A stretch of 64,000 nt of DNA from Blasia pusilla. Lineage: Eukaryota. Position numbers and translations under genes: made by a program. Positions 1 to 64,000 of this stretch are shown one piece after another. Under the pieces are notes generated by a model. That model did not search any database, had not been told where the DNA came from, and was given only the letters and a program-made list of their open reading frames with translations. Positions within the stretch are counted from its first letter, which is position 1; every line of letters begins with the position of its first letter. The stretch lies in NCBI GenBank assembly GCA_050084515.1, contig CM114271.1, positions 32,550,001 to 32,614,000 on the forward strand, in the 5' to 3' direction.

Positions 1-59
1 GTGGCTAGGGTTGCTACATAGCAACCAAAGCCAGAGGTTGCGTCCTCTCCGAGTGAGAT

Positions 60-3000
60 CACGATGGAGACTTGGGAGCCTGTGATAGTTCTCAAGTTGA
101 TAGGAGGAGAGCGTCGGCGAGTTCATAGGTTTTTGAGAGGGCATGTCTAGTGCTTTGCCTTCAGTATGAGAGACTTGGGTATGCTAAAGGGTCTCGGGAT
201 ATGGATTGAGTCGGCTAGTGATATGCCAATCTTTCGTCGACCCTACAGGTATTCTGATATGGAGCGAGCCTTGATTCAGAGCAAGAGTCATGACTTGTTG
301 GAGGCAGTACTTGTGGAGTTATCACATGGGGAGTATGCATCTGCCACAATCATGCCGGCGAAGAAGGATATGTATGGCAATTGGACAGATAGGCGGATGT
401 GTGGAGATTACCGTCCTATCAATCGACAGACGAGGTCAGATCGGTACACCATGCCTACTCCTAAGGAGATCTTTGATGCGGTAGGGCATGTAAAGATCTT
501 CAGTACTATAGATCTTTGTACTGACTATCATCAACTTCCTATCAGGTTGGAGAACAGGGAGAAGACAATATTCAGGGGGATAGATCGGTTCGAGAAAGAT
601 TGCTTGTATAAGTGGCGGTTCTTACCATTTGGGTTGAAGAACGCGCCTGCAGAGTTTTAGATAGTGATGGATAGGATTCTGGCTGGCTTGGATTTTGTAC
701 GATGTTACATACATGACATTCTTATCTTCAGTTCCACCGTTGAGGAGCATGAGCGACACCTGGAGGAGGTGTTTCGGCGATTGCAGTTATATGGACTGAA
801 GTTACATCCAGACAAGTGTAGATTCTTTCAGGACTAGATTGAGTACTTGAGACACATCATATACCCGAGTGGGTTAGGTGTTCAGCAGACAAAGATGGAG
901 GCTATTGCGTAGATTCCACGTCCTACAGATGTGAGTCGAGTCCGAGCATTTCTTGGACTGGAAAACTTCTATCGACGGTATGTCAAGGGTTTTAGAACGA
1001 TCACAAAGTCTTTGGCCTTGTTGACGAGACTTGATCAGGTTTGGTTGTGGGGAGATGATCAGGAGCAAGCATTTCAAGAGCTTAAGGACACGTTGACGTC
1101 CTCACCCATTTTACAGAGACCGATTAGGGGTCGCCCATTCTAGTTACATACGGATTGGAGCATGTTGGGTCTAGGATCAGTGCTTACTCAGAGGGATGAC
1201 GAGGAGAGGGAGTTTGTTGTGGCTTACGCGAGCCGATCGAAAAACATTGCACAGGAAAAGTACAACTCCTACAAGGGAGAGTGCTTGGCTGCAGTGTGGG
1301 CCGTGGCACATTTCAGGAACTATTTATTCGACAACCCTTTCACACTTATCACTGATCATCAACCATTGAGGTGGTTGATGGAGTCCGACAAGCTTACGGG
1401 AAAGCTTGCCAGGTGGGCTCTATTAATACAAGAGTATGAGTTTGAGGTGGTTCATAGGCCATGCCGGCTGAACCAGGATGCGGATGGGTTGAGTCGTAAC
1501 TCATGTTCGAGTCAGAGAGACGATACAAGAGCTCGATGGCATGGAGTGAGTGATGAGGATATGGTGCCGGGTTGGCATGCATCTGCCTATCTTTGTTGGT
1601 TGACTATGGTAGGTCAGCCACAGGTGATGACTCCAATCGTGGGATTGGATGATGAGTCTTTGGATCCGGAGGTCAGTGAGGAGGCGATAGGTGGTCGTGA
1701 TATCCATGACGATGTGGAGGTTGTGGAGTTCTTGCGCATTGGCGTCATAGCGAGCACAATGAGTGCTAGGGAGCGGGATCGGATCCTACAGCGAGCTAGG
1801 AGGTTTAGGCGGGATGGGAATCACATTTTGCGAGTATGGGGAGATGGTAGGATACGAGTGGTACCTCATCCTTCTCAGCGAGCACGTGTAGTGCGACTTG
1901 CCCATGAGGAGTTGGGACATTTTGGAGTGAAGCACTTTTACAAATTTTACTCCGATTCGGTGATTGGTGGCGTGACATGCATACTGGGATACATCAGTTT
2001 GTGGCCAAATGTATGGTATGAGACAGAGTGCGAGCATCCTTCAATGCTCCCACTGCACAATTACATCTTTTTGCCGATTATGGGTTTAGGTTATCGGTGG
2101 AGTTTATACTTTGCGGGACCTTTGCCATTGACAGGGAGTCATCACAGGTACGTGTGGGTCATGGTGGAGCATTTCTCCAAGTGGATAGAGTTGGTGGCAC
2201 TACCGGACAAGGCTAGCAAGGGAACAACTTATGCATTTCTAGATCGTGTGCTTAGTCACTTTGGTGCACCAGCGGAGGTGCTTATTGACCAGGGTACCGA
2301 GTTCAGGGGAGAGTTTCAGGCCTTGTGTGATTAGGCGCTGATAGATCCGCACCACGTCCAGAGATCATCATGCGGCGGATGGGTTGGCGGAGATAGTAGT
2401 ACAGACGGTGAAGAGAGGATTGAGCAGGTATGGCTTGCAGCAAGGACAGTTGAGGGAGTGGGACCTACACTTGCCATGGTTGGCTATGGGTTATTGCTTT
2501 AGTCGGCAGGCATCCTTGGCGTCATTTTCACTATACTTTTTGCTCTTTGGGAGAGAGCCAGATTCACCGGCAGCTATTCGACGTGACATGGCGGAGGTGT
2601 TAGATCTTGATGATCCAGATGTGTGAGTACAAGCGTGTTCTCAGAGGATGGAGATTTTTCGTAGAGTTATGCCTATCGCCTTTGAGAACTTAGCTATTGC
2701 TCAGCATAGAGATACATTGAGGTACGCGACCATTTGTGGAGGAGGTTATTGTCCAGGGATTAGGAGGTTTCATCCTAGAGATTACGTGTATCTACAGCAG
2801 ACGGCACCCACAATGCTAGGTGTCACTGCAAGGCGCACAATCCTATGTGTGCGCAAGGTATTATCGACTGGAGTCCTCATGTTGGAGGGACGGGATGGTA
2901 TGGTTTGGAAGGATCATGTGCGTAATGGTGCGCCATGTCATCTTCTGAATGTAGACGGGACAATAGATCCGAGCTTGGCAGTGGTACTGCAGGCTTGATA

Positions 3001-4167
3001 TCGCGACCCTCATAATCAAAACGTCGAGCAAAACATCAGAACTCAAGTGAACTCACGCTGTGAGGTTTGCGCTTTGGAGAGGCGTTTGGAAAGGTCTCTT
3101 GGAAAAGTCTAAGAGACAAAACGCGGAACAGAGTTGTGCGTTTCATGCATTAGTGGTCGTAACCAGGAAACCTAGACCAAATGCAAGCCAAGAATTGAGA
3201 TGAGTTGAGTCTTGGGAGGTTGGTTGCCAAAGAGGTGAGAATCAGTTTGGAACACGACTAGCGTTTGGGAGAATCTGACTGTGTTTAGGACCATAACGTT
3301 GAGCTCCAAGATGAATTTGGGACAAATAAGAGCACATTGGAAAGCTGATCTTGAGACGCTTCCAACGCACCAAAGATCTCAAAAAACTCATAAGTACAGG
3401 TTGAGATATTGGCCGAAAATGATTTAGAGAGCGATCGGGTTGAGGGCCAATTGGAGAGGCCTGGGTGTCTTTACCTAAATGTAGGGGGCCCCGGAGATCC
3501 CCAGAAGTACTAGTAAGGGAGGAGTCTCTCCAAGATATCTCGGAACACGAATCCCCACTTTGGGTGCCAAACGGCGTTTCAGAGGCACGGGATGGAACGA
3601 GACTTTGGCGTTGGAACTCGAAACCCAAACCTGATCCAAGGGAGTGGACTTTGTACGCCACACTTGGATTCCAATCCGAGATTCACTTCGTGCGAGTCTT
3701 GGTGAGGAACTCATTGCATGTCCATCAGACAGTTGGAACCGCCAGGCGCGAAACGTTGTTTCAGGTTCCTGAACCGACCATAAAGTCTGTCCCAAGTCTT
3801 TCGAGATTTGCGCGTTTTGTAAACCACAAAACTAGGAAGGTTGAGCTTGATGAGAGTCCGAGACAAGAACTCGGAAAGTTAGCCTGCTGATTGATCCAAG
3901 ACCCGACTAACTAGAGTGCGTGTTTGGATGCAGATCAGCGCTGAGAGCATGACCTACTGAACGCACGCTTCCGCAACAAACAAGATTAACGTTCAAGGAG
4001 AGTAGGCGCACGACACTTGAGGTGTATATTGTGCGAATCTGCGAGGGGTGTAGCCACCATGTTGGTATGTGATGCTTGTTCTCGAGGGTGGCATATGTCA
4101 TGTCTGACCCCCCTCCCCTCTTGATGTAGTTTCCACATGAGGATGGATGTGTCCGAGATGTGTATAG
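60..4167 (+). pseudogene. Degenerate pol (RT-RNaseH-integrase-PHD) of copy 1, interrupted by the 2999-4015 insertion
   Basis: ORF fragments 166-660, 931-1143, 1162-2334, 2384-2626 and 2648-2998; PHD remnant RCILCESARG..LVCDACSRGWHMSCL..WMCPRC at 4016-4167; many stops and frameshifts. Confidence 0.9.
2999..4015. mobile_element. Solo-LTR-like insertion (~1.0 kb) with 5-bp TSD
   Basis: Starts TATCGCG (decayed TGTCG), ends CACGACA; CTTGA on both sides (2994-2998, 4016-4020); removing it restores AGLRC before the PHD; homologous to 6149-7121. Confidence 0.88.
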
Positions 4168-4392
4168 GGTAGTAGGTCATGTCAGAGAGATGTGATATTT
4201 TCTATCTGGAGTTAGGGGGATCCAACTGCCAATTAGGGGGGCGGTTGTGTGATCTCCATGTATATGTATGAGTTGATTTTTGTATATGTGTGGATTGACC
4301 CGTATGTGGGGAAGATCGGTGTTGTGTGGTGTAGATGTGACCAGCGATGTATGTTGTGTAGCGATATGTATGCGCACGACAAGTTTGGTTTT

Positions 4393-4695
<303 letters not shown>

Positions 4696-5004
4696 TTGTG
4701 CATATACATATCATCAAATAATCTCCATGCTGATATGCAAATCACATAGCAAAACTATATGTGTCGATGGTCTAGGGAGTCAACGTTTTTGTTTCTACAT
4801 GACTTCAATATAAGTGGTCAAATGAGGCTGAGTACTATTCTGTTCCATTGGATCATTATTTTGGGTAATCCCCTAATTTTGCTACTTTTGGCCAAGTTAC
4901 TTATTGACCAAGTCAATAGTAACTTGTGTGTGCATGTTATCATTTTTTGTCATATTTGGAGAAAGAACTATTTTGGCTCTTTCAAGGGTCTAGAATGTGG
5001 GGAA

Positions 5005-5292
5005 TGTAGAAAATTGGGATATGGGTCTCTTACACACACAAACACTACCATGGAAAATGAAATTTTGCAATAAGAGAATAAATGGAGGCCGATCCCCTTC
5101 CCAATTCTATAAGGTATGTACAAGAAATCATAATCCTAACCATAGTCTCAAGTTATACTAATATTGGTTTACTAATCCTAGTTAAGATAATTATGTTTAA
5201 CTCACTAACCAAAATTAAGCTTTCTTACTTCGTGTGAGTACCAAATGTAGCAGTTCGTAAATCCAAAATGCATAACTATAACTCAAGCTTCA
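5005..5292 (-). repeat. Copia 3' LTR
   Basis: Aligns by eye with 10683-11002; adjacent to the PPT. Confidence 0.8.
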
Positions 5293-6148
5293 AGACTTCC
5301 CCCCTTCAATCTCATACCAATATCTCTAATGCCTAATCATTTCTAAACATCTCAAACTTATATGTAGATGATATTTTGTAAAGATATCAAGAATTTGTTG
5401 ATCTTTACCTATATACAGAAGATCGATTTCTCCTACAAACACTGTCTTTCTAATAAAGTGGTAATGCATCTCGATATGCTTTTTTTGAGCATGAAAAAAG
5501 GGTTATTAGCAAGCTTGATGCTGCTAATATTATATGCATACATTATATTAGATCTATTTTATTAACACCAATCTCAACTAGTAATTGATAAAACCACACT
5601 ACCTTACATGTTGCATTGGTTACTCTTATGTACTCAACTTCTATTGAAGATAAAATAACTATATATTACTTTTTTGAAGCCCAACTTATATTTGCGGTTC
5701 CCAAGGAATAACCAGATTTTAGAGTGTCTATAAAATAAGGTTCATGCCCAATCAACATCTGTGAATCCTTATATTGGAAAATTGAGAGAATGTTGAAATT
5801 AAAGCCCAAACTAAATAGAGAATTTCACATACTATATAAGCATCAATATGAGGTTTTCTAGGTGTCTGCATGAATTGGCTCACTAGGCCAATTGTAGAAC
5901 TCAAGTCTAGCCTAATAATAATAATCAAATAGAGCAAACTTCCAACCATGCGCTAGTACATATTAGAATTTGCAAGCAACTCTCTTCCCTCTATCTTTGG
6001 GAAGGTACTATGGTCCAATGGTGTAGAAATTGGCTTACAAGCCGTCATAACATATTTTGAAAGCATGTGAAGAGTATATTTTTGTTGTAATAATCACATG
6101 CTCTTTCCAATCCTAAAAAAATAAATCTCAAGGAATTACTCGAGTTCT

Positions 6149-7121
6149 TATCGCGAACCTCATAACCAAAGGTGCCCCAATGCAAAACATCAAGACTCTA
6201 GTAGGCTTATACTAAGATGGATATCCATCGGAGAAGTCTCTTGAAGGAGACATGTGATATGAAATGCAAGGAAGGTGAGTGTTTCATGTGTTAATGGTCG
6301 TGACTCGGGAAACATGGACTATGTATGAACCAAGACTTGAGAAGAGTCGATTAACAAAAAGTATGAGAATCGAAATACGAATTTGACTATCCTTTGGGAT
6401 TTTATTGTGTTTTAGGTCATAACCACCATACCTTAGATGCATTTGAGACAAGTCCGGGTTGGAAAGCTTATGCAAAGCCAATTCCAACACACCAAATATT
6501 TAGATAAATGCATAAGCAGAGACTAAGAAATTGCCCAAGAAAATCAGAAGAATAGTTCGATTGAGGCCAAAAGGAGCAACCCGAGAGTACTTTCCCAAAG
6601 ATAGGGGGAAGTTAGAGAACCCTATAAGTATATTTAAGGGAGAGGATCTCTAAGGGTGCTTGGGATCTGTACTCCACTTTGGAGAGGCATGGGGCGGACC
6701 AAAGGCACAAAATGGATTGGGAGATTAGCGTTGGGATGTGAACACCAAGACAAGTCCAAGGGAGTAAATTACGGAGGTAATCCTTGGATTCCAACCTAAA
6801 ACTCAATTCTTCGGTCTTTGTTAGGGACTTATGCAAGATCCGTTGGATTGTGAGGATCGCTAAGCCTACGAGTGTTGTTTTAGATGTCTTTACTATCCAG
6901 AAATTTTGTCTCAAGTTTAGGAAGACTTGTCCATGCTGGGAAGTGAGGAGTTAGGACTTACTGAGATTGATATATGGCCAAGTTGAGAACTCGATGAGTT
7001 GGAAGGCCGTTTGACTCAAACCAAGATTAGTGAGAGTTTGTTTGGATGCAGATCAATAGACTGAACTTGACTTGTAGATTATACGCTTTTGAAATATTTG
7101 AGATTGACGTTCAAGAGGAAA
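6149..7121. mobile_element. Second, more decayed copy of the solo-LTR-like insertion, inside Copia RT
   Basis: Starts TATCGCGAACCTCATAACCAAA, like 2999; collinear similarity through GATTGACGTTCAAG; flanks GTTCT/ATTCT; removal rejoins MKDLGE|LE.FLEI on the minus strand. Confidence 0.75.
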
Positions 7122-10100
7122 ATTCTCCTAAGTCTTTCATATCAAATTATGCTTTTAACTTTAGCTTGACTTATTGTAAAATATTCTCAGTACTTCTATT
7201 AATCAAGTGGTCTTCAACATACAACAAAATGATAAATATATGGCCTTGTCCTCTCAAGATATATGCTAAGGAATCAAAATCAATCATAAACCCTAAGGCC
7301 AAACTCTTGTAAGGCATGTAATCTTGCCATACCAAGCTCTTGGAGCTTGCTTGACCATGTATGGAGCTTTCTTTAACTTACGTACACGAAATGGAAACTC
7401 TCAATGCTCATATCCTAGCGGTTAAACCATGTATATTTCCTTATACAGATCTCTTCTCAAGAAGGGATTCTTGACGTTCATGTAATATAGTCTCTACTTC
7501 TTACTTACTACAATTGCAACCATTATTCTTGTAGTCTTCACTTTTATAACAAGGCTAAATATCTCCTCACAATTGATGTTATATCGTTATGCATAGCCCT
7601 TGCCTACAAATGTGGCTTTCTATCTATTCACTATACTATCTTGATGATGTTTGACTTTACAAATCCATCTACAACCAATAGTTTCCTTATCAGAAGATAT
7701 ATGAACCAACTCACAAGTTTTTTGATGTCTTAATGCAACAAATTCTTCCCCATACCTTCATTCGACTTTCTATGCAGCTTCTTCAAAATAACTTGGTTCT
7801 TGTTCTTGAATGACAATCATTATATATACATGATGAGTTATAAGAAATCCTTCACTTATGAATCTATGAATAGGATGTGTGACTAGAAAGCCTAAATAAA
7901 GAAAGCTACCTTTTGCAAGTGACTTTACCCCGATCCAACGCAAAGCTACTTCATCTACAAAGTTTTTGTTCAAATGTGGATGCCTCTAACATCCGGCTCT
8001 AACTAATGTCATGGATTGATTGAAGTCATCTTATTGGATTTTGGTTAATATAGAAGACTACGCACGCTATAGCATCTACCTAATACACATGAGGCATCTT
8101 CTATTCGTTCAACATAGTATTTGTCATCTCAAAAATATGTTGATTCTCCGCTTAACTATTCTATTTTGTTGTGGAATGTAATGAAAAGTGACTTGTTATT
8201 GGATGTCATTTTGACGTAACTAGTGATCAAACTCTATGGAAAGATATTCTCCTCCTACATAACAACACAATTTCAGAATGTATCAATCAATCTTCTTTTT
8301 TATTATAATTTTGAATGTTTGGAGCAATATGAATATTTTTGACTTGGCTTTTAGAAAATATATCCATATATACATAGAGAAGTCATCAATAAATGAAAAA
8401 GAGTAGTAGCAACCATTCAGACGATGTTATGATGTTGTTCAGATATCATTGTGAATCAAGTCTAATATCTAGGATGCTCTTCTACCTTGCTTTGGAAATT
8501 GGAATCTAGGTACTTTCCAGTTTGGCAAGTAGGGTATATCTCAAACATAGTAGGAATCGATACTTAGAAAGTCCTATTACCACATTAGATGATGAAGGAC
8601 TCTGTAATCTTTAAAGATTTATATACCCAATTCTCTTATGTCACACATTGAGATATAAGACTTATTAGCCAATTTGATCATACATTGTTGTTTGAATCTT
8701 TGGTATAGAAAAATCTAATTTGAACATTCTTCTATATCTTATTCTTTTGGCTATCATAGTTTGGTCATCCATTGTTTCAATGAAATAATCATATGTGTTA
8801 AATTTTATCTAATAAACTTCTTCTGCTTTTTGTCTAATAAAGATCAAATTTCTTGCAATGGTAGGAACATAGAAAGTATTTCCTATGTTCCTATCATTGC
8901 AAGGGTCATTATGCAAAGTTTAGGTCATACTATTTGATGAAGGGTCATTATGCAAAGTTTTGCTTCAGGAAGAATATATTTCTTGGAAATATATTCTATG
9001 TTCCTACCATTACAAGAATATATTTCATCTTGTCTTATTGGAACTTTATTGGTATGCGTGATATGATATTGAATATCATCTCGTGTGAAAACTACTATAG
9101 GATCTTTCAAGGGCTCTATATTACTTAATCATTTAACTTGTGAAATTATGTGATTTAATCAACAAGAGTGGATGTACAAATCTACTATCAAATCTTTCTT
9201 AACCATTGCTCCTATATGGTAAGTCGCAACCAAGAGGTGCTAAGTTTTTGAATGTTATCGTTCTTGATACTATGTATGGGTATTTTGCTCCACATAATTT
9301 TATTGTTGTAAGGCTCTCATTCTCATAACTATATTCTTCTTGAAGCAAAACTTTGCATAATGATCCTTCATTCTAAAAGAATTGCAATATCCAAGGACCA
9401 TTTTTGTTGATATTGATCCTAACGGTTTCTACCATCACCACCTTATGATGATATTTGATACTAATTCACAATTGATTTAATAAAGTTATATTGAATTCCT
9501 CTTCTTTGATATGTTTGATATCCATTACGATCACGAAAGCTTCTACCACGAACTCTGTCTTTATTTGATCCAAAATATGTCACTCTCTTGCATATTAGAA
9601 GAGCTATTACAGTTGATTAGGCGCATCTTCTCACTAATTAAGAGTGAGACTAACTCTTGAAAGATTGGAGACTTCACTCTCGTAAAGATAGAGGTCTCTA
9701 AAAACTTATAATCTCTTGGAAGGCCTCGAAGAGTGAATACAATCAAATCATCATCTTCCACAATCACTCCAATATTATTAAACTAATAAAAATAAATAAA
9801 TATTTAAAACATAGTTATTGATGTTTTGCGATCATTTCCTCACTTTGTTCAATTTTTGTTTCAATTCAAGCTTTCAAGCCTTTGTAGATGTTTGGAACAA
9901 CTTTTCCAATGCATCCCATCCCTCCTTCGGAATATCAACATCTTCAATGTCACCAATGATTGATGAATTGATCGTTATAGAAATATAGTGGATTTTTTCA
10001 CCTTGCATGCTTGTTGCAGGCACGAACATTCAAGTCTATTGAATCACCTTTTGGTTAGGCCTCATTACTTGTGACAAGCTCCCATAATTCTTAACTCATG

Positions 10101-10682
10101 AGAAATTATTTCATGGGAAACTTCCAAATATTGTAATTTTTCTTATCTAGCTTCTCGCATATGATTGCTATTGGTGAATATCCCATCAAGAACAATTTTA
10201 ATCTAAAATCATAATTTTAAGCTCTCCACTGCTTCAATTGAAGCATAGATCACTCTTACACAAAAATTGACCAACTATATAGAAGAACTTTCCAAAATTA
10301 GCATATAGAGAGCAAATTGTACAACTTTCCTTCACTAATTATGCTTTCCTACAAAAAAATAAATTATTCTAGGACTTAGACTGTTACAATCAAATGATTT
10401 TGGATATGTTGGAAAGCTCTTGACAAGCTCTACAACAGAGTTAGAACCAGCCTTTGACGTCATTCTTGTAGAGACAGACCCAAATTCCTAAATTGGTTGA
10501 GAAAGTCCTAAAAAATGCCTCCAAAGTAGTTTTGTCATCGTCATAGCTCCACTTGAAATCGTCTACCATTGAGCTTTGATTGAAATTTCCTTGTCCGAAA
10601 GTGAAATTATGCCTTATCTTGCCTCTCCTCTCCCCTCAAACATCAAGAATTTCAATTGATATTTTCTATAGTTTTGATATCA

Positions 10683-11002
10683 TGTAGAAAATTGCTAAAC
10701 AAGCATAATTGATTGAACACGACTTTCACATACATACACACACCATCATGAAGAATAAAATTTTGCAATGAAAGAGTGAGTGGAGGTTGGGTCCCTTTCT
10801 CAATTATATAGGCATGTACAAGCAACCCTAACCCTAACCCTAATTCTAATCATAATTTTGAGTTATACTAATGGTGATTAACTAACCTTAATTAAGATAA
10901 TCATGCTTAATTAAGTAACCAAGATTAAGCTTTCCTACTTTGTGTAAGTATCAAATGTAATAGTTTGTGTGTTCGATCAATTTGACTATAACTCAATCTT
11001 CA
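10683..11002 (-). repeat. Copia 5' LTR
   Basis: Aligns with 5005-5292; adjacent to the decayed PBS. Confidence 0.8.
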
Positions 11003-12001
11003 TTAGGGAGATGGCTCTCACTAGCAATCTTTCTCATTTTGAGCACTATTTAGTACTCATTCTTTTAGGTTTAGGTTGGAGCTTAAGTTATATTCTTGAT
11101 TCCATTATGGTGGAGGGTGGATGTGGGTTGATGACTGTATGTAGATTCGAAAGTGGAGTGGATCGTGTGATCCATTTTTTCTTTGATTTTACATGTAGAA
11201 GATTGACACGGGCATGGGGATTTTTTTGTGATTATCTGGGCGGCCAAGTTGCCTCACTTAATAGCCCCTTGGAGAAGTTTTTGATAGGTTGTGTGTTTTT
11301 CTTTCATTCGGAGGGTCGTATACAAAAGCACTTCCCATTTTTTCATAGATTTTTATTATTTGCGGATTGACGTAGAGTATCAGAAGAGTATGTGGATCAA
11401 CCCTCAATTGTAGGATAACTTAGTAATGTCAAATGGTGAGGTGAGAAATCATGCAACATAAATTCGATAGAAGTAAAAGAGCGAGAGAAACAAAAAATTA
11501 GGGTTGGGCTCAATCCTACCCATAGAGGGATCCCAAGGGAAAGGGCGGAGTTTTTTGTGGAGGAATTGCATGGCAATGCCCGAAGAGGCTACGTGGCATA
11601 TATGCAAGTGCAATTGTAAGCAAATGCACTAAATACATACAAAATACGACACATGAAGATAGATGGGTCATGCAAGCCCAAAGTGGGTAACTGCAAATGT
11701 TTGCTAGACGGAGAGCTTCTAACTACGCCCTCTACATGTATGTCTCATTTTCTTTTGGGGTTGGGAAGGCTATCCAACAAACATCGTAGTTGGTATATTT
11801 ATGCCCATCGTTGATGAAATCTTTATTTTGAAACACATATTTTTCCATTTGTGAGAAGTGATATGGGTTTTTTTTGTTCCTCCTTGTGTGATCTGACAAT
11901 CAAATTATTCCTCTTGTATGACAATAAATGCTACCAATCCAAACCCCCCTCCCCCATTTTCCTCTATAGTAGTAATACAAACAAAAATGCCTCTAAAGGG
12001 A

Positions 12002-12384
12002 TGTCACGTCTTTTAGGATAGATCGGTGAGATCTAGTAGAGCGCCTTCTTGAGTAGCCAAGGACAAGCTCAATTGGTCGAGGATGACCTGCTGAGGCCGC
12101 GGAAAACCTGAGAGAGCAGGTTTCCCCTTTGTTTCGGCTTATTTGGAGCCATATTGAGAAACTTACTATTTTAGGTAAACACCATTTTGAGTATATGATC
12201 AACTTTCTATTTTTGGTAAGTGTCTTTTGACCTCCTACCTTAGGTTAAGAGCCAAGGATGTGACTTGGGAGAATAGGTTACCATGAAGAGAGTTTGGGAG
12301 AGGGGAGGGGTATACCTAAAGGAGATAGAGTTTGAGAGCTCATTCTTTCTTTGTTGAACCTCTTGGTCCCTTACCTTGTGAGTG
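12002..12384 (+). repeat. Repeat A1 of copy 2 (3'-truncated by deletion)
   Basis: Direct repeat of the 5' part of A2 (starting 20383); homologous to 54893-55270. Confidence 0.92.
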
Positions 12385-13433
12385 ATATATTGTGTGGATC
12401 CTTTGGTTGCCATTGCCGCCGTTACGGAGTGGAGGGTCTTCCATGACGTTCGTTGATCCTCTGACTTGCATCGCCACCATGTACTTTGTTTTGGCCACCA
12501 CCGTCATCACAATTTCGTCATCAACTAGTGATGAGCGATGACCTCTAGTTATGGTGTTTGAGTTGTGATTTCATGCTGCTATGTTGTGATTGGTAGCCAC
12601 TCGACGACAATCGAGTACCGTGTCGTGATGCTCGTAGCCGCAACGTGCCGCCGATTGCCGCGCCGTGCCGCTCATGGTCGCACCGCACCATCTCGATCAC
12701 GGAGCCGCACCGTCATTGTGGATCAGACTATGGGTTTATTGTTGATTGAGGAGGGTATGCCGCCGAGTGCCTCATCCCACCATCGAGGGCTGTGTCGTTC
12801 GTAGCCGTTCCGTGCCGCCTGCAACGCCGCATCGTTCCGCTAGAACCACACTGTCTATGGAGGAGTTTTGAGCAGCGTCAGTACGGGAGGAGTATGACTT
12901 GCTGATTAGAGGAGTTTAGTATCCACGACTGAGTTGGGGTTGAGATTTGCAGTTGCTAAGGAGCGACATCGACATGTGTTCACGTTACCCATTATGGTCC
13001 TTTATCCTGCACGTGTGAGGGATTCTGGGATTTGGATAGTGTATTTGGGGATACTGGGTGTGTGGATGCTGAGAGCATCATTTATGTATGTAGTTTAGGT
13101 GACATAGACCTGTGTGGGATGTCCGGAGTTGCGATTAGGATGTCGATGAGATGATAGCCTGGTCGATTTGCCCCACCACGCCGCTTGTTGCCGCACGTTA
13201 CACGTCTCAGGGAGGGAGAATGTAGATCAAGTGCCGCATGTTTGGGATGAATGATTGAGGGATTATTTGCGATGCGAGAGTGATCAGGTGAGAGGGGCAC
13301 GAGGGTCATCACGGCGTCTGTTCGGGACTTTGAGAGGCGAGGTGTTGAACTCGAGAGTAGCTCTAGAGGTTTTACGCGGAGTGGCGCGAGGTTCCGAGGG
13401 TCTCCATGTGAGGAACCACATCGACCTCCTTCA

Positions 13434-16400
13434 GTGTCATTGTCAGACATGGGAGAGGGTGTAGAGGAGTTTGTGAGCACATTGTCACATATTATGAGTG
13501 GTCCTACCGGTTGGGCGTACGAGATGGACGATCGGGGTAGAGGACCGCGTAGGTTTTCAGGTGCAGTAGGTACGATTGAGTTGCACGATTTCATAGCAGA
13601 GTTTAGGAGTTGGCGCGAGTCCCAGTGGGCCAGGAACTCTAGAGAGTTCAACCCGTTTACAACATGGAACGGTATATTCGAGCATTTAGAGGGGGCGCCC
13701 ATGGACGATTACCATGAGTTCTCTTAGAGATATGCACGTGAGATCGAGGCGAGGAGGCTCTACTATGACCCATATTATGTGTCATGGATGGAGCCATTCC
13801 CAGATGAGGAGGAGGAGTCAAGAGAGGCTACTTTCTCTTCCACTAGTGACGTTTTAGGAGGAGTCACTCGCACGGGAGCAGTTGCACCGTGTAGTCGGGT
13901 TTGTCCTAGGTTCAACCCTGTGGTTGAGTTCTTTGCTGAGTTCAGGTCAAGCTACCAGGGGGTACGGACATAGAAGTTGCAGAGCATCCATGATTTCCAG
14001 AGGCGCCCGGGTGAGAGTTTGAGTGAGGCTTACACTCGCGTGCGCCGGTTGATCAATGTTACTCAGGGGGTGACAAAGGCTCAGGCTATCGAGTCATGGT
14101 CGCGATGTTGGACCACACCCTGCGGACACGGGTGCGGGAGGGGGTGCTTCTTATGAACACCTCCCCTACGTTGAGAGATGTTTTTAGGACCACCGAGAAC
14201 ATTGAGCGCAACATGGCGGAGGAGAGCGTAGCCACCATGGGTTATGGGCGAGAGCAGTCGCGATTGTCACGCACCAATTGCGGCAAAGAACGTGGACTCT
14301 GAGATAGGTCGACTGTGGCACCATGAGCTCAGGGAGGATACCGGGAGGCCGTGCCGCAGAGACCTGCACCTTCATATGCGGCTCAGCAATAGCCGCTTAC
14401 TATTACTTGTTGGTCATGTGGTGGAGCCCATCATCAACGTGATTGCACTCGTCAGGGTCATGGACGTGTGCCTCAACATGGAGGAGGAGATGGTGCTGCA
14501 CCAGGAGGTTATCAATGTGACTATTTTAAGAGGTATGGTAATAAAATCAGCAAGTGTTTCAGTTTACATCCTGAGTTACGTCCGGACTAAGGGCCAAAGA
14601 GGGCACCAGAGCGACTAGCCGGTCCGGGTGGGCTAGAGATCGTGCACTAGGTGGTCCCGTCGGGGGATGAGGAGCTGGAGTTGCCCAACACGGTAGTGGA
14701 GCTGCATGTGGAGGAGGTAGAGTCCTACCACCTAGACAAGTCAAGGGAGATGGCGGACGTGAGGCTAGGATGGTTGCTCAGATACATTAGCTACAAGAGC
14801 AGATTGCCGCTATGGCATTGAGATTACCGCATGCCGGATCCGTGGCATCAACATCATATGGAGCAACTAGAGATATGGAGGATCTTGATTGGATGTGCGG
14901 GGTTGCCCTGATGGAGGCAGCTGCAGTTGTGACGCGTGGAGCAGCACAGAGTTGGATCCACAGCGAGGGGAAGCCAGGAAACAGACTAGGCTTCCTCAGT
15001 CTTTTACGTTGTCCGAGGCGATGAGGACCCCATCGATGGGTCCTAATCAGAGTTCTTGGAGAGTTGGTGATGTTGTTGGTGTGCAGGCATGGAGGGCGAT
15101 GGGAGAAACAAGTGCGACGACTCCTATTGTTGATGCTCAGGAGGGACATGTGTCAAGCACGTTGTTGGGGGCGGCGCTCCTTTATTTTCTGCTTCCGATA
15201 TTATGACATTGGGGGGTACGCCCGTTGAGGCTTTTCGGCTGGCCGCTACGCTATGTGAGCGTGGAGTTGGAGTTCCTGCATCACGTTCAGAGGTGATTGC
15301 AGTGGAGGTGATGGACTTGCCCTTGGAGCCAATGTCCGAGCCGTCCACGTCAGATTCATGGCAGACTATGGCTACTAGGATGGCGGAGATGCCCGCTAGA
15401 CCTGCGATAGAGCGTGCCATGGCTTCTCCTGGTGTTGTGTTGCTGGATAACGGAGGAGAGGTCTTCCAGTTGGTGAGTCTTGGAGGTAGAGCTTTTTGTC
15501 CGCAACGCATCTTGTTGGATTCAGGAGCGCAACCCCTAATTTTGGGGAAAGCATCATTCAGAGGATTGGGCTTGACGAGAGCCGATGTGGAGCATTGTCC
15601 ATTGCGGATATAGACATCCTTGGATGGAGCAAGTACCACACAATATATCACCCAACAAGAGGTCGTGATGAGGATTCGCCCGGGACATCCTACAGATGAG
15701 TCCATGGTGTGAGCCAAGGCGATAGTGACTGATGGAGAGTCCTACGACGTCTTGGTTGGTGGAGTAGCGTTATACCCGATGGGATTTGCCCTGGATTACT
15801 GGGAGGAGTCAGCGTCCTACAAACCATGATGGCAGTCAGGTGATTGGCGCCTTAGCTCATTACCCGTTCGATTCATAGGTGTAGTGATCGAGCAACGACC
15901 AAGAGAGATGGCAACCTTAGTAGCATTTAGTAGTGCCATCACTTGGCCTAGTGATTTGATTGAGGGACATATCCATGCAGAGGATACTCCCGTTCCTGAT
16001 ATTTCTATGGAGAGGAGTTTTATGGTAGCCGCATCATTCCGTAGAAGAGAGGTGCCGTTGTGGGGCTCGACTGAGGAGCTTTGACGATTGGCAGATGAGC
16101 ACGTGCAGACCGTGTGGAGCGAGGCGTTTGCACCAGAGTATGACGGGTCTGAGGAACCCGAGGTAGCAGGGAGTGCTACGATGACACCCTTGGATACCAC
16201 AACCATTGTGTGGTGTAGCTCGGAGGAGGGTATTTGAGTGTAAGATCTCTTTGGAGGGATTAGCACCGGGTTAGGTGCTATTTTGCAGGCAGGAGTGCGA
16301 GTACAGCAGTACGTGTATGTGGGGAGTGATGATGTTGCAAGGCGCGTCTCACTATGACATGTCGCGCAGTTACGCCTACGTTTTCCCGACTTATTTTCTG

Positions 16401-19400
16401 CATCCGCATGTGGGTACCAGAGTTCTCTACCGAGGGATATTTTGTAGTTGAGGGCGTAGGATTTAGAGTGGGTAGGGACCATTGATTTGGTCATTTTCGG
16501 TTAGCCATGTCGGGGCCAATGGAGTGTTGGACGAGGCAGTGGGTTGGCTGACACTCGATCCAGGTTTTTTTGGGAGATGTTGAGGGTCTTACGGTAGTTG
16601 CAGGAGCACCAATCTTGTTCTCCAGCCTACATTCTAGAGAATGTGCCAATCTTAGGAGACTCCAGGTCACGGGTGGTGATAAGTGCTCATCAGGTGCGTG
16701 CCTGGATCGGCTCAACAGTGTTCTTGGATGCGGCGAGTGTAGGTTCTAGAGCCCATCGCCCGCATCTATGGTGGACCAACTTGGTGCCCCATGCGGTGTT
16801 ATGGAGGGCGTATGGGAGAGTGGAGCATCCCTCCCATTTGTCAGTGGATTCCATTTTGGATCCAGGTCGTCGATCACAGGCAGTGAGGCACGATGATCGA
16901 CCACCATTGATTGTGGTCAACAGGGTAGGCAGGCCGTGGGCAGCCTTGCTCACGTTTGTAAGTTTTCGCGCTTCCTATGCATACAAGGAGTTTGCTCCTA
17001 GCTTGGTTTGGGATGACCAGGTTCAGTGGTTGGTGGAGCCCAACGCCGACAAGAGAGAGAGAGAGCGATGGGATTTCCCACAGGAGTGATGGCAGTACCG
17101 TTAGTGTCAGAGGCATTACGACGCCATGTCTTGGGTCAAGCGATGGACCTGAACTACTTGACATGGATCCTCAGCTTGGGAGTGGCTTAACAACGTAAAA
17201 TGAGATCGCGATAGATCGCATCGGTTGCGTTGGTGAGCCCCATGCCTACCAAGATGGTGGAGGCAGTGGCTGGGGGCGAGACCCGAGGAGACCTACACAC
17301 CAGGGGAGATCGAGAGAGACACCCTTGGACTTCTTGGGATGTTTTGAAGGTACGCCAGGAGATGATAGCCACAACATCGAGGGTGGTTACAGACACTACA
17401 CGTGGAGTTTGTAGTTGGTTGTAGGAGAGTGGCCGAGTGTTGTTGTTCGAGACAGGGTTGCACCATAGCAACCATCAATACCGTGGCGGAGAGTCCTACC
17501 GTAGTCACGATGGAGACTTGGGAGCCAGATATGGGCCCTAGGTTGACAGGAGGAGAGCGGCGCCGGATACATCAGTTCCTCAGGAGTTATAGGAGCTGGT
17601 TTGCGTTTAGCATGGAGGATTTGGGTACGTTGAAGGGACCCGGGATCCGCATTGAGTTGTCGAGTGATACGTCGATCTTCCGACGATCCTACAGGTACAG
17701 TGATATGGAGAGGGCTCTGATTCAGAGTAAGAGCCAGGACTTGGTCGGAGCAAGACTAATGGAGATGTTGCATGGGGAGTATGCATCTGCCACTATCATG
17801 CATGGCAACTAGACGGATAGGCGGATGTGTGGGGATTACCGACCTATCAATTGGTAGACAAAGTCCGATAGGTATGCCATGCCTACCCCTTAGGAGATCT
17901 TTGATGCGATTGATCATGCAAAGGTCTTCAGTTCATTGGATTTGGGAGCAGGCTGCCTATCAGATTGGAGGACAGGCAGAAAACGGCATTTTGGGGCATC
18001 GATCCTCACGGGAAGGATTTTTTGTACTAGTGGCGGTTCTTACAACTAGAAAGGACGCAGGGGGTGTCCTTTCTAGTTGCACATAGATTGGAGCATGTTG
18101 GGGCTTGGAGCGGTGCTCACCCAACATGATGATGAGGGTAGAGAGTTTGTGGTGGCTTACGCTAGCCGCTCGAACAACGCTGCAGAGGCGAAGAACAGCT
18201 TGTATGAGGGTGAGTGCTTGGCTGCGATGTGGGCTGTCTCACATTTCAGGTGTTACTTATTCGGCAACCCTTTACCATCATCACTGATCATCAACCACTG
18301 AAGGGGTATGGAGTCCGACAAGCTTAGAGGGAAGCTTGCGAGATGGGCTCTTTTGTTGCAGGAGTATGATTTTCAGGTGGTTCATAGACTTGGGACACTC
18401 AACCAAGATGCAGATGGGTTGAGTCGTGACCCATGCCTGAGTTAGCGAGATGCGACTGGAGCTTGATGGCATGGAGAGAGTGATGAGGAGTCAGTGCTAG
18501 GATGGCACGCGTCAGCCTATTTAGGCATGTTGGCTATGGAGAGCCATAGTGTGGAGACTTCGATGGCAAGGTCTAGTGGAGAGTCCTTGGATCCCGTGGC
18601 CAGTGAGGAGACGACAAGTGGTCAAGATATTCATGATGATGGAGTAGTCTTGGAGTACCTTCGTACTGGTAGCATTGCGAGCACCGTGGGTGCTAGAAAG
18701 CGGGATCGGATCCTACAATGGGCCAGACGGTTCCGTTGGGAGGGGACACATATTTTGAGGGTTTGGGAGGATGGTATAGTACGCGTAGTGCTGCATCCTT
18801 TGCAGAGAGCACGACTAGTGCAACATGCCCACGAGGAGTTGGGTCACTTTGGGGTGAAGCAAACGTACAACTTGCTCCAGATTCAGTATTGGTGGCGAGG
18901 CATGCAGACTAACGTTCAGCAGTTTGTTGCAAGGTGCATGGTGTGTGATCAGGTCCGAGCATCGTTCAATGCTCCGACACCACAGTTGCATCCATTACCG
19001 ATCATGGGCTTAGGGTATAGATGGAGTTTGGATTTTGCAAGACCTTTGCCTTTGAAAAGCGTCACAGTCATTTTGTGTTGGTGATGGTCGAGCACTTCTC
19101 AAAGTGGATCGAGTTGGTTGCATTGCCTGACAAAGTGAGTGAGGGAGTAGCTTATGCCTTCCATGACAGAGTGTTAAGTCATTATGGCGCACCGGCTGAG
19201 GTGTTGACAGACCAGGGTACCGAGTTTCGCTGTGAGGTCCAGGCCTTGTGTGATTAGGCGCTGATCGACCATCAAACGACTTTGCGAGATCATCCTGAGA
19301 CGGATGGATTAGCGGAGAGAGTTGTGTAGACGGTGAAGAGGAATTTATGCAAGTATGGCTTGCAGAGAGGTCACCTAGGAGATTGGGACCTCCAATTGAT

Positions 19401-20067
19401 GTGGTTGGCGATGGGATACAGATTTAGCAGGCAGACATCCTTAGCTTCTTTTTCATGGTACTTGCTACTTTATGGTCTAGAGGCAGATTTACCTTCGGCC
19501 ATTCGTCAAGATGCTGGTGAGGTGCTGGACCTTGATAACCCAAATGTATGGATTCGAGCATGTTCTCAGAGGGCTGAGTTGTTTTGGAGAGTGATGCCCA
19601 TGGCGTTTGAGAACTTGGCAATTGCGCAACATAGGGATACGTTGAGGTAAGCGACTATTCGCGGTGGTGGTTATCGACCAACTATCCGGAGGTTTCATCA
19701 GAGAGATTATGTCTACTTGCAGCAGACGGCACCGACAATGTTGGATGTGACTGGAGGACGCACTATCCTGAGAGTGCGTGACGTTTTGCCATATGGTGTT
19801 CTCTTGCTGGGGGGACGCGATTCTATGGTATGGAAGGACCATGTGCGTAATTTTGCGCCATGTCACCTTCCTAACATTGATGGTACATTAGATCCGAGCT
19901 TAGCAGTAGTTCCTGCACGCTTGCGTTGTATGTTGTGTGGTTCTGCCCGTGGTGCGGCTATGATGCTAGTATATGATGGATGTTCGAGAGGTTGGCTTGT
20001 GGCATGTCTGACGCCATCTCTCACTAGGGTTCCTCGGAGACGATGGATGTGTCCCAGATGTACATAG
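13434..20067 (+). pseudogene. Degenerate gag-pol of copy 2
   Basis: Gag (RFSGAVGTIELHDF; CWSCGGAHHQRDC), protease ILLDSGAQP, methyltransferase, RNaseH, integrase (HEELGH..CMVC; LTDQGTEF) and PHD (CMLC...WMCPRC). Confidence 0.9.
16190..17190 (+). pseudogene. DNMT3-like C5 cytosine methyltransferase domain, copy 2 (disrupted)
   Basis: DLFGGISTG, DLVI..PC, YILENV, RAHRPHLWWTN, GFPTGV and HVLGQAMD motifs with stops. Confidence 0.88.
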
Positions 20068-20253
20068 AGGAGATAATAGGGAGGTTTCAATTCCTACTTT
20101 TCCTTTGACATGGATGATAGGAAGGCGACTAACAATGGGGCCACCTGAGCACCTGGCCTTTTGCTCTTAGCGTTCTAGAGATGTATGTCGTGGTAGGTAG
20201 AGATAGAGGGCTATCTGGAGTTAGAGGGACCTAACCACCAACTATGGGGGCGA

Positions 20254-20380
20254 TTGGAGATATTTTAGTACTTCTTGTCTCGTTTTTTGGATGCCATGAG
20301 TTAGCATAGGATCGTGCGTGTTTGTGTGTGTGTTCGGTGACAGCGATGTATGTTGTGTAGCAATGTGTATGCGTACGGTA
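20254..20380 (+). repeat. Repeat B1 of copy 2
   Basis: Direct repeat of 20901-21029; follows the G-tract ATGGGGGCGA. Confidence 0.93.
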
Positions 20381-20382
20381 AC

Positions 20383-20899
20383 TATCACGTCTTTTAGGAA
20401 AGATCAATGAGATCTAGTAGAGCGCCTTCGTGAGTAGTCGAGGACAATCTCAATAGGTCGAGGATAATCTACTGAGGCCGCGGGAAACTTGAGAGAGCAG
20501 GTTTCCCCTTCGTTTCGGCTCATTTGGAGCCATATTGAGAAACTTACTATTTTAGGTAAGTACCATTTTGAGTATATGATAAACTTTATATTTTTGGTAA
20601 GTGGCATTTGACCTCCTACATCAGGTCAAGAGCCAAGGAGGTGACTTGGGAGAATAGGTTACCATTGGAGAGAGTTTGGGAGAGGGGAGGGGTATACCTA
20701 AAGGAGAGAGAGTTTGAGAGCTCATTCTCTCTTTGTTGAACCTCTTGGCATAAGGTGGCGGACCTATGGTCCCTTGCCTTGTGAATGTAACCCAAGCCTC
20801 TCATTAGGAGAGTGGGTTTGGTTTGACATGAGAGAGAGAGTGCACACCTTTGAGAGCTATGGTTTGAGATGGTGTCGAGAGAGATTGGATCTTACTTTA
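20383..20899 (+). repeat. Repeat A2 of copy 2
   Basis: Repeat of A1; full-length match to 54893-55380. Confidence 0.93.
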
Positions 20900-20900
20900 A

Positions 20901-21029
20901 TTGGAGATATTTTAGTACTTCTTATCTCGTTGTTTGGATGCCATGAGTTAGCATGGGATCGTGCGTGTTTGTGTGTGTGTGTTCGATGACAATGATGTAT
21001 GTTGTGTAGCGATGTGTATGCCCACGATA
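20901..21029 (+). repeat. Repeat B2 of copy 2 (3' terminus)
   Basis: Repeat of B1; ends CACGATA. Confidence 0.93.
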
Positions 21030-21033
21030 GGGG

Positions 21034-22222
21034 CAATACAAACCAAAACTCCTCAAAGGGTGGAACATTGGATGCATAATAGTTGCAACTCCAAGCTGAG
21101 CAATGAATAGAGGTTGCACAAGATGCAAATGGGGGCGTGGTGTCAAGTTGATAGATGGAGTTGCACAGACAAGGGGATTTGTAAACGGGGTCATATGAGC
21201 CTAGAGTTGGGTTTGCTATGGGAGCTAGGGGGAGGCAAATATAGGTTGATGGAGCCTCTTTATGTGGGTAAGCTCGATGGATTCCATAAAGCCAAGTACG
21301 TGAGTGCAAGCTTATAGGAGATGCAGGTATGTAGTCCGCATGGGTATAGTCGTGGTGAGTTGTAAGGGGTAGGTACAATCATGTGGATCTACGTAGTCAT
21401 AGATCGCTGTAAGGAATAAGTATACAATAAAAAAGGAGTGATGGGGCATGGACAGAGTGAGGATGTTGAGGGGGTGTGTACACGTAGTCATAGTGATAAG
21501 AAGGTACAACCTTGAGTAGGAAGTAGAGGTACACCAAGTATGGTTTGTGTAGGGGGTGCAAGTCTAATGGAGTAGTTGAATATCGTTGATCGTGATGGCA
21601 TGGCTGCACAACCTAGTTCGGCATTGCAACGAGGTTCCAGGGCTAAGTGAGTACCGCGAATGTGGTAGGGGTTTCCAACTTGGTTTTTTACCAACCTACC
21701 CAAAATATTTTGGCATAACATTTTCGGTCATGTTGGGACTTACCTACGTGGTCCAACTTGTGAGGTTGTCATCGATGGTGAGAAGTTTTTGGGCATTTTT
21801 TTTGAAAAGAAATTTTACGTATGATTGTCTTATCAAGATACTAGGTGTGTGTCATGTGCAAGAGTCAGTCGCTCCAAGATGTACCAACCCACCCAAAGTT
21901 TTTGATTGAGTGTTGAGTTTCTAATACATTGTAGACATATATCAAGATGAGTTATCCGCACCCATGATCCACGACAAAGTGGTAGAGGTGGTGACACACA
22001 TTTAGATCCTAATAGGTAGTACACATTTACAAATAGGAGATTCAACAAGGTTGTTATGCTACGAAAGTTTTTGCATTGTATAGAGCAATTATTTTTATCT
22101 TACAGAGGAGCAGTGGTGTGCTTGTTTAGATTGGATGGTCAATAGGTTACCCCAAGAGGGGTCTTGTTATGACTTGATGTTCTTGCTAGCTTAGGTGAGA
22201 TAATATGAGAGGCTTAGGGAGA
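21034..22222 (-). mobile_element. Possible very old L1-type LINE remnant between copies 2 and 3
   Basis: Minus-strand SKTLGGL (cf. the L1 ORF2 PKxxGGLG motif) near 21890; otherwise highly decayed. Confidence 0.3.
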
Positions 22223-22226
22223 ACAC

Positions 22227-22332
22227 TGTCGTGCGAATCCACATCGTCATACAACATACATCGCTGACATACCATACGCACATACATACATAACATAGAC
22301 GAGAGTATCCACAAACGCAAGTGTACCACAAC
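22227..22332 (-). repeat. Repeat B2 of copy 3 (3' terminus)
   Basis: Near-identical to 22704-22808. Confidence 0.95.
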
Positions 22333-22696
22333 TGAAATCCGTGAAAGACCTACTGTCATAAAACACGTTTACAATCACATACAATCGAGCCAAACCCACT
22401 CCACGATGGGAGAATCCAGGTTAAGCTTGGAAACACCATAGCCAAGAGCTCTACTCACTACCAAGGCTAACTCCCAACGAATAACAGGCTCAACTCAAAG
22501 AATGATCGTTCTTTGAGGGCAAGCCACCTTATATCCTCCAACCTAAGAGCGGGCCCTACTAGGAAAGTCACCCCAAGTGAGTAACCCCAACCCTATGTAT
22601 GGAACCACATCTCTACCAAGCCACTATGATCCTACATAAGGAATGGCCTCTACCAAAGACACCATACTCTACGACATAATCCGTATGGTCATGACA
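22333..22696 (-). repeat. Repeat A2 of copy 3
   Basis: Near-identical to 31587-31956. Confidence 0.95.
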
Positions 22697-22699
22697 ATT

Positions 22700-22808
22700 T
22701 GTCGTCGTGCGAATCCACATCGTCATACAACATACATCGCTGACATACCATACACACATACATACATAACATAGACGAGAGTATCCACAAACGCAAGTGT
22801 ACCACAAC
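22700..22808 (-). repeat. Repeat B1 of copy 3
   Basis: Near-identical to B2; preceded on the sense strand by TTAGGGGGGCGA (22809-22820). Confidence 0.95.
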
Positions 22809-22980
22809 TCGCCCCCCTAACTGGCGGTTAGGTCCCTCTAACTCCCAGGTAGCCCTATACATCTACTACATGCTATACACCTTCTTGGGTGCCGAATCAG
22901 AAGGCCGGGTGCTAGGTTGCCCCATCGTTAGTCGCACATCTGTAATCCATATCATGCAAAGATCAAGTCATCTACCTCTC

Positions 22981-25900
22981 TTAAGTACATCGAGGACAAA
23001 CCCACCTTCCAGTAGGAACAACATCCAAACGTGGAGTCAAACACATCATGTGCCAACCCCTAGAACACCGATCACACACCAACATACGGGCTGCGTTACC
23101 AGCAGACCCACACAACATGCAGCTAAAGCTAGCACGTATCATGGCTAAGCTTGGGTCAACAGTACCATCCACATTTGGAAGATGACATGGCGCACAATTA
23201 CGCACATGGTCCTTCCAAACAACTCCATCACGACCCTCCAACATGAGAACTCCGAAGCTAACACCTCACGCACTTGTAAAATAGTGCGGCTGCCGTCACA
23301 TCCAACGCGTTGTCGGGCAATCTGCTGCAAATAGACATAGTCCCCACATGGAACCTACGAATCGATGGTCGATAACCTCCACCCGAATGGTTGCATACCG
23401 CAACGTATCCCTGTGTTGAGCAATGGCAAGATTCTCAAAGGTGTTGGCATAACTCTCCGAAAAGAGCTCCCGCACGAGAACACACCCTCATCCACATCTC
23501 TCGGGTCATCAAGGTTCACCACCTCACTAGACTCCCGACGCAATTCGCTTTGGCAAGTCCGGATCTCGGCCGTATAATGTAAAAATAAGGTGAGAAGGAA
23601 GCCAAGGATGCTTGGCGATCGAACCTATACCCCATGGCTAACCATGGCAACCGAATATCCCAATCTCCAAGATGCCCCTTCAGAGGCCATACTTGCGCAA
23701 TGCCCTCTTCACCGCCTGAACCACACGCCAGCCAAACCATCCGCCTCTAGATGATCTCGAGACGTGGTCCGATGATCAATCAACGCTTGTCACACAAGAC
23801 TTGAAACTCATCCGAAACTCTGACCTTGTCGGTCAAGACTTCAGTGGTGCACCAAAATGACTAAGCACTCTATCCGAAACGCATACGCCGTTCCTCACTC
23901 GCCTTGTCCGGTAATGCCACCAACTCAATCCACTTGAGAAGTGCTCCACCATCACCAACACATATCGATGATGTCGAAATACCAACGGTAACGGTCCCGC
24001 AAAGTCCACACTCCAACGGTAACCCAACCCCATAATAGGCAAGGGGTGTAATTGTGGTGTAGGGGCATTAAATGATGCCCTCACCCGGTCACAAACCATA
24101 CAACGTGACACCAACTGCTGCACCTGAGTATGCATGCCACGCCACCAATATAGGCCAAGGAGTAAGCTATACGACGCTTTACCCCAAAATGTCCCAACTC
24201 CTCATGGGCATGTCGCACAATGCGCTCTCTCGAGCCAAATGTGGCACTACTCGTACTCTACCATCCTCCCACACGCGGAGAATATGTGTTCCCTCCAATC
24301 GATACCTCTTAGCACGTTGAAGAACACGGTCTCGCTCCTTGGCACTCACTATGCTTGGCACCCTACTGGTCCGTAGGAACTCCAACACCAACGCATCATC
24401 ATGAATATCACGTTGATCCGTACCACCATCTCCAACCTTAGGATCTCAAGGTGGCCATCTACCCTCGACTAGAGTAAGATATCATGTGGTCCTCCATACT
24501 AGAGTCCACCTAACCAACATAAAAAGGCGGATGCATGCCAACCTGGCACCATCTCCTCATCAACCTCGCCATGCCATCTAGCCCCTATTGTATCCTCTTG
24601 GCTAGTACATGGGTTCCTACTCAACCCATCAAAGCATCAAGGTTGGCAACCCAAGTCTATGTACCACCCGGAAGTCATACTCTGTAAGATAAGAGCCCAC
24701 CGTGCAAGCTTCCTGTAAGCTTGTCCGACTCCATCAACCACTTGAGCGGTTGGTGATCGAATAAGGGTAAACGGGTGCCAAACAAGTAACACCTAAAGTG
24801 TGCCATGACCCACACTCTTGCCAAGCACTCTCCCTCATATGAACTATAGCGCGACTCACTGCATTATTCGAACGACTTGCATAGGCCACCACAAACTCCA
24901 TGTGCTCATCATCATGTTGTGTCAACACCGCTCCAAGTCCCAACCTACTCCAATCAGTGTGTCATCTGGAAATGGGCGCCCTCTCATAGGTCTCCTCAAG
25001 ATAGGCGCCGCCACCAACTGGGCCTTAAGCTCCACAAAGCTCTCTCTGATCATCTCCCAGTGCCACTCTTGATCTGGTTTCAGCAATTGATTCAAAGGCT
25101 TTGCCATAGCACTAAATCCCTTCACATACCTCCGATAGTAGTTCGCCAATCCCATGAATGCTCGAACTCTACTCACATCTACCGGACGCGGAATAAGTGC
25201 AATAGCCTCCACCTTTGCTTCTTTGAACTCCCAAACCACTGGATAGATTACATGACCCAAGTACTCAACATCCTCATGGAAGAACTTACACTTACTTGGA
25301 TGCAAACGTAGACCATGAGCTTTCAACCGCTCAAACACCATCTGCAAATGTATCTGATGCTCCTCCACCGTGTTACTGAACACCAAGATATCATCAATGT
25401 AACACGGAACAAAATCCAACACCGCTAGGATCCTATCCATCACTCTTTGAAACTCGGCAGATGCATTCTTCAACCCAAAGGGTAAGAATTTCCACCGGTA
25501 CAAACAATCCTTGCCATGAGAGTTGACACCCCAAAATGTTGTCTTGGCCTTGTCACTCTCCCGAATCGGCAATTGATGGTATCTGCCGAAGATCCAAATC
25601 TGAAAATCTTTGCATGTCCCACCACATCAAAGATCTCCTCAGGTGTAGGCATGGCATACCTATCGGCCTTGGTTTGCCGATTGATAGGACGGTAATCTCC
25701 ACACATCCGCCTATCCGTGTAGTTGCCATGCATATCCTTTTTAGAGCATGACAGTGGGCGATGCATACTCTCCATGCAACAACTCCACTAATCCAGCCTC
25801 CAAAGGTCCAACGTCCTACTCTGAATCAAGTCCCTCTCCATATCACTATATCGGTAGGGACGACGGAAGATTGGCGTATCACTAGCCAAATCAATCCGTA

Positions 25901-28900
25901 TACCGGTCCAACCAGAGAACCCAACTCCTTCATGCTAAAGGCAAAACAACTCCTATGAGCACGTAGGAACTGTGTCAGCGTCGTTTCTCACCTCCCGTAA
26001 GCTTGGGCCCAAGTAATGGCTCCCAAGTCTCCTCCTTTGGCACACTAGAGGGAGAGGACGATGCCATTGGTCGCACGCAACCCCCTCACAAGATGGTACA
26101 CCCTTAGCTACACCATGATCTCGAGCAAATAACTCCTCCACCAAAGATGAGCAACCAACTCCACATGCCCGGCCATTACATCCCATCTACTCCAAGGATG
26201 CAAAATACTACTCTCCTCGCTTGACCGATGCCTCTACCGTCCCGGTAGCCATCGAGCTTATTACAAGGGGTGGAAGACCCACAGACATAGTCCGAAGTCG
26301 ACACCGCTCGCCATACCAAGACTCAAAATCCAAGTCAAACACCCAGGTCCATGGCCTGACCCAACACATGACGTCATGAAGCCTCGTAAATAGAAGCAAA
26401 TTTGTCACACCAATAGCAAATCCCATCATGACGCTCTCTCTCATCAGCGTTAGGCTCACCAACGCCGCACATGAGAATCCCATACAAGCCGCGACCACCT
26501 TCCTCGTAGGCATGTGACGAGGGAAAACTCACAAATGTGGGTAGTGCCATCCTAGGTGGCCCACACGGTTCACCAACGCCATGGGTGACCGATCAATAAC
26601 CCTCACCACTTGAGAAAGTCCCAATATTCAAGATACTATCCTTTGTGAAGGCGAGGATCATTGCCTTTGACGCCTCATATGCTCGACGTAGAACCTCCTA
26701 GGCAACAAGTTTGTCCACCACAAGCGTGGGCGATGTGCACGCTGAGCCAACTCCAGCATCCAACAACACCGCTGGTCCAATCCAAGACCGCACTCATGAA
26801 CACTCGCCATCATCCGGTTCGAGTGTCACCCAACAATGGAACATTCTCCAAAATGTAAGCTAGAGTACGTGCTCGATGAACTGAAGATGTCGTAACACCT
26901 GTAACATCTCCCAAAACAATCGAGACCTAGGGTCATGTAATCCCTCACCACGACCAGCATGTGTATGACCCTGACATGGCCATCTAGCAATCACCAAATC
27001 CACAGGACCAACCCTCTCAAGGTCCTGTGCCCCCAACAATGCAATGTGTGATGGTAAAGCACGCTGGTACCCACGAATAGCGATGGCGGCAACAACTCAG
27101 ATATCTCCGCATCAATCGACCAATATGTCGGGATGAGACTCTGGGCCGTCTCATCTCGCTCCACATACACGTATCTCCGCATAGGAATACCGGCCTGCAA
27201 CACTGCCGCCAAACCAGTGCTAATCCCACCAAAGAGATCTAACACACAAATGCCCTCCAGCAGATATTGCCATACAATGGGTGTAGTATCCAAAGGGAAT
27301 AACCCAACTGGGCCAGAAGTAGGAGTCCGCCGTGGGGCCTCCTCTTCCTCGTGAGGTATAACAACCTCACACCAAGCCTCCTCGCACTAGGCGACGCCTC
27401 TGCCGTAGTGCACCGCTTGAACTCCAAAGTGGCACATCCAACGATGAGGATGCCACCTTTGCTGCAAAAAAATAGGGACCTCCTCTACCTCCTCATGCGC
27501 AGGAGAATCCATAGCGAAACATTACCCTCCAAAAGTCTCCTGCCAAGTGACTACTCCACTAAAACCACCACGATGCTAACACTGTTGGGGAAGACCTCTG
27601 GTCGAGCCCCGTAAATAAATCTCATAGGAACTTGGCTCATACGTCCATCCCGGACTGCCAACCAGGTCTCAGAAGAAGATTTGTCTCGACCCAAGTAATC
27701 CATCTGAAAACCCATCGGTACACATCGCTCCTCCAACTAGTACATCATACGACTCGCCGATGTGACTACATGCAGATACTCCCAACCGGAGCTATCGGGT
27801 CGCATGATCTGGTCTCAACTGTACAGAAAACTTTTCCCGTGTCATGAATTGAGACCTATCATTGGCTCCTCCAAGTGATGTTTGAATGGAATGGGCAAGG
27901 CTCAAGCTCGACCTCGAATACCCAAACCAATACATGCCGCCTTTCCCAACATCAAGGTTGGGCACCGAGTCTAACAAGACTCTATCTGGTCTATACACAT
28001 CTGTAGGACTCACCAATCGGAAGATCCACTCCGGTTGTCCAACATACATACACCAGTGTAGCCTCTCACGATCAATGGTGGCCGGGTGGTAATGCATCCA
28101 TCTTCGCCGCCGTCGCCAAGTATCACCGGGTACTCAATGCTACTTGACATAGAGGGTCGCTCCACCGCAACACCCTCATCCACCTCAACACGTAGCAAGA
28201 ATAACACCCCACGTTCACACAACGTGGTCGCTAATCAAATACAAGAGCTAAGTCAACTCCTAAAGCCATCAGCTCCGTGGCCGAAAACAATGGGGATCCC
28301 AACACTGAAGTTGCCATCCGCAATACTGCATTGGATGTTGCATCCGTGTCTACTACACGCGATGTAGATGCCTCAGTCCCCACTGTCGGCTCAATAGGCT
28401 GCGTAGGAACCATGGATGGAGTCCTAAGCACCTCAAACAACAAGAATGATTGGGGAAGCCTAGCATGCCTCCCAGCCTCACCCCTCTATGGGTCCAACTC
28501 CACAGTAGCACCACGTGGCTCTGACGCTCGAGTGGCTCCTCTCAGAATCGCACTGATGGTGATCCTCAACTTTGTCTTGCACTCGCCATATAAGAGAGAT
28601 CATCCCTCCATAAGAGGTGGAAGCCCCTGCTCCCGAACTCCGATCTATCTTTGGATACCACCATAGTAGCCAACTTCTGCTCCAACTGCTCAATCCTGGC
28701 AGCCATAGCTGACTCTGTCGTAGTGGTAGGGGTAGCCACCGTAGGCTCTCCAACCACTGGTCCACCTCTACCACCCCTACCACCTCTACCACCTCGGCCT
28801 CTCGGAGCTACTCCACCACGGCCACGGCCTGATCTCAACTCTGGATGAAGATCAAAGCAACGCTCTCGAGGATGACCTAGTCTCCCCGCAATGATCACAC

Positions 28901-29990
28901 TGAGTTGGGGCCGACGAGGCCCATCCTCCAAAGTCCGTCTCCCATCCTCTTGGGGACAAAACTTCCTAACATGATCACCTCCACATGTCCAACATGATTG
29001 TCCTCTTTGCGGGGCAGCAAATGAAGGCAATGGTCTCTGCACAAATGTCCTCTAGGACTTGACTAAGGTCGCGTGTACCCCACGACTCCCACTACTACTA
29101 CCACCACCACTACTACGAGACTGTGAGGTGGGCGGCTGAACAACACGAAGTAGTAGTTGTATCCCTCTTGAATGCGGATGTCATCACTCTCTCCTTCACC
29201 ATGTTAAGCTCAATCTTCTCAGATAAAGCAAACACATGGGTCAATGTGGGTGAATCATCACTCATAAGAGTAGCATCACGTACCCTACTGGCGCAAATCT
29301 CGCCCAAGATCCCTAACAAAACTAGACGCTGATCCTCAATCACACCCTAGGTAATCGAAATCAAGCATCGTGATACGAGTGTATGCCTCACTTAAGACTC
29401 TCACCGTCTTTCGCTCAAAGTCCTGAAGATTCCTCAACTTCTCCGTCTTCACTCCATGATAGTTCTTCTTCAACCTCTTGAAGAACTCTGCAACCGGCTG
29501 AACGATGGTGGGGCACTAGCCCCCACTAGTACCCCACTAGTACCTCCACGGTACCCCCCACTCCGACTGCACTCGTACCACTCAACGTCGGGCCGGGGTG
29601 GCATAGTAGGAGCACTACTACCAATACCACCATGGGTGATAGACACATAGCCAGGAGACCAATATTGTCTCCATGCCTCAATCTCAAAGAACATGGTCCT
29701 TCCTAAACTCATGGTAATCATCCATGGGTGGTCCTTCCAAGTCTTTGAAACAACCCTTCCAAGCCAAGAAGGGTGTAAACAACGCGTGCGTTCCGCAACA
29801 TCTGCATATCACACCACGTATCAAACTCTTGCATGAAGTCCTCCAACTCAATGGTGCCCATCGCACCGAGTATCGTCATGGGCCCTTCATGGCCCCATAT
29901 CCACATCCATGTCCCAAATCAATGGAGCGCAACACTTGATAACAACGTAGAAGACTCGGTGTTTGGAACACCTGGTCCTCCTCTTCATCA
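22981..29990 (-). pseudogene. Frameshifted gag-PR-DNMT-RT-RH-INT-PHD of copy 3
   Basis: CWTCGGDHVRKFC knuckle plus RGG tract, VLLDS protease, VLDLFGGISTG, CYIDDILVFS, SVDFAGP and CMLC..CDRC..WHMMC..CPRC. Confidence 0.92.
26320..27293 (-). pseudogene. DNMT3-like C5 cytosine methyltransferase domain, copy 3
   Basis: VLDLFGGISTG, YVYVERD, DLVIARWPCQG (catalytic PC intact), ILENV, AHRPRL and VLGQAMD, read across frameshifts. Confidence 0.88.
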
Positions 29991-31586
29991 ACCGTCGGAA
30001 GTGGAAAAGGTAGCCGATACCTAAATCACTCCGTGTGAAACCACCACATCCGCACTACGGTCCCCAACCAGACCACCCGACAAACTCGTGATGACCAACG
30101 CCGATGCCGCACCACCACCAAATTACCCAAGTGACGCCGATGTCGCTCTACTATTGTAGCTCTACTAGCTATGGGTGTAGGCAATCTAACCTCTCATCAC
30201 CACAAGAAGTCTCCCACAGTCTATTGGTCATCACTCCAGCCCCACTATCAGTAGCACACAGGAGTAACACTACTCCGAAATCAACGCGTAAACCCTAACA
30301 ATGGGCGGCAAGCAAGAAGCACGATGGAGGGGATCCAAACACGGAAATCCAACGACAACCCTCCAATCGCAAATGGAAATCAAGGTAACACAATCCACCA
30401 AACGTGGTGCCCCTCGAATCCACAAAACCCACCACACAATTCTAACGCATAATAGCTACTCGCCGGCCTGGTCGATGACATGCTAGTTTAACGCGCAAAG
30501 ACCTGAAAATATCACTGAATGGAGAGGCTACACCGCACTATGCGCTAGAGGTACATCAACCAAAAACCTGAGATGCATAAAGCGCCTAACACATCTCCGA
30601 ACAAAGACCAAATGAGCTACAATAGTCTATGCACCTTTGGCATAGTTAAGAACTCGGCATTAAGCGCCCTCCAGCGAGAATAGCCCAAAGATGGGTGACA
30701 GTTATGCAAAACTCAAATCCCAAATCCTGCAAAAATTTCCTCACGCCCAAGCAAGCAAGCAAGCTTGCTTGCTTGCTCCTTGCTCCTTACTCCGCCTCTC
30801 TCGCCCCGAGCTACCACGAGTTGCCTCGAAGCCTCGAATGCCGAGAAGTGCTCGAGACATGCCCGTTCTCACACGCTCGCCATGCTTCGCTATGGAGAGA
30901 GGTCCAACCAGGGCGCCCCAATGGGATAGGCGTCTCCAACAATGAACGAGTCACCAACCAACCAGCCCCTCCGATCCCGCCCACCATAGCGGACCTTGAG
31001 CTAGTCCGCGAAATTTCGATCAAAATTACTTCACAAATACGTGACCGAAATCAAATCTGTTTCGATCAGAATTCAATTGACCACCATAGCTATCTCTCCA
31101 TAGAAAATCAGCTACAACCGAGCTCAGACTCGAGCTAAAAATCAAACAAACTTGTCTGTCCATACACCTCCGAATCGCAAATCCAAAAGCGCTTCGCCAA
31201 GTTTCATGCACGCAGAAATCCGCAACGCTCCACACACTCGGCAGATAGATTCACGGAGATCACAATATGAGTAGCAACAGAACCTCTCACCCGATCTGGA
31301 TGAACTTCAACACGCTTCGCGACTCCAAGCTCTCCACATCGAAAACCGCCGAACACGACCAGAATCTTCAATGCTTGATAACTTCCAACTCCTCGACGAA
31401 ACCGCGATCTACAGCCGCGTTGAAAGCTCTCAAAAGGCGCTTCTTTCCCAACAAACGCGCACCAGATTCACACCTCCAACATAGGCCACAAGCCACAAAC
31501 ATCCACGGCTGAGTACACAATCGGCCCTAACCAGATCCTCTTGATCTACAATCGAAGCTACTATCGATCTACTCCGGTTCTTTGAG

Positions 31587-31956
31587 TGAAATCCGTGAAA
31601 GACCTCTTGTCATAAAACACGTTTACAATCACATACAATCGAGCCAAACCCACTCCACGATGGGAGAATCCAGGTCTAAGCTTATGGAAACACCATAGCC
31701 AAGAGCTCTACTCACTACCAAGGCTAACTCCCAACGCACGCACAAAGCTCAACTCAAAGAACTGATGTTCTTTGAGGGCAAGCCACCTTATATCCTCCAA
31801 CCTAAGAGCGGGCCCTACTAGGAAAGTCACCCCCAAGTGAGTAACCCCCAACCCTATGTATGGAACCACATCTCTACCAAGCCACTACGATCCTACATAA
31901 GGAATGGCCTCTACCAGCACACCATACTCTACGACATAATCCGTATGGTCATGACA
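31587..31956 (-). repeat. Repeat A1 of copy 3 (5' terminus)
   Basis: Repeat of A2; not followed by B on the sense strand. Confidence 0.95.
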
Positions 31957-34900
31957 ACACAAGTGTTTGAATACGTGAGGAAGGGTTGTTGTTACAAGAT
32001 AATCATAAATATAGGAAAGTTGGTTAGGAGTGTGGAAGACTTAAGGTGAGTTTGAGTGCTTGGGCGTATGAGGCGGGATATCATTATGACGTTCAGAAGA
32101 ACGAGGTAGTTCGAGGAGTTGTGAGGGAGTTATATGGAGTGGAGTGAGATATCAATGGATTTCGTCCAGTGGTCGTGGGGTGTATGATGGGATAGTGAGA
32201 TCGACTATACCCACACCTTCAAACCAAGAAGTAGAGGGAGATGATGTCATATATGGTAATGAGGTGGTAGAGACCTTTGGTAGTAGACGACCACCTAGTT
32301 TCAACTCAATGGTGAAGTTCATTTGAGAGTTGTGGAATAACTTCCAAGGTGTGCATACTGACAAGCTAAAGAGTACATGATTTTTAGCAGAGATTAAGTG
32401 AGAGTTTGTGTGAGGCATTCATGCACATGCATCGGTTGATCATTGGTAGCTATCCATGGAGTGACAGAGGCCAAAACATTACCTCATTTAAGACATTTGA
32501 GCTTGAGGGATGATCCATACTCGGGAGACGTAAGGTTGGTTGACATGGCTAATATGAGTGTGTTTGGTAGTAAATCAATGATGAGATCACGACTCGATGA
32601 ATGCAAACTTTTGTGACACACAAGATTGTCGCTCAGGACCATAAGTGCATAACACTAGGACACACACATACACACATGGTTGTGCATGTTGTTATACTTT
32701 CTAGATCTTATCAAAACCTTTGACCTGTGGGTTTTTTTTATTTTGAGTCCTCTATTTTTCCACTTAATTGTTTTGACATTTGAAATTTAAAGGTCCCCTC
32801 CCTCTTTGAAAAACCATAAGTGGTGCTTCTTACCTTCATTTCTTTACCATTTTCTTGTCCTCTTTATGGAGATGGGCGACTCAAAAAGGGTCCTCGACAT
32901 GCCATTGGGGGATAGTGGGTGGCGAAAGCTTTTCATGATGTGTGGGAATACAAGGAAGTCCATAAGGATGACACATCAATCAAGAGGAGTCGTCAATTCC
33001 ACATGGCAAAGCTCTGTGGGAGTTTTGGATGCATGCTTCTCCGATAAGATTGTGTCTATATCATACAATCCTAGGATGGTATGGATAGCAAGATCATTGT
33101 TGGACAACATCAAGAACAAAGGCCATCTTACAATCATTGTGAGAAGCCATAAGAGAGTCACGCTGCAATCACAACACAACCACAAGAGTAAGTAGTTGCC
33201 ATTATTGATGGTCACAAAATGCCCTCATCACATTCACCGTATTCACATATTTCCATAAGATTATTTGCAGTGTTTCAGATTCAAGATCACTGGACTTCTG
33301 GATTACAATTGTTTCCACAAACTGGAGAGGGAGGAGAGAAGGGGGGTTAGGATAGCCAAGCAATACATTAAGCATTCATATTTGGTACATGGTGTTAACA
33401 ACATGAGATTGCCGTTGTCACTAATGTTGATACAAGAATTGCACTCATTAAAGTCATTTTTGTATGGATGGAAAGACTCCAAGGGTATGAGCATGCAATT
33501 CATTTGTATTTGAATCCCATGTAGAAGGAGAAGCACAAATATGGGATTCTCCGCAAATAAGCAATTGATAAATAGAAGAAGAATTCGAGTGCCAAATAAA
33601 TCCTTGTAAGGGTCAACATTTCCAAGCTACAAAAGTTCTCTCACCATTCTAGGCAAGTGAGCAATTGAGACAAACGAGAAGAAAGCAAGTGCCAAAAAGA
33701 CTGCTGCCTTCCCTGCTTTTCCATGACCCACAACTGATTTCTCATAATTTCTCGATATTATTTTTCACTGCAAATATGAGAAATGTGCCCATCCGGACAC
33801 ATCACTTATAGTCCAAAACTCCAAGTTTCAATCCACCACACATTTACCCTTTGAATCTCTTGCTTTCTAAAGCTGCACCTAAAACAGTTGTGAGGCTCTT
33901 TGCCAGGGAAAGCCACACAATTGGCTCTTCAATGTACAATGCTCAGCAGCATAACCCTCAGGCAGCGTTCTTGAATAGTGTGGAGGAATCTGCCCTCCCA
34001 TTAAGGGACATTACAGAGACCAAAACTCAACAACTGAATCATCCGTGAAGAAGGGAAGCCAGTCCAACACCCCCACTTCTTAAAGGTGCTTTGGATGGTA
34101 CACTGCTACTGGAAATCCTGCATCCACGAGGTAAGAGTTTAGTAACTGCTATGAGAGCTTTTCTCCTGCGTCACAACAGCCACAACAAAGTTAAATTCAC
34201 AAAATTTCAGCAGGCATAGATCTTTATCCTACACCTGCACACATTTAATACTTCCGTGCTATTCAGTCTCCTGGTCAAAGCGTATACAAACAAGGAAAAG
34301 TTACCAGTAGGTCGGAGCCACTGTGGCAGCACGCAACACAGTACTCCTCATAGAAATATCTGAAAGTGCAATCGTAGAATTCTTCCTGTGAATGTGCAGC
34401 GGCAACAAAATCATCATAAGTCTTCCTGATCCAATCTTAAACATCTTACAGAGGAAAAGAAGGGAATCAATGAATGAATGAATGATTTGAACTACTTTCG
34501 TTGGATTTTCCACAAATGGAGGTGGTTCAGAAAATTTCTATCCAATATTAAATGATATAGGGTCAGGTTTATTAGTTTGAGATGGGCAAAGAAACAGTCC
34601 CAACTAGACTCGAGAGAAAAACAAAGTGGAGAATAGTCACAACCAGAAAATCATTTGACGGATTTCATTCAATCAGTGTGAGTTGAACTTACTTTATAAT
34701 CCTTGAGAAACGGTTATGGGAAACCTTCCACATTGCATATGTCAGGCTCCGTCCACCACCATGTGTCAAGTTTCTAGGCTTAGACTCCCCATGAAGGAGG
34801 ATTGATTTAAGCGCAGGACTAGGACACTCTTTTCTCCAATTGTTCACCCAGGAGCATGGCCAAAGTTCACCCAGGCTGCAGGCTCCTGGACTGTACATCA

Positions 34901-37593
34901 TAGTCTTATGACCACAGATTCTGGGCCTTGGTTGGTTGGAGTTGCTGACTGGAATGCGTGCACAAGGAAAAACCGTTGAAAAAGCATCATATGAGGAGGC
35001 AGAGTCTCCCATCAAGTGCCAGTGCTCACCTTACAGATTGTTGCGCAAAGCTTCCAAGCATCAGCCAAGAAACCCTTTACAACACTATCTACAATACAGA
35101 AAAAAAGGTTACTAAGCTGTGCAATAGCTTTGGGTACTGAATCTTGGGTACTGAACGTCACAAACAACTCTGATAGCACCAGGTTAGCAAGTTTGGTATT
35201 AGTGCTTTATCTCTCTGATGTCAATTTCGCATAAGAGATTGGATACCGACTGAAGGTTTCATCCCCACCGTCACATAAAACACTACGACTCTCTTCCCAT
35301 CCTGCCCTATTGGTAGTTCAAGGGATCCATCACTGTTCTGAACTTGAACTTAAGTGGCATTTCCAAAGAAGGAGTCCTCTGCAAACGGTTCTTGAGTTCT
35401 GCTGGTTCAGGATACATTAAAGAGAAAAGACACGAGTTCTTGGTTGCTTCCTCAATGCTGCGTCGCTGTGAGCGCTCAAGTATGGCATCCACGGAGGCTT
35501 TCTCCTCTTGCTCCCATAGATCAGGCAATTCAGAGAGATGGGCAGAGGGAGCGCGAGTGTGTATTACACACTTTGAAATCCCGTAGCATCATCACATGAG
35601 CTATTCGAGAACATACGTGTTCCGACGTTGAATCATACATCTGTAGAGAATTGACAAGGAGAAGCTGCACGAGGTCCAATAACTGGGGAGAGAGAGATTC
35701 TTCCTGAGGAAACTCAAGAGGGGAATCAGAGGAGAGGAACAGTCTCAAAAGGATGGTTAATGTGGACTTACGGGAGTGTAGAAGAAATAGAATCGAACGC
35801 TAGATCCGTGAACCCTTGACGTTGCTTGTGCTTTGGATTCATCGTGCATAGAATGTAAACCCTCCCGCGTCGCCTCACCACTCTGCAGTACTCACAGAGC
35901 CGTCTCACTGCCGCTCTGACCTTCATGTCTCCTTCCCTCGCAAATCAATCCCCACTCAATTCCCGAGCCCGTCGAGAATCGTGAACTTGTCCGAGTTTCG
36001 CAGATTTTCGGAACAATCTCTTCTACTATACAGAACTCAGCTCGAAACGTTTCCTGAATCGTATGAACACACTGAAATACTCAACGCCTCGCATCTTTCC
36101 TGGAGCCCGACTCTCCTGACGGTCGCGCTCCTCGGAGCACGACGGCGCGGCACATGTGCATTTCATAGCCCGACGGTCGCGCGTTGTTCATCACGACGGC
36201 GCAGAATCATAGGCGTTATGGACACTTCCACTTATACCCATGAAACCTGACTGGCCCATTTCGTATAGTCGCGACTCCGGACCTGTTACGAGACCCGAGT
36301 GGGTACCACTGCAGTAGAGATATTCGCGACTTCTAGGGCTGCTCGGTTCACATATCGTGACCGCGTAGGAGGACGACGATTGTCGCAGTGAATCCGAATC
36401 AGGAAAAGAAGAAGAAGAAGAAGACGAAGAAAGGGCCGGTGATCTTGGCTGCGCTCATGCATTCTGGCGAATCTCCTTTTAATAACGCAGTTTGGGTAGG
36501 TTCTTCAACCGCCTGTCATTGCTCAATGTGAGAGTACTTTTTGCTTTCCCTGATCGTAGGGACGCGGGATTCACTCAAGTCAGAAAAGGGAGAGGAAGAC
36601 AGAAATTCTCCGCCTGTAATCTTCCACATTTTGGTCAAGCTGCTGTGCGGTGTGCGTCGGTGGTGTGGACGAAAGATGCGGACTGAAATGTGAGGGATGA
36701 GAAGTGTTTTGAGAGAACGTTTGCTAGCGTTGGTTGCTTTGTTTGAAGTGGTCATTAGCGGTCATGTGCGATTGATGTCTTTGCAAAGGCACAAAATTTT
36801 TGTTGTAATTCGCAATTCAATGTTCAGTTCCCTCGCGTGGATGCTATTTGTTGGTACTGATGAGATGATGAACGAAGTAATTTCAGAACCTGTGTCGTAG
36901 GAGGAAGACATTGGTGAGAGTCTTGTTCATATCTTAAAAAGACAATGTTGCTATCTCTGAACTGTTAAAGCGATTTCCAGAATGTGTCTTAATCCCTAGA
37001 TATACGTAACGAGCTTCTTGGTCTCCCCACTGGAAGAACACTTTCAGGCTTTCTGACTCTAGAGACATGCACAGTGGCAAAGTTGACTGCTAACCGGACG
37101 ATTCTTTGAGCAGTAGAAAACGGAAGGACGAAAATGTGAGTAACGTCGTTTGAGTGGCGCTCGCAATAATTGCGTGCGCCACTCTATCACCCTGTTACAC
37201 TTCCCACAATTCCATGTGTAATTGTCGCATTAAATTGAATGAGAGTGAATGAGCTTGAGTCGCGTGTGTGCACGAGTCTGAATTTTTCGCCCTGGTTATG
37301 TCGCAGCGTTGACTAATCTTTCTGCATCGTGCGAATATTTCAGCAAACTCGGCGGTTAGAGACCTTTTCGCTAGTGAGAGATGTTACACTCACTAACATT
37401 TAGAGTACTATTCACATGTGAGCAGGTGCAGGGGATTCGAGATATTCCTCTTCTGCGCATTTTGGAGTCATGATGATTGGAGCACACAAAGTAGGGTAAT
37501 CGCAACGGAACTGAGTCGAAAGAGCTTGAGGAAGAATGCAGTGAAGAGCTTTTTGATGTTTTAACCCCTTACGGTGGAAAAGTCCTTGGGGAT

Positions 37594-39392
37594 ATGGCTT
37601 CCTCGACAGCAGCAGGTGCAGTTGGAGGACCACCTGGGTCCTCCACTGGCAAGGGCATGAAAGCGGGAGGAGCAGGAGCAGGACAGCCTGTGGACAGCTC
37701 CTTGAAGAGAAAGCGAGGAATATTTAGCAAAGACTGTGAGTGCTGAGTGTGGTGACATCATTTTAGTTGTGTTAGGTGCTCTAGTGCGCTAGTGACTGCT
37801 TGGATTTGACATTGTATCTTTCCTGGGCTCACAGTTCCTGCGTCTGAGAAAGAATCAAACAAAGGGAGTTTGGAGTGTGGGTCTTTGTTTTAAATATCTG
37901 GAGTCTTCTTAAGGGTTTAGGGTTTATCTTCATTGATGTGATGGTTGTGCATCTGCTTACTAATCTCTTGTGATGTCGCTCGGATCGCTTTCCTTGTCGC
38001 TGTCCAAGGCTAGCTCAAATTCTAAGTCACGGTAGAGTAACTTGATCCAGCTCAGTAAGTTCTTTAGTGATTATGAATAGGTCTCCCCATTCAAGAGCAG
38101 TGAAGTGCTGATGCGTGTTTGATAGAGTATCAAAATTGATGTTGTCTGTGGTTTGTCCAAGGCTGAGCACAGTGCGGCTGATGATGTATGGCTTTGGTGA
38201 CGACCCTGATGTAAGTGATGAGCGTATAACCCTGCATTCCAAACCTTCAGATGCATGTGAAACTGCCTAAGAAAGGAGTATGGATAACGCTTCATGAGAA
38301 TGTTTAATTCAAAGTATACAGCTTGCCTGCCTTTTGTTTTTTCATGAGCAATGCACTTCAGAAACTCTGAAATTGGAACCCTGAATCTGATTGGGCACGA
38401 CTTTTGGTGGTCACATCATCTCCAGTCCAATGTCCAAACCCTGCTCTCTTGTGAGTTCCCACCTTGGGGTGGTCACAGTTCAAGGATAGCCAAGGCATAG
38501 GAACACCGGAGCAGTCTGGGTTTGAGGAGGTTCCAGCTAGCATGTCCACTTCACTATTTCCCAGATTGTAGTCATGGAGCCCAATTCTAGACACTTTCGA
38601 AAACATTAGTAGATTTGCTGTAGCAGAAACCCTAGAAGTTCACATGTTTTGTCTCCAGGGTTGAGGAATTCCAGAACTGGAAGGGAACAATTGAAAGACT
38701 GATCAAAGCTTTTGTGTGTGCAGCCAATGCCAGAGACTGTACTATTGGTGGAGGATATTTTATTAGATTACATCACGGACATGGTACTGTTGTTTTTATG
38801 AATTTGGTTACTGAAACTATTGCTGAGCCAGACAGTAAATTTGTCATAGTTGGTGCAGAGGATAATTCGTTGCCATGAACTTATAACTTGAGCTGCCTAT
38901 GTGATTGCATGGTGTATTTTAGTCTTTTCATTTGTCCACTCCCAGAAGGACTTCAAATCTTGTAGTTCTTATGCAACACTTGGATGCCACAAAAAATCTG
39001 AGATTCTTGAACAATTTTCTGGCGAATTGGAGGAACAGTTGGAATTTAACTTCCAACGAACATGATTTTTGTGTTCAGATCCACAAAGCCCAAGATGTTG
39101 CCTGTAGAAGAGGAAAGCTCACGACAGAAGATATTATGTTTTTGGTTCGCAAGGTGAGAAGCAGTAAGGGAGAAAATGAGTTACCTCGGAAAGATAAGAG
39201 CTGTTTAATACTGTAGCAAACAAGTGGGGTTGCTTAGTTGCCAGTTTTAATAAACCTTGCTCCTTCTGTCTGGCTTTGCAGGACTCACGAAAATTTGCTC
39301 GTGTGAAGGAACTTCTTGCCATGAATGAGGAGCTGAAGCGGGCGAGAAAAGCATTCGAGGTCGATGAAGAGAAGTTTGCAAATGAGGAGTAA
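37594..39392 (+). CDS. TAF13: Transcription initiation factor TFIID subunit 13 (141 aa; exons 37594-37735, 38173-38210, 38724-38783, 39079-39153, 39282-39392)
   Basis: GT-AG splicing gives MASSTAAG...KRKRGIFSKDLRLMMYGFGDDPDPMPETVLLVEDILLDYITDMIHKAQDVACRRGKLTTEDIMFLVRKDSRKFARVKELLAMNEELKRARKAFEVDEEKFANEE*, the typical TAF13 histone-fold sequence. Confidence 0.95.
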
Positions 39393-42300
39393 AGTGATAT
39401 GAGAAACCACAATCTTCCCAGTTACAGTAAGAGGTGTCGCCGAACATTCAATAGGCCCAGGGTTGAATCTGGTGCTTTGCTCGTGTTCGCAGTCAGGAGC
39501 AAGTATTGAGGATGAAAGGTTTTGCTTGTTCCCTCTACCTGAGAAATAACGATGGTGGGTGCAGATGTAAAACATTTTGATTGCGTAAACTCAAATTCTG
39601 AGTTGGAGAGTGGGAGGCGTTCTTTGGTAGTGGAGAGGATTCTGAAATAGGAGAACTAGCAAGCATGGCACAAGCAATCAGAAATTAGCAGGCCAGAATT
39701 TGGTTGATTCATTATGTATCAACTACAATGAGTGTAGCTGAGGAAGGATGGGCTCAGAGTGGTTTGAAATAAATGTCGCTGTTGGAGATGGGGATCAATC
39801 CATGGGTAGATCGTGGTGAGGTGCTAAAATGAGGTTCTGTGCCACGCATTGTGCCCTTCACTTTTTTCGATAAATGAAGCACTGCTCATAAACCTCAGAA
39901 GAAGTTACTAAAGGTCAGTAAACTATCAGCATAATCAGGGTCGTTGCAGCACATTGTCATCTTAAAATATTGAAAAAACAATTAGGTACTGAACAAAATG
40001 TCCCACAGAATGTTCACTTAGTGCAGGGAATGCTTGGAACATGCAAAACAAATACATTGGTGAGGACTACTGGCATACGGAATGGGTGGAATACACAACC
40101 AGAAGGGATGAGTCAGATAGTTACTATTATCATCTATCTGCCTAACCAAATGGCAGTTGCTGCAGTTATGGACATTGGCTATGAACTTGTCAATTGCCAC
40201 CAACTTATGCAGAAGAGAAAGTATCTTTTGCATGCAAGAAGCTGCAAAGAAACTGGCATAACTAAGGCTGTTACCTTTCATGAAAGAGGGGCAAGTGCAG
40301 GACATGAAAACCTCTTGCAATAAATTAGATTGCGTGAAAATATGTCTGGATCGACTCTTCGCAGGTATGAAGTCAGTGCCACTTTGCTGTGCCTGAGCCA
40401 GAGATGGGCAGAACTTTTGATTGAGCATGACGTTGCCCTGTCTGCAGGTGTGAAGTGGGTGGACTGCTGACTCTTCTCCCATCCATAGAATTCTGGTTTG
40501 AATGGAAAGAAGAGAGGAGAACCACTCCCCAAGTGGAAAACGTTGGAAGAGCCCTTCCTGGATCAAAAGGTTTCCAGTGTCTTGGAGATCTTCTGGTCCA
40601 TTTTACTTCACATTAATAGTACTAGTAAAAATGCCTAATGATGCATTGGTGAGAAATCATTCTATTTGAAGTTAATACAATAAATGGTTAATATCATGAA
40701 ACATCTTGTCATTACAAGTTTAGTATCCAATCCCACATGACTAGTTGTGGATACAAACTCAAATCTAGTCCTTGAAGTAGTCTCATGGTCCTAATGTAGA
40801 ATCTTGTTTTCCCCTTGCTTCCTCTTAAGCAAAAATAAATTAAATATTTTGGTTTACGTACGATATTCCTGCACCATTGGATTACAATATAGATCCATTC
40901 CATAGAGGATCGATGTGTATAGTTGTTCATCCATACGTGTGATACTAGGATCAACAAACTTATTATGTTGGATTAATTACTAGAATGGTGCCTCTAGCTT
41001 GAGTGTAAATGGCACTATGCACACATCACACTAGTAACATCAAGAAAGAGGAAAGAGAAATACTACCATATTCACTCCGAGGAGAGTATGATAGAACATG
41101 AAAAAAAAAAAAGAAGAATGCGATTATGGTCAAATGGGGTAGGAGAATTCGCCCAACACTAACTTAGTGGATTAAACGGAGTCAACGAAATCTAAGATTC
41201 ATTTCATGTCATGAAAGAAATGGATGAGAGATTCTTCATATGAGCTGATTTCGGGGAGAGCAAATGCAATGTCACTCAAGACAATCCACACAAATTCGCC
41301 AACAAGAATTGACAAAGAAATTTTAAAAAGTACTCGTTTCGAAAGTGATCGTGAGATGTATGGGTTCTATTTGCCATGTTCCATCCTAGAAAAACCAAGG
41401 TTTCAAGAGAGCGTCCCAATCAAGTTTTTTAGAAAGCTCATACTCAAAAGTTTCCCATTCGAAAAGAAGTATGCTATAAAATTATTTGTAACTTTGAGAA
41501 AACATTTATCAACCGTTCGGAATCTAGAAAATGAATAAGATGTCCTCTCTTAATAATAGAGCGAGTCACCTCCACAAGGCGCCCGGTTCCTCGTCTTGCA
41601 TGGGCAAAAGGTGACAGACCATCTTCCCAACTGGTGACCATTGGAGGTAAGGGACATATGAATGCATGGAGAAACAAGGCCTATCCATGTGCCATGTTTT
41701 TCTTCTATATTAGCAAACCTACAAACCTATAATAAAATATAGGCGTGCATGGTGACAAAGTAACATGCCCTACTCCCCAAAGTAACCTACTCTATTCCCT
41801 ATGTTTTCCATAAGCACATTTATTTAGTGATTGTTGTCACTCGGACGAAGGGAAGTGACAACCTAAGTGAGGGAGTGTGGATAGTGTATGTCATAATTTT
41901 CCACTTTATTATATAAAAAACCTCTTAAGAGGACAAGGAAGGCTGAAAGCTATCTAAGAGGGGAAGGAGGCAAGAAATGAATAAACGGAAAAAATGGCAG
42001 CAAACCAAATGAAACTAGGAAACTCAAAGAGGACCTTATTAATGGCACTAACAAATCTGACACAAGTACTAATGGTTGATCATAAGAAGGTGAGTGGTCA
42101 CCAACCACTTAGGCTCTACCTATCAATGTCAATGCTTGTGGACGTTGTAAGAATAGAAGTGAGCTTTTGATAATATTGAAGAATCCATGCTTAAACTCAA
42201 CAAAGAAGCCCTTAGAAACGGGACGGAAGACCTATATATGGACAAAAATCCGAAGGTGGAGATCATGGAGTAAATGCTCATATTTTCTCCACTTTCATAA

Positions 42301-45300
42301 TTTCAAGTATCTATGCAACTAGTTGGCCATGTGGTTAGAAAATCTACACAAGTCATTCCAACATTGATACATATGCATTTTCATTGGGATGCAATAGGGA
42401 AATTTTGGCACTTTTGGCAAAGCATGAAAGTTTTGCTTCTTCTTGCATAGATGGAGCACATTTTTAACACCCATAAACATGGATCCATTGAATTGATACC
42501 TTTCAAACTTGCACATGGCGCCACACTACAATCTCTAATGTGAGTGCCTCAACGATGTGGATAATTTGGGACCATACCCCTTTAGGAACCCCCACAACTC
42601 ACTACAAATTTTTCACATGCTATGGGCAGCAAGAAAAAATTCAAATTTATGTGTGGCATCATTAATTTGTTCTATTTAGGGCCTATGCACTAGCTCTTCA
42701 AACATTTTTTTATTTCGCGGGCATCGCACGGGCACATTATCTATAGTATATTGGGAGAGTGTCTTCTTGATTTGCAAATACTTCTATGCTTGGCACGTGA
42801 CAATTGGACAGCAAAAACAATTTCACCTGTTACAAAAAATAAGAAAAAAATTTGAATTTGTATACTATGCACTAATTCCTCAAACACTTTTTTTATTTTT
42901 ACCGCTCCTATAGATATATGTATAGCGGGTTTCATTACATTTCTTTCAAAAATACTTTTGATCCGGTTGTGGGGGTCGTACAAAGAGATTGGCGGGGATA
43001 ATGACATCGACTCAAGAATAAGTTAATATTAAATTAAGGATCCGTCCATTTCACGGGTCCTTACTAGTTAAGAAGAAATAAAAGTAGACTTTTTTCTTTT
43101 CAAATGCCACTAAAACAAGCTGCCAAAACTCGATACCAAAACTGCCACACACGTATGAGCGTGTGTATGCAAATGAGGAGTCCTACTCCGTTCGCCTCAA
43201 CTCGATTGCATCCATGGCCGTGCGCATGGATTGAGGTCGGAATTCCAGGGCCGCCCGGATCCGCACGTTCCTACAATCTGCGCGTGCAATTCGGAGCCGC
43301 CATGGCGATCGGAGGGCTTTTCAGCGCGATCGGCCGGGATTCGTAGACGAGTATGTATTCGCGAGAAGCGGAAACGCTTCCATGGATTAGGGAGTGGAAG
43401 AATTAGAGAGGCTGTGCGCTCACTGCGCTGGACTCCCGAAATAGCGGACAGGTTCGCATCGCACGCGCGCAGATGTGGCTCGCGCGAATGAGGGAACCGC
43501 CGTGTTCTTCCCGAGCCCAATCTTTGTTGCGTTGCCACGAAAGCTGAGCTCTAGCGTCGCCTCCGATGCGGTAGAATGAATGGAGCTCGACTTCTGTCAG
43601 GAAAGCATTTCTCTGTTGTCGGTACCGCGCGTGCCGAATCGCCGCAGTAGAGCCGTGCTCGAACCGCCCCCGCCCGCGTCTACTGCTGTGAAATGCCGGC
43701 GCGGGGGCTCGTAGGCTGGGTGCAGATTCATCCAGTGCTCCGAAGAGGAGATGTGTTTTCCGCGTCAAAATCCTCGGGTTTGGATCTGTTAATGCCGCCT
43801 GCAACTGTTGCTGCTGCCGCTGCTGCTTCGTCGCTGTTGTTTACCACTGCCACCACATGCACCGATGCAGAGCTGTAGACTCTATATGCTTCCTTGGGAC
43901 TCATGGGAAGTGTTCGGAGAGCCCTGATTCATACACGAAGCATGCCTGCCTTTCTGCCTGCCTGACTGGCTGGATAGCCTGGCTGGCGGACGGACCGTCC
44001 GACCGACTGATCGACTGCCTTACTGATTGCCTGACTGATGCTAGGAGTGGAGAGCCAAACTCGAGATTCATGTCATACGTTTCTTGATGGAATATCCTTT
44101 CCATGTGTGCAAATCTGTTTGAGGTTGCCGGTTGTGATGATCACCACGAGCGAATGCGAGCGGCGGAGAACAGCGTAGTTCCTGCAGTAGGCTGATCTTG
44201 TATGTGCTTCGCGTGAATGCGAGTGACCGAGTAGTATGGTGACAATATTTATACCACCGACGTCTGAAGATTAAGGTGACCAGATTAATAGTACCGACCG
44301 TCTGAAAACCGATTCCGGAGCTTGAGACGGTTTGTGCGATCATCGATCTTGAGAAGGACGACCAGATTTGGACATGGCTCCTCACAATCCGTATGATGGC
44401 GTGGGGTTGTAGGCGACGTATCTCTCCCTCTGCGCCTCCATTTTCGATCGCTTCTGAGATCCAAAAGCGCACGACATGGATGTCGGAGTCCGAGAAGGAT
44501 GGGGAGATTCTCTCAACTAACGTACGAGCTGATCGATACCTGAAAAGAGCTGATAGAATACGCAATGTTTTCAAAAGCGACTCTGATTCTAACGGTTTGT
44601 CTCACCGCTGCGCACGATGTCGAGCACTTCCGTCCGCCGAACTGCATGCACAGGTGACAGGTTCACCTGTGCAGGCCGCCTAGAGCCATCCTGGAATGTA
44701 GATCATCAGCTTCCAAATTCGCGGGGCTCCGGGAAATCTGCAAGATACGAAGCCAAGGCCTTCAGGTTCAGGGCCGTCACTTTTACGGAACAGGCCACCT
44801 GCCCAACCGACGCACCGACCGAACCGTGCCATTTCGAATGAAGAGAACTTTTGTGAGACTGTTGGGGGGTTTAGGCAAAACCAACCCGCCTCGCGTTCCA
44901 GGTTCACAGTCTCTCCGATTTGTGTATAGGTCCATGGGAGCCTTATACAAGTGAACTACCACACGTGTACTCTGCGACCAACAAACAAAGACTCCGCCTG
45001 CCGTCGCAGCCGCTTGCAGTAGTGCTTTTTGTTGACTTTTGCAATGGCCGTACATGGCAGGTGAGCTGGGTTGCATCAGAGATCGCTCGCTCGCTCCCTC
45101 CGCTGCGTCGACCTCAAGCTTGCCATGCATCTTTTCTCTTTTTTCTTTATTTGTGCTCTCCTCGTGTGGCCCTTCATTCTGGATTCCGTGTCACGACTCC
45201 AACGGTGGAGCGGAGAGAGTTTTTAGTTTCTTCCGAGACCACGGATAGATTCTTTCGCGAGCGAACGAAGGGTTCTAACCTAGTAGTGCAGTAGATACTC

Positions 45301-45519
45301 TCGATCGAATAGCTACTATATGTCCCACTACGATGTACAGTACAACAATCATCGACTTTTGTTGTTACTGTTCGCGCGATGGTTTTGGACATTGCGAGCC
45401 TGCTGTGACGAAAGCGGCTGCTTCTAAGCTCATAACTTCTCTCGGCAGGACCTGGACTCCGAACCTTAACATAACATAGGGGCACTTGACCCTCCCATTC
45501 GAGCCTCTTGCAATCCATT

Positions 45520-46663
45520 TTTAACTAGGAAAGATAACAATGAACTTCGATACAAACGTTTGATGGAAAACCAATTAGAGATACACAAAAGGGGGGCATA
45601 GAGAGCCAAAAACCCACATGCCATAATCGGCCCCGAAAAGAAAGAAGGGGGCCTTCCCCTCCTATCGACCAAACTCACCAACAGCTGAGACAATGTCGGC
45701 GACATTTAGAAAACTATGACTACTATTAATTGGGCCTCTAGCATTGGCGTCTCCGATTGTCTGAGCTCGTCGAAAAAGCCCATTTGCTTCGGCACGCTGC
45801 AAGGCTATGGAGACCCGTTGCATATAATAAAAAATCACAGTAGTTAAGGAAAACCCATTTCTCGATTGGAGATGATGGGCGCAATCCGTAAGGAACGAGT
45901 CAAACCTCTCCCCCATAACCTCGTACATCTCAATGGCTAGGAGAACAAATCGATGTCTATCATAAAGTCGATTATAAATATGGGTCTTCATTACCGCCAC
46001 CGACACTCCTTGTAGCAATCTCCCTTGCCACCGCTTGGGCTCGCACCGCCTCTCGTGTAGCATCTATCACTACAACATCCGTCACTACCACCTCAGACTC
46101 CCGCGTCATGTAAAGATTTGCACGATAAGGGAATCCCACATGAAGTAGTGCCTCTCTCTCTCTTCACATGGAAGCCACTCTCATGAGCAATACAACACAT
46201 GATATCCCGCACGGCATTATGAGTGGCTATCTTCTCATCCCCAATGGATGGACAGTGCCAAATGCACACCAAGTGGATCCAAACTTTAGCAACACTCGCA
46301 ATGTGTCAAACCAACCACAGATGGTTGGGAAGGCCCGATCGGAACCGCATCGCTGTAGTGTAGGTAAGTGATGCGATACGGAAATCCGGGATGAGAGGGC
46401 GACCCCCACCCATAAGCATGCTTCTTCCCGGAACAAGAGCGAATACGGGCCCCAACCTCCATGGGATATTCCCATCCAATATATTGGCTCTGAAAACGGC
46501 CTCAAATGAAAATTGCCTCAAAGTAAATTTCCATCAAAGAAAATTGGAACCGAGACCGCCCGAATGTAACTAAGGAGGAGAAAGGAGAAGAACAGTTCTA
46601 ACCTCGAGTAGAAGGGAGTCTCCCAAGTGGAAAAAGGCCATCTTCAACCTCGAAGATGCCAAC
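45520..46663 (-). mobile_element. 5'-truncated non-LTR retrotransposon with restriction-like endonuclease (CRE-like), decayed
   Basis: Minus strand reads AMRFRSGLP..CEC..DPLGVHL..C..IATHNAVRD..SGFHVKRE (CCHC plus RHD-like motif), then FVLLAIEMY..RVSIALQRAEA; short A-tail; candidate TSD TCCATT (45514-45519, 46664-46669). Confidence 0.72.
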
Positions 46664-49600
46664 TCCATTAGAAGCCCGAGGGTGCCACTAACTCAGATAA
46701 GATGCGTACAATGTCGTGCGTGCGGAGCAAAGAGTAAGGGCTTCTTTCTCTCGTCAGGGCTGGGAAAGATCGGGTACAGTGACTGTTTACACTGAACCTA
46801 ACCGTTGGCTTCTCTGGTTGGAGTGAGATCGCACACATTCTAGCTGAGACAGCTATGGCAGGATGAACTGATGTGTTTCGGAACCGAGTATGGGCGAACG
46901 ACATTGTGTTCAAGAACACAATTCGGGTTTGGTTTTCGAATCCGATCAAAATCCAAAAGAGTTTTCCTATCCTAACAAAGAACGTGGTGATGTTCGCGAC
47001 CGAGTTTTCGCTAAATCCAACTAAACGCTCCGCTGTGGAGTTCATAATTGGAACGCCCTAACGTAAGCTTGAGTAGTTGGCAAACTTGCACATGAAGCGC
47101 CTTCTGATTTTTATTTTTGTATCATGGTGCTGCTGCATCGTTTAGTTGCTTCGTTCACACTCCCAGTAGTAGTGTACTGCTCAAAGAGATACGTACAGTC
47201 AGACAGTCTTATCTGCCAAGCCCTAATGCCGAGGACGACGCCAAAATCCGTTCTATCTACGCGAGACTTGAAGGAAATGCGGAGGTTTAGTGCAAAAACG
47301 ATTATTGTAGGCAGCGTTTTCCGCGTTTTCTCTTGCTTTGTGTAGCCATTTCCAGTACTTTCTTCGATGTTTCTTATCGGTGGACATCATCGCGTACTCC
47401 CAGTCGATGAACCATGAGCTTCGACGTGCGAATCGCACATATTGATGATTCTAATCAGGTGACACTTGGATCTTTGAGTTCGATGCCCTGACACTAAAGG
47501 GAATCGGAGAACTGACAGCGCCAGGAATGTCCAGTGGAAATGAAGTTCGTGATCGGTTGGATCAACTCCGTGGAAATGTTCAATCGTACGTGACCTGCCT
47601 GCGATTGCGGGTGATGCATCAACATCGTCATTCGTTTCCAAAAATCGAGACTACAGTGCCGAGTTTGCTGAAACCGCCAATGAAATGCATATGCAGATTG
47701 CATCGTAGACCAAGAAAGCCCGCACAGGGATCCGAACTCCCGCAGGAATCGGAAAATCATCAGGTGAGAGGAAATCAAAGAAGGCTTGGATGGATAGCTC
47801 CATGCCAAGAAAGCCGAATTGTTACCAACTTCGCAATTGAAAAGAAGGAGCTTTTCGGAGAAGCGGTTGTCCCAACATTCCTAGATTCACTCACAGTTGT
47901 GCGGGAGAAACTTGGAGAATTAAGAAAACGTATAGATGAGACCACAAAGTCGATGGTAGTCCACTGACATCAAGCGCTCACACTAGGTTCATCAACCCTA
48001 AACTCCTCGTCCTTTTCTTTGGTGATTTATGCTTTTCCTGTTGGGACTGAAGCTCTTCGCGCACCGTACATTCATACATTCAAGCCATCATTTTAACGAG
48101 GACCTGATGTGCTACCTCGTCATGGAATGGATGGTCGTACCTTCGTCCAGTAGAGTAGAGTGGGATACCCAACTGTCTCTCCTGAATTTCGATCGTTCCG
48201 GAGTCATCTACGACCGTTCTGTTCATCGCGCTTTTCGCGTCCTGTGATTTTTTATTAGTGCCATCGTGCAACGAATAGCGCTCCATCGTCCCAACCATCT
48301 TAAGCTTGTAGCGGATGGAATCCACCGACGAATCCAACAGTTTTCATCATCGCTAAATTCAGTGCGAAGGATTTGAGTGACATAATGGACGTTTGAGGCG
48401 GACAGTGGATAAGATATGGAATCTCTACTCCGCGGGCCTTTAGGTGCATGTCAATCATCTTCATAAAATTTCCTGATTGGACCGTTAACCCTTGTAGTCC
48501 GGACCTAATCGATGATCTCAATATCCCAACGAGATTCGGTCAAATGCGTTTGAATTTGAATGAGGGCGGGTGGAGTATCGGTGGGCGACACGAGGGAGTC
48601 TTGTCTTCGGGACGAGATGTCGATTCGGTGCATTCTTTCACAGGTTTTATATTAGAGCGTCAGAACGAAGCGAAGCAGGTGCGCGGATCTATCTTTCCTG
48701 CGAGTGTTGTGAGCATATGTCGAGCCTCTTGTTTTTGGCGTTCGTCTATCCGGTTGAATTTCCAGCCCTTCGCAATGATTAGATCCTTCATTGTTACCGG
48801 GCAATCACCCGGCTGCTCGATTTTCACAAGTACGTTCACGAAGGGGAAGGAGTGGTGCGGTAAAGAAAAGGGAGGAGGAAAAGGTCGTCCGGTTCTCGTC
48901 GTCGTAGTTAATGTTTCCAGTTGTCGGCGACGATGAAGCTGTCTGACAACACAGCCATCGGTAGCAAACCGCATCTCGGTTGGTGTGGTCTTATTTCGAC
49001 AGTTCCTCCCGACTTCTCCTGGCAGTCAGCATGTCGTTCATCGGAGTACAGAATTCGTCCGCCGAGTTCAAAAAGAGAAAGTCAATGCGTTTTCGGACGG
49101 GCTTCACGAACAGGCAGATAGGGCTATGTCGACTGCGATAAGAGCCGAAATAGGAAACTGTTGGACTGTGTATCGCTCTTTTTCTCAGAGAAAAAAAAGT
49201 AGCGCGATGAATCCGTCAAACATCGGATCGAGTTAAGATCAAGGCAATGGTGAGTGGGGTTGGTGGATTAGGTAGGGATGGACATCGATTCTCCCGCATC
49301 GCACTCAACCCTGGATCTGTGGGAATCGACATTTGATGACACTGGAGCGCGTCTAAGTACATTCTGAAATCTTGAATCGACTGTTAACTGGAGAGGTCGA
49401 GTGTATGACGTTAGGTTCCCGTTAGAGCGTTCGCGCCCTGGAAGTGATAGGGTTGCGGATACCGGGCTCCAGAGATCCGTGAAGTTGGTCGTCCATGGGA
49501 AGAGTGATCCACATGCACTTGGGAACTCGCGCCAACAAAGCGAGCAAAAGACGACCATTCATGTGGGAAGATCTATCGATGTAATCCATCCACGTGATCT

Positions 49601-51276
49601 CCGAAAGCCCACGCCGCTCGGAAATCTTTATCATCCATGCGGAAAGACACCTATCGAAATCGAAAGTAACCCCTTCACATGCACATGGGATATCGGGCTC
49701 CTTGATATTCGGGCTCGTGTTCGGCTTTTCCGGTCAAAAGTGGCAGCCCACATCAAACGCACTGCTGTCGGAAATTCGGCAATCTTCTGGAAGGTACACG
49801 CAGGACTCTTGTCCAAAGACTGTCTGCCACTCCTCCGCTGCAGCACTTCAATGCCGATCGCGAGACAATCGAGTAAATGACGCTTGCGCTCCAGACGGGG
49901 GAGGACCGTGCTGACAATCTGGGAGAGGAAGGAGCATCGCGGTCAAGTTTCGTGGAGCTGCACGGGGCGTGGGACGACTGCCTCAGTAAATTACCGTTGA
50001 CTTGCGCTCCTCACGTCAGCTACCGCGGCTTTTCCTCCCTTCCTCGCCAGTCGCCACCGTCGGGGCGACGCTTTCTAGGAGCGGACCCCCACGCGTCCAG
50101 CGGATCTCAGGGGCACTCCGGTGACCTCGTTCCACATGTGCACAAGGGGCAGGAAGAGTGTGTGAGGTCACACATCGAGGCGTGCTGCGCACTGTTCGGA
50201 GTGGCTGGACCCGGGACGCGTGTCGGTGCCAGGGCTTCGGGTTCTGGCGCTTGCAACTCCACCTGCCGCGGCGGGATAAGAGAAACACCAGAGTGGGGCC
50301 AGCGAGAGTGAGAAAGACGGAACAGAGCCGATTCTGGGAGGTCAGTGAGATGGACCAGACGCATCAAAATCAGCCTGCCACAACTCACACCTCTCTCGGC
50401 CTGCTCTCTAGTGGTAATGATTTAGCGCGCGTCATAGGACTAGAGTAGTGGGACCTCCTCTTGCTACTGTCACGTCATTGCGTTTAGTCCAACCGCCCAG
50501 GGCAGCTCATTGGTTTTGAACTGCATTCCCTCTTTGGTTGCGAGCACCTCTGAGGCAGAAGGCGCAGAACCCAAGATAGACATGGAGACTTGACAATCCT
50601 AAGAGAGACCACAACTCGTATCAGTGCTTGGCCGATAGACTTCTAGTTTCTTCCAGTCAACTTACCCTCACCAGTCGTGTCGACTTCCGCGGCCTGGCGA
50701 CCACTACGGATGATCAGGTCACAATTGAGCTTCACCATTTGATGTCCGATGAAACTTCTCACTATGGGAAAGTAATTAGGTAGACACGAGGCAATATAAT
50801 CACATGGAAAAACACTTTTGGACAGAACTTCCGGTCATAAAGACTTCCCCCTTCGAGGAGAGTACTCTTTAACGGTTGCTGCTTGAAGCTAGCAGTAAGA
50901 AAACGTCTGCCTACTAACAATCGGCCTCATGGGTCACTTTCAAAAAATTCAACTTCAAGGTGGAAATGCTACCTACGAAGAAAATTTCTCCCCTGTGGGA
51001 AGTGAGATTTAATAACTACGACCCTAAACCATTTGAGAGATGAAGCTAAATTTCAGATAGGTTCTTTTTACGGCCTTCCCACGCATGCCTGGACATGAAT
51101 TTCCACAAAACTCAGACTCGTGGAAACACTGTCCCAGCAAAACCACAGCTGAAGACCACAACCCAAATTGACTTTTTCTTGGCATTTTTTAGAATAACTC
51201 ATAATACAAATGTGTAGAATCAATCTTGCTGACCGTTGCCACTATGCAGTGAGATGAAGTCACAAAATCACCAACC

Positions 51277-53755
51277 TCACTTCCGGGCATCCGCTTTCTT
51301 TGCCTCCTTAGCTGTAACAGTACATCACAACCAACCAAATCACATCACATCATGTTAGAGGAAGCACAAACACTTACAAACTGGTACCAAATCACATCGT
51401 GTAAGGCTCCAATGCACAGCCAACTCGAGATAGTCAACTACCACACGTATACAACAACCAAACCCATGCACCTAGGTGATGAACTGGCAGTTGTCAGGCC
51501 TGTACATAACTGACCTTGTTTCTCTTCTTCGCGTTTTTTAGCAGCCTCCAACCGTTGTTGTCTTATGAGAGCTAAGCGTTCTGTACAACCAGAGTTCATA
51601 GTTACAATAGATCTATGGACATTATTGAAGAGTTACACAATACACGAGAATAAATTTAAAAATCCAATCCCATGAGTGCAATGCAAAAAAACAACCTACA
51701 GTAACACATACTGACCGTGTATGAAAAGCATCCTATGGGCAACTGATCAGAGCCACTTGTCATAGGTGACCTGACCTGTTACAACTCCAGGAAACCCAAT
51801 CCCTAACACATTGCCACTCCATGGACCTTTCACCAACTCAAACAACCCAATGATAGAATGGAAGAACCCCTGCAAAACTCACCTAGATCTTTCTTTGATT
51901 GCTCTGTCTTGCCCTGCTCCTGCAACTTCAGGTATCGCTCGTGTGCCCTTTGTTTTTCAAGCTCTTCTCTGTACCACAAACCAAGCAAACAGAACAGTCA
52001 TTCTCTCCCTGAACTGTTGAGGAGATATGCAACTCAGGGCTCCTATGTACACCACAAAGACCAATTACGCATTCCACCAAATCACAAAAGCCAAAACCAA
52101 TTCCCCCACTACATTACCACAATCAGCACATCTGCCATGCAATTGTCAAGATTGTCCACCAAAACTAGAGAAGTTTCAGTTCAAGTTACCTTTCCCTTCT
52201 TGAGAGCTCTGCTGGTCTGTCCATCTGCCCCAGTGAAAAACCAGTAATATAGTTGTTTTAAAGCTCATTAGTAATATCAAAGATGCTCATCTACTTGAAC
52301 AAAGGATTACATGAATCGCAACAGAGTTAAAGATTGAGAAACCTCTGCCATAGGATTTGAACTGTAAAGGGAAATCCTCTGAAATGACCTTGGATTGAAT
52401 GGGTTACAACCCTTTCCGTGCCACACACAATCGAGGGAGAGATGTAAACAACTTTTCAAGCACTTTCACACTCAAGCTAGACTTTAGTTGCTTCAAAAGA
52501 TGGAGCCTCTTTGACAACTTGCATAATAGAAATAGTCCTTGAACTCACATCCACATCTTTGGCCTTGATGTTCTTAGCTTTCACTAGATTTGGGTTATCG
52601 ACTTCAATTACTCCTTGGGTACCTTTCTTCTTCTGCAAAGAGGTACAGAACAGCACAATGTGAGAAGAGTTGCAGGGTATCACCTCTTGGTCTCACATCA
52701 CAAGCCCAAGGCTGGACAAATACAATCAATCCAGGTACAGAAATCTGGTAAAATTCAAGTCTCGGCAATCTGCAGATCACATAATCTTACCGCATTTTCG
52801 TCCTCCTCCTCCTCCTCTTCAGACTCCTCCTCTGATTCCTCCTCTTCTTCTTTTGCATCCTGAATGGCTCACAACACACAAGGACTGCATTCCTCAGACA
52901 TAGGTTGGGTGACGACCTGCCTACTCTCATAGATCTATGCTGAAGTAGCACGTGTTCAGGAGAAGTACCTAAGAATCAAACTTCAGCCCTACGTCCTGAT
53001 GTCACACTTTTTGACGAATTAATTCAAAAGAATGTGGGGACAAAAAGATCACTTTCTGCGAGAACAACAGACTTGAATTGCGAACTACACTCTACACACT
53101 TACCCTCTTGAAGCTACGGGGCTTTCCTGATGTCCCAGCAGCTGCAGCAAACGAGGAGTACTGCATCAGAAACTAATCACAAACTCTTGGGGTTCATCAG
53201 CAACTTTTGTGTGCATTTGGAAAGACGCTTAATTGAACAAAGCAGACTTCTGGGACATACGCAAGCTGGCCTCCAGGTGGCCGATGGAATGAAGTGCGAG
53301 ATTTCATTGAAAAGAGGATCAGCAACAATTAGCAGAAGGACATAACTCAACACACCTCCTAAGCTGCAAACGCTTCAGCCAATGGATTCTCGTTTACTGG
53401 CAGTAACCCTAACTAGCAGCTTGAATAATATACGACAATTCAAAAATGCCATTCCATCAAAATGTTGGCCAGCACAGGGTTCCCAGGAACGGGAGAAACG
53501 ATTACCAAAACGTGTAAGTACGTACATACCTTAAACTCTCATGGTTGTGACATACCGCCTGGGAAGAGAAAAGACTTGGAATTGCAGGAAGGAGCTCGTG
53601 AAAGGAATGGACGTGTGTAGAGTTCGTTCGTTCGTTCATTCAATCTTTACGGTCCATTAGGGTAAGAATCCCCTACCCATTTCTTCAGGAGTCGAGAAGT
53701 GGCGCCGCCCAGTCGGCTTGCCCTTGAACTTCCCTCTGCCCGCTCCCGAACCCAT
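51277..53755 (-). CDS. PDAP1: 28 kDa heat- and acid-stable phosphoprotein (PDGFA-associated protein 1/PP28)-like, 163 aa; exons 53755-53677, 53141-53104, 52859-52791, 52632-52549, 52224-52190, 51968-51883, 51580-51515, 51311-51277
   Basis: GT-AG splicing gives [96 protein letters not shown]..ARK*. Confidence 0.93.
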
Positions 53756-54892
53756 TGCTCCCGCCCGCCCTAGACAGGCTTCAATTGATCAAACGCGCAC
53801 CAGTTCCAAGATTCTTCGTTTGTGCAGAACTCGAATCACTTCTCTCTCTGCGAAGCAGATAGAAAAAATGTTCACAATCCAACCTCACAGCATCATTGAA
53901 CGACACACAATCTCACGCAGGCGCTCACAGCCAAATTCCGTGCGACTCTCGAGCTCCCCCCTCCACACCTCACTGAACCCTACAATTCACTCTCCCTTCG
54001 CCGATCTAACCCTCCTTCAATCCGACAGTAATGTCGGCTATCAGAACTCCCAGCTTGGCGGCGTTTAGGGTCGAGGAGCAGTGTCTCCAAAGCCCTAGTC
54101 TGATGATCTCGTTCCGTCCCACTCCTCGAGAACAACTCACAAGCAACGACCTCCAACCCGGTAAAACCCTAGCTCGCTCTCTTTCCTCCCTCCCCGTACA
54201 CTCCATCGTATCGACATACGAGGCGCGCTCATGTCTCAGACCTCCAAACGGTGCAGGAAGGAACCTCCTCTCGAGATCTTCCGGCGCGAACTAGGCGAAT
54301 AGCCTCCACGCTTTCGCAGAGTCGGGCACAATTGATCGATTGTTTAGTTCCAGCGACCAAATATCCTTCCCACGTAACCGATTCCGCGAGCCACTTCCCG
54401 ATTCGCCTCCCAAAAAGACAACTGCGTCTCTGCTCCTGACTATATTCTTGCTTCCGAGGGCCGCGGCATCCTCCCGCTGAAGTGGCTGAGGTCCCTTAGT
54501 TTCTAGGGCAAAGAGGAGCGAAATCAGGACCGCAACGTCAACGGCGCGCATGCCGGGAACGTCTTAGTGGATTTCGCAGTCGACACGTTTCCCGGTGGGC
54601 AGCTCGCGTCTACTGTGATACCAACTGCGCAGTGGAGTGCCGTGTTCCGGCTGTGATGCGGAGACGGAACCCCGTAGATGTGATATGCGGCACACCAGCG
54701 TAGGAGACTAGTAGAAATGCGTATTTCTCGTGGAAACGAGAGTTGGAAATGGATGGGAGAATCCTTCAAAAGTGGAGTCAAGAATTCCGAAGATACAAGA
54801 GACTTGGGATCAAAAGAAAAAAGGAAGATGTACTATTCCTAGTCACATGTGGAATGAGGGAGGATAATGTGGTGGTCACAATGACATGGGGT

Positions 54893-55380
54893 TGTCACGA
54901 TTGTTAGGATAGATCGGTGGAATCTAGCAGAGTGTCTGCACAAGTAGTGGAGGATATGCCCAAGAGGTCGAGGATGAACTGTTGAGGCCTAAAGAAACCT
55001 GAGAGAGCATATTTTCCCTTCGTTTCGGCTCATTTGGAGCCATATTGAAGAACTTACTATTTTAGGTAAGTACCATTCTGTGTATATGATCGACTTTCTA
55101 TTTTTTGTAAGTGACCCTTGACCTCCTACATCAGGTCAAGAGCCAAGGAGGTGACTTGGGAGAATAGGTTACCATGGAGAGAGCTTGGGAGAGAGCTTGA
55201 GAGCTCATTCTCTCTTTGTTGAATTTCTTGGCATGAGGCGGCGGAGCTATGGTCCCTTGCCTTGTGAGTGTAACCCAAATCTCTCATTAGGAGAGTGGGT
55301 TTGGTTTGACATGAGAGAGAGTGCACACCGTTGAGAGCTATGGTGTGTGATGGTGTAGAGAGAGATTGGATCTTACTTTA
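54893..55380 (+). repeat. Repeat A1 of copy 4
   Basis: Collinear with copy 2 A2 up to GATTGGATCTTACTTTA; not followed by B. Confidence 0.92.
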
Positions 55381-57149
55381 CAAAGAGAGAATGAGAGAGT
55401 GAGAGAGCTACAAGGAGGAGCTCGCTAGTCACTTGCTATTTTTGCAGGTTGGGGACCGTGTTTCCCGTTCAGCGGCTCATGGGAGTGCTCACCGGAGCAA
55501 GGGCTCCTTTGATTGTTCTTTGCATTTGCCGATTTTTTGTGTGGAAGAGTGGCGCGCGAAAGCGCTGCCCAATTTCTGATAGGGATTGATTATGGGGGCG
55601 GGTTGTCCCATGCCGGTGCTCTCGAGAGCACCATGTAGCTTGCTGATTTGTAATTTTACAGGTTTTACATTTTGGTTGGGAGAAATCAGCACGGAAGCGC
55701 TGCCAAATTTTGTGTAGGAGAAAAAGATATTGGAATTTACGACAGTCCCCGTCAATTTTTATTGGAATGTCCAATTCCAAAAAAATTGAAGCCGATGTAG
55801 ATCTTGAAGCTTTGCACGTTGTGCAACAAACGGTGCACAATTTGGAGTTGCGAGTAAAAAGTTAAGGTCAATCTTGCAAAACTGCTATTGGTAGGCAATT
55901 TTTAGGGTTAAATTGTTCAAACCCTAAACTAGCCGTCATAGTCACCGTCATTGATCAATGGCCAACAGTCAACCGTCACCATCAACGGTCAATTGTCATC
56001 CTCAGCCATCAACTGTCACCGTTAACGGTCCGTTGTCATCATCAACGGTCCACGGTCCAACGGCCACCGTCGGCCGTTGCCGTTGCCTAGCGTTGCTCAG
56101 AGCCGCATTCGGCCCTTGTCCACCCTTTGGTTGCCATTGCCGCCATTACGGAGTGGAGGGTCTTCCACGACGTTCGTTGATTCTCTAACTTGCGTCGCCA
56201 CCACGTACTTTGTTTTGGCCGCCACCGTCATCAAAGTTTCGTAGTCAACTAGTGATGGCAGATGACCTCCGCTTATGGTGTTTGAGTTTTGATTTCATAC
56301 TGCTATGTTGTGATTGGTAGCCGCTCAAAGATGATCGAGTACCGTGCTGTGACGCCCGCAGCCGCAACGCGCCGCCGATTGCCACGTCGTGCCGCTCGTG
56401 GCCGCACCGCACTGTCTCAATCGCGGAGCCGCACCGTCATTGTGGAGTGTGGGTTTATTGTTGATTAAGGAGGGTATTCCGCCGAGTGCCGCATCCCACC
56501 ATCGAGGGTCGTGCAGTTCGTAGCCGTTCCGTGCCGCCTGCAACGCCGCACCATTCCGCTGGAACCGCAATGTCTATCGATGAGTTTTGAGCAACATCTG
56601 TACGGGAGGAGTATGACTTGCTGATTGGAGGAGTTGTCTCCATGACCGAGTTGGGATTGGATTTGCAATTGCTGAGGAGCGACATCAACATGTGTTCAGG
56701 TTATCCATTATGGTCCTTTACCTTGCACGCGTAAGGGATTCTGGGAATTTGGTAGTTTATTTGGGGATATTGGGTTGTGTGGATGCTGAGAGCATGATTT
56801 ATGTCTGTGGTTTTGAAGACATAGACCTCTGTGGGATGTCCGGAGTTGAGGGTAGGTTGTCGATGAGATGATAGCCTAGTCGATTTGCCGCACCACACTA
56901 CTTTTTGCCCCACGTTACACCTCTCGGGGAGGGAGAGTGTAGATCGAGTGCCGCATGTTTGGGATGAGTGATTGAGGGATAACTCGCAAGGTTGAGAGTG
57001 ATCATGTGAGAGGGGCACGAGGGCCATCACGACGTCCTTTCAGGATTTTTAGAGGAGAGGTAATGGACCTGATAGTAGCTCTTGAGGGTTTACCCGGAGT
57101 GGTGCGAGGTTTCGAGGCTCTCCACGTGAAGAACCACCTCGATCTCTTT

Positions 57150-60100
57150 TAGTGTTGTCTTCAGACAAGGGGGAGTGTGTAGAGGAGTTTGTGAGCACAT
57201 CGCCACACATTGTGAGTGGTCATACCAGTTGGCCATACGAGATGGACGAACGGGGTAGAGGACCGCCTAGGTTTCAGGTGCAGTAGGCACGATTGAGTTG
57301 CACAATTTCATCGTAGAGTTTAGGAGTTGGTGCGACTCCCAGCCAGCCAGGAACTCTGGAGAATTCAACCCGTTTATAGCATGGAACGGTATGTTCCAGA
57401 ATTTAGAGGGGGCGCCCATGGACGATTACCATAAGTTCTCTCAGAGATATGCACGTGAGACCAAGGCGTGGAGGCTCTACTATGACCCACATTATGTATC
57501 ATGAACGGAGCCATTCCCAGATAAGGAGGAGGAGTCAAGAGAGGCTACTTCCTCTTCCACTAGTGACGTTCTAGGAGGGATCACTCGCACGGGAGCCGCT
57601 GCACCGTCTAGTCGGGTTCGTCCCAGGTTCAACCCTGTGGTTGAGTTCTTTGCTCAGTTGAGGGCGAGCTACCAGGGGGTACGGACGGAGAAGTTGCGGA
57701 GCATCCACGACTTCTAGAGGCGCCCGGGTGAGAATTTGCGTGAGGCTTACACTCGCTTGCGCCGGTTGATCAACGTTACTCAGGGGTGACAAAGCCTTAG
57801 GCTATCCAGTCATGGTATGCAATGTTGGACCGGACCCTACAGACACGGGTGCAGGAGGGGGTGCTTCTTATGAACACCTCCCCTACGTTGAGAGATGTTC
57901 TTAGGACCACCGAGAACATTGAGCGCAACATGGCCGAGGAGAGTGTATCCACCATGGGTTCAGGGCGAGAGCACTCACAATTGCCTGCACTACCTGTGCA
58001 ACAACATGGACTCTGAGATAGGTCGACTGTGGCACCACGAGCTCAGGGAGGATACCGAGAGGCCGTGCCATATAGACCTGCACCTTCATATGCCACTTAG
58101 CAACAACCGCCTACTATTACTTGTTGGTCATGTGGTGGAGCCCATCATCAGCGTGATTGCACTCGTCAAGGTCATGGACATGTGCCTCAGCATGGAGGAG
58201 GAGATGGTGTTGCACCATGAGGTTATCAATGTGACTATTGTCAGAGGTATGGTCATACACGCGCCATGTCTTTGATTTTAAATCCTGAGTTACGTCCGCA
58301 CCGAGGGCCAGAGAGGGCACCAGAGCGAGTAGTTGGTCCGGGTGGGCCTAGAGATCGTGCACTAGGTGGTCCTGTTGGGGGACGAGGAGCTAGAGTTGTC
58401 CGACACGGTGGTGGAGCTGCCCATGGAGGAGGTAGAGTCGTACCACCTAGATGCGCCAAGGGAGACGTCGGACGTGAGGCTAGGATGGTTGCTCAGATAC
58501 ATCAGCTACAAGAGCATATTGCCGCTATGGCATTGAGATTACCCAATGTCGGATCTGTGACATCGACATCATATGGAGCAGCCATAGATATGGAGGATCC
58601 TGGTTGGATGTGCCAGGTTGCCCAGATGGAGGCCGCCGCAGTTGTGACGGATGGAGCAGCCGCACAGTTGGATCCACAGCGAGGGGAAGCCAGGAAACAG
58701 ACTAGGCTTCCTTAGTCTTTCACGTTTTCCGAGGCAATGAAGACCCCATCGATGGGTCCTTATCAGAGTTCTTGGAGGGTTGGTGATGTTGTTGGTGTGC
58801 ACGCACGAAGGGCGAAGCGAGTGCGACGACTCCTATTGTTGATGCTCAGGAGGGGCATTTGTCGAGCACGTTGTTGGGGGCGGCCACAATTGTGTACCGC
58901 GCTCCTTTCTTTTCTGCTTCCGATGTTATGACGTTGGAGGGTACGCCCTCCGAGGCTTTTGGGCTGGCCGCTACGCTATGTGAGCGAGGAGTTGGAGTTC
59001 CTGCATCACGTTCAGAGGTGATTGCAGAGGAGGTGATGGACCTGCCCTTGGAGAGGATGCTCGCGTTGTCCACGTAAGATTCATGGCAGGCTGCGGCTGC
59101 TAGGATGGCGAAGATGCCCGCTAGACCCGCGATAGAGCGTGCCATGGCTTTTCCTCGTGTTGTATTGCAGGATAACCGAGGAGCAGTCTTCCAGTTGGTG
59201 AGTCCCAGAGGTAGAGCTTTCAATCCGCAGCGCGTCTTGTTGGATTCAAGAGCGCAACCCCTTATGTTGGGGAAAGTGTCATTCAGAGGATTGGGCTTGA
59301 CGAGAGCCGATGTGGAGCGTTGTCCATCCCGGATACAGACATCCTTGGATGGAGCGAGTACCATACAGTACATCACCCGAAAGGAGGTCGTAATGAGGAT
59401 TCGCACGGGACATCCTACAGATGAGTCCGTGGTGCGAGCTAAGGCGATAGTGACTAATGCAAAGTCCTACGACGTCTTGGTTGGTGGAGCAGTGTTATAC
59501 CCGATGGGGTTTTCCCTCGATTACTAGGAGGAGTCAACGTCCTACAGATGAGGATGGCAGTCAGGTGATGGGCGTCTTAGTTCATTACCCGTTTGATTCA
59601 TAGGTGCAGTGATCGAGCAACGGCCAGGAAAGATGGCGACCTTAACATCATTTAGCAGTGCCATCATTTGGCCTAGTGATTTGATTGAGGGACATGTCCA
59701 TGCGAAGGATACTCCCGTTCTTGACATTTCTATAGAGAGGAGTATTATGGTAGCCGTATCATTCCGTGGAGGAGAGGTGCCCTTGTGGGGCTTGATTGAG
59801 GAGCTTCGACGATTGGCACATGAGCACATGCAGACCGCGTGGAGTGAGGCGTTTTGCATCGGAGAGTGACAGGTCTGAGGAACCCGAGGTAGCACGGAGT
59901 GCTACGATGACACCCTTGGATACCACACCCATTGTGTGGTGTATCACGGAGAAGGGTATTCGAGTGTTAGATCTCTTTGGAGGGATTAGCACCGGGTTAG
60001 CTGCTGTTTTGCAGGCAAGAGTGCACGCGCAGCAGTACCTGTATATGGAGAGTGATGATGTTGTGAGGCGCGTCTCACTACGACTTGTGGCGCACTTACG

Positions 60101-63100
60101 CCTACGTTTTCCCGACTTATTGTCGGCGTGCGCGATACATGGGTACCAGAGTTCCCTATCGAGGGATATTTCGTTGCTGGGGGCGCAAGACTTAGACCGG
60201 TTAGGCACCATTGATTTGGTCATTGCCGGTTGGCAATGTCAGGGCCAATCGAGTGTTGGACGAGGCAGCGGGTTGGTTGACATTCGGTCCAAGTTATTTT
60301 GGGAGATGTTGAGGGTCTTACGGCAGTTGCAGGAGCATCAGTCTTGTTCTCCAGCCTACATTCTAGAGAATGTGCCGATCTTAGGAGACTCCATGTCACG
60401 CGTGGTGACAAGTGCTCATCAAGTGCGTGCCGGGATCGGCCCAGCAGTGTTCTTGGATGCGGCGAGTGTAGGTTCTAGAGCCCATCGCCCGCGTCTATGG
60501 TGGACCAACTTGATGCCCCATGCGGTGTTACGGAGGGCATATACGAGAGTGGAGCGCCCCTCCCATTTGTTAGTGGATTCCATTCTAGATCCACGTCGTC
60601 GATCACAGGCAATGAGGCATGATGATTGACCACCGTTGACTGTGGTCAATACGGTAGGCAGGTCGCGGGCAGCCTTTCCCACGTTTGTGAGTTTTTCCGC
60701 TTCCTATGCATATAAGGAGGCTGGTCTTGGCTTGGTTTGGGATGAACAGGTTCAGAGGTTGGTGGAGCCCAACGCCGACGAGAGAGAGCGGGCGATGGGA
60801 TTTCCCACAGGAGTGACGGCAGTACCGTCTGTATCAAAGGCATCACGACGCCATGTCTTGGGTCGCGATGGACCTGAACTGCTTGACATGGATCTTCAGC
60901 TTGCGAGTGGCTGAGTAGCGTCGGATAAGATCGCGACAGATCACAGCGGTTGCGTTGGTGAGCCCCATGCCTACCGAGACGGTGGAGGCAGTGGCTTGGG
61001 GGCGAGACCCGAGGAGATCAACACACCAAGGGAGATCTAGAGAGACACCCTTGGACTTCTTTGGATGTTTTGTAGGTACACCACGAGATGATAGCCACAG
61101 CATAGAGTGTAGTTCCGGGCATTGCATGTGCAGGAGATCAGAGTTTGCAGTTGGCTCCAAGAGGGCGGTCGAGTCTTGTTGTTCGAGACGGGGTTGCACC
61201 ATAGCAACCACCGATATCCGCGCTAGAGAGTCCTACCTTAGTCACGATGGAGACTTGGGAGCCTGATATGGGCCCTAAGTTGACAGGAGGAGAGCGGCGC
61301 CGAATACATCAGTTCCTCAGGAGTTATGGGAGTTGCTTTGCATTTAGCATGGAGGATTTGGATACGCTGAAGGGACCGGGGATCCGCATTGAGTTGTCTA
61401 GTGATACGCCAATCTTCTGACGACCCTACAGGTACAGTGATATGGAGAGGGCTCTGATTCAGAGTAGGAGCCAAGACTTGGTTGGAGCAGGACTAGTGGA
61501 GATGTCGCATGGGGAGTTTGCATCTTCCATTGTCATGCCCTCCAAGAAGGATGTGCATGGCAACTGGACGGATAGGAGGATGTGTGGGGATTACCGATCT
61601 ATCAATCGGCAGAAGAAGTCCGATAAGTATGCCATGTCCACCCTTGAGGAGATCTTTGATGCGATTGGTCATGGAAAGGTTTTCACTTCATTGGATTTGC
61701 GAGCCGGATATCATTAGCTACCTATCAGATTGGAGGACATGCAGAAGATGGCATTTTGGGGCATCGATCCTCACATGAAGGATTATTTGTACCAGTGGCG
61801 GTTTTTACCATTTGGGTTAAAGAACGCCCCGGCTGAGTTTTTAGGGTTTAGGTACGTCAAGGGATTCAGTTTGATTGCGAAGCTGCTGACCTTGCTGACC
61901 AAGGTGGATCACGAGTGGCACTCGAGGAATGAGCAAGAGCAAGAATTTCAGTTCCTCAAGGACACGTTGACGTTCGCGCCCATCTTGAGGAGACCGATCA
62001 GGGGGCGTCCTTTCGTGGTGCACACAAATTGGAGCATGTTGGGGCTTGGAGCGGTGCTCACCCAGCATAATGATGAGGGAAGAGAGTTCATGGTGGCTTA
62101 CGCTAGCTGCTCGAACAACGCTGCAGAGGCGAAGTATAGCTCGTATGAAGGTGAGTGCTTGGCTGCAGTGTGGGCTGTCGCGCATTTCAGGTGTTACTTA
62201 TTTGGCAACCCTTTTACCATCATGATTGATCATCAACCACTTAAGTGATTGATGGAGTCCGACAAGCTTACAAGGAAGCTTACGAGATGGGCTCTGTTGT
62301 TGCAGGAGTATGATTTTCAGGTGGTACATAGATCTGGGACGCTCAACCAGGATGCATATAGGTTGAATCATAACCCAAGTCCGAGTCAGCGAGATGCGAT
62401 TGGAGCTCGATAGCATGGAGAGAGTGATGAGGAGTTAGTGCCTGGATAGCACCAGTCAACCTATTTAGGCATGTTGGTTATGGAGAGCCAGAGTGTGGAG
62501 ACTTCGATGGCGAGGTCTAGTGGAGAGTCCTTGGATCATGAGGCCACTGAGGAGATGACAGATGACGGAGATATTCATGATGATGGAATAGTCTTGAAGT
62601 ACCTTTGTACTGGCAACGTTGCGAGCACCGTGGGTGCTAGAGAGTAGGATCGGATCCTACAACGGGCCAAACGGTTCCGTTTGGAGGGGACACATGTTTT
62701 GAGGTTTGGGAGGATGGTAGAGTATGCGTAGTGCCGCGTCCTTTGTAGAGAGCATAACTAGTGCAGCATGCCCACGAGGAGTTGGGTCACTTTGGGGTGA
62801 AGCGGACATACAGCTTGCTCCAGATTTAGTATTGGTGGCGAGGCATGGAGACTGACGTTCAGTAGTTTGTTGCCAGGTGCATGGTGTGTGATCGGGTCCG
62901 AGCATTGTTCAATGCTCCAACTCCACGGTTGCATCCATTACCTTTCATGGGCTTAGGGTATAGATGGAGTTTGGATTTTGTAGGACCTTTGCCTTTGACG
63001 AAGCATCACAATCCTTATCTGTTGGTGATGGTCGAGCACTTCTCGAAGTGGAATGAGTTGGTTGAATTGCCTGACAAAGTGAGTGAGGGAGTAGCTTATG

Positions 63101-64000
63101 CCTTCCTTGACAGAGTGTTGAGTCATTATGACGCACCGACTGAAGTGTTGACAAACTAGGGTACCGACTCTCGCGGTGAGCTCCAGGCCTTGTGTGATCA
63201 GACGTTGATCGACCACCGCACAAAACTTCGCGAGATCATCCCGAGGCGGATGGATTAGCGGAGAGAGTTGTGCAGACATTGAAGAGGGGTTTACGCAAGT
63301 ACGGCTTGCAGAGAGGTCACCTAAGAGATTGGCACCTCTAGTTGCCATGGTTGGCAATGGGATATAGATTCAGCATGCAGGCATCCTTAGCATCTTTTTC
63401 ACCGTACTTCCTACTTTATGGCCGAGAGCGAGATTCATCTGCAGCCATTCGTCGAGATGCTGGTGAGGTGCTGGACCTTGATGACCTAGATGTATGGATG
63501 CGAGCATGTTCTCAGAGGGTTGAGTTGTTTCGGAGAGTGATGCCCATGACGTTCGAGAACTTGGCGATTGCGCAACATCGGGATAAGTTGAGGTATGCGA
63601 CTATTCGAGGTGGTGGTTATCAACCAACTATCCGGAGGTTTCATCAAGGAGATTATGTCTACTTGCAGTAGATGGTACCGACGACGTTGGATGTGACTGC
63701 AAGGCGTACTACCCTGAGAGTGCATGACATTTTGCCATCCCGTGTTCTCTTGTTGGAGGGACGCGATGGTATGGTATGGAAGGACCATGTGCGTAATTGT
63801 GCGCCATGTCACCTTCCTAACATTGATGGTACCATAGATCCGAGCTCAGGAGTAGTTCCCGCAGGCTTGCGTTGTATGTTGTGTGGTTCTGCTCATGGTG
63901 CGGCCACGATGCTAGTATGTGATGGATGTTCGAGAGGTTGGCATATGGCATGTGTGACGCCACCTCTCACTAAGGTTCCTCGGGGACGATGGATGTGTCC
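57150..64000 (+). pseudogene. Degenerate gag-pol of copy 4
   Basis: ORF fragments carrying gag, VLLDSRAQP, methyltransferase, RMCGDYR, RNaseH, integrase and PHD motifs. Confidence 0.9.
59920..60915 (+). pseudogene. DNMT3-like C5 cytosine methyltransferase domain, copy 4 (best preserved)
   Basis: ORF 59796-60629 has IRVLDLFGGISTG (I), YLYMESDD (II), DISLL (III), IDLVIAGWQCQG (IV), YILENV (VI) and DAASVGSRAHRPRLWWTN (VIII); ORF 60636-60914 has ERERAMGFPTGVT (IX) and RRHVLG (X). Confidence 0.92.

Follow-up and report, generated by a model that had tools for sequence, protein, structure and literature searches.

The 64,000-nt stretch of Blasia pusilla DNA analysed here (the window) contains four dead copies of a retroelement of about 9 kb, and inside this element the right end stands back-to-back with the left end. 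The element has split direct repeats, and the flagged junction is their B1|A2 boundary, where the end of B (..ACA) meets the start of A (TGT..) across 2-3 nt, and it forms a conserved near-palindrome, ..CGACA, then 2 or 3 nt, then TGTCACG... The anatomy of the element suggests, with a probability that we put at roughly 55%, that this junction is the uncut integrase attachment site of a split-repeat Ty3/gypsy-type element, which would be opened on joined cDNA.

The copies were delimited by self-blastn and by reading the sequence, and their layout is A1-internal-B1-x-A2-B2. All four are old and damaged; only two (copies 2 and 3) are complete in the window, and both have this layout. Copy 2, on the plus strand, consists of A1 (12002-12366, left terminus TGTCACG at 12002), an internal region (12367-20242, assigned by Pfam and by homology to copy 4), B1 (20253-20380, ending ..GCGTACGGTA), the spacer x (AC, 20381-20382) at the centre of the flagged site, A2 (20383-20899, starting TATCACG) and B2 with the right terminus ..GCCCACGATA (20900-21029). 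The last ~150 bp of its A1, the PBS and the leader are deleted. Self-blastn aligned A1 12004-12366 with A2 20385-20748 (92%, E 2e-148) and B1 20253-20380 with B2 20900-21029 (91%, E 1e-44). Copy 3, on the minus strand, has A1 at 31588-31956 (left terminus TGTCATG at 31956), B1 at 22700-22809 (ending ..CACGACGACA), the spacer at 22697-22699 (AAT on the sense strand), A2 at 22334-22696 and B2 with the right terminus ..CACGACA at 22227-22333. Here A2 22333-22697 aligned with A1 31587-31957 (95%, E 1e-158) and B2 22228-22333 with B1 22704-22809 (99%, E 2e-47); compared with B2, B1 has 3 extra nt (GAC) at its very end. Within each copy the A pair and the B pair have diverged equally (substitution identity 92.1 and 92.2% in copy 2, 98.1 and 99.1% in copy 3). 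The other two copies, both on the plus strand, are incomplete. Copy 4 has A1 at 54893-55380 (left terminus TGTCACG at 54893) and a leader and internal region (55396-64000) cut by the window end. The internal region of copy 1 (1-4243, with RT, RNase H, integrase and PHD) is cut at the window start and carries a ~1 kb insertion at about 2997-4010; it is followed by a single B (4244-4381), a right end of the A-int-B type that ends GCGCACGACA and passes directly into unrelated DNA, without x-A2-B2.

The first-pass annotation had described the site as a stored copy of the end-to-start junction of the integrated element, and this holds in both complete copies, where the halves of B1|A2 match the termini. 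The letters that it quoted are present: GCGTACGGTA (20371-20380), AC (20381-20382) and TATCACG (20383-20389) in copy 2, and CACGACGACA (22709-22700), AAT (22699-22697) and TGTCATG (22696-22690) on the minus strand in copy 3. So is the undecayed form that it proposed, in the right end of copy 1 (GCGCACGACA, ending at 4381) and in the A1 start of copy 2 (TGTCACG, 12002). All three left ends in the window (copies 2, 3 and 4) begin TGTCA(C/T)G beside three unrelated flanks. The three right ends (copies 1, 2 and 3) likewise stop at ..CACGA(C/T)A beside three unrelated flanks, with ..CACGACA in two of them and ..CACGATA in the decayed third. The element has TG..CA termini that carry a short inverted repeat and agree exactly with the halves of the junction. 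Copy 3 is flanked by an exact 4-bp repeat, GTGT at 22226-22223 and 31960-31957, and copy 2 by a putative target-site duplication of the same length (GGGA at 11998-12001, GGGG at 21030-21033); the tally for the two complete copies is 4/4 and 3/4 matching positions. Termini of the TG..CA kind and a 4-bp flanking repeat are signs of a DDE integrase.

The coding capacity was analyzed with Pfam. The encoded domains are DNA_methylase, RVT_1, RT_RNaseH(_2), Integrase_H2C2, rve and PHD, and RVT_1, RT_RNaseH(_2), Integrase_H2C2 and rve follow one another in that order in all copies. Matches to PF00145 lie upstream of the RT in copy 4 (E 3e-8) and copy 3 (E 1e-5). The domains of copy 4 are DNMT (59796-60626), RNase H (61718-62245), rve (62866-63156) and PHD (63672-63998). 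In copy 2 a 5' part is followed by a C5 DNMT-like part (~16598-17089, placed by homology to copy 4, where DNA_methylase matches), RT (~17369-18086), RNase H (18077-18301), integrase H2C2 and rve (18467-19257) and a PHD finger (19651-20067); this region has many stop codons, and its longest stop-free stretch is 205 aa. A PHD finger, not a chromodomain, lies downstream of the integrase. The integrase residues D1275, D1335 and E1370 are invariant in 12 intact relatives, with D,D-35-E spacing. Pfam found no match in the 31 ORFs outside the elements.

Split direct repeats have been regarded as diagnostic of retrotransposons with a tyrosine recombinase. One could suppose that a tyrosine recombinase supplied from elsewhere integrates a circle at B|A, as in DIRS-type elements, and that the integrase is vestigial; such repeats are otherwise known from PAT, Ngaro and VIPER, all with a tyrosine recombinase, as far as PMC4157794 and PMC6681497 describe them in the parts available. 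We consider this explanation very improbable. A Phage_integrase match was absent from all 137 sense ORFs of at least 55 aa, PF00589 occurs in 0 of 120 relatives among the matches listed, nearly all of which have rve, and the invariant DD35E residues, the TG..CA termini and the 4-bp flanking repeat also speak against it.

The signals for reverse transcription are located elsewhere than the junction. A G-run resembling a polypurine tract lies directly 5' of B1 in all three subfamilies (copies 1, 2 and 3). In copy 1 it occupies 4233-4243 (plus strand) before B, in copy 2 it is TATGGGGGCG (20243-20252, plus strand), a putative plus-strand primer site that adjoins B1, and in copy 3 it is TTAGGGGGGCG (22810-22820, minus strand). 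A PBS-like self-complementary stretch lies directly 3' of A1 in both copies that keep this region. The one in copy 4 (55381-55395, plus strand) has 15 nt and is complementary to A 177 nt upstream, at 55204-55218; the one in copy 3 (31577-31587, minus strand) has 10-11 nt and is complementary to A 176 nt upstream, at 31762-31752. The two stretches differ in sequence and agree in place (176 and 177 nt before the A end). None of 2000 shuffles and none of 8530 other positions reach the complementarity of copy 4; that of copy 3 is reached by 4 of 2000 shuffles, and a match of 10 nt occurs at 14 of 9270 other positions. Minimum-energy folds of both copies pair the PBS-like stretch with its complement. 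The fold of copy 4 has a z of -4.8, while that of copy 3, for which the fold start was hand-chosen, is no better than shuffles (z -1.4, 17/200). The PBS-complementary stretch recurs in A2 of copy 2 (20721-20735, plus strand). TATA-like boxes, at 20693-20702 (plus strand) in A2 of copy 2 and as TATAAG at 31792 (minus strand) in A1 of copy 3, precede the complementary stretch by 28-30 nt. The window contains no tRNA genes, and no TGG-type PBS follows A1.

Since these priming signs stand beside B1 and A1, cDNA ends are expected at the start of B and the end of A, not at the start of A and the end of B. Together with the TG..CA ends, they indicate that the LTR built by reverse transcription should be B-x-A, and that the ends used by the integrase are those of A..B. 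The claim that the junction templates regeneration of both ends, which takes up the splint idea from DIRS-1, is supported in part: the junction does hold both ends, but the G-run is 5' of B1 and the PBS-like stretch is 3' of A1. On this reading the junction would belong to U3 and be carried over into the two LTRs made by reverse transcription, and it would provide both ends through cleavage rather than as a splint.

A template of the kind found in DIRS-1 has to be weighed at this point. There the internal complementary region (ICR) is an 'internal circle junction sequence' (Cappello 1985; Malicki 2020, PMC7192593), and the accessible part of the latter paper treats it as a circle junction in its model and describes experimental proof that it is essential. 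As in the window element, both outer ends stand side by side inside DIRS-1 in place of the circle junction (PMC7192593, available part). By analogy, B1-x-A2 could restore the outermost bases of A1 and B2 that are missing from the RNA or cDNA; the linear cDNA would end at the start of A and the end of B plus 1-2 extra bases, which the integrase would trim. Both ends do occur in the junction, and the 2-3 nt of the spacer are the length expected of trimmed bases. However, the PBS-like and PPT-like signs are at the A end and the B start, no purine tract precedes A2, nothing PBS-like follows B1, and the exact A2|B2 joint is left unexplained. DIRS-1 also differs: its terminal repeats are inverted, and the ICR, complementary to the ends, is thought to serve as a splint for single-stranded cDNA (PMC7192593, same part), whereas the window junction is a direct copy between direct repeats and more likely a cleavage site. 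We regard a templating role of this kind as unlikely.

The window offers only two junctions, whose spacers differ in length and sequence (AC and AAT). The comparison was extended to five related loci, of which L002 and L003 end just after pol and are uninformative for the junction. In L001, L004 and L005, all three of the loci that extend past pol, a G-run is followed by B (56-114 nt) and then by ..ACA-GC-TG(TCACG). The junction is palindromic around a central GC of 2 nt in all three, perfectly so for 16 nt in L004 and for 20 nt in L005, and L004 has the order pol-G-run-B-x-A-..-gag. Over window and related loci the spacer has 2 nt in four of five junctions (GC, GC, GC, AC) and 3 nt in one (AAT). 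It is plausible that the spacer represents the nucleotides removed by integrase processing, as the first-pass annotation had supposed: if each strand of ..ACA-NN-TGT.. were cut behind its CA, 5' overhangs of the usual 2 nt would result. The short motif by itself is not rare in the window: it occurs 6 times, where 3.27 matches are expected, and 14 of 100 shuffles have as many, which is not significant. What makes the junction significant is its position at repeat boundaries and the fact that relatives conserve it. Duplicates of A or B were found in none of the five related loci, all of which are short-read contigs that collapse repeats and are thus uninformative on split repeats, target duplications and A|B joints. 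A PBS-type inverted pair was not found in L005; a candidate pair in L004 (4707-4722 with 5061-5076, 15/16 nt) has a geometry unlike that in the window and was discounted as evidence.

The junction might have no special function and be a by-product of rearrangement of ordinary LTR elements after insertion, through unequal recombination or nested insertion. The age and damage of the four copies and the absence of A2-B2 from copy 1 would fit such a history. We judge it extremely unlikely, because the split-repeat layout is common to two subfamilies that are only ~71% alike, with breakpoints equal to the base, is also reported for Klebsormidium nitens (PMC5890265, accessible text), and includes a junction that is kept as a perfect palindrome in distant relatives.

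A true end-to-end joint of the cDNA would be A2|B2, not B1|A2, and A2|B2 is an exact joint of A end and B start in both complete copies. Returning to the attachment-site model, this joint can be accommodated by the following sequence of events. Transcription would start inside A1, at the PBS-complementary stretch about 30 nt after the TATA-like box. The 5' end of the RNA would prime the minus strand at the PBS by self-priming of the Tf1 type, and the G-run would prime the plus strand; ordinary strand transfers would then produce linear cDNA with B-x-A LTRs. The ends of this cDNA (B start and A end) would not be TG/CA, and the U5 end would be joined to the U3 start as in a 2-LTR circle, a step that would make the A|B joint exact. 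Next, the integrase would cut one of the two palindromes after CA on both strands, with the 2-nt centre giving normal 2-nt 5' overhangs, and the opened molecule would be inserted with a 4-bp duplication. The predicted product is A-int-B-x-A-B, in which the remaining uncut palindrome would be the flagged junction. Reverse transcription would duplicate the part of the element in which the attachment site lies. Obligate head-to-tail replication of this kind implies that reverse transcriptase copies one unit (B-x-A) and the integrase recognizes another (A..B), the two being circular permutations of each other. The model also predicts equally frequent, non-functional A-B-x-A-int-B insertions, and none occurs among the three left ends in the window: at all three, B is absent 5' of A1.

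The A|B joint might instead be made by reverse transcriptase itself, without a ligated circle. An extra template switch or displacement synthesis would produce a linear cDNA with three LTRs, and the integrase would use the A start of the first palindrome and the B end of the last. The PBS and PPT positions are as in the attachment-site model, and a joint that is exact to the base in both copies favours templated synthesis over end-joining. Precise 2-LTR junctions are also common in retroviruses, though, only two joints were seen here, and standard reverse transcription appears to offer no known template in which the A end lies beside the B start. This pathway seems to us quite improbable.

Against the attachment-site model, retroviral 2-LTR circles are generally treated as dead ends. 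The spacer of their junction is 4 nt, compared with 2 nt in the window-type junction. The retroviral joint is made from cDNA ends and is missing from the provirus, whereas the window junction is permanent inside the element, where a joint from cDNA ends would be A|B instead. The two are alike in being palindromic (..CA-spacer-TG..), and the palindromic LTR-LTR junction of 2-LTR circles (PFV, HIV-1) can be cut by retroviral DDE integrases, as the available parts of PMC1180852 and PMC1905944 describe.

The pol order RT - RNase H - DDE integrase, the TG..CA termini and the PBS-like and PPT-like positions are features of Ty3/gypsy elements found in the window element; an identical LTR at each end was not found, the left end being A only and the right end B-x-A-B. 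Ty3/gypsy elements also make target-site duplications of 4-6 bp, and the candidates for one in the window are GTGT/GTGT and GGGA/GGGG. In elements of the Tf1/Sushi type, and in the plant Tcn1 clade (PMC6317226, available part), a PBS adjoining U5 pairs with the beginning of the element's own transcript, not with a tRNA, and the PBS-like stretch of the window element may do likewise. The window element differs from them in that complementarity is what suggests its self-priming, in its PHD finger in place of a chromodomain and in its split repeats. The topology A1-ORFs-B1-A2-B2 is shared with PAT-like elements (Toc/Kangaroo), Ngaro and VIPER (PMC4157794, PMC6681497 and PMC7192593, available parts), and it makes the B1|A2 joint an end-to-start joint. 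Those elements, as described there, have a tyrosine recombinase and no DDE integrase; the window element is the reverse and has TG..CA ends with a 4-bp repeat. DGLT-A, a gypsy-like element of Dictyostelium considered as a possible further case of split LTRs, has an ordinary LTR/PBS/PPT layout in the accessible text of PMC5006619 and PMC6101501 and was dropped.

A known system close to the window element is KnitGypsy-Dnmt3 of Klebsormidium, for which an A-coding-B-A-B repeat structure of the DIRS kind with Gypsy domains has been described (de Mendoza et al. 2018, PMC5890265, accessible text); the name 'Gypsy-DNMT3' is also used for streptophyte retrotransposons in bioRxiv 10.64898/2026.05.21.726589. 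The window element is of this type, with a C5 DNMT in a Gypsy polyprotein and DIRS-like repeats around Gypsy domains, and like KnitGypsy-Dnmt3 it combines a Gypsy-type pol with the methyltransferase. The domain order DNMT-RT-RNase H-IN is the same in K. nitens P0044 and in Marchantia P0040/P0062. Kinship with the Klebsormidium element was seen at the protein level only: among the matches listed, the RNase H-IN ORF of the window is 38-44% identical to K. nitens and 57-69% identical to liverwort proteins. The accessible text and supplements of PMC5890265 contain no termini, target duplication, PBS/PPT, junction analysis or mechanism for the Klebsormidium element. The TG..CA termini, the putative 4-bp target duplication, the G-run before B1 and the PBS-like stretch of the self-priming type after A1 are new with respect to that text. 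A search of the literature for such a mechanism in integrase-bearing elements found nothing beyond the same paper.

Split repeats here occur in one element together with a DDE integrase, TG..CA ends and a putative target duplication, which indicates that the repeat topology is independent of the enzyme; most likely it depends on an internal site at which a circular or head-to-tail form is integrated. We tentatively propose, at somewhat below even odds, that a green-lineage clade of integrase-bearing Gypsy elements replicates obligatorily via DNA resembling a 2-LTR circle that is opened at a built-in palindrome. Representatives of this proposed widespread clade are the window element and those on three unrelated environmental contigs. 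If the model is true, presumed dead-end by-products of reverse transcription would be a productive intermediate in this lineage, an internal palindrome would be the normal substrate of a DDE integrase, and the long-abandoned idea that circles are integration precursors would have a natural case. In mechanism it would also link LTR elements to the split-repeat elements of the DIRS/Ngaro/PAT kind, whose repeats may be generated through the same topology by a different enzyme. According to the model, genomic insertions should fall into three classes, each insertion should have a fresh A|B joint, and transcripts should begin at the PBS-complementary stretch. Annotation is affected as well: LTR finders that look for a pair of identical terminal repeats will place the borders of such elements wrongly.

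Comparing the window with itself delimited four retroelement copies, all of one family. Three lie on the plus strand: copy 1 at 1-4381, truncated where the window starts, copy 2 at 12002-21029, and copy 4 at 54893-64000, truncated where the window ends. Copy 3 (22227-31956) lies on the minus strand. Copies 2 and 4 match at 87-88%, and copies 1 and 3 match these and one another at about 71-75%; the window thus holds three subfamilies. All four copies are dead, with longest stop-free sense stretches of 396, 205, 234 and 277 aa in copies 1 to 4 respectively. The two complete copies (2 and 3) share the layout A1-internal-B1-x-A2-B2, in which A1/A2 and B1/B2 are split direct repeats (E 2e-148 and 1e-44 in copy 2; 1e-158 and 2e-47 in copy 3) and x is a short spacer. 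A rearrangement artefact is a very unlikely rival explanation for this layout. The A and B pairs are 92.1 and 92.2% identical in one copy and 98.1 and 99.1% in the other (Fisher p 1.0 and 0.69); this equal divergence inside each copy fits repeats that, like paired LTRs, arose together. Copy 2 has lost the stretch resembling a primer binding site (PBS), along with the final ~150 bp of A1 and a leader of ~740 bp, all retained in copy 4 (12366-12400 versus 55381-56123); in its present state it would have been unable to prime reverse transcription.

The flagged site falls where B1 meets A2 in the split repeats. It reads GCGTACGGTA (20371-20380), AC (20381-20382) and TATCACG (20383-20389) in copy 2, and CACGACGACA (22709-22700), AAT (22699-22697) and TGTCATG (22696-22690) on the minus strand in copy 3, exactly as the first-pass annotation had quoted. 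The undecayed form that it proposed for copy 2 is observed and not invented, because other copies carry its halves: the right end of copy 1 is GCGCACGACA and A1 of copy 2 starts with TGTCACG. Each of the window's three left ends starts with TGTCA(C/T)G directly after a different, unrelated flank, and each of its three right ends finishes with ..CACGA(C/T)A directly before one. The halves of the junction match these true termini, so the claim that it is a stored copy of the element's end-to-start junction holds for the integrated element. The flanks of copy 3 are GTGT on both sides (4/4 bases) and those of copy 2 are GGGA and GGGG (3/4), which would fit a 4-bp target-site duplication, judged from two copies in GT-rich DNA. 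Since the one T before A1 in copy 3 equals the last spacer base, its spacer can also be read as 2 nt, and the exact duplication is then lost. In the same copy B1 ends in CACGACGACA and B2 in CACGACA, i.e. with three extra nucleotides (GAC) at the B1 tip (22700-22709 versus 22227-22233), and the two differ elsewhere at one of 107 aligned bases. The terminal difference may reflect slippage or be a trace of how the end arose.

A polypurine-tract-like G-run lies directly 5' of B1 in all three subfamilies (TTAGGGGGGCG in copies 1 and 3, TATGGGGGCG in copy 2), inside a conserved stretch beyond which the B sequences differ. Directly 3' of A1, the candidate minus-strand primer site is complementary to a segment within A. 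The pair measures 15 nt in copy 4 (55381-95 versus 55204-18, 177 nt before the A end) and 10-11 nt in copy 3 (31587-77 versus 31762-52, 176 nt before the A end); the two pairs are unlike in sequence and occupy the same place. Such lengths were reached in 0 of 2000 shuffled leaders for copy 4 and 4 of 2000 for copy 3, and at 0 of 8530 and 14 of 9270 positions elsewhere in the same copies. TATA-like boxes precede the complementary segment by 28-30 nt (TATACCTAAA at 20693, TATAAG at 31792). Predicted folds, with a hand-chosen start and given as illustration only, pair both stretches (z -4.8 in copy 4, -1.4 in copy 3). Such an arrangement is that of Tf1-type self-priming, which excerpts of PMC6317226 assign to Tf1/Sushi and to the plant Tcn1 and TAR lineages. 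On this basis U5 would end where A ends, and U3 would begin where B begins. Strand transfer is an established part of the reverse transcription of LTR elements; with these two ends its ordinary logic would therefore yield a cDNA of the form B-x-A - internal - B-x-A, the ends of which would be other than TG/CA.

The integrated copies, A-internal-B-x-A-B, are an exact circular permutation of this predicted cDNA. We propose that the cDNA would first be joined head to tail, A end (U5 end) to B start (U3 start), and that the joined molecule would then open at an ..ACA-x-TGT.. site in one of its LTRs. Two observations fit this two-step model: in both complete copies the A end meets the B start at A2|B2 with single-base precision, and the A and B pairs are equally diverged. 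A head-to-tail joint made by reverse transcriptase without a circle is a less likely rival explanation. The joint formed from the cDNA ends is more likely A2|B2 than B1|A2. To the integrase, A..B would be a normal LTR with inverted TGTC..GACA tips, and to the reverse transcriptase the LTR would be B-x-A. If both strands of such a palindrome were cut just after CA, a 2-nt centre would give 5' overhangs of 2 nt, as at ends that have undergone ordinary 3' processing. Retroviral integrases are reported to cleave the palindrome formed where two LTRs meet in 2-LTR circles (PMC1180852, PMC1905944); in the limited literature searched, no published account of a join-and-open mechanism was found. The first-pass annotation had suggested instead that the junction templates regeneration of both ends. 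Its halves do equal both termini, but templating by a splint, in the sense of the DIRS-1 ICR (PMC7192593, in part), is less likely than cleavage of the duplicated site. Copy 1 ends on the right in a single B followed by unrelated DNA. Any of three routes would fit this end: the molecule may have opened at the other palindrome, a one-LTR form may have integrated, or B1 and B2 may have recombined later.

Scanning genome contigs with an alignment of 12 related polyproteins gave five contigs (L001-L005), three of which reach beyond pol with the same order. The G-run is followed in L005 by a B of 56 nt and ..GACGTGACA-GC-TGTCACGTC.., a perfect 20-nt palindrome; in L004 by a B of 58 nt and ..CACGTGACA-GC-TGTCACGCC.., a perfect 16-nt palindrome; and in L001 by a B of about 114 nt and ..CGCACGACA-GC-TG, where the contig ends. 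The aligned junction core is common to these relatives and both junctions in the window, and the A start, TGTCACG, is that of copies 2 and 4. Of the five spacers, three are GC, one is AC and one is AAT; a spacer of mostly 2 nt is compatible with the earlier idea that it represents the bases removed by integrase. Past A, L004 shows homology (tblastx 1.7e-29) to the gag side of L002 and thus reads pol-G-run-B-x-A-leader-gag, as expected if reverse transcription repeats B-x-A as a unit. Being short-read assemblies with collapsed repeats, in which neither A nor B is duplicated internally, the five contigs are silent on the integrated arrangement of their copies. L001 also has a second B-end-like motif at 9887-9900 (..CACGTGACA, then GC), 465 nt upstream of the contig-end junction and without a matching A start after it. 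The assignment of these eukaryotic Gypsy-type contigs to prokaryote MAGs (Minisyncoccia, Halanaerobiaceae, Mollicutes, Halorubrum) is likely binning contamination.

A Pfam scan of all 137 sense-strand ORFs of at least 55 aa from the four copies matched, in element order, C-5 DNA_methylase, RVT_1, RT_RNaseH/RT_RNaseH_2, Integrase_H2C2, rve and PHD, and no other families. The best ORF, the RNase H-integrase of copy 1, retrieved 153 proteins at E ≤ 1e-20 from 3112 candidates, 120 of which are covered by the domain counts. Integration by a recombinase acting in trans is another, very unlikely rival; no tyrosine recombinase was matched among the 137 ORFs, and PF00589 occurs in 0 of the 120 relatives among the matches listed. 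The closest named proteins among these matches are from liverworts (Calypogeia 61%, Marchantia 57-69% over part), followed by Klebsormidium nitens (38-44%) and then by Closterium and chlorophyte algae. A DNMT domain is present in at least 16 relatives (16/120 among the matches listed) and a PHD finger in most of the 120. The order DNMT-RT-RNase H(-IN) of the window recurs in Marchantia and K. nitens proteins. The element is of the 'Gypsy-DNMT3' kind that de Mendoza et al. 2018 described; their Fig. 4c legend gives this kind a DIRS retrotransposon repeat structure and Gypsy domains (PMC5890265, in part). Since the architecture is already in print there, B1|A2 as an end-to-start joint is, trivially, in print as well; the accessible text and three supplement files of that paper analyse neither the junction nor the termini, duplications or priming sites. 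The clade has two domain orders: DNMT before RT (window, Marchantia, K. nitens) versus DNMT-like motifs between RNase H and integrase (the aligned relatives). P0064, a related protein (L001 3595-9516), has no Pfam DNMT match at E 1e-5. The junction palindrome is found with both orders.

In copy 1 an insertion of ~1 kb (2997-4010) interrupts the sequence coding for the part that precedes the PHD finger; the match with the other copies ends at 2997 and the PHD-coding text picks up again near 4030. Its 148-aa ORF has no Pfam match. A few bases past the right terminus of copy 1 is a long compound microsatellite, (GT)n then (AG)n (4385-4695). An AT-rich stretch (GC 31-38%) holds two direct repeats of about 270 bp (5034-5292 and 10732-11002; 74% identical, 5.7 kb apart) that may be LTRs of an old, unrelated element; ORFs between them have no Pfam match. 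In every copy the sense strand is much richer in G than in C, with a GC skew of +0.18 to +0.30 for the plus-strand copies, mirrored (-0.21 to -0.27) for the minus-strand copy (regions 1-4000, 12000-22000, 22000-32000 and 56000-64000). The leader of copy 4 carries a degenerate run of short repeats built on CAACGGTC / CCGTCA-like units (55930-56070).

Follow-up and report, generated by a model that had tools for sequence, protein, structure and literature searches.

Split direct repeats in the order A1-internal-B1-A2-B2 are known from the PAT, Ngaro, TOC1 and kangaroo retrotransposons, which carry a tyrosine recombinase and are most naturally read as passing through a circular or joined-end intermediate. 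DIRS-order elements insert without a target-site duplication (TSD). On Gypsy domains, DIRS-like repeats have been reported for KnitGypsy-Dnmt3 of the charophyte alga Klebsormidium nitens, in the legend of Fig. 4c of de Mendoza et al. 2018 (PMC5890265), and the name 'streptophyte Gypsy-DNMT3' is used in bioRxiv 10.64898/2026.05.21.726589. The layout, which the initial annotation of the present DNA had called untypical of Ty3/Gypsy, is therefore not new but already in print for a Gypsy element. In the literature searched for this layout on DDE elements, or for its mechanism, that 2018 legend was the only mention found, and the supplements of the paper may hold more. As described there, KnitGypsy-Dnmt3 is, like the elements analysed here, an LTR Gypsy element with a DNMT3-type methylase inside Pol and A-coding-B-A-B repeats; its host, by contrast, is an alga, whereas the present copies are decayed and stand in an apparent liverwort. 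Its description there gives no TSD, primer-binding site (PBS), polypurine tract (PPT), palindrome or mechanism, and the main text of the paper uses the term 'PHD' 0 times; the present lineage has a C-terminal PHD finger.

Two further systems are relevant to the signals described below. Insertion sequences of the IS3/IS30 type have circle junctions comparable to joined retroviral LTR ends. Retroviral integrases, for their part, are described as cutting palindromic LTR-LTR junctions (foamy virus and HIV-1 in vitro; PMC1180852, PMC1905944). Self-priming of reverse transcription is described for the Tf1/sushi group and the plant Tcn1 chromoviruses by Neumann et al. 2019 (PMC6317226).

Copies in the window and their coding domains

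The window, i.e. the whole stretch of 64,000 nucleotides analysed, holds four decayed copies of an LTR retrotransposon lineage of the streptophyte 'Gypsy-DNMT3' type, a well supported assignment. Equally well supported is the coding content of the lineage, namely gag, PR, a DNMT3-like methylase, reverse transcriptase (RT), RNase H, an H2C2/DDE integrase and a PHD finger. On its sense strand copy 3 reads A1–PBS–internal–PPT–B1–spacer–A2–B2, with TG…CA termini, and is composed as follows:

31957-31960 (-): 5' target-site duplication GTGT (sense)
31587-31956 (-): A1, starting with TGTCATG and ending with TTTCA
31752-31776 (-): hairpin CTCAAAGAAC-ATCA-GTTCTTTGAG within A1
31753-31762 (-): right arm of the hairpin, proposed self-primer and RNA 5' end
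31577-31586 (-): putative PBS CTCAAAGAAC, immediately 3' of A1 and complementary to 31753-31762
28566-29051 (-): gag remnant with a CCHC zinc knuckle (CWTCGGDHVRKFC), the motif being judged by eye
26341-28413 (-): protease-like region and decayed DNMT3-like C5 methylase (methylase core 26416-27057)
24647-25910 (-): RT (24970-25910) and RNase H (24647-24961), the region being interrupted by frameshifts and stops
22987-24711 (-): integrase, with H2C2 at about 24076-24174 and the DDE core placed by homology
22987-23121 (-): C-terminal PHD finger, at the end of the integrase region
22809-22846 (-): conserved PPT block GGGAGTTAGAGGGACCTAACCGCCAGTTAGGGGGGCGA (G-tract), immediately before B1
about 22704-22808 (-): B1, starting with GTTGTGG right after the PPT and ending with CACGAC
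22697-22703 (-): B1/A2 spacer GACAAAT, 7 nt
about 22333-22696 (-): A2, repeat of A1
about 22227-22332 (-): B2, fused exactly to the end of A2 and ending with CACGACA
22223-22226 (-): 3' target-site duplication GTGT (sense)

A1 and A2 of this copy are about 94.6% identical over 373 columns, and B1 and B2 are 99% identical over 106 nt. The element begins with TGTCATG and finishes with CACGACA on the sense strand, A2 and B2 abut with zero bases between them, and the same perfect 4-bp duplication (GTGT on the sense strand, ACAC on the plus strand) is present at both ends. In A1, a TATAA box precedes the self-primer segment by about 30 nt. Moreover, an independent 506-nt contig from run X3 covers 22304-22809, from the start of B2 through A2 to B1. 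The order, the repeats and the ACAC duplication that had been annotated for copy 3 were thus all confirmed.

The other three copies lie on the plus strand:

12002-21029 (+): copy 2, of a family distinct from that of copy 3 and with the same layout
12002-12384 (+): A1 of copy 2, with an internal deletion
20217-20252 (+): PPT of copy 2, followed by B1 at 20253-20380
20383-20899 (+): A2 of copy 2, after the spacer AC, followed by B2 at 20900-21029
54893-64000 (+): copy 4, of the copy-2 family, cut by the window end
54893-55380 (+): A of copy 4, with the putative self-primer at 55204-55219 and PBS at 55380-55395
1-4381 (+): copy 1, a short form with its 5' part outside the window
4245-4381 (+): B of copy 1, after a PPT (to 4244) and followed by flank

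The flanks of copy 2, GGGA and GGGG, match at 3/4 positions. Relative to copy 4, its A1 has a deletion of about 870 nt, which takes out the A1/internal boundary, so that the claim of the same layout for copy 2 holds for the 3' B1-A2-B2 part and carries no information on whether B follows A1. In copy 4, unrelated flank stands before A, and CAAAGAGAGAATGAG rather than B comes next to its other end; this had been seen correctly, and it is the PBS that stands after A. The 3' end of copy 1 is PPT-B-flank, with A2-B2 absent.

Pfam searches of copy 3, with stops as X, returned RVT_1, RT_RNaseH, Integrase_H2C2 and PHD, in addition to a weak DNA_methylase. The Pol order RVT_1, RT_RNaseH, Integrase_H2C2 is that of Ty3/Gypsy elements; a PHD finger takes the place of a C-terminal chromodomain on the integrase. 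An intact relative of 1516 aa (P0143) has DNA_methylase, RVT_1, RNase H, H2C2, rve and PHD, and the rve core was identified in it by Pfam and in copies 1-4 by tblastn. The methylase upstream of RT, weak in copy 3, is clear in P0143 and in P0127, and in P0143 it is matched best, among PDB chains, by DNMT3B/3A/3C (E about 1e-6). Marchantia polymorpha (73-74% identity, RVT and DNA_methylase) and Calypogeia fissa are the sources of the nearest named proteins. The nearest outgroups of the RT are chromodomain-bearing Gypsy proteins; several relatives at 40-46% identity have a chromodomain, and one at 41% is named Tf2-7 polyprotein. A tyrosine recombinase was looked for in the three sense frames of copy 3 and in the intact relatives outside their gag region: no Phage_integrase match was obtained in copy 3 (Pfam E<=0.01), and none of the eight Pfam matches of P0143 (E<=0.001) belongs to this family. 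The earlier description was therefore right about the DDE integrase (Integrase_H2C2 in copy 3, rve and H2C2 in P0143) and about the missing tyrosine recombinase, and had overlooked the DNMT3-like methylase and the PHD finger, by which the lineage is identified. Both features of Gypsy-DNMT3 elements are found here, a DNMT3-like C5 methylase in Pol and the DIRS-like layout on Gypsy domains.

Repeat order, integrated ends and reverse-transcription signals

To describe the layout beyond single copies, ends were counted in the window copies (W) together with metagenome relatives (L contigs). All 10 independent 5' ends consist of A only, with a PBS recognisable directly after A in 8 of them, and the permutation A-B-x-A-internal-B was found at 0/10. 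The independent 3' ends are B-x-A-B in seven cases and B only in six, so that the integrated ends do not carry two identical LTRs. The termini read TGTCA…GACA, and a perfect 4-bp TSD is present in 5/7 elements with both ends visible (W3 GTGT, L003 TCTC, L035/L039 CATA, L041 AATC, L009 TGTG), with a 3/4 match in W2 and L033. These duplications are genuine, as had been claimed; TG…CA termini with a TSD of 4-5 bp are those of Ty3/Gypsy, in contrast to DIRS insertion. Since the same order recurs in independent metagenome insertions with their own flanks and TSDs, it is beyond chance: recombination or misassembly, which the initial annotation had named as grounds for refutation, fails as an explanation, and the layout is a trait of the lineage. 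There is good support for A-PBS-internal-PPT-B-x-A-B as the real form of these elements in genomes and for their insertion, with 4-bp TSDs, by a DDE integrase. The short copies may be plain deletions.

In the available contig sequence of distant relatives (L001, L002, L034, L038, L040), neither A nor B was found as a repeat pair; these contigs probably stop at or near the repeats, so this absence is uninformative. Contigs L001 and L025 run B-x-A-PBS, as an ordinary LTR would, which may reflect assembly through the A repeat.

Immediately after A stands the reverse complement of a segment 160-234 nt upstream within A. This complementarity (11 nt in W3, 16 nt in W4, 20 nt at 95% in L001 and 16 nt in L025) covaries, with its distance conserved, across four sequence-unrelated families, and predicted RNA folds pair the transcript 5' end, itself a prediction from the TATA box, with the PBS (z -1.95 for W3, -4.86 for W4). 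A tRNA-type PBS (TGG…), sought by eye after A and after B1, was not found. Copies 1, 2 and 3 and metagenome loci have, directly before B, about 37 nt of conserved sequence that ends in GGGGGGCG(A). As in Ty3/Gypsy elements, the PBS thus lies beside the 5' repeat and the PPT beside the 3' repeat, and the reverse-transcription signals, judged from sequence, appear canonical: A is followed by a putative PBS for Tf1-like self-priming, and B is preceded by a PPT. Since the PBS abuts the end of A and the PPT the start of B, the LTR as defined by reverse transcription is B-GC-A (B-x-A). The A2|B2 junction is exactly the end of A plus the start of B in W3, W2, L035, L041, L026 and L018, i.e. in 6/7 long-form elements. 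In the remaining one (L003 = L013) it contains 17 filler nt, and B2 starts 3 nt earlier, with the last PPT bases, which would look like imprecise joining of RT-made ends. As to the hybrid replication strategy proposed in the initial annotation, the reverse-transcription signals are not DIRS-like: they are those of an ordinary LTR element with B-x-A as LTR, and the unusual step is most likely integration rather than reverse transcription.

The integrated ends sit at a conserved palindrome, GACA-GC-TGTC, within the RT-defined LTR. Its spacer is 2 nt in the relatives, mostly GC (L018, L026, L045, L039, L031), with the variants AT, AC and TC in others. In distant relatives (L001, L002, L025, L040), GACAGCTGTC or a one-mismatch form is found about 110-165 nt after the G-tract; the palindrome is retained there even if A and B are otherwise unrelated. 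A further element, L045, integrated as a snap-back: the whole of A follows B-GC and is itself followed by a copy of the PBS and by A(194..1) in reverse complement, with the end …CATGACA|flank. It shows a plus strand that had stopped after A and a PBS copy, and use of the integrase end sequence irrespective of its location.

RNA reads of run X24, placed at >=90% likeness and hence from family members, not necessarily from this locus, are mostly in the orientation expected for sense transcripts. Among them, 36 contain B-GC-A and 14 contain B-GT-A, and no A|B joint is listed; their depth is 8.5 over distal A2 and B2 as compared to 80-147 just upstream. The only pile of RNA fragment ends, at 31795 (A offset 162; 19/56), lies upstream of the predicted start and could stem from clipping at an indel or mark a poly(A) site of uncertain placement; as a poly(A) site it was rejected, since the RNA would lose A 163-194 and the terminal repeat. 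In L003, L035 and L041, A1 and A2 have similar identity in the U3 part and in the R-U5 part, and no column separates them in all three elements. The lack of systematic differences indicates that both are remade in every cycle, and their separate inheritance, for which a DIRS-like model would leave room, was rejected.

A possible route from joined ends to the integrated form

We consider it somewhat probable that what is found integrated is a 2-LTR form, which the integrase has opened at the internal palindrome. According to this model, transcription would begin about 176 nt upstream of the end of A, and the 5' end of the RNA would fold back to the PBS abutting A, priming the minus strand in a Tf1-like manner, whereas the PPT abutting B would prime the plus strand, giving the linear cDNA [B-x-A]-PBS-internal-PPT-[B-x-A]. 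The integrase would ignore the RT-made termini and would recognise the two palindrome halves inside the LTR (…CACGACA-GC-TGTCAC…). The termini, the end of A and the start of B, would become joined, whether through ligation that forms a 2-LTR circle, through end-to-end switching of templates or through end joining by the host that follows a one-site integration, the joining being deduced solely from the anatomy of the junctions. The integrase would then cut both strands of the palindrome in the PBS-proximal LTR and insert the two CA-3' ends 4 bp apart, so that the integrated copy, A-PBS-internal-PPT-B-x-A|B, would correspond to the 2-LTR form opened at the palindrome and thereby circularly permuted; the RNA would pass on B-x-A, and A|B would be remade in each cycle. 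Short A-internal-B copies, presumably unable to replicate, could derive from cutting of both palindromes, from a cut 1-LTR circle or from a later B/B (or A/A) deletion.

A symmetric 2-LTR circle with two identical palindromes predicts A-B-x-A-internal-B about equally often, and its absence (0/10) contradicts the unbiased form of the model. A bias has to be assumed, in which the PBS-proximal LTR would be preferred or the other permutation would be rapidly converted to the short form by A/A deletion. Precise A|B junctions in 6/7 cases are also tidy for end joining and would require clean removal of the RNA primer. No Ty3/Gypsy integrase is known to cut at an internal palindrome. If the palindrome within the LTR is the only integration site, productive integration must go through a joined-end intermediate. 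We thus propose, tentatively, a DDE-integrase LTR lineage whose sole integration site is GACA-GC-TGTC within the RT-defined LTR, with an obligatory joined-end (2-LTR-circle-like) intermediate of which every integrated copy is a circular permutation.

The repeat order, described as typical of DIRS-type elements, could also suggest a DIRS/PAT-like route with the recombinase swapped, in which the internal B1-x-A2 bridges the transcript ends, as proposed for PAT/Ngaro elements, and closes a cDNA circle, whose new B|A closure is opened and inserted by the DDE integrase. Such a circle would be topologically identical to a 2-LTR circle, and B-x-A is indeed found in RNA. Nevertheless, we regard this route as unlikely, because a PBS with covarying self-primer and a conserved PPT are signals of two-jump, LTR-type synthesis, and their abutment on A and B makes a bridging template unnecessary; moreover, the plus strand of L045 ends at A plus the PBS copy, and the elements, with RT outgroups among chromodomain-bearing Gypsy proteins, show neither a tyrosine recombinase nor a DIRS-type methylase.

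Even less probable is that the LTR is A·B (TG…CA) and that RT makes a linear A-internal-B-x-A-B by unrecognised priming or strand transfer, for instance with B as terminal repeat, the integrase using ordinary termini. The terminal inverted repeat TGTC…GACA flanked by the TSD and the precision of the A|B junction in the long-form elements would agree with this reading, but at none of the 10 independent 5' ends is A followed by B, the PBS standing there (recognisable in 8). In addition, the end of B and the spacer are not purine-rich, hence would offer no plus-strand primer at A; B2 lies beyond any PBS and has low RNA depth; and no strand-transfer path copying B2 could be constructed. Finally, it is highly improbable that the order is an artefact at this locus, created by misassembly, by nested insertion or by ordinary LTR copies that recombined with one another. 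All window copies are decayed, and the DNA contigs of X1 and X8 (about 80-160 nt) are too short to bridge B1-A2-B2; the order nevertheless occurs in two families of the window and in 5 other independent insertions that have flanks and TSDs of their own, B2-A2-B1 is covered by the independent 506-nt contig, and the same layout is reported in the Klebsormidium figure legend.

Relation to known elements and significance

The present elements share the repeat order of PAT/Ngaro/TOC1/kangaroo, and a joined-end intermediate is the natural reading in both; they differ in having a DDE integrase, TG…CA ends, 4-bp TSDs, a PBS bordering A, a PPT bordering B, and a Gypsy-type RT. With the Tf1/sushi group and Tcn1, as described in the paper cited above, they share the lack of a tRNA-type PBS and, putatively, a post-U5 sequence complementary to the predicted transcript 5' end; they are set apart by the PHD finger in place of a chromodomain and by the DNMT domain, and their integrated ends differ from the RT-defined LTR ends. 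Likewise, the accounts of 2-LTR-circle junction cleavage describe abutted CA…TG ends with few bases between them, as here, and one DDE enzyme giving two transferable 3' ends. The retroviral palindrome, however, is the junction of the LTR termini and belongs to a side path, whereas here its position is internal to the LTR defined by RT, and no other integration site appears to be used. New here are apparently canonical RT signals defining B-GC-A as the LTR, ends at an internal palindrome, and an A2|B2 joint that corresponds exactly to the junction of the RT termini.

The lineage occurs in liverwort genomes and in many environmental contigs, and LTR finders requiring two identical terminal repeats would miss or mis-delimit it. 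According to the RNA reads, at least one organism transcribes members of the family, which makes the predictions about cDNA ends, circles and cleavage of the palindrome accessible to bench work. Textbook RT signals, together with integrated ends not directly producible from them, make these elements a natural test of integrase action on joined LTR ends, and the combination of a DNMT3-like methylase with a PHD finger is relevant to the interplay of transposons with host chromatin marks. If the proposed route is true, this would be the first natural retroelement with the long-discarded 'circle-junction' route as its main pathway; the split-repeat layout of PAT/Ngaro would correspond to a 2-LTR form opened within the LTR, reached independently by tyrosine-recombinase and DDE elements, and the present lineage may explain the origin of split direct repeats in DIRS-order elements.

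Repeat order and identity of the window copies

All four Gypsy retrotransposon copies in the window (copies 1–4, also W1–W4) are decayed, copy 3 carrying 130–151 stops per sense frame. Self-comparison of the window and reading of the sense strand confirmed the order A1-internal-B1-A2-B2, where A and B are split direct repeats, that the initial annotation had described for copy 3: A1 (31587-31956) and A2 (22333-22697) are 94.6% identical over 373 columns, and B1 (22704-22809) and B2 (22228-22333) are 99% identical. The target site duplication (TSD) claimed for this copy is likewise there, a perfect 4-bp repeat reading GTGT on the sense strand in both flanks, and the element starts with TG and ends with CA, its termini forming a short inverted repeat, TGTC…GACA. 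The primer-binding site and the polypurine tract are abbreviated PBS and PPT.

Boundaries of the window copies
Copy 3, sense (minus) strand, 5' end: flank-GTGT; TGTCATG…A1…TTTCA; CTCAAAGAAC; internal region
Copy 3, sense (minus) strand, 3' end, first part: conserved block ending in GGGGGGCGA; GTTGTGG…B1…CACGAC; 7-nt spacer
Copy 3, sense (minus) strand, 3' end, last part: TGTCATG…A2…TTTCA; GTTGTGG…B2…CACGACA; GTGT-flank
Copy 2, 11998-21029, plus strand: 3' end B1-AC-A2-B2; flanks GGGA/GGGG
Copy 4, 54893 to window end: A after unrelated flank, then CAAAGAGAGAATGAG, not B
Copy 1: 3' end PPT-B-flank

The same layout had been proposed for copy 2, and it holds for the 3' end, but the boundary between A1 and the internal region is gone, because about 870 nt are missing from A1 when compared with copy 4; the two copies are 87% identical, and the A and B of copy 2's family are largely unlike those of copy 3. 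Copy 4 does start with A without B, as first noted. Copies 2 and 3 are arranged tail to tail, with only about 1.2 kb between them (21030-22226), and a long compound microsatellite, (GT)n then (GA)n, occupies 4390-4695, a few bases past the 3' end of copy 1. The sense strand has a strong G>C skew of 0.18–0.30 in all four copies (1-6000, 12000-22000, 22000-32000 and 56000-64000), and the GC content is about 45–53% in the copies versus 31–41% in the flanks.

A Pfam search of the sense frames of copy 3, with stops read as X, matched RVT_1, RT_RNaseH, Integrase_H2C2 and a C-terminal PHD finger, with a weak C5 DNA_methylase match upstream of the RT and no match to a tyrosine-recombinase family; the domains were located on all four copies by tblastn. 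Marchantia polymorpha proteins with RVT and DNA_methylase showed 73–74% identity, and Calypogeia fissa proteins were likewise close relatives. Moreover, an intact relative polyprotein of 1516 aa (P0143) carries DNA_methylase, RVT_1, RNase H, Integrase_H2C2, rve and PHD in Pfam, and the best solved-structure matches of its methylase part are the DNMT3B/3A/3C catalytic domains (E ~1e-6). Remoter RT relatives (40–46% identity) have chromodomains, and one at 41% is named Tf2-7 polyprotein. On these grounds, a liverwort is the most likely source of the window, and the window elements are of the 'Gypsy-DNMT3' kind. KnitGypsy-Dnmt3 of Klebsormidium nitens was described by De Mendoza et al. 2018 (PMC5890265), where the DIRS arrangement is defined as A-coding region-B-A-B and a figure legend assigns to KnitGypsy-Dnmt3 DIRS-like repeats and Gypsy domains; 'streptophytes (Gypsy-DNMT3)' are named in a 2026 preprint (bioRxiv 10.64898/2026.05.21.726589). 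The layout as such is already on record in print, and the window elements join this known kind.

Ends and target site duplications among relatives

Metagenome contigs were scanned with an alignment of ten Pol relatives, which gave 335 pattern matches; 132 were confirmed, the best 80 of the 132 were kept as loci (L001 and so on) and 24 of these were self-compared. A and B of six elements were mapped onto the best 80 loci and the window, with matches in 20 loci, and contigs with common flanks were counted as one insertion (L003 = L013; L035 = L039 = L031). In the best 80 loci plus the window, A stands directly after unrelated flank in 10/10 independent 5' ends (W2, W3, W4, L003, L035, L041, L009, L033, L006 and L010), and B was found before or after A in 0/10. 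The 3' end is B-x-A-B, x being the spacer between B1 and A2, in seven elements (W2, W3, L003, L035, L041, L018, L026), B followed by flank in six (W1, L005, L009, L033, L023, L061), A-B lacking B1 through internal deletions in two (L021, L060) and a snap-back form in one (L045).

TSDs of elements with both ends visible
W3: GTGT, perfect
L003: TCTC, perfect
L035/39: CATA, perfect
L041: AATC, perfect
L009: TGTG, perfect
W2: GGGA/GGGG, 3/4
L033: GGTA/AGTA, 3/4

Ordinary paired LTRs elsewhere, which the initial annotation had named as a sign that the pattern reflects recombination or misassembly, were not found in the best 80 loci and the window; Gypsy-DNMT3 elements have the split-repeat layout as a lineage trait, and it is no artefact. 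At L001:8544-9040 and L025:3619-4546, B-x-A is followed by the PBS and a 5' leader, as if an LTR of the ordinary kind stood between two internal regions; these contigs could have been assembled through the A repeat, or could represent a tandem array or a circular form.

Reverse-transcription signals, the palindrome and the A|B junction

In four families of differing sequence, a segment within A recurs as its reverse complement immediately after A.

Self-complementary arms
W3: 31577-31587 and 31752-31762; 11 nt, 100%; gap 164 nt
W4: 55380-55395 and 55204-55219; 16 nt, 100%; gap 160 nt
L001: 9019-9038 and 8835-8854; 20 nt, 95%; gap 164 nt
L025: 4531-4546 and 4281-4296; 16 nt, 100%; gap 234 nt

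In W3, L001 and L025 a PBS-like copy also lies just upstream of the internal segment, and the two pair as a small hairpin; the hairpin sequence is present in nearly all aligned A copies, with decay substitutions in several and deleted or truncated in two. A TATAA box lies about 30 nt upstream of the self-primer segment. In RNA folds from segment to PBS the whole domain is closed by segment-PBS pairing, with z of −1.95 (W3) and −4.86 (W4), values that alone add little, the sequences having been picked for their complementarity. As far as sequence can tell, this complementarity is the signature of Tf1/sushi-type self-priming, and the plant Tcn1 clade has been predicted to self-prime in the same way (PMC6317226). 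A stretch of about 37 nt that closes with GGGGGGCG(A) and is conserved across families lies immediately 5' of B. In the standard two-jump scheme, the positions of PBS and PPT set the LTR limits of the cDNA. Since the PBS adjoins A and the PPT adjoins B, the RT-defined LTR under this scheme is B-x-A, beginning where B starts and stopping where A ends.

The integrated ends meet at the B-x-A junction, with the end of B on one side of it and the start of A on the other; insertion is of DDE type with its ends at a palindrome, and PBS and PPT sit at the other pair of boundaries. The spacer is GC in L018, L026, L045, L039 and L031, AT in L003 and L041, TC in L035, and AC in W2, and W3 has a 7-nt variant. 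A GC spacer makes the junction GACA-GC-TGTC, a perfect palindrome of 10 nt. This palindrome, with at most one mismatch, lies about 110–165 nt after a G-tract also in L001, L002, L025 and L040, whose A and B are unrelated in sequence, L040 being only 35% identical to P0143. Cutting after CA on both strands of the palindrome duplex GACAGCTGTC, the proposed integrase target, would give two recessed CA-3' ends with 2-nt 5' overhangs, which, judging from integrase chemistry, should be the usual integrase substrate. A2 starts with TATCA and A1 with TGTCA in L035/L039/L031, L041 and window copy 2 (20383), the reverse being seen in L003, and 6/6 single-base A1/A2 differences common to two elements are C/G in A1 and T/A in A2; this may reflect faster decay of A2 or a systematic difference between A1 and A2 in the first bases.

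The A2|B2 junction is exact, the last base before the PBS being fused to the first base after the PPT in W3, W2, L035, L041, L026 and L018. In L003:10838-10857 (= L013:2670-2689) it holds 17 extra bases, a partial repeat of nearby A sequence, and the start of B2 is shifted back by 3 nt to take in the CGA at the close of the PPT block, as expected if RT-made termini are joined, not copied. The snap-back form is arranged as follows:

L045, 3235-3880: internal-PPT-B-GC-A (whole); CTCAAAGAAC (PBS copy); reverse complement of A, offset ~194 to 1, ending …GGTCATGACA; flank

The end …GGTCATGACA directly abuts AT-rich flank. It looks as if the plus strand had ended at A plus the PBS copy and folded back onto the self-primer segment, priming there, and the form shows that …CATGACA-3' works as an integration end wherever it is placed.

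Transcripts and the proposed route to the integrated layout

Sequencing runs were found via window 21900-23300, and four were mapped on 21900-32300 at at least 90% likeness. First mates on the plus strand indicate minus-strand RNA in most stranded libraries. Over copy 3, the first mates of the raw RNA reads of run X24 lie chiefly on the plus strand, which for most stranded libraries places the RNA mainly on the minus strand, the copy 3 sense strand. Joints from 31956 to 22226 with G between (B-GC-A) occur in 36 RNA reads, and from 31956 to 22225 (B-GT-A) in 14; because reads span these joints, the palindromic junction is present in transcripts of family members. The joint of A end and B start was not listed among the X24 RNA joints and occurs in one DNA contig of run X1, and a 506-nt contig of run X3, spanning 22304-22809, independently supports B2-A2-B1. 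The X24 RNA depth was 80–147 over the 3' third and 13–60 over the 5' part, and 8.5 in the bin with distal A2 and B2. From these joints and depths, and with the caveat that mapping favours A1 over the more mutated A2, we read most transcripts as stopping inside A2; on that reading, B2 and the A|B junction would have to be remade each cycle.

A pile of RNA fragment ends was observed at 31795 (19/56 fragments start there; A offset 162, just before the TATA box), which could mark a poly(A) site or stem from clipping at an indel and does not readily fit the predicted transcript start. In 42 RNA reads (loose end 22809) and 79 (22845), copy-3-type sequence runs to the PPT and then becomes a copy-2-type B start or other internal sequence; since reads switch type after the PPT, expressed family members seem to be mosaic, with modules drawn from different families. 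Another 14 RNA reads skip 1025 nt at 23441-24467, with 39 other letters between, and there appears to be an expressed relative with a replacement or deletion in the integrase region.

For the integrated layout we infer the following route. RT would make [B-x-A]-PBS-internal-PPT-[B-x-A], the two cDNA termini would be joined, and integrase would open the palindrome of the PBS-proximal LTR and insert the resulting ends, giving A-PBS-internal-PPT-B-x-A|B. The short forms could come from cutting of both palindromes, from cutting of a 1-LTR circle or from later deletion, and could not regenerate the 5' end because they are without A2. The main difficulty is asymmetry, the alternative permutation being seen in 0/10 5' ends. 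Perhaps the PBS-proximal LTR becomes double-stranded first and is captured first, or the alternative form, whose 340-nt repeats are separated by 117 nt, might quickly collapse to the short form, which would fit the 7 long to 6 short forms. No systematic differences between A1 and A2 were seen, which agrees with both being remade in every cycle.

The PAT/Ngaro model needs the same circle as the joined-end B-x-A cDNA of the proposed route. The hybrid replication strategy suggested in the initial annotation thus stands as regards topology, but RT looks ordinary and integration would be the unusual step. In the literature searched, which for the 2018 paper was the main text, no explanation of the layout and no TSDs, PBS/PPT positions or palindrome were found for Gypsy-DNMT3 elements. 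As far as our searches go, it is unpublished that in these elements the RT signals are canonical and Tf1-like, that a conserved palindrome within the RT-defined LTR provides the integration ends, and that A|B consists of the two RT termini joined together.

Follow-up and report, generated by a model that had tools for sequence, protein, structure and literature searches.

A PHD finger ends the integrase of a Ty3/Gypsy element with a DNMT3-like methyltransferase in the liverwort Blasia pusilla

PHD fingers on retrotransposons, the pairing of a DNA methyltransferase (DNMT) with a reader domain and Gypsy elements with a DNMT3-like enzyme (in Klebsormidium) have all been published, and a PHD finger alone is a known add-on. 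KnitGypsy-Dnmt3 from the alga Klebsormidium nitens (de Mendoza et al. 2018, PMC5890265) has a DNMT3-like domain, unpermuted and under purifying selection, within its Gypsy Pol, and its repeats are arranged A1, ORFs, B1, A2, B2, as in DIRS elements. The element analysed here, from the liverwort Blasia pusilla, is like it in each of these respects, compared by description. KnitGypsy-Dnmt3 has few copies in its alga, whereas the liverwort genome holds roughly 10^4 DNMT domains. Moreover, the text and searchable supplements of PMC5890265 mention neither a PHD finger, a self-primer nor a target-site duplication (TSD), all three of which the Blasia element has, nor a mechanism for the repeats. The Klebsormidium retrotransposon DNMT3 was inactive in yeast, a result that the authors call inconclusive (PMC5890265).

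Other systems share some of these features. In Chlamydomonas, Gypsy-7a_cRei and REM1 are likewise Gypsy elements that carry a PHD finger, for which a role in limiting harmful insertions has been proposed, and for Gypsy-7a_cRei intergenic insertion is 2.6-fold more frequent (PMC9940879). However, the description there includes no DNMT, LTRs stand at both ends and the legend places PHD before INT (PMC9940879). EpiLTRs (bioRxiv 10.64898/2026.05.21.726589) also pair a methyltransferase as writer with a chromatin reader inside a single LTR element, although the preprint describes a chromodomain, DAM and a DNMT4-related enzyme rather than a PHD finger and a DNMT3-like enzyme. The Tf1/Sushi and plant Tcn1 chromoviruses (Neumann et al. 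2019, PMC6317226) are self-primed and carry a reader at the integrase C-terminus, as here, but this reader is a chromodomain, their LTRs are ordinary and they are described without a DNMT; the text of that survey names neither PHD nor methyltransferase. Finally, foamy-virus integrase cleaves the palindromic LTR-LTR (att-att) junction of 2-LTR circles into processed ends (PMC1180852), much as we propose below. In that case the junction is the join of the cDNA ends, whereas the Blasia junction would lie inside the LTR and the end-join would become part of the inserted element.

The window, that is, the whole stretch of DNA analysed, comprises 64,000 nucleotides of B. pusilla (assembly GCA_050084515.1, contig CM114271.1, positions 32,550,001 to 32,614,000). 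It holds four copies of the family. Copy 3 has the following features, given from its 5' end:

31588..31956, minus strand: repeat A1, the 5' end of the element, starting TG, with a TATA-like box at 31792-31786 (repeat alignment)
31752..31762, minus strand: predicted self-primer of 11 nt, complementary to the primer-binding site (PBS) and lying 30 nt downstream from where the TATA-like box starts
31577..31587, minus strand: PBS, adjoining A1 downstream and complementary to the predicted 5' end of the element
28569..29918, minus strand: gag-like region with a CCHC-like knuckle and a Gly/Arg-rich stretch (read from the sequence; no Pfam match)
27554..28234 (approximate limits), minus strand: aspartic protease region, broken (likeness to copy 4 and to the relative P0180)
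26211..27386 (approximate limits), minus strand: DNMT3-like C5 methyltransferase with unpermuted motif order, broken (Pfam, PDB relatives)
24559..25931, minus strand: reverse transcriptase (RT) and RNase H, broken (Pfam; Ty3 RT is the closest solved relative, E 2.6e-32)
23122..24445, minus strand: integrase (H2C2 zinc-binding domain, rve core, C-terminal region), frameshifted (ORFs, Pfam)
22987..23121, minus strand: PHD finger (C4HC3), the C-terminal end of the integrase (pattern match, Pfam, structural relatives)
22810..22818, minus strand: polypurine tract (PPT), adjoining B1 upstream
22700..22809, minus strand: repeat B1, ending CA
22699-22697, minus strand: 3-nt spacer between B1 and A2, forming the internal CA-spacer-TG junction
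22334..22696, minus strand: repeat A2, the same as A1 at 355 of 362 aligned bases
22227..22333, minus strand: repeat B2, the 3' end of the element, ending CA
22223..22226, minus strand: 4-bp TSD, with its partner at 31960-31957

The pol order of the element is protease, DNMT3-like methyltransferase, RT, RNase H, integrase and PHD. Ty3/Gypsy membership follows from the PR-RT-RH-IN order, the Ty3-like RT, the TG...CA ends and a TSD within 4-6 bp. The repeats depart from this group: in place of two complete LTRs, A stands alone at the 5' end and B-A-B at the 3' end. In chromoviruses a chromodomain occupies the integrase C-terminus. As the first-pass annotation had noted, none is present here, either in 21 window fragments searched with Pfam or in eight longer proteins, and by this character the element would not count as a chromovirus. 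The family makes up 13-16% of a 200-kb genome sample, and close relatives occur in the gene sets of Marchantia polymorpha, Calypogeia and Sphagnum. Among the relatives listed, the nearest named alga is Coleochaete (71%), and no record bears the name Klebsormidium.

The PHD finger of copy 3 is genuine and forms the C-terminal end of the integrase in a liverwort Ty3/Gypsy element of the Gypsy-DNMT3 kind. As had been claimed from the sequence, pol ends with this peptide (23121-22987, minus strand), after which come one Thr and the TAA stop (22983-22981). No other match to the C4HC3 pattern turned up in the six-frame translation of the window, and the HMM comparison with PF00628 that had been suggested as a check gave E=2.9e-12 and 46.8 bits, over a cut-off of 24. 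In copy 3 itself the integrase is frameshifted and its final 94 codons alone are continuous with the finger, but at another place in the genome a natural copy (L066, P0002, 390 aa) has the PHD and the rve core in one frame. The remaining copies and one insertion are:

1..4380, plus strand: copy 1 (3' part), from RT to integrase, with a broken PHD, a PPT and one B-like repeat
2997..4015, plus strand: insertion splitting the copy 1 integrase from its PHD, terminating like the B repeat, with a 4-bp TSD and recurring elsewhere in the genome
12002..21029, plus strand: copy 2 (second subfamily), A...B-A-B with a shortened A1, PHD at 19927-20061; TSD matching at 3 of 4 letters
54893..64000, plus strand: copy 4 (second subfamily), PHD running from 63873 past the window end; flanks form no TSD

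The claim that all four copies carry a homologue of the finger holds, but outside copy 3 none is intact within the window. The copy 1 finger (4023-4161) has a frameshift and a stop, and is parted from its own integrase by the 1-kb insertion, which probably represents a solo A-B unit from a related family. Copy 2 has lost two zinc ligands (third Cys to Tyr, His to Leu), and the copy 4 finger (63873-64000) is cut short by the window end. The 5' end of copy 1 was sought in the 10 kb upstream, which gave no match to known repeats.

Both the PHD finger and the DNMT are kept by purifying selection. Between the two subfamilies dN/dS is 0.12 for the PHD, 0.11 for the DNMT, 0.06 for the integrase core and 0.12 for the integrase C-terminus, with dS near saturation. 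The closest PDB relatives of the finger are CHD4, MLL3, DPF2/3, ATXR5, KDM5 PHD1 and BAZ2, most of which read unmethylated H3K4. In PHD fingers that read unmodified H3, the Asp directly after the third Cys contacts H3 R2, and Pro-x-Gly-x-Trp forms the pocket for H3 Ala1; the former is present in 46/46 copies and the Trp of the latter in all 45 rows aligned at that position. In readers of H3K4me3 the aromatic cage has a Trp two positions ahead of the His, and another aromatic residue precedes the first Cys. The element's finger is not of this type, with Gly at the cage position in 45 of 46 copies. In readers of unmodified H3, acidic residues precede the first Cys and also occur in the first loop. 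The window copies have none just before the first Cys or in the loop from first to third Cys, and their net charge is +3 to +4. All 28 close alignment rows range from 0 to +4 with at most two loop acids; the more distant relatives (last 21 rows) are net negative (-1 to -8) in 16 cases, and the acidic loop of the chlorophyte-type relatives is gone from the liverwort finger. Given the basic charge and the loop without acids, H3 binding may be weak or changed. Its residues would at most suit binding to the unmodified H3 end and do not point to recognition of a methyl mark.

A predicted fold of the finger with the genome's own H3(1-30) scored 0.39, against 0.02 for the best of three controls, with contact agreement of at least 94% between runs and a partner pLDDT of at least 54. 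This score is rated weak: the band up to 0.60 held 5/78 solved complexes and all four passing mismatches in a calibration set without peptides. Since solved PHD-H3 complexes exist, the score may also reflect likeness to them.

We lean slightly towards a tethering role for the finger. After protease processing the PHD would remain attached to the integrase, and by binding the free, unmodified H3 N-terminus it would tether the integration complex to nucleosomes; lacking an H3K4me3 cage, we propose, it may steer insertion away from active promoters. The first-pass annotation had suggested integration guided by histone marks. A conserved finger in the chromodomain position, purifying selection and H3-reader relatives uphold part of that idea, but the residues are not those of a methyl-mark reader and the insertion bias is not significant. 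Of 68 insertions, 14 lie within an older member of the family, compared with 112 of 940 background points; the naive p is 0.03, but it rises to 0.10 when the uncertainty of the background is included. L013, one of the 14, is a rearranged case within its own subfamily. No target-site motif appears in the first 10 flank bases of 68 flanks.

The same charge figures, together with the weakly supported H3 fold and an insertion bias without clear signal, would also suit a finger that has given up H3 reading in this land-plant lineage and now forms a basic end of the integrase that binds DNA or nucleosomes or oligomerises, perhaps for use at the internal junction. We regard this as unlikely, as the R2-contacting Asp and the Ala1 pocket are nearly invariant and the closest solved relatives are H3 readers.

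The repeats raise a second question, that of how the element is copied and inserted. Their order is A...B-A-B, with TG...CA ends and 4-bp target duplications. Exact 4-bp TSDs flank 14 of the 16 subfamily-A copies with both ends readable (20 examined), four of six such subfamily-B copies (12 examined) and four of six metagenome relatives having a 5' repeat. B1-A2-B2 is found in 68 of 80 copies, and the DIRS-like layout occurs also in L160, L177 and L179. A tRNA PBS begins TGG; that of copy 3 does not. In 29 of 30 copies the PBS has a complement 10 nt or longer, whereas none of 300 control 20-mers exceeded 8 nt, and the primer/PBS pairs differ between the two subfamilies. The predicted 5' RNA fold contains the primer/PBS stem, but its overall z-score is just -1.44, so the argument for a self-primer rests on the complementarity count. 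The self-primer and PPT delimit an ordinary B+A LTR, and PBS and PPT together locate the ends of the cDNA precisely where A ends and B starts, rather than at the TG...CA termini.

From this anatomy, the A2|B2 joint of copy 3 appears to be the join of both cDNA ends. Across the family this joint is identical in 46 of 68 copies and has extra bases in 10 of 68, several PPT-derived and one with the entire PPT; all 10 are independent on the tree, a test of low power. The class of the B1|A2 spacer is inherited (12 changes against 22.7 when shuffled, 0/1000).

We think it somewhat more likely than not that reverse transcription is self-primed, that the cDNA ends are joined and that the integrase inserts the product through the internal palindromic junction. 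The RNA would begin in A1 and prime itself at the PBS, the plus strand would begin at the PPT, and ordinary reverse transcription would yield [B A]-ORFs-[B A]. The right cDNA end would then be joined to the left, by end-joining or a further RT jump, and integrase would cut the palindromic CA-spacer-TG junction within the left LTR, inserting A-ORFs-B-A-B with a 4-bp TSD. A symmetric 2-LTR-circle model fits poorly: its two equal junctions predict a mirror form, A-B-A-ORFs-B, seen in none of the five readable among six single-B copies, all five being plain A-ORFs-B with exact TSDs. This asymmetry is unexplained.

DIRS, Ngaro and PAT elements are not known to make a TSD. They share the A1-ORFs-B1-A2-B2 layout with the Blasia element but use a tyrosine recombinase (PMC12440569), whereas the latter has a DDE (rve) integrase, TG...CA ends and 4-bp TSDs. 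Pfam scans of the window fragments and longer proteins gave no tyrosine recombinase, and with its integrase and TSDs the element is not a DIRS member. Troyka, a possible split-LTR group, was also set aside, as it is described with CG...CG ends and a 3-bp TSD, in animals only (PMC12440569).

A linear A-ORFs-B-A-B cDNA could nevertheless be copied in DIRS style, from an RNA spanning all repeats, and be integrated in the usual way without end-joining or an internal cut. The absent mirror product would follow naturally, the identical joints agree with it and the same layout is typical of DIRS (as described in PMC5890265). We find it doubtful all the same: PBS and PPT set the cDNA ends away from the termini, the PPT remnants at A2|B2 are independent singletons and the recombinase is missing from the Pfam scans.

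The DNA-methylation writer announced in the first-pass annotation is real. It matches C5 DNA methylase (PF00145), its closest solved relatives are DNMT3A/3C/3B (E 1.5e-8), and the catalytic positions Pro-Cys, Glu-Asn-Val and Arg-x-Arg are nearly invariant in up to 29 copies; the longest open DNMT stretch of copy 4 is 59796-60626. Protease and DNMT share a frame in Blasia copies, as do RT and DNMT in P0180 and Marchantia records. The DNMT changes place between the two sub-clades: one has it before RT, the other after RNase H and ahead of integrase, and chlorophyte relatives have it elsewhere than the liverwort element; the PHD keeps its place behind the integrase. On the tether reading, the DNMT would be a separate product, not switched by the PHD, and would most likely methylate new cDNA.

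The ADD of animal DNMT3 is a GATA-like finger plus an atypical PHD directly before the catalytic domain. An echo of this pairing had been suggested. Taken as a mechanism, with the element's PHD reading H3K4me0 and switching on or aiming its DNMT, it fared badly. It is true that both domains are under selection and co-occur across the clade (DNMT match in 53 of 85 informative records), that the DNMT tree correlates with that of the integrase (Mantel rho 0.33, 0/300 permutations) and that one polyprotein (P0180) can carry both, so that their products could share a particle. However, in a single-ORF relative a plain PHD lies ~1,140 residues downstream of the DNMT end; RT, RNase H and integrase separate the two, and the coding region also includes a protease. 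Furthermore, the DNMT shifts position while the PHD stays behind the integrase core, four of 53 chlorophyte-type records have no DNMT match and window fragments gave no Pfam match to an ADD or GATA-type domain. Together these make such a role quite improbable. That the finger is a functionless vestige, as its breakage, or that of its integrase, in three of four window copies (the fourth being cut by the window end) might suggest, is largely refuted by its dN/dS, and also sits badly with zinc ligands nearly invariant in 46 aligned copies and PF00628 on 119 of the 120 integrase relatives listed, from chlorophytes to Coleochaete.

Overall, a PHD tether combined with end-joined cDNA integrated through the internal junction is, on balance, the explanation we prefer. 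For the wider history we see an even chance that a streptophyte Ty3/Gypsy lineage changed its mode of integration. Here, Tf1-like self-priming would give a two-LTR cDNA whose ends are always joined, and a DDE integrase would use the att-att palindrome in the LTR, leaving permuted DIRS-like repeats and 4-bp TSDs. Across the wider green-plant clade, from chlorophytes to bryophytes, the elements would bear an integrase PHD together with a DNMT3-like writer that occupies either of two places in the polyprotein, and in the liverwort they would have spread some ten thousand DNMT3-like domains through about one seventh of the genome.

The replication anatomy (A...B-A-B, self-primer, PPT, joint remnants) was not found in print. 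Beyond PMC5890265 and the 2026 preprint, the literature searched gave no mechanism for the repeats and no land-plant report; a description may exist in subscription journals, Repbase Reports, theses, figures or bioRxiv supplements, which lay outside this search. If true, our reading would explain how the DIRS-like repeats of Gypsy-DNMT3 elements, so far unaccounted for, arise and make end-joined cDNA, mostly a side product in retroviruses, a normal route of integration. Split-LTR elements may escape tools that look for two equal LTRs, and a large share of bryophyte genomes may be misannotated. TE-borne DNMT copies can likewise inflate DNMT3 gene counts. With relatives in Marchantia polymorpha, the role of a transposon DNMT and targeting by the PHD become testable in a model plant with chromatin maps.

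Copy 3 of the element in the window carries a PHD finger followed by a threonine and the stop codon. The element and its finger are placed as follows:

31956 to 22227, minus strand: copy 3, made of A1, ORFs, B1, A2 and B2, with ends TG and CA
23121-22987, minus strand: PHD finger of copy 3, then Thr and stop (PF00628, E=2.9e-12)

The PF00628 search proposed by the first-pass annotation thus returned the expected match, and the finger is the sole match to the C4HC3 pattern in the window. Although the copy 3 integrase is itself frameshifted, a natural copy elsewhere in the genome has rve core and PHD together in a single 390-aa frame, so the PHD is the true end of the integrase, as had been claimed. 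The reported lack of a chromodomain also held, with none among 21 window fragments and 8 longer proteins. All four related elements have a PHD homologue, but their condition varies: that of copy 1 is frameshifted and separated from its integrase by a 1-kb insertion, that of copy 2 has lost two zinc ligands and that of copy 4 is truncated by the window end. The insertion in copy 1 (2997-4015) has a B-repeat-like end and a 4-bp target-site duplication (TSD), and recurs genome-wide. A third subfamily probably contributed it as a solo A-B unit, and near 6273-6832 there is a diverged relative. A long microsatellite, first (GT)n and then (GA)n (4390-4700), immediately follows the end of copy 1, and two 270-bp repeats (5034-5292 and 10732-11002; 74% identical) lie in A+T-rich DNA and are unrelated to the element.

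The first-pass annotation had further proposed that the finger guides integration by reading histone marks. Its best solved relatives are the PHDs of CHD4, MLL3, DPF, ATXR5, KDM5 and BAZ2. Between subfamily A (which includes copy 3; members picked by likeness to the PHD region) and subfamily B (which includes copies 2 and 4), dN/dS values, rough because dS is near saturation, were 0.12 for both the PHD and the integrase C-terminus, 0.11 for the methyltransferase (DNMT) and 0.06 for the integrase core. Residue roles were assigned by position rules for H3 readers. The position of the H3K4me3 cage Trp is Gly in 45 of 46 copies, while the Asp after the third Cys (46/46) and the Pro-x-Gly-x-Trp pocket are kept. 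Counting against strong H3 binding are the net charge of +4 and a loop without acids; among the more distant rows, 16 of 21 carry a net negative charge.

A predicted fold of the PHD with Blasia H3(1-30) and zinc scored 0.39 against 0.02 for the best control, weak by the tool's own rating, with run agreement of at least 94% and partner pLDDT of at least 54. In calibration, which does not cover peptides, 51 of 78 solved complexes passed the mark, as did 2 of 108 mismatched pairs, but scores at or below 0.60 held only 5 of the solved pairs and all 4 passing mismatches. The run used no supplied alignment, and since solved PHD-H3 complexes exist the score is likely memory. Insertion flanks showed no clear bias: 14 of 68 3' flanks begin inside a family member compared to 112 of 940 background points, for a p of 0.028 that rises to 0.10 once the background is bootstrapped, and no base preference appeared in these 68 flanks. 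Given these residues, the weak fold and the unclear bias, histone-guided targeting is plausible at most. The low dN/dS of the finger, its H3-reader relatives and the kept Asp and pocket speak for the proposal, and the fold does so weakly; the missing cage speaks against a reader of H3K4me3, and the charge and the loop against strong binding. We lean slightly towards a tether of the integrase to unmodified H3.

The element encodes, in order, a Gag-like region, protease, C5 methyltransferase, RT, RNase H, integrase and PHD, complete in the single-ORF relative P0180. Several copies have protease and DNMT in a common frame. Ty3 is the nearest solved structure to the RT, and DNMT3A/C/B are the nearest to the methyltransferase, whose motifs are unpermuted and whose catalytic positions are almost invariant (up to 29 copies compared). 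The suggested echo of the ADD plus catalytic pairing of DNMT3 does not hold up on anatomy: some 1,140 residues separate DNMT from PHD, and the DNMT position differs between clades.

An integrase-PHD query found 268 longer relatives, with PF00628 on 119 of the 120 listed; those named among the latter include Coleochaete (71%), Haematococcus, Pleodorina, Tetrabaena and a record labelled Chrzof1. In an integrase tree of 85 records and our own copy (36 of 121 records, too short upstream, were omitted), a 33-row clade with our copy and Coleochaete has DNMT upstream of RT in the 4 rows where it was seen, the other 28 records starting at most 177 residues upstream of RT. Within a 53-row clade, 49 have DNMT after RT or just before the integrase, and 4 have no DNMT hit. 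Path lengths in the DNMT and integrase trees are correlated (rho 0.33, 0/300 permutations, 44 rows), which, in a comparison with no host outgroup, makes a single DNMT capture likely. Chlorophyte-type relatives (P0044, P0047, P0108 and ~45 other proteins) place their DNMT3-like domain after RNase H and before integrase, many with 100-360 extra residues past the PHD, without a Pfam match in those scanned. JGI metagenome contigs share this domain order and these repeats (80 of 149 loci kept). Several, including L111, L113, L124, L160, L177 and L179, have near-identical repeat ends and lie at dS 0.4-0.8 from subfamily A, closer than subfamily B within the Blasia genome (dS 1.2-1.9); the element may have moved horizontally among bryophytes, or the host may be a close relative.

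The element ends are unusual, with A1 at the 5' end and B1-A2-B2 at the 3' end. Among 80 subfamily-A copies, 68 end in B1-A2-B2, 8 have B1 without A2, 3 lack a clear B1 and 1 has a weak B2. An exact 4-bp TSD was present at 14 of 16 subfamily-A copies readable at both ends (20 examined; 3 without A1 in reach, 1 without A2), at 4 of 6 such subfamily-B copies (12 examined) and at 4 of 6 metagenome copies that have a 5' repeat. The primer-binding site (PBS) lies directly past A1 and is complementary to a stretch ~30 nt downstream of a TATA-like box inside A; 29 of 30 copies match over 10 nt or more, whereas 300 controls reach at most 8. PBS/primer pairs differ between the two subfamilies, and one locus (L033) shows a matched change on both sides. 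The same self-priming is known from Tf1/Sushi, Tcn1 and TAR elements (PMC6317226). In subfamily A, a second PBS copy (31777-31752, minus strand) sits just 5' of the self-primer, with a short hairpin over the predicted transcription start. The polypurine tract (PPT) is immediately upstream of B1. From the PBS and PPT positions, the ordinary LTR is B plus A and the cDNA [B A]-ORFs-[B A], of which the inserted element is a permutation. Solo A-B units also exist, with an exact TSD (L085) or without one (L096). Two loci (L054, L064; G000 C9, C6) have B1-A2, then PBS and internal sequence without B2, as tandem elements sharing an A, through either recombination or a dimeric intermediate.

At the A2|B2 joint, the right cDNA end meets the left one exactly. 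Extra bases occur at 10 of 68 joints; some are a G or GA derived from the PPT, and L238 contains the entire PPT. A metagenome copy carries 18 nt of filler, the last letters being those of the PPT. Each of the 10 arises independently in the tree, a test of low power (shuffled mean 9.6). The B1|A2 spacer is inherited by class (12 changes versus 22.7 when shuffled, 0/1000 shuffles). It is a fixed 2 bases except in a 31-row sub-lineage, where it differs in most copies, with small duplications, possibly as footprints of repaired integrase cuts, or through assembly errors. This junction is a CA-spacer-TG palindrome; if each strand were cut just past its CA, the products would be ends processed in the usual way, bearing short 5' overhangs. 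Foamy-virus integrase cuts in this way (PMC1180852; see also PMC1905944, PMC4372172), there at the 2-LTR junction and here, as proposed, at B1|A2. We give integration through the internal junction an even chance. Evidence against a simple circle model is that its mirror product A-B-A-ORFs-B was absent (0 of 5) from the single-B copies that could be read, out of 6 tested. Each of the 5 has the form A-ORFs-B between exact TSDs, consistent with insertion of a 1-LTR circle or with recombination between B1 and B2. Conjecturally, the asymmetry would be explained if RT made one more jump, leaving the A end for the B start.

One H2B gene of the genome points to a liverwort as the most likely host: with higher-scoring tandem or fused records set aside, its top single, full-length matches come from Marchantia (90% over 84% of the query), Calypogeia (82%) and Riccia (80%). 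Own-genome searches gave 10,746 first-look candidates for integrase tail plus PHD (150 scored) and 14,667 for DNMT (140 scored), which are not copy numbers. Sampling 20 evenly placed 10-kb stretches showed DNA matches to the window copies over 13.2% of bases, and over 15.6% with protein matches added. These 200 kb hold 7 DNMT, 4 integrase and 3 PHD stretches, scaling to ~13,600 DNMT domains (95% Poisson 5,500-28,000) and ~5,800 PHDs (1,200-17,000). A1 and A2 differ at 114 of 5,764 columns (2.0%; 16 copies). The C-to-T changes, 25 at 20 CG, 22 at 9 CHG and 23 at 144 CHH sites, are consistent with the host methylating the copies at CG and CHG. Assembly errors may inflate all these counts as well as the frameshifts. 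Letters are repeatedly swapped or dropped near CHG sites in the examined loci, which suggests that long reads err where the DNA is methylated; part of the frameshifts may have arisen in assembly.

Gypsy-DNMT3 elements with DIRS-like repeats were described in Klebsormidium (PMC5890265), in a text that, in the parts available, makes no mention of a PHD; PMC12344493 restates this 2018 finding. Retrotransposon PHDs have been termed widespread (PMC6673714; 10.1101/2021.11.30.470311; PMC9940879), and LTR elements combining writer and reader, the EpiLTRs, were reported in 2026. The PHD is therefore a known kind of add-on. A literature search, with some journals, Repbase, figures and preprint supplements outside its reach, found no land-plant report, self-primer or repeat mechanism. 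Close DNMT relatives occur in the Calypogeia, Marchantia and Sphagnum gene sets (44 hits), where many hypothetical proteins annotated with PF00145 (P0318-P0356) resemble pieces of the element and might be taken for DNMT3 genes of the host. What sets the family apart from known systems is its permuted-LTR anatomy, the breadth of its clade and its copy number.

What the first reader, a model, noticed from the sequence alone, without database searches (positions are those of the whole stretch)
59920..60915. Gypsy-like retrotransposon family carrying a DNMT3-like cytosine methyltransferase between protease and RT
Seen: three copies (16190-17190, 26320-27293, 59920-60915) carry the conserved C5-MTase motifs I-IV, VI and VIII-X in canonical order at the same position in pol, including the divergent copy 3. 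So it is an ancestral domain of the family, not a one-off capture. Knowledge: the motifs resemble animal DNMT3 (IRVLSLFDGIATG, DLVIGGSPC, ENV, AAHRARYFWGN, ERVFGFP) rather than circularly permuted DRM. From memory, DNMT-bearing retrotransposons were reported in dinoflagellates and charophyte algae (de Mendoza et al. 2018); I do not recall one in a land-plant genome like this. Inference: the enzyme may methylate the cDNA or the new insertion, for self-regulation or camouflage.
Basis: partly seen in the sequence, partly recalled or inferred. Interest (0 to 1): 0.92.

Follow-up and report, generated by a model that had tools for sequence, protein, structure and literature searches.

The report
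Dead Gypsy retrotransposons carrying a DNMT3 domain
The window holds four decayed copies of a very abundant jumping gene whose own polyprotein includes a DNMT3-type DNA cytosine methyltransferase, a kind already described in a streptophyte alga and here seen in what looks like a liverwort genome.

Summary
Three retrotransposon copies (B 12002-21029 +, C 22228-31957 -, D 54893-64000 +) carry a C5-methyltransferase domain at the same place in pol. A fourth copy (A, 1-~4170) is cut off by the window before that point. The order is gag, protease, DNMT, RT, RNase H, DDE integrase, PHD.

The domain is DNMT3-like and not permuted. It matches PF00145 at E 3e-8. All 29 PDB sequence hits and the top Foldseek ranks are DNMT3A/B/C.

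All three window domains are broken by stops and frameshifts. D also lacks the catalytic Pro, and B and D lack the RT core.

The family is old and widespread. Close relatives sit unnamed in Calypogeia, Marchantia and Sphagnum proteomes, and more distant ones in Closterium and Scenedesmus. The catalytic Cys, ENV and RxR are kept in 96-100% of 178 domains.

In this organism's own runs the family shows depth suggesting thousands of copies, and it has sense-strand RNA.

Elements have an A-coding-B-A-B repeat layout with 4-bp target duplications. This is the layout de Mendoza et al. 2018 report for KnitGypsy-Dnmt3 of Klebsormidium.

Verdict: a new member of a known kind. I found no paper naming the land-plant copies. 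What the enzyme does remains inferred.

The parts
54895..55380 (+). Copy D, 5' repeat unit A (LTR-like); the element starts TGTCACG at about 54893
   Evidence: 83% identical to unit A of copy B (20385-20899). WGS depth jumps from 0 to about 2000 at this boundary.
57274..58760 (+). Copy D, gag with a CCHC zinc knuckle, split over two frames
   Evidence: tblastn to Marchantia P0005 residues 15-490, with a frame change at 57783. The CX2CX4HX4C motif is visible in ORF 58221-58715.
59078..59527 (+). Copy D, aspartic protease-like stretch (reads DSRA; copy B reads DSGA)
   Evidence: No Pfam hit in the window ORFs. The homologous B ORF (15134-15613) aligns at E 2e-6 to P0215 residues 644-705, where Pfam finds Asp_protease_2 at 663-711.
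59901..60915 (+). Copy D, DNMT3-like C5-MTase domain (the finding). It is a pseudogene: stop at 60627-60629, frameshift near 60865, motif IV reads WQCQ.
   Evidence: PF00145 E 3.1e-8. 62% identical to Marchantia P0005. 29 of 29 PDB sequence hits are DNMT3A/B/C. AF2 pLDDT 85.1, and the top Foldseek ranks are all DNMT3.
61241..62311 (+). Copy D, RT (core partly deleted at 61840/61851) and RNase H
   Evidence: RVT_1 matches profile positions 18-130 of 205 only, at 27.3 bits, below the cut-off of 29.6. RT_RNaseH E 1e-31. P0008 residues 852-957 have no counterpart. 1594 WGS reads run on into other sequence at 61840.
62749..63222 (+). Copy D, DDE integrase (H2C2 zinc domain and rve core)
   Evidence: Integrase_H2C2 E 2.4e-15. 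rve E 7.4e-5, 23.4 bits, below the cut-off of 32.6.
63873..63998 (+). Copy D, C-terminal PHD finger; the window ends here
   Evidence: PF00628 E 3.4e-10. The same domain in copy B (19651-20067) scores E 1.3e-5.
12002..12366 (+). Copy B, unit A1
   Evidence: 92% identical to 20385-20748; 7.7% divergence over 363 aligned sites.
16163..17187 (+). Copy B, DNMT3-like domain. It is a pseudogene with 7 in-frame stops and a frameshift near 17053-17062; it keeps PC next to a stop.
   Evidence: tblastn E 6e-107, 59% identity; X count.
20253..21029 (+). Copy B, 3' end: B1 20253-20380, A2 20385-20899, B2 20900-21029
   Evidence: B1/B2 90.8% identical over 130 nt. A purine run GGGGGCG lies directly before B1.
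26344..27302 (-). Copy C, DNMT3-like domain. It is a pseudogene split over two frames; it keeps WPCQGHT and RAHRPRLWWTN.
   Evidence: tblastn E 3e-56 and 6e-35 in frames -2 and -3.
22228..22809 (-). Copy C, 3' end: B1 22704-22809, A2 22333-22697, B2 22228-22333
   Evidence: B1/B2 99% identical over 106 nt. A2 is 94.6% identical to A1 (31587-31957). The C B-unit is 75-77% like copy B's B-unit. Possible 4-bp target duplication GTGT.
31587..31957 (-). Copy C, unit A1 (5' end of the element)
58..2997 (+). Copy A, RT, RNase H and integrase. The window start cuts the copy just after where the DNMT would lie.
   Evidence: tblastn to P0008 residues 691-1190 in one frame. RVT_1 E 8.7e-23 and RT_RNaseH E 6e-32, with 5 X (stops) in 592 aa.

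Best explanation
The region is the methyltransferase domain of a dead copy of a Ty3/Gypsy-type LTR retrotransposon family of the 'Gypsy-DNMT3' kind. A functional element encodes one polyprotein: gag (CCHC), aspartic protease, DNMT3-type C5 cytosine methyltransferase, RT, RNase H, DDE integrase and a C-terminal PHD finger. The element is bounded by split direct repeats (A - coding - B - A - B) and inserts with a 4-bp target duplication.

Shown here: the domain architecture, the DNMT3 affinity, the decay of all window copies, the family's depth ratio and sense transcription in this organism, and its presence in other bryophytes and green algae with catalytic residues conserved.

Inferred, not shown: that the enzyme is made as part of Pol, travels with RT and integrase, and methylates the element's own new cDNA or its insertion site. 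About 40% of my belief is on such self-methylation. About 25% is on chromatin or site targeting together with the PHD finger. The rest is on other or no DNA activity. The window copies themselves can do nothing.
For: Same domain at the same pol position in 3 of 3 copies that include that part. PF00145 E 3.1e-8. 29 of 29 PDB sequence hits are DNMT3A/3B/3C, best E 3e-11. AF2 model pLDDT 85.1, pTM 0.88, and every row shown to rank 48 of the Foldseek list is DNMT3, TMt up to 0.81.

Uninterrupted relatives carry the full order. P0215 (2358 aa) has Asp_protease_2 663-711, DNA_methylase 953-1137, RVT_1 1443-1596, RNase H, integrase and PHD 2300-2344. P0008 of Marchantia has protease, DNMT, RT and RNase H.

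Family-wide conservation in 178 near-full domains: Cys 98%, ENV E 100% and N 96%, RxR 98% and 99%. 2213 cluster representatives at E<=1e-3 and 170 at E<=1e-30.

WGS run of the same species label: depth 820-2370 on D against 0-0.9 in the flank. RNA runs: depth 6-194 on D, almost all with the first mate on '-'. The neighbouring spliced gene, which lies on the minus strand by its CT..AC introns, has the first mate on '+'. So the element's RNA is sense.

A-B-A-B repeats are present in window copies B and C and in an unrelated metagenome locus, L035. L035 shows a 4-bp duplication (AAGG) and C a possible one (GTGT). This matches the legend for KnitGypsy-Dnmt3.
Against: No window copy is intact. B versus D in the DNMT region gives dN/dS 0.74 over 312 codons, close to neutral. 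So the window alone gives no sign of selection.

Only 1 of 5 window DNMT-region ORFs reaches Pfam's threshold. The protease is not recognised by Pfam in any window copy.

Most RNA and DNA reads are only 85-95% like D. The reads at 99% or more are about as many as the flanking gene alone would give (my estimate). So transcription of D itself is not shown, and intact expressed copies are not shown either.

The copy number rests on a flank depth of a handful of reads.

Enzyme activity is unproven: the Klebsormidium domain gave no methylation in yeast, which the authors called inconclusive. About 40% of the family has EC instead of the canonical PC in motif IV.

No Klebsormidium sequence came back in any search. 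Common descent with the published family is therefore inferred from architecture only.
Confidence: 0.9

Rival explanations
1. The liverwort-type family is a separate lineage that captured a DNMT3 independently of the Klebsormidium KnitGypsy-Dnmt3 family. It would then be convergent rather than the same family.
For: No Klebsormidium protein appeared among the 47, 44 and 120 listed rows of three searches. Within the wider set the DNMT sits in two different places: RT-DNMT-IN in 58+21 proteins and DNMT-RT-IN in 11+10. These separate on the DNMT tree. So the domain has moved or been captured more than once. de Mendoza 2018 shows that such captures recur.
Against: Shared and unusual combination: Gypsy domain set with DDE integrase, non-permuted DNMT3 domain inside pol, and the A-coding-B-A-B repeat layout. 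The hosts are all streptophytes. The searches need shared 5-residue words, so a miss is weak evidence.
Confidence: 0.2
2. The domain is no longer a DNA methyltransferase in this family. It would be kept as a structural, nucleic-acid-binding or RNA-directed module of Pol.
For: The KnitGypsy-Dnmt3 domain gave no DNA methylation in yeast. 72 or more of 178 family domains have Glu instead of Pro before the catalytic Cys. The authors themselves raise RNA methylation for the LINE-borne DNMT.
Against: The catalytic Cys (98%), ENV (100% and 96%), RxR (98% and 99%) and the motif I glycine (98%) are kept across very divergent members. That is hard to explain without catalysis. The closest folds are DNA-bound DNMT3A/B, and no DNMT2 appears in the sequence hits. 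Human DNMT3B also failed in the same yeast assay.
Confidence: 0.15
3. The DNMT pieces are remnants of host DNMT3 genes that retrotransposons happened to insert into, or an assembly chimera.
For: Nothing beyond the fact that the window copies are broken.
Against: The same junctions with protease and RT occur in 3 of 3 window copies from two subfamilies that are 65-75% identical. The domains lie in continuous ORFs in other species. Raw WGS and RNA reads cover the DNMT region at the same depth as the rest of the element. No PWWP or ADD domain and no introns are present.
Confidence: 0.01

Closest known systems
KnitGypsy-Dnmt3 of Klebsormidium nitens (de Mendoza et al. 2018, Nat Commun 9:1341; passages and sections 10-11 read)
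   Same: LTR Gypsy domain composition. Non-rearranged Dnmt3-related domain inside the Pol ORF. No introns. Repeat layout 'the same as that of a DIRS retrotransposon', that is A-coding-B-A-B. Streptophyte host. Copies carry silencing marks or decay.
   Different: The host here looks like a liverwort, since the nearest named relatives are Calypogeia and Marchantia. The depth ratio suggests thousands of copies, whereas the paper stresses few copies in K. nitens. The window copies are dead, with dN/dS 0.74 between B and D against Ka/Ks <0.2 reported for K. nitens copies. The sequence-level relation could not be tested. Domain order and a PHD finger in the K. nitens element are in a figure I could not see.
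SymbioDIRS-Dnmt3 of Symbiodinium (same paper)
   Same: Dnmt3-type domain in Pol. A-coding-B-A-B repeats. Shown there to methylate CG de novo in yeast.
   Different: Those are DIRS elements with a tyrosine recombinase. Here there is a DDE integrase (Integrase_H2C2, rve), a 4-bp target duplication in L035 and a possible one in C, and no tyrosine recombinase match in the three forward frames of D.
Host DNMT3 enzymes (animal DNMT3A/B/C; bryophyte DNMT3 such as MpDNMT3b, Mp5g09290)
   Same: Catalytic fold and motif order. These are the best sequence and structure matches.
   Different: About 21-23% identity to human DNMT3A/B in the Foldseek alignments. No PWWP or ADD regulatory domains. Embedded in a retrotransposon polyprotein. 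The Marchantia gene models that match (Mp4g09160, Mp8g17980 and others) are not the gene studied as MpDNMT3b.
Chromoviruses (Ty3/Gypsy with a chromodomain after integrase)
   Same: A Gypsy backbone with a chromatin-reader domain fused to the C-terminus of integrase.
   Different: Only 2 listed distant relatives (P0206, P0212) carry both.
PAT/Ngaro-type DIRS elements with split direct repeats (recalled; not checked in a paper here beyond)
   Same: A1 - internal - B1 - A2 - B2 layout.
   Different: Those integrate with a tyrosine recombinase. This family has a DDE integrase, TG...CA ends, a 4-bp target duplication in L035 and a possible one in C.

Membership tests
Gypsy-DNMT3 retrotransposons (KnitGypsy-Dnmt3 kind) | Ty3/Gypsy domain set and order (gag, protease, RT, RNase H, DDE integrase) | tested here: met
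   Pfam on three read-through frames of D gives RVT_1, RT_RNaseH, Integrase_H2C2 and rve. Protease is assigned by alignment to P0215. gag is assigned by tblastn and the CCHC motif.
Gypsy-DNMT3 retrotransposons (KnitGypsy-Dnmt3 kind) | Non-rearranged Dnmt3-related domain inside the Pol ORF, without introns | tested here: met
   The ORF is continuous across protease, DNMT and RT in relatives P0215, P0008 and P0036. In the window itself the ORF is broken in 3 of 3 copies.
Gypsy-DNMT3 retrotransposons (KnitGypsy-Dnmt3 kind) | Repeat layout A - coding - B - A - B | tested here: met
   Present in window copies B and C and in locus L035, which is 3 of 3 elements with both ends resolved. L002 ends inside A2 and L027 is unclear.
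Gypsy-DNMT3 retrotransposons (KnitGypsy-Dnmt3 kind) | DNMT and RT cluster with the K. nitens element sequences | not testable with these tools
   No Klebsormidium row.
Gypsy-DNMT3 retrotransposons (KnitGypsy-Dnmt3 kind) | [quoted passage not shown] | tested here: inconclusive
   B versus D gives dN/dS 0.74, as expected for dead copies. Across 178 family domains the catalytic residues are 96-100% conserved.
Eukaryotic DNMT3 catalytic domain | Motifs I-X in unpermuted order; best matches are DNMT3 | tested here: met
   phmmer against PDB gives 29 of 29 DNMT3A/B/C. Foldseek rows shown to rank 48 are all DNMT3.
Eukaryotic DNMT3 catalytic domain | Open reading frame with intact PC, ENV and RxR in the window | tested here: not met
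   0 of 3 window domains are open. D reads QC for PC. B keeps PC next to a stop. C keeps PC but is frameshifted.
Host DNMT3 gene | Stand-alone gene with PWWP and/or ADD regulatory domains | tested here: not met
   No such Pfam match in the three forward frames of D. The domain is flanked by protease and RT.
Plant DRM | Circularly permuted motif order (VI-X before I-V; definition recalled) | tested here: not met
   The order is I, IV, VI, VIII, IX/X. No DRM structure is among the PDB sequence hits.
DIRS order (DIRS1, PAT, Ngaro) | Tyrosine recombinase instead of DDE integrase | tested here: not met
   Integrase_H2C2 and rve are present. No PF00589 match at E<=0.01 in the three forward frames of D. 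A 4-bp target duplication is seen at L035 (AAGG) and a possible one at C (GTGT).
Chromovirus | Chromodomain at the integrase C-terminus | tested here: not met
   A PHD finger (PF00628) is found instead in D and B.

The most novel reading that the evidence does not exclude
Bryophytes, here most likely a liverwort with a large genome, carry a very large and still transcribed Gypsy-DNMT3 lineage. It would be inherited from streptophyte algae and absent from vascular plants. If some copies are intact, this is an unrecognised transposon-borne source of de novo DNMT3 activity in land plants. Its replication would also be unusual. It has DIRS-like A-B-A-B repeats, yet it has a DDE integrase, TG...CA ends, a 4-bp target duplication in L035 and a possible one in C. 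The polypurine run sits before B1 rather than before the 3' A unit. This suggests a circular or two-LTR-junction intermediate opened at the B|A boundary.
Probability: 0.35. Interest if true: 0.65.

Novelty: new member of a known kind. Interest (0 to 1): 0.45.

Why it matters
Cytosine methylation is the host's main weapon against transposons, so a transposon that carries its own de novo methyltransferase is a paradox. It has been studied in only two algal lineages. Finding the same kind in land plants, with a read-depth ratio suggesting thousands of copies and with sense RNA, makes the question testable in tractable models. Relatives sit unannotated in the Marchantia and Sphagnum proteomes. One could test whether the enzyme marks the element's own cDNA, guides where it lands together with the PHD finger, or leaks onto host DNA. 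It also warns annotators that many 'DNA (cytosine-5)-methyltransferase' gene models in bryophyte genomes are retrotransposon pol fragments, which would inflate DNMT3 gene counts.

Tried and rejected
- **Whole-genome search.** No genome is held for this window.
- **Naming the organism.** Run labels are coded, so I did not pursue it.
- **RNA holders in the run index.** No RNA holder was listed. I laid raw RNA runs of the same species label instead.
- **Klebsormidium sequences.** Three protein searches returned none, so the direct link to the published family stays open.
- **Host DNMT3 or DRM outgroups for a rooted tree.** None were obtained. The tree is midpoint-rooted FastTree on 180 tips. It contains only domains covering profile positions 25-300, which is 178 of 330 proteins with a DNMT match, plus window B and D. 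Copy C was left out because it is too broken.
- **Pfam on protease and gag ORFs of the window.** 0 families for the three protease ORFs. The only hit was a sub-threshold zinc-finger match for one gag ORF.
- **Marchantia gene identifiers in papers.** 0 papers.
- **Metagenome loci as a source of intact close relatives.** 80 loci were fetched. In close relatives the longest DNMT-bearing ORF is 451 aa. Long ORFs occur only in distant ones (L068 2014 aa; L072 and L073 1798 aa). I therefore computed no dN/dS between intact copies.
- **CpG depletion as a sign of methylation-driven decay.** CpG observed/expected is 0.73-0.78 in the copies and 0.78 in the larger non-element stretch, so it is not distinctive.
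- **Long flank duplication at copy B.** 27 nt, 85% identical, E 0.003 in a small search. It is not seen at C or L035, so I treat it as chance or a repetitive target.
- **Consensus or repaired sequences.** None were built.

Full report
**What is in the window**

Self-comparison shows four copies of one retrotransposon family:
- A at 1-~4170 (+), cut by the window start.
- B at 12002-21029 (+).
- C at 22228-31957 (-).
- D at 54893-64000 (+), cut by the window end.

B and D are 87-88% identical. C and A are 65-75% identical to them, so at least two subfamilies are present.

**Domain order**

I read the three forward frames of D through their stops with X and scanned Pfam. This gave:
- DNA_methylase (PF00145).
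- RVT_1, at 27.3 bits, below the cut-off of 29.6, because the core is deleted.
- RT_RNaseH.
- Integrase_H2C2.
- rve, below cut-off.
- A terminal PHD finger.

tblastn with Marchantia proteins adds gag and a CCHC knuckle upstream. Pfam does not see the protease in any window ORF. However, the B ORF with the DSGA motif aligns at E 2e-6 to the stretch of P0215 where Pfam calls Asp_protease_2.

**The methyltransferase domain**

All three stated regions align to the DNMT domain of a Marchantia protein:

| Copy | Coordinates | Identity | E-value |
|---|---|---|---|
| D | 59901-60915 | 62% | 4e-125 |
| B | 16163-17187 | 59% | 6e-107 |
| C | 27302-26344 (-) | 48% | 3e-56 |

- Only 1 of 5 window ORFs from these regions passes Pfam on its own (D: E 3.1e-8, 33.8 bits against a cut-off of 22).
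- The motif order is unpermuted.
- A phmmer search of PDB sequences returns 29 sequences, all DNMT3A, 3B or 3C, best E 3e-11.
- An AlphaFold2 model of the D domain has pLDDT 85.1 and pTM 0.88.
- In Foldseek every row shown to rank 48 is a DNMT3 structure, with TM-scores to the target up to 0.81.

So 'DNMT3-like, not DRM-like' holds.

**State of the copies**

None works.
- D has one in-frame stop (60627-60629), a frameshift near 60865, and Gln in place of the Pro of the catalytic Pro-Cys.
- B has 7 in-frame stops and a frameshift.
- C is spread over two frames with several stops.
- B and D also lack different, overlapping parts of the RT core. P0008 residues 839-994 have no counterpart in B, and 852-957 have none in D. 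A and C keep the core.

Divergence between the repeat units of one element is 7.7% (A units) and 7.8% (B units) in copy B. In copy C it is 5.5% (A units) and 0.9% (B units). B versus D in the DNMT region gives dN/dS 0.74 over 312 codons. That is what decay after insertion predicts, and it says nothing for selection.

**The family elsewhere**

A word-indexed search for longer proteins found 47 relatives. The named ones are:
- Calypogeia fissa, 65% identity.
- Many Marchantia polymorpha 'hypothetical proteins', 53-64%.
- Sphagnum, 42-51%.
- Closterium, 32-37%.

Profile searches added Marchantia paleacea, Sphagnum tenellum and more Calypogeia models. No vascular plant and no Klebsormidium appeared among the listed rows. 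That is weak evidence of absence, given how these searches work.

An exhaustive search of 1.84 billion cluster representatives gave 2213 hits at E<=1e-3 and 170 at E<=1e-30. Many are 1000-3400 aa long. One is a 'pol' of the chlorophyte Scenedesmus.

In 178 near-full-length domains the key residues are strongly conserved:
- Catalytic Cys 98%.
- Glu and Asn of ENV 100% and 96%.
- The two Arg of RxR 98% and 99%.

That is the evidence that the domain is under selection in living elements.

On a FastTree tree of these domains, the window's B and D fall in a clade with support 1.0. Its only named members are Calypogeia and Marchantia. This is my only basis for calling the host a probable liverwort.

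**This organism's own reads**

The run labels are coded. I laid three RNA runs and one WGS run of the same species label on 53000-64000 at 85% likeness.

WGS:
- Depth, both orientations summed, is 820-2370 over D.
- Depth is 0, 0, 0.9, 0.4 and 0 in the five flank bins.
- The family therefore has on the order of thousands of copies. This figure is rough, because it rests on a few flank reads.
- Of 125,620 laid reads, 198 are 99% or more like D, 3870 are 95-99%, 47,898 are 90-95%, and 73,654 are under 90%.

RNA:
- Reads cover the whole element, DNMT included, at depth 33-59 in the two DNMT bins.
- The first mate is almost always on '-'.
- The neighbouring gene at about 51800-54460 has CT..AC introns, so it lies on the minus strand. 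Its reads have the first mate on '+'. This calibrates the library and makes the element's RNA sense-strand.
- Most RNA reads are 85-95% like D, so they come from other copies. Expression of D itself is not shown.

Length differences:
- At eight places where D differs in length from other copies, 31-75% of WGS reads and a comparable share of RNA reads do not share D's state.
- Three of these places coincide with D's frame changes.
- So those breaks are private to D or to a subset of copies.
- I observed only and built no consensus.

**Repeat architecture**

Both window elements with a visible 3' end have the layout A1 - coding - B1 - A2 - B2.
- Copy B: A1 12002-12366, B1 20253-20380, A2 20385-20899, B2 20900-21029.
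- Copy C, in element orientation: A1 31957-31587, B1 22809-22704, A2 22697-22333, B2 22333-22228.

The B unit is 75-77% conserved between the two subfamilies, although their A units no longer align.

An independent metagenome locus, L035, whose DNMT is 55% identical to D, has the same layout. Its units are A 1676-2017 and 10350-10691, and B 10238-10350 and 10693-10805.

Further features of these elements:
- They start TGTCA and end ...ACA.
- A G-rich purine run lies directly before B1.
- L035 is flanked by a 4-bp duplication (AAGG) and C possibly by one (GTGT). Copy B has a 3-of-4 match.

de Mendoza et al. 2018 describe 'A-coding region-B-A-B' for DIRS elements. They state that KnitGypsy-Dnmt3 has that repeat structure with a Gypsy domain composition. 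The window family shares this odd hallmark. How a DDE-integrase element produces it is unexplained. One reading is a two-repeat circle junction opened at the B|A boundary. That is my inference only.

**Comparison with what is known, and novelty**

The kind is published: KnitGypsy-Dnmt3 in the charophyte Klebsormidium nitens. Later papers refer to 'streptophytes (Gypsy-DNMT3)'.

Eight full-text searches found no paper that names such elements in a liverwort, moss or any land plant. None cites the matching Marchantia gene models. The gene studied as MpDNMT3b is a different locus, Mp5g09290.

Subscription papers and supplements were not searchable, and supplements may list such copies. I therefore file this as a new member of a known kind.

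**Function**

Function is inferred. The 2018 paper showed de novo CG methylation by the Symbiodinium DIRS-borne domains. It found no activity for the Klebsormidium domain in yeast and called that inconclusive, because human DNMT3B failed too.

The authors' hypotheses are:
- Self-methylation of cDNA to pass as host DNA.
- Protection from deamination.
- An effect on chromatin at the insertion site.
- Self-restraint.

All of these remain open for this family too.

Noticed in passing
window 51800-54460 (-): An expressed, spliced host gene with a PP28 domain. PF10252 scores E 4.7e-10 on exon ORF 51830-1997. Its introns are 53142-53676 and 53848-54264, with an alternative at 53850-54241. Its 5' exons are non-coding, and the start codon lies in the exon ending about 52858. 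Copy D begins about 430 bp upstream of its transcript start, in divergent orientation.
   Followed up: partly
family-wide (proteins): In 72 or more of 178 DNMT domains the Pro of the catalytic Pro-Cys is Glu (GWECQD 49, GWECQG 14, GFECQD 8, and others). The Cys, ENV and RxR stay conserved in these. This is an unusual variant of motif IV of unknown consequence.
   Followed up: partly
family-wide (330 proteins with a DNMT match): The DNMT takes two positions in pol. RT-DNMT-IN occurs in 58 proteins, plus 21 RT-DNMT fragments. DNMT-RT-IN occurs in 11, plus 10 fragments. The two separate on the DNMT tree. The Scenedesmus pol is of the first type and the liverwort and window family of the second.
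   Followed up: partly
window copies A, B, D (+) and C (-): The coding strand is G-rich and C-poor (G 30-31%, C 19-21%), with GC skew 0.18-0.30 in every copy. The skew follows the element's orientation. The cause was not examined.
   Followed up: no
window 17971-18059 and 61840-61851: Copies B and D each lack part of the RT core, with different but overlapping extents. 1594 WGS reads run on into RT-like sequence at 61840, so many other copies seem to keep it.
   Followed up: partly
window 11975-12001 and 21035-21060: A 27-nt, 85% identical direct duplication flanks copy B outside its ends (E 0.003 in a small search). It is not seen at copy C or L035.
   Followed up: partly
window 4360-4700: A long compound microsatellite, (CA/TG)n followed by (GA/CT)n, lies just after the 3' part of copy A. 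The 3' repeats of A could not be defined.
   Followed up: no
window 55381-56123: About 740 nt after unit A1 of copy D have no counterpart in copy B (12366-12400). WGS depth there is about half that of the rest of the element, so the family has leader-length variants.
   Followed up: no
window 61368-62131: RNA-only joint skipping 762 nt (5, 11 and 3 reads in the three RNA runs; 4 nt fit on either side of the joint). It is absent from the thinly sampled WGS reads. It could be a deleted copy, template switching or a splice.
   Followed up: no
window copy C, 22228-22809 versus 22333-22697 and 31587-31957: B1/B2 differ at 1 of 106 sites, whereas A1/A2 differ at 5.5% in the same element. This may reflect gene conversion between the close B units, or A units that were not identical at insertion.
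   Followed up: no
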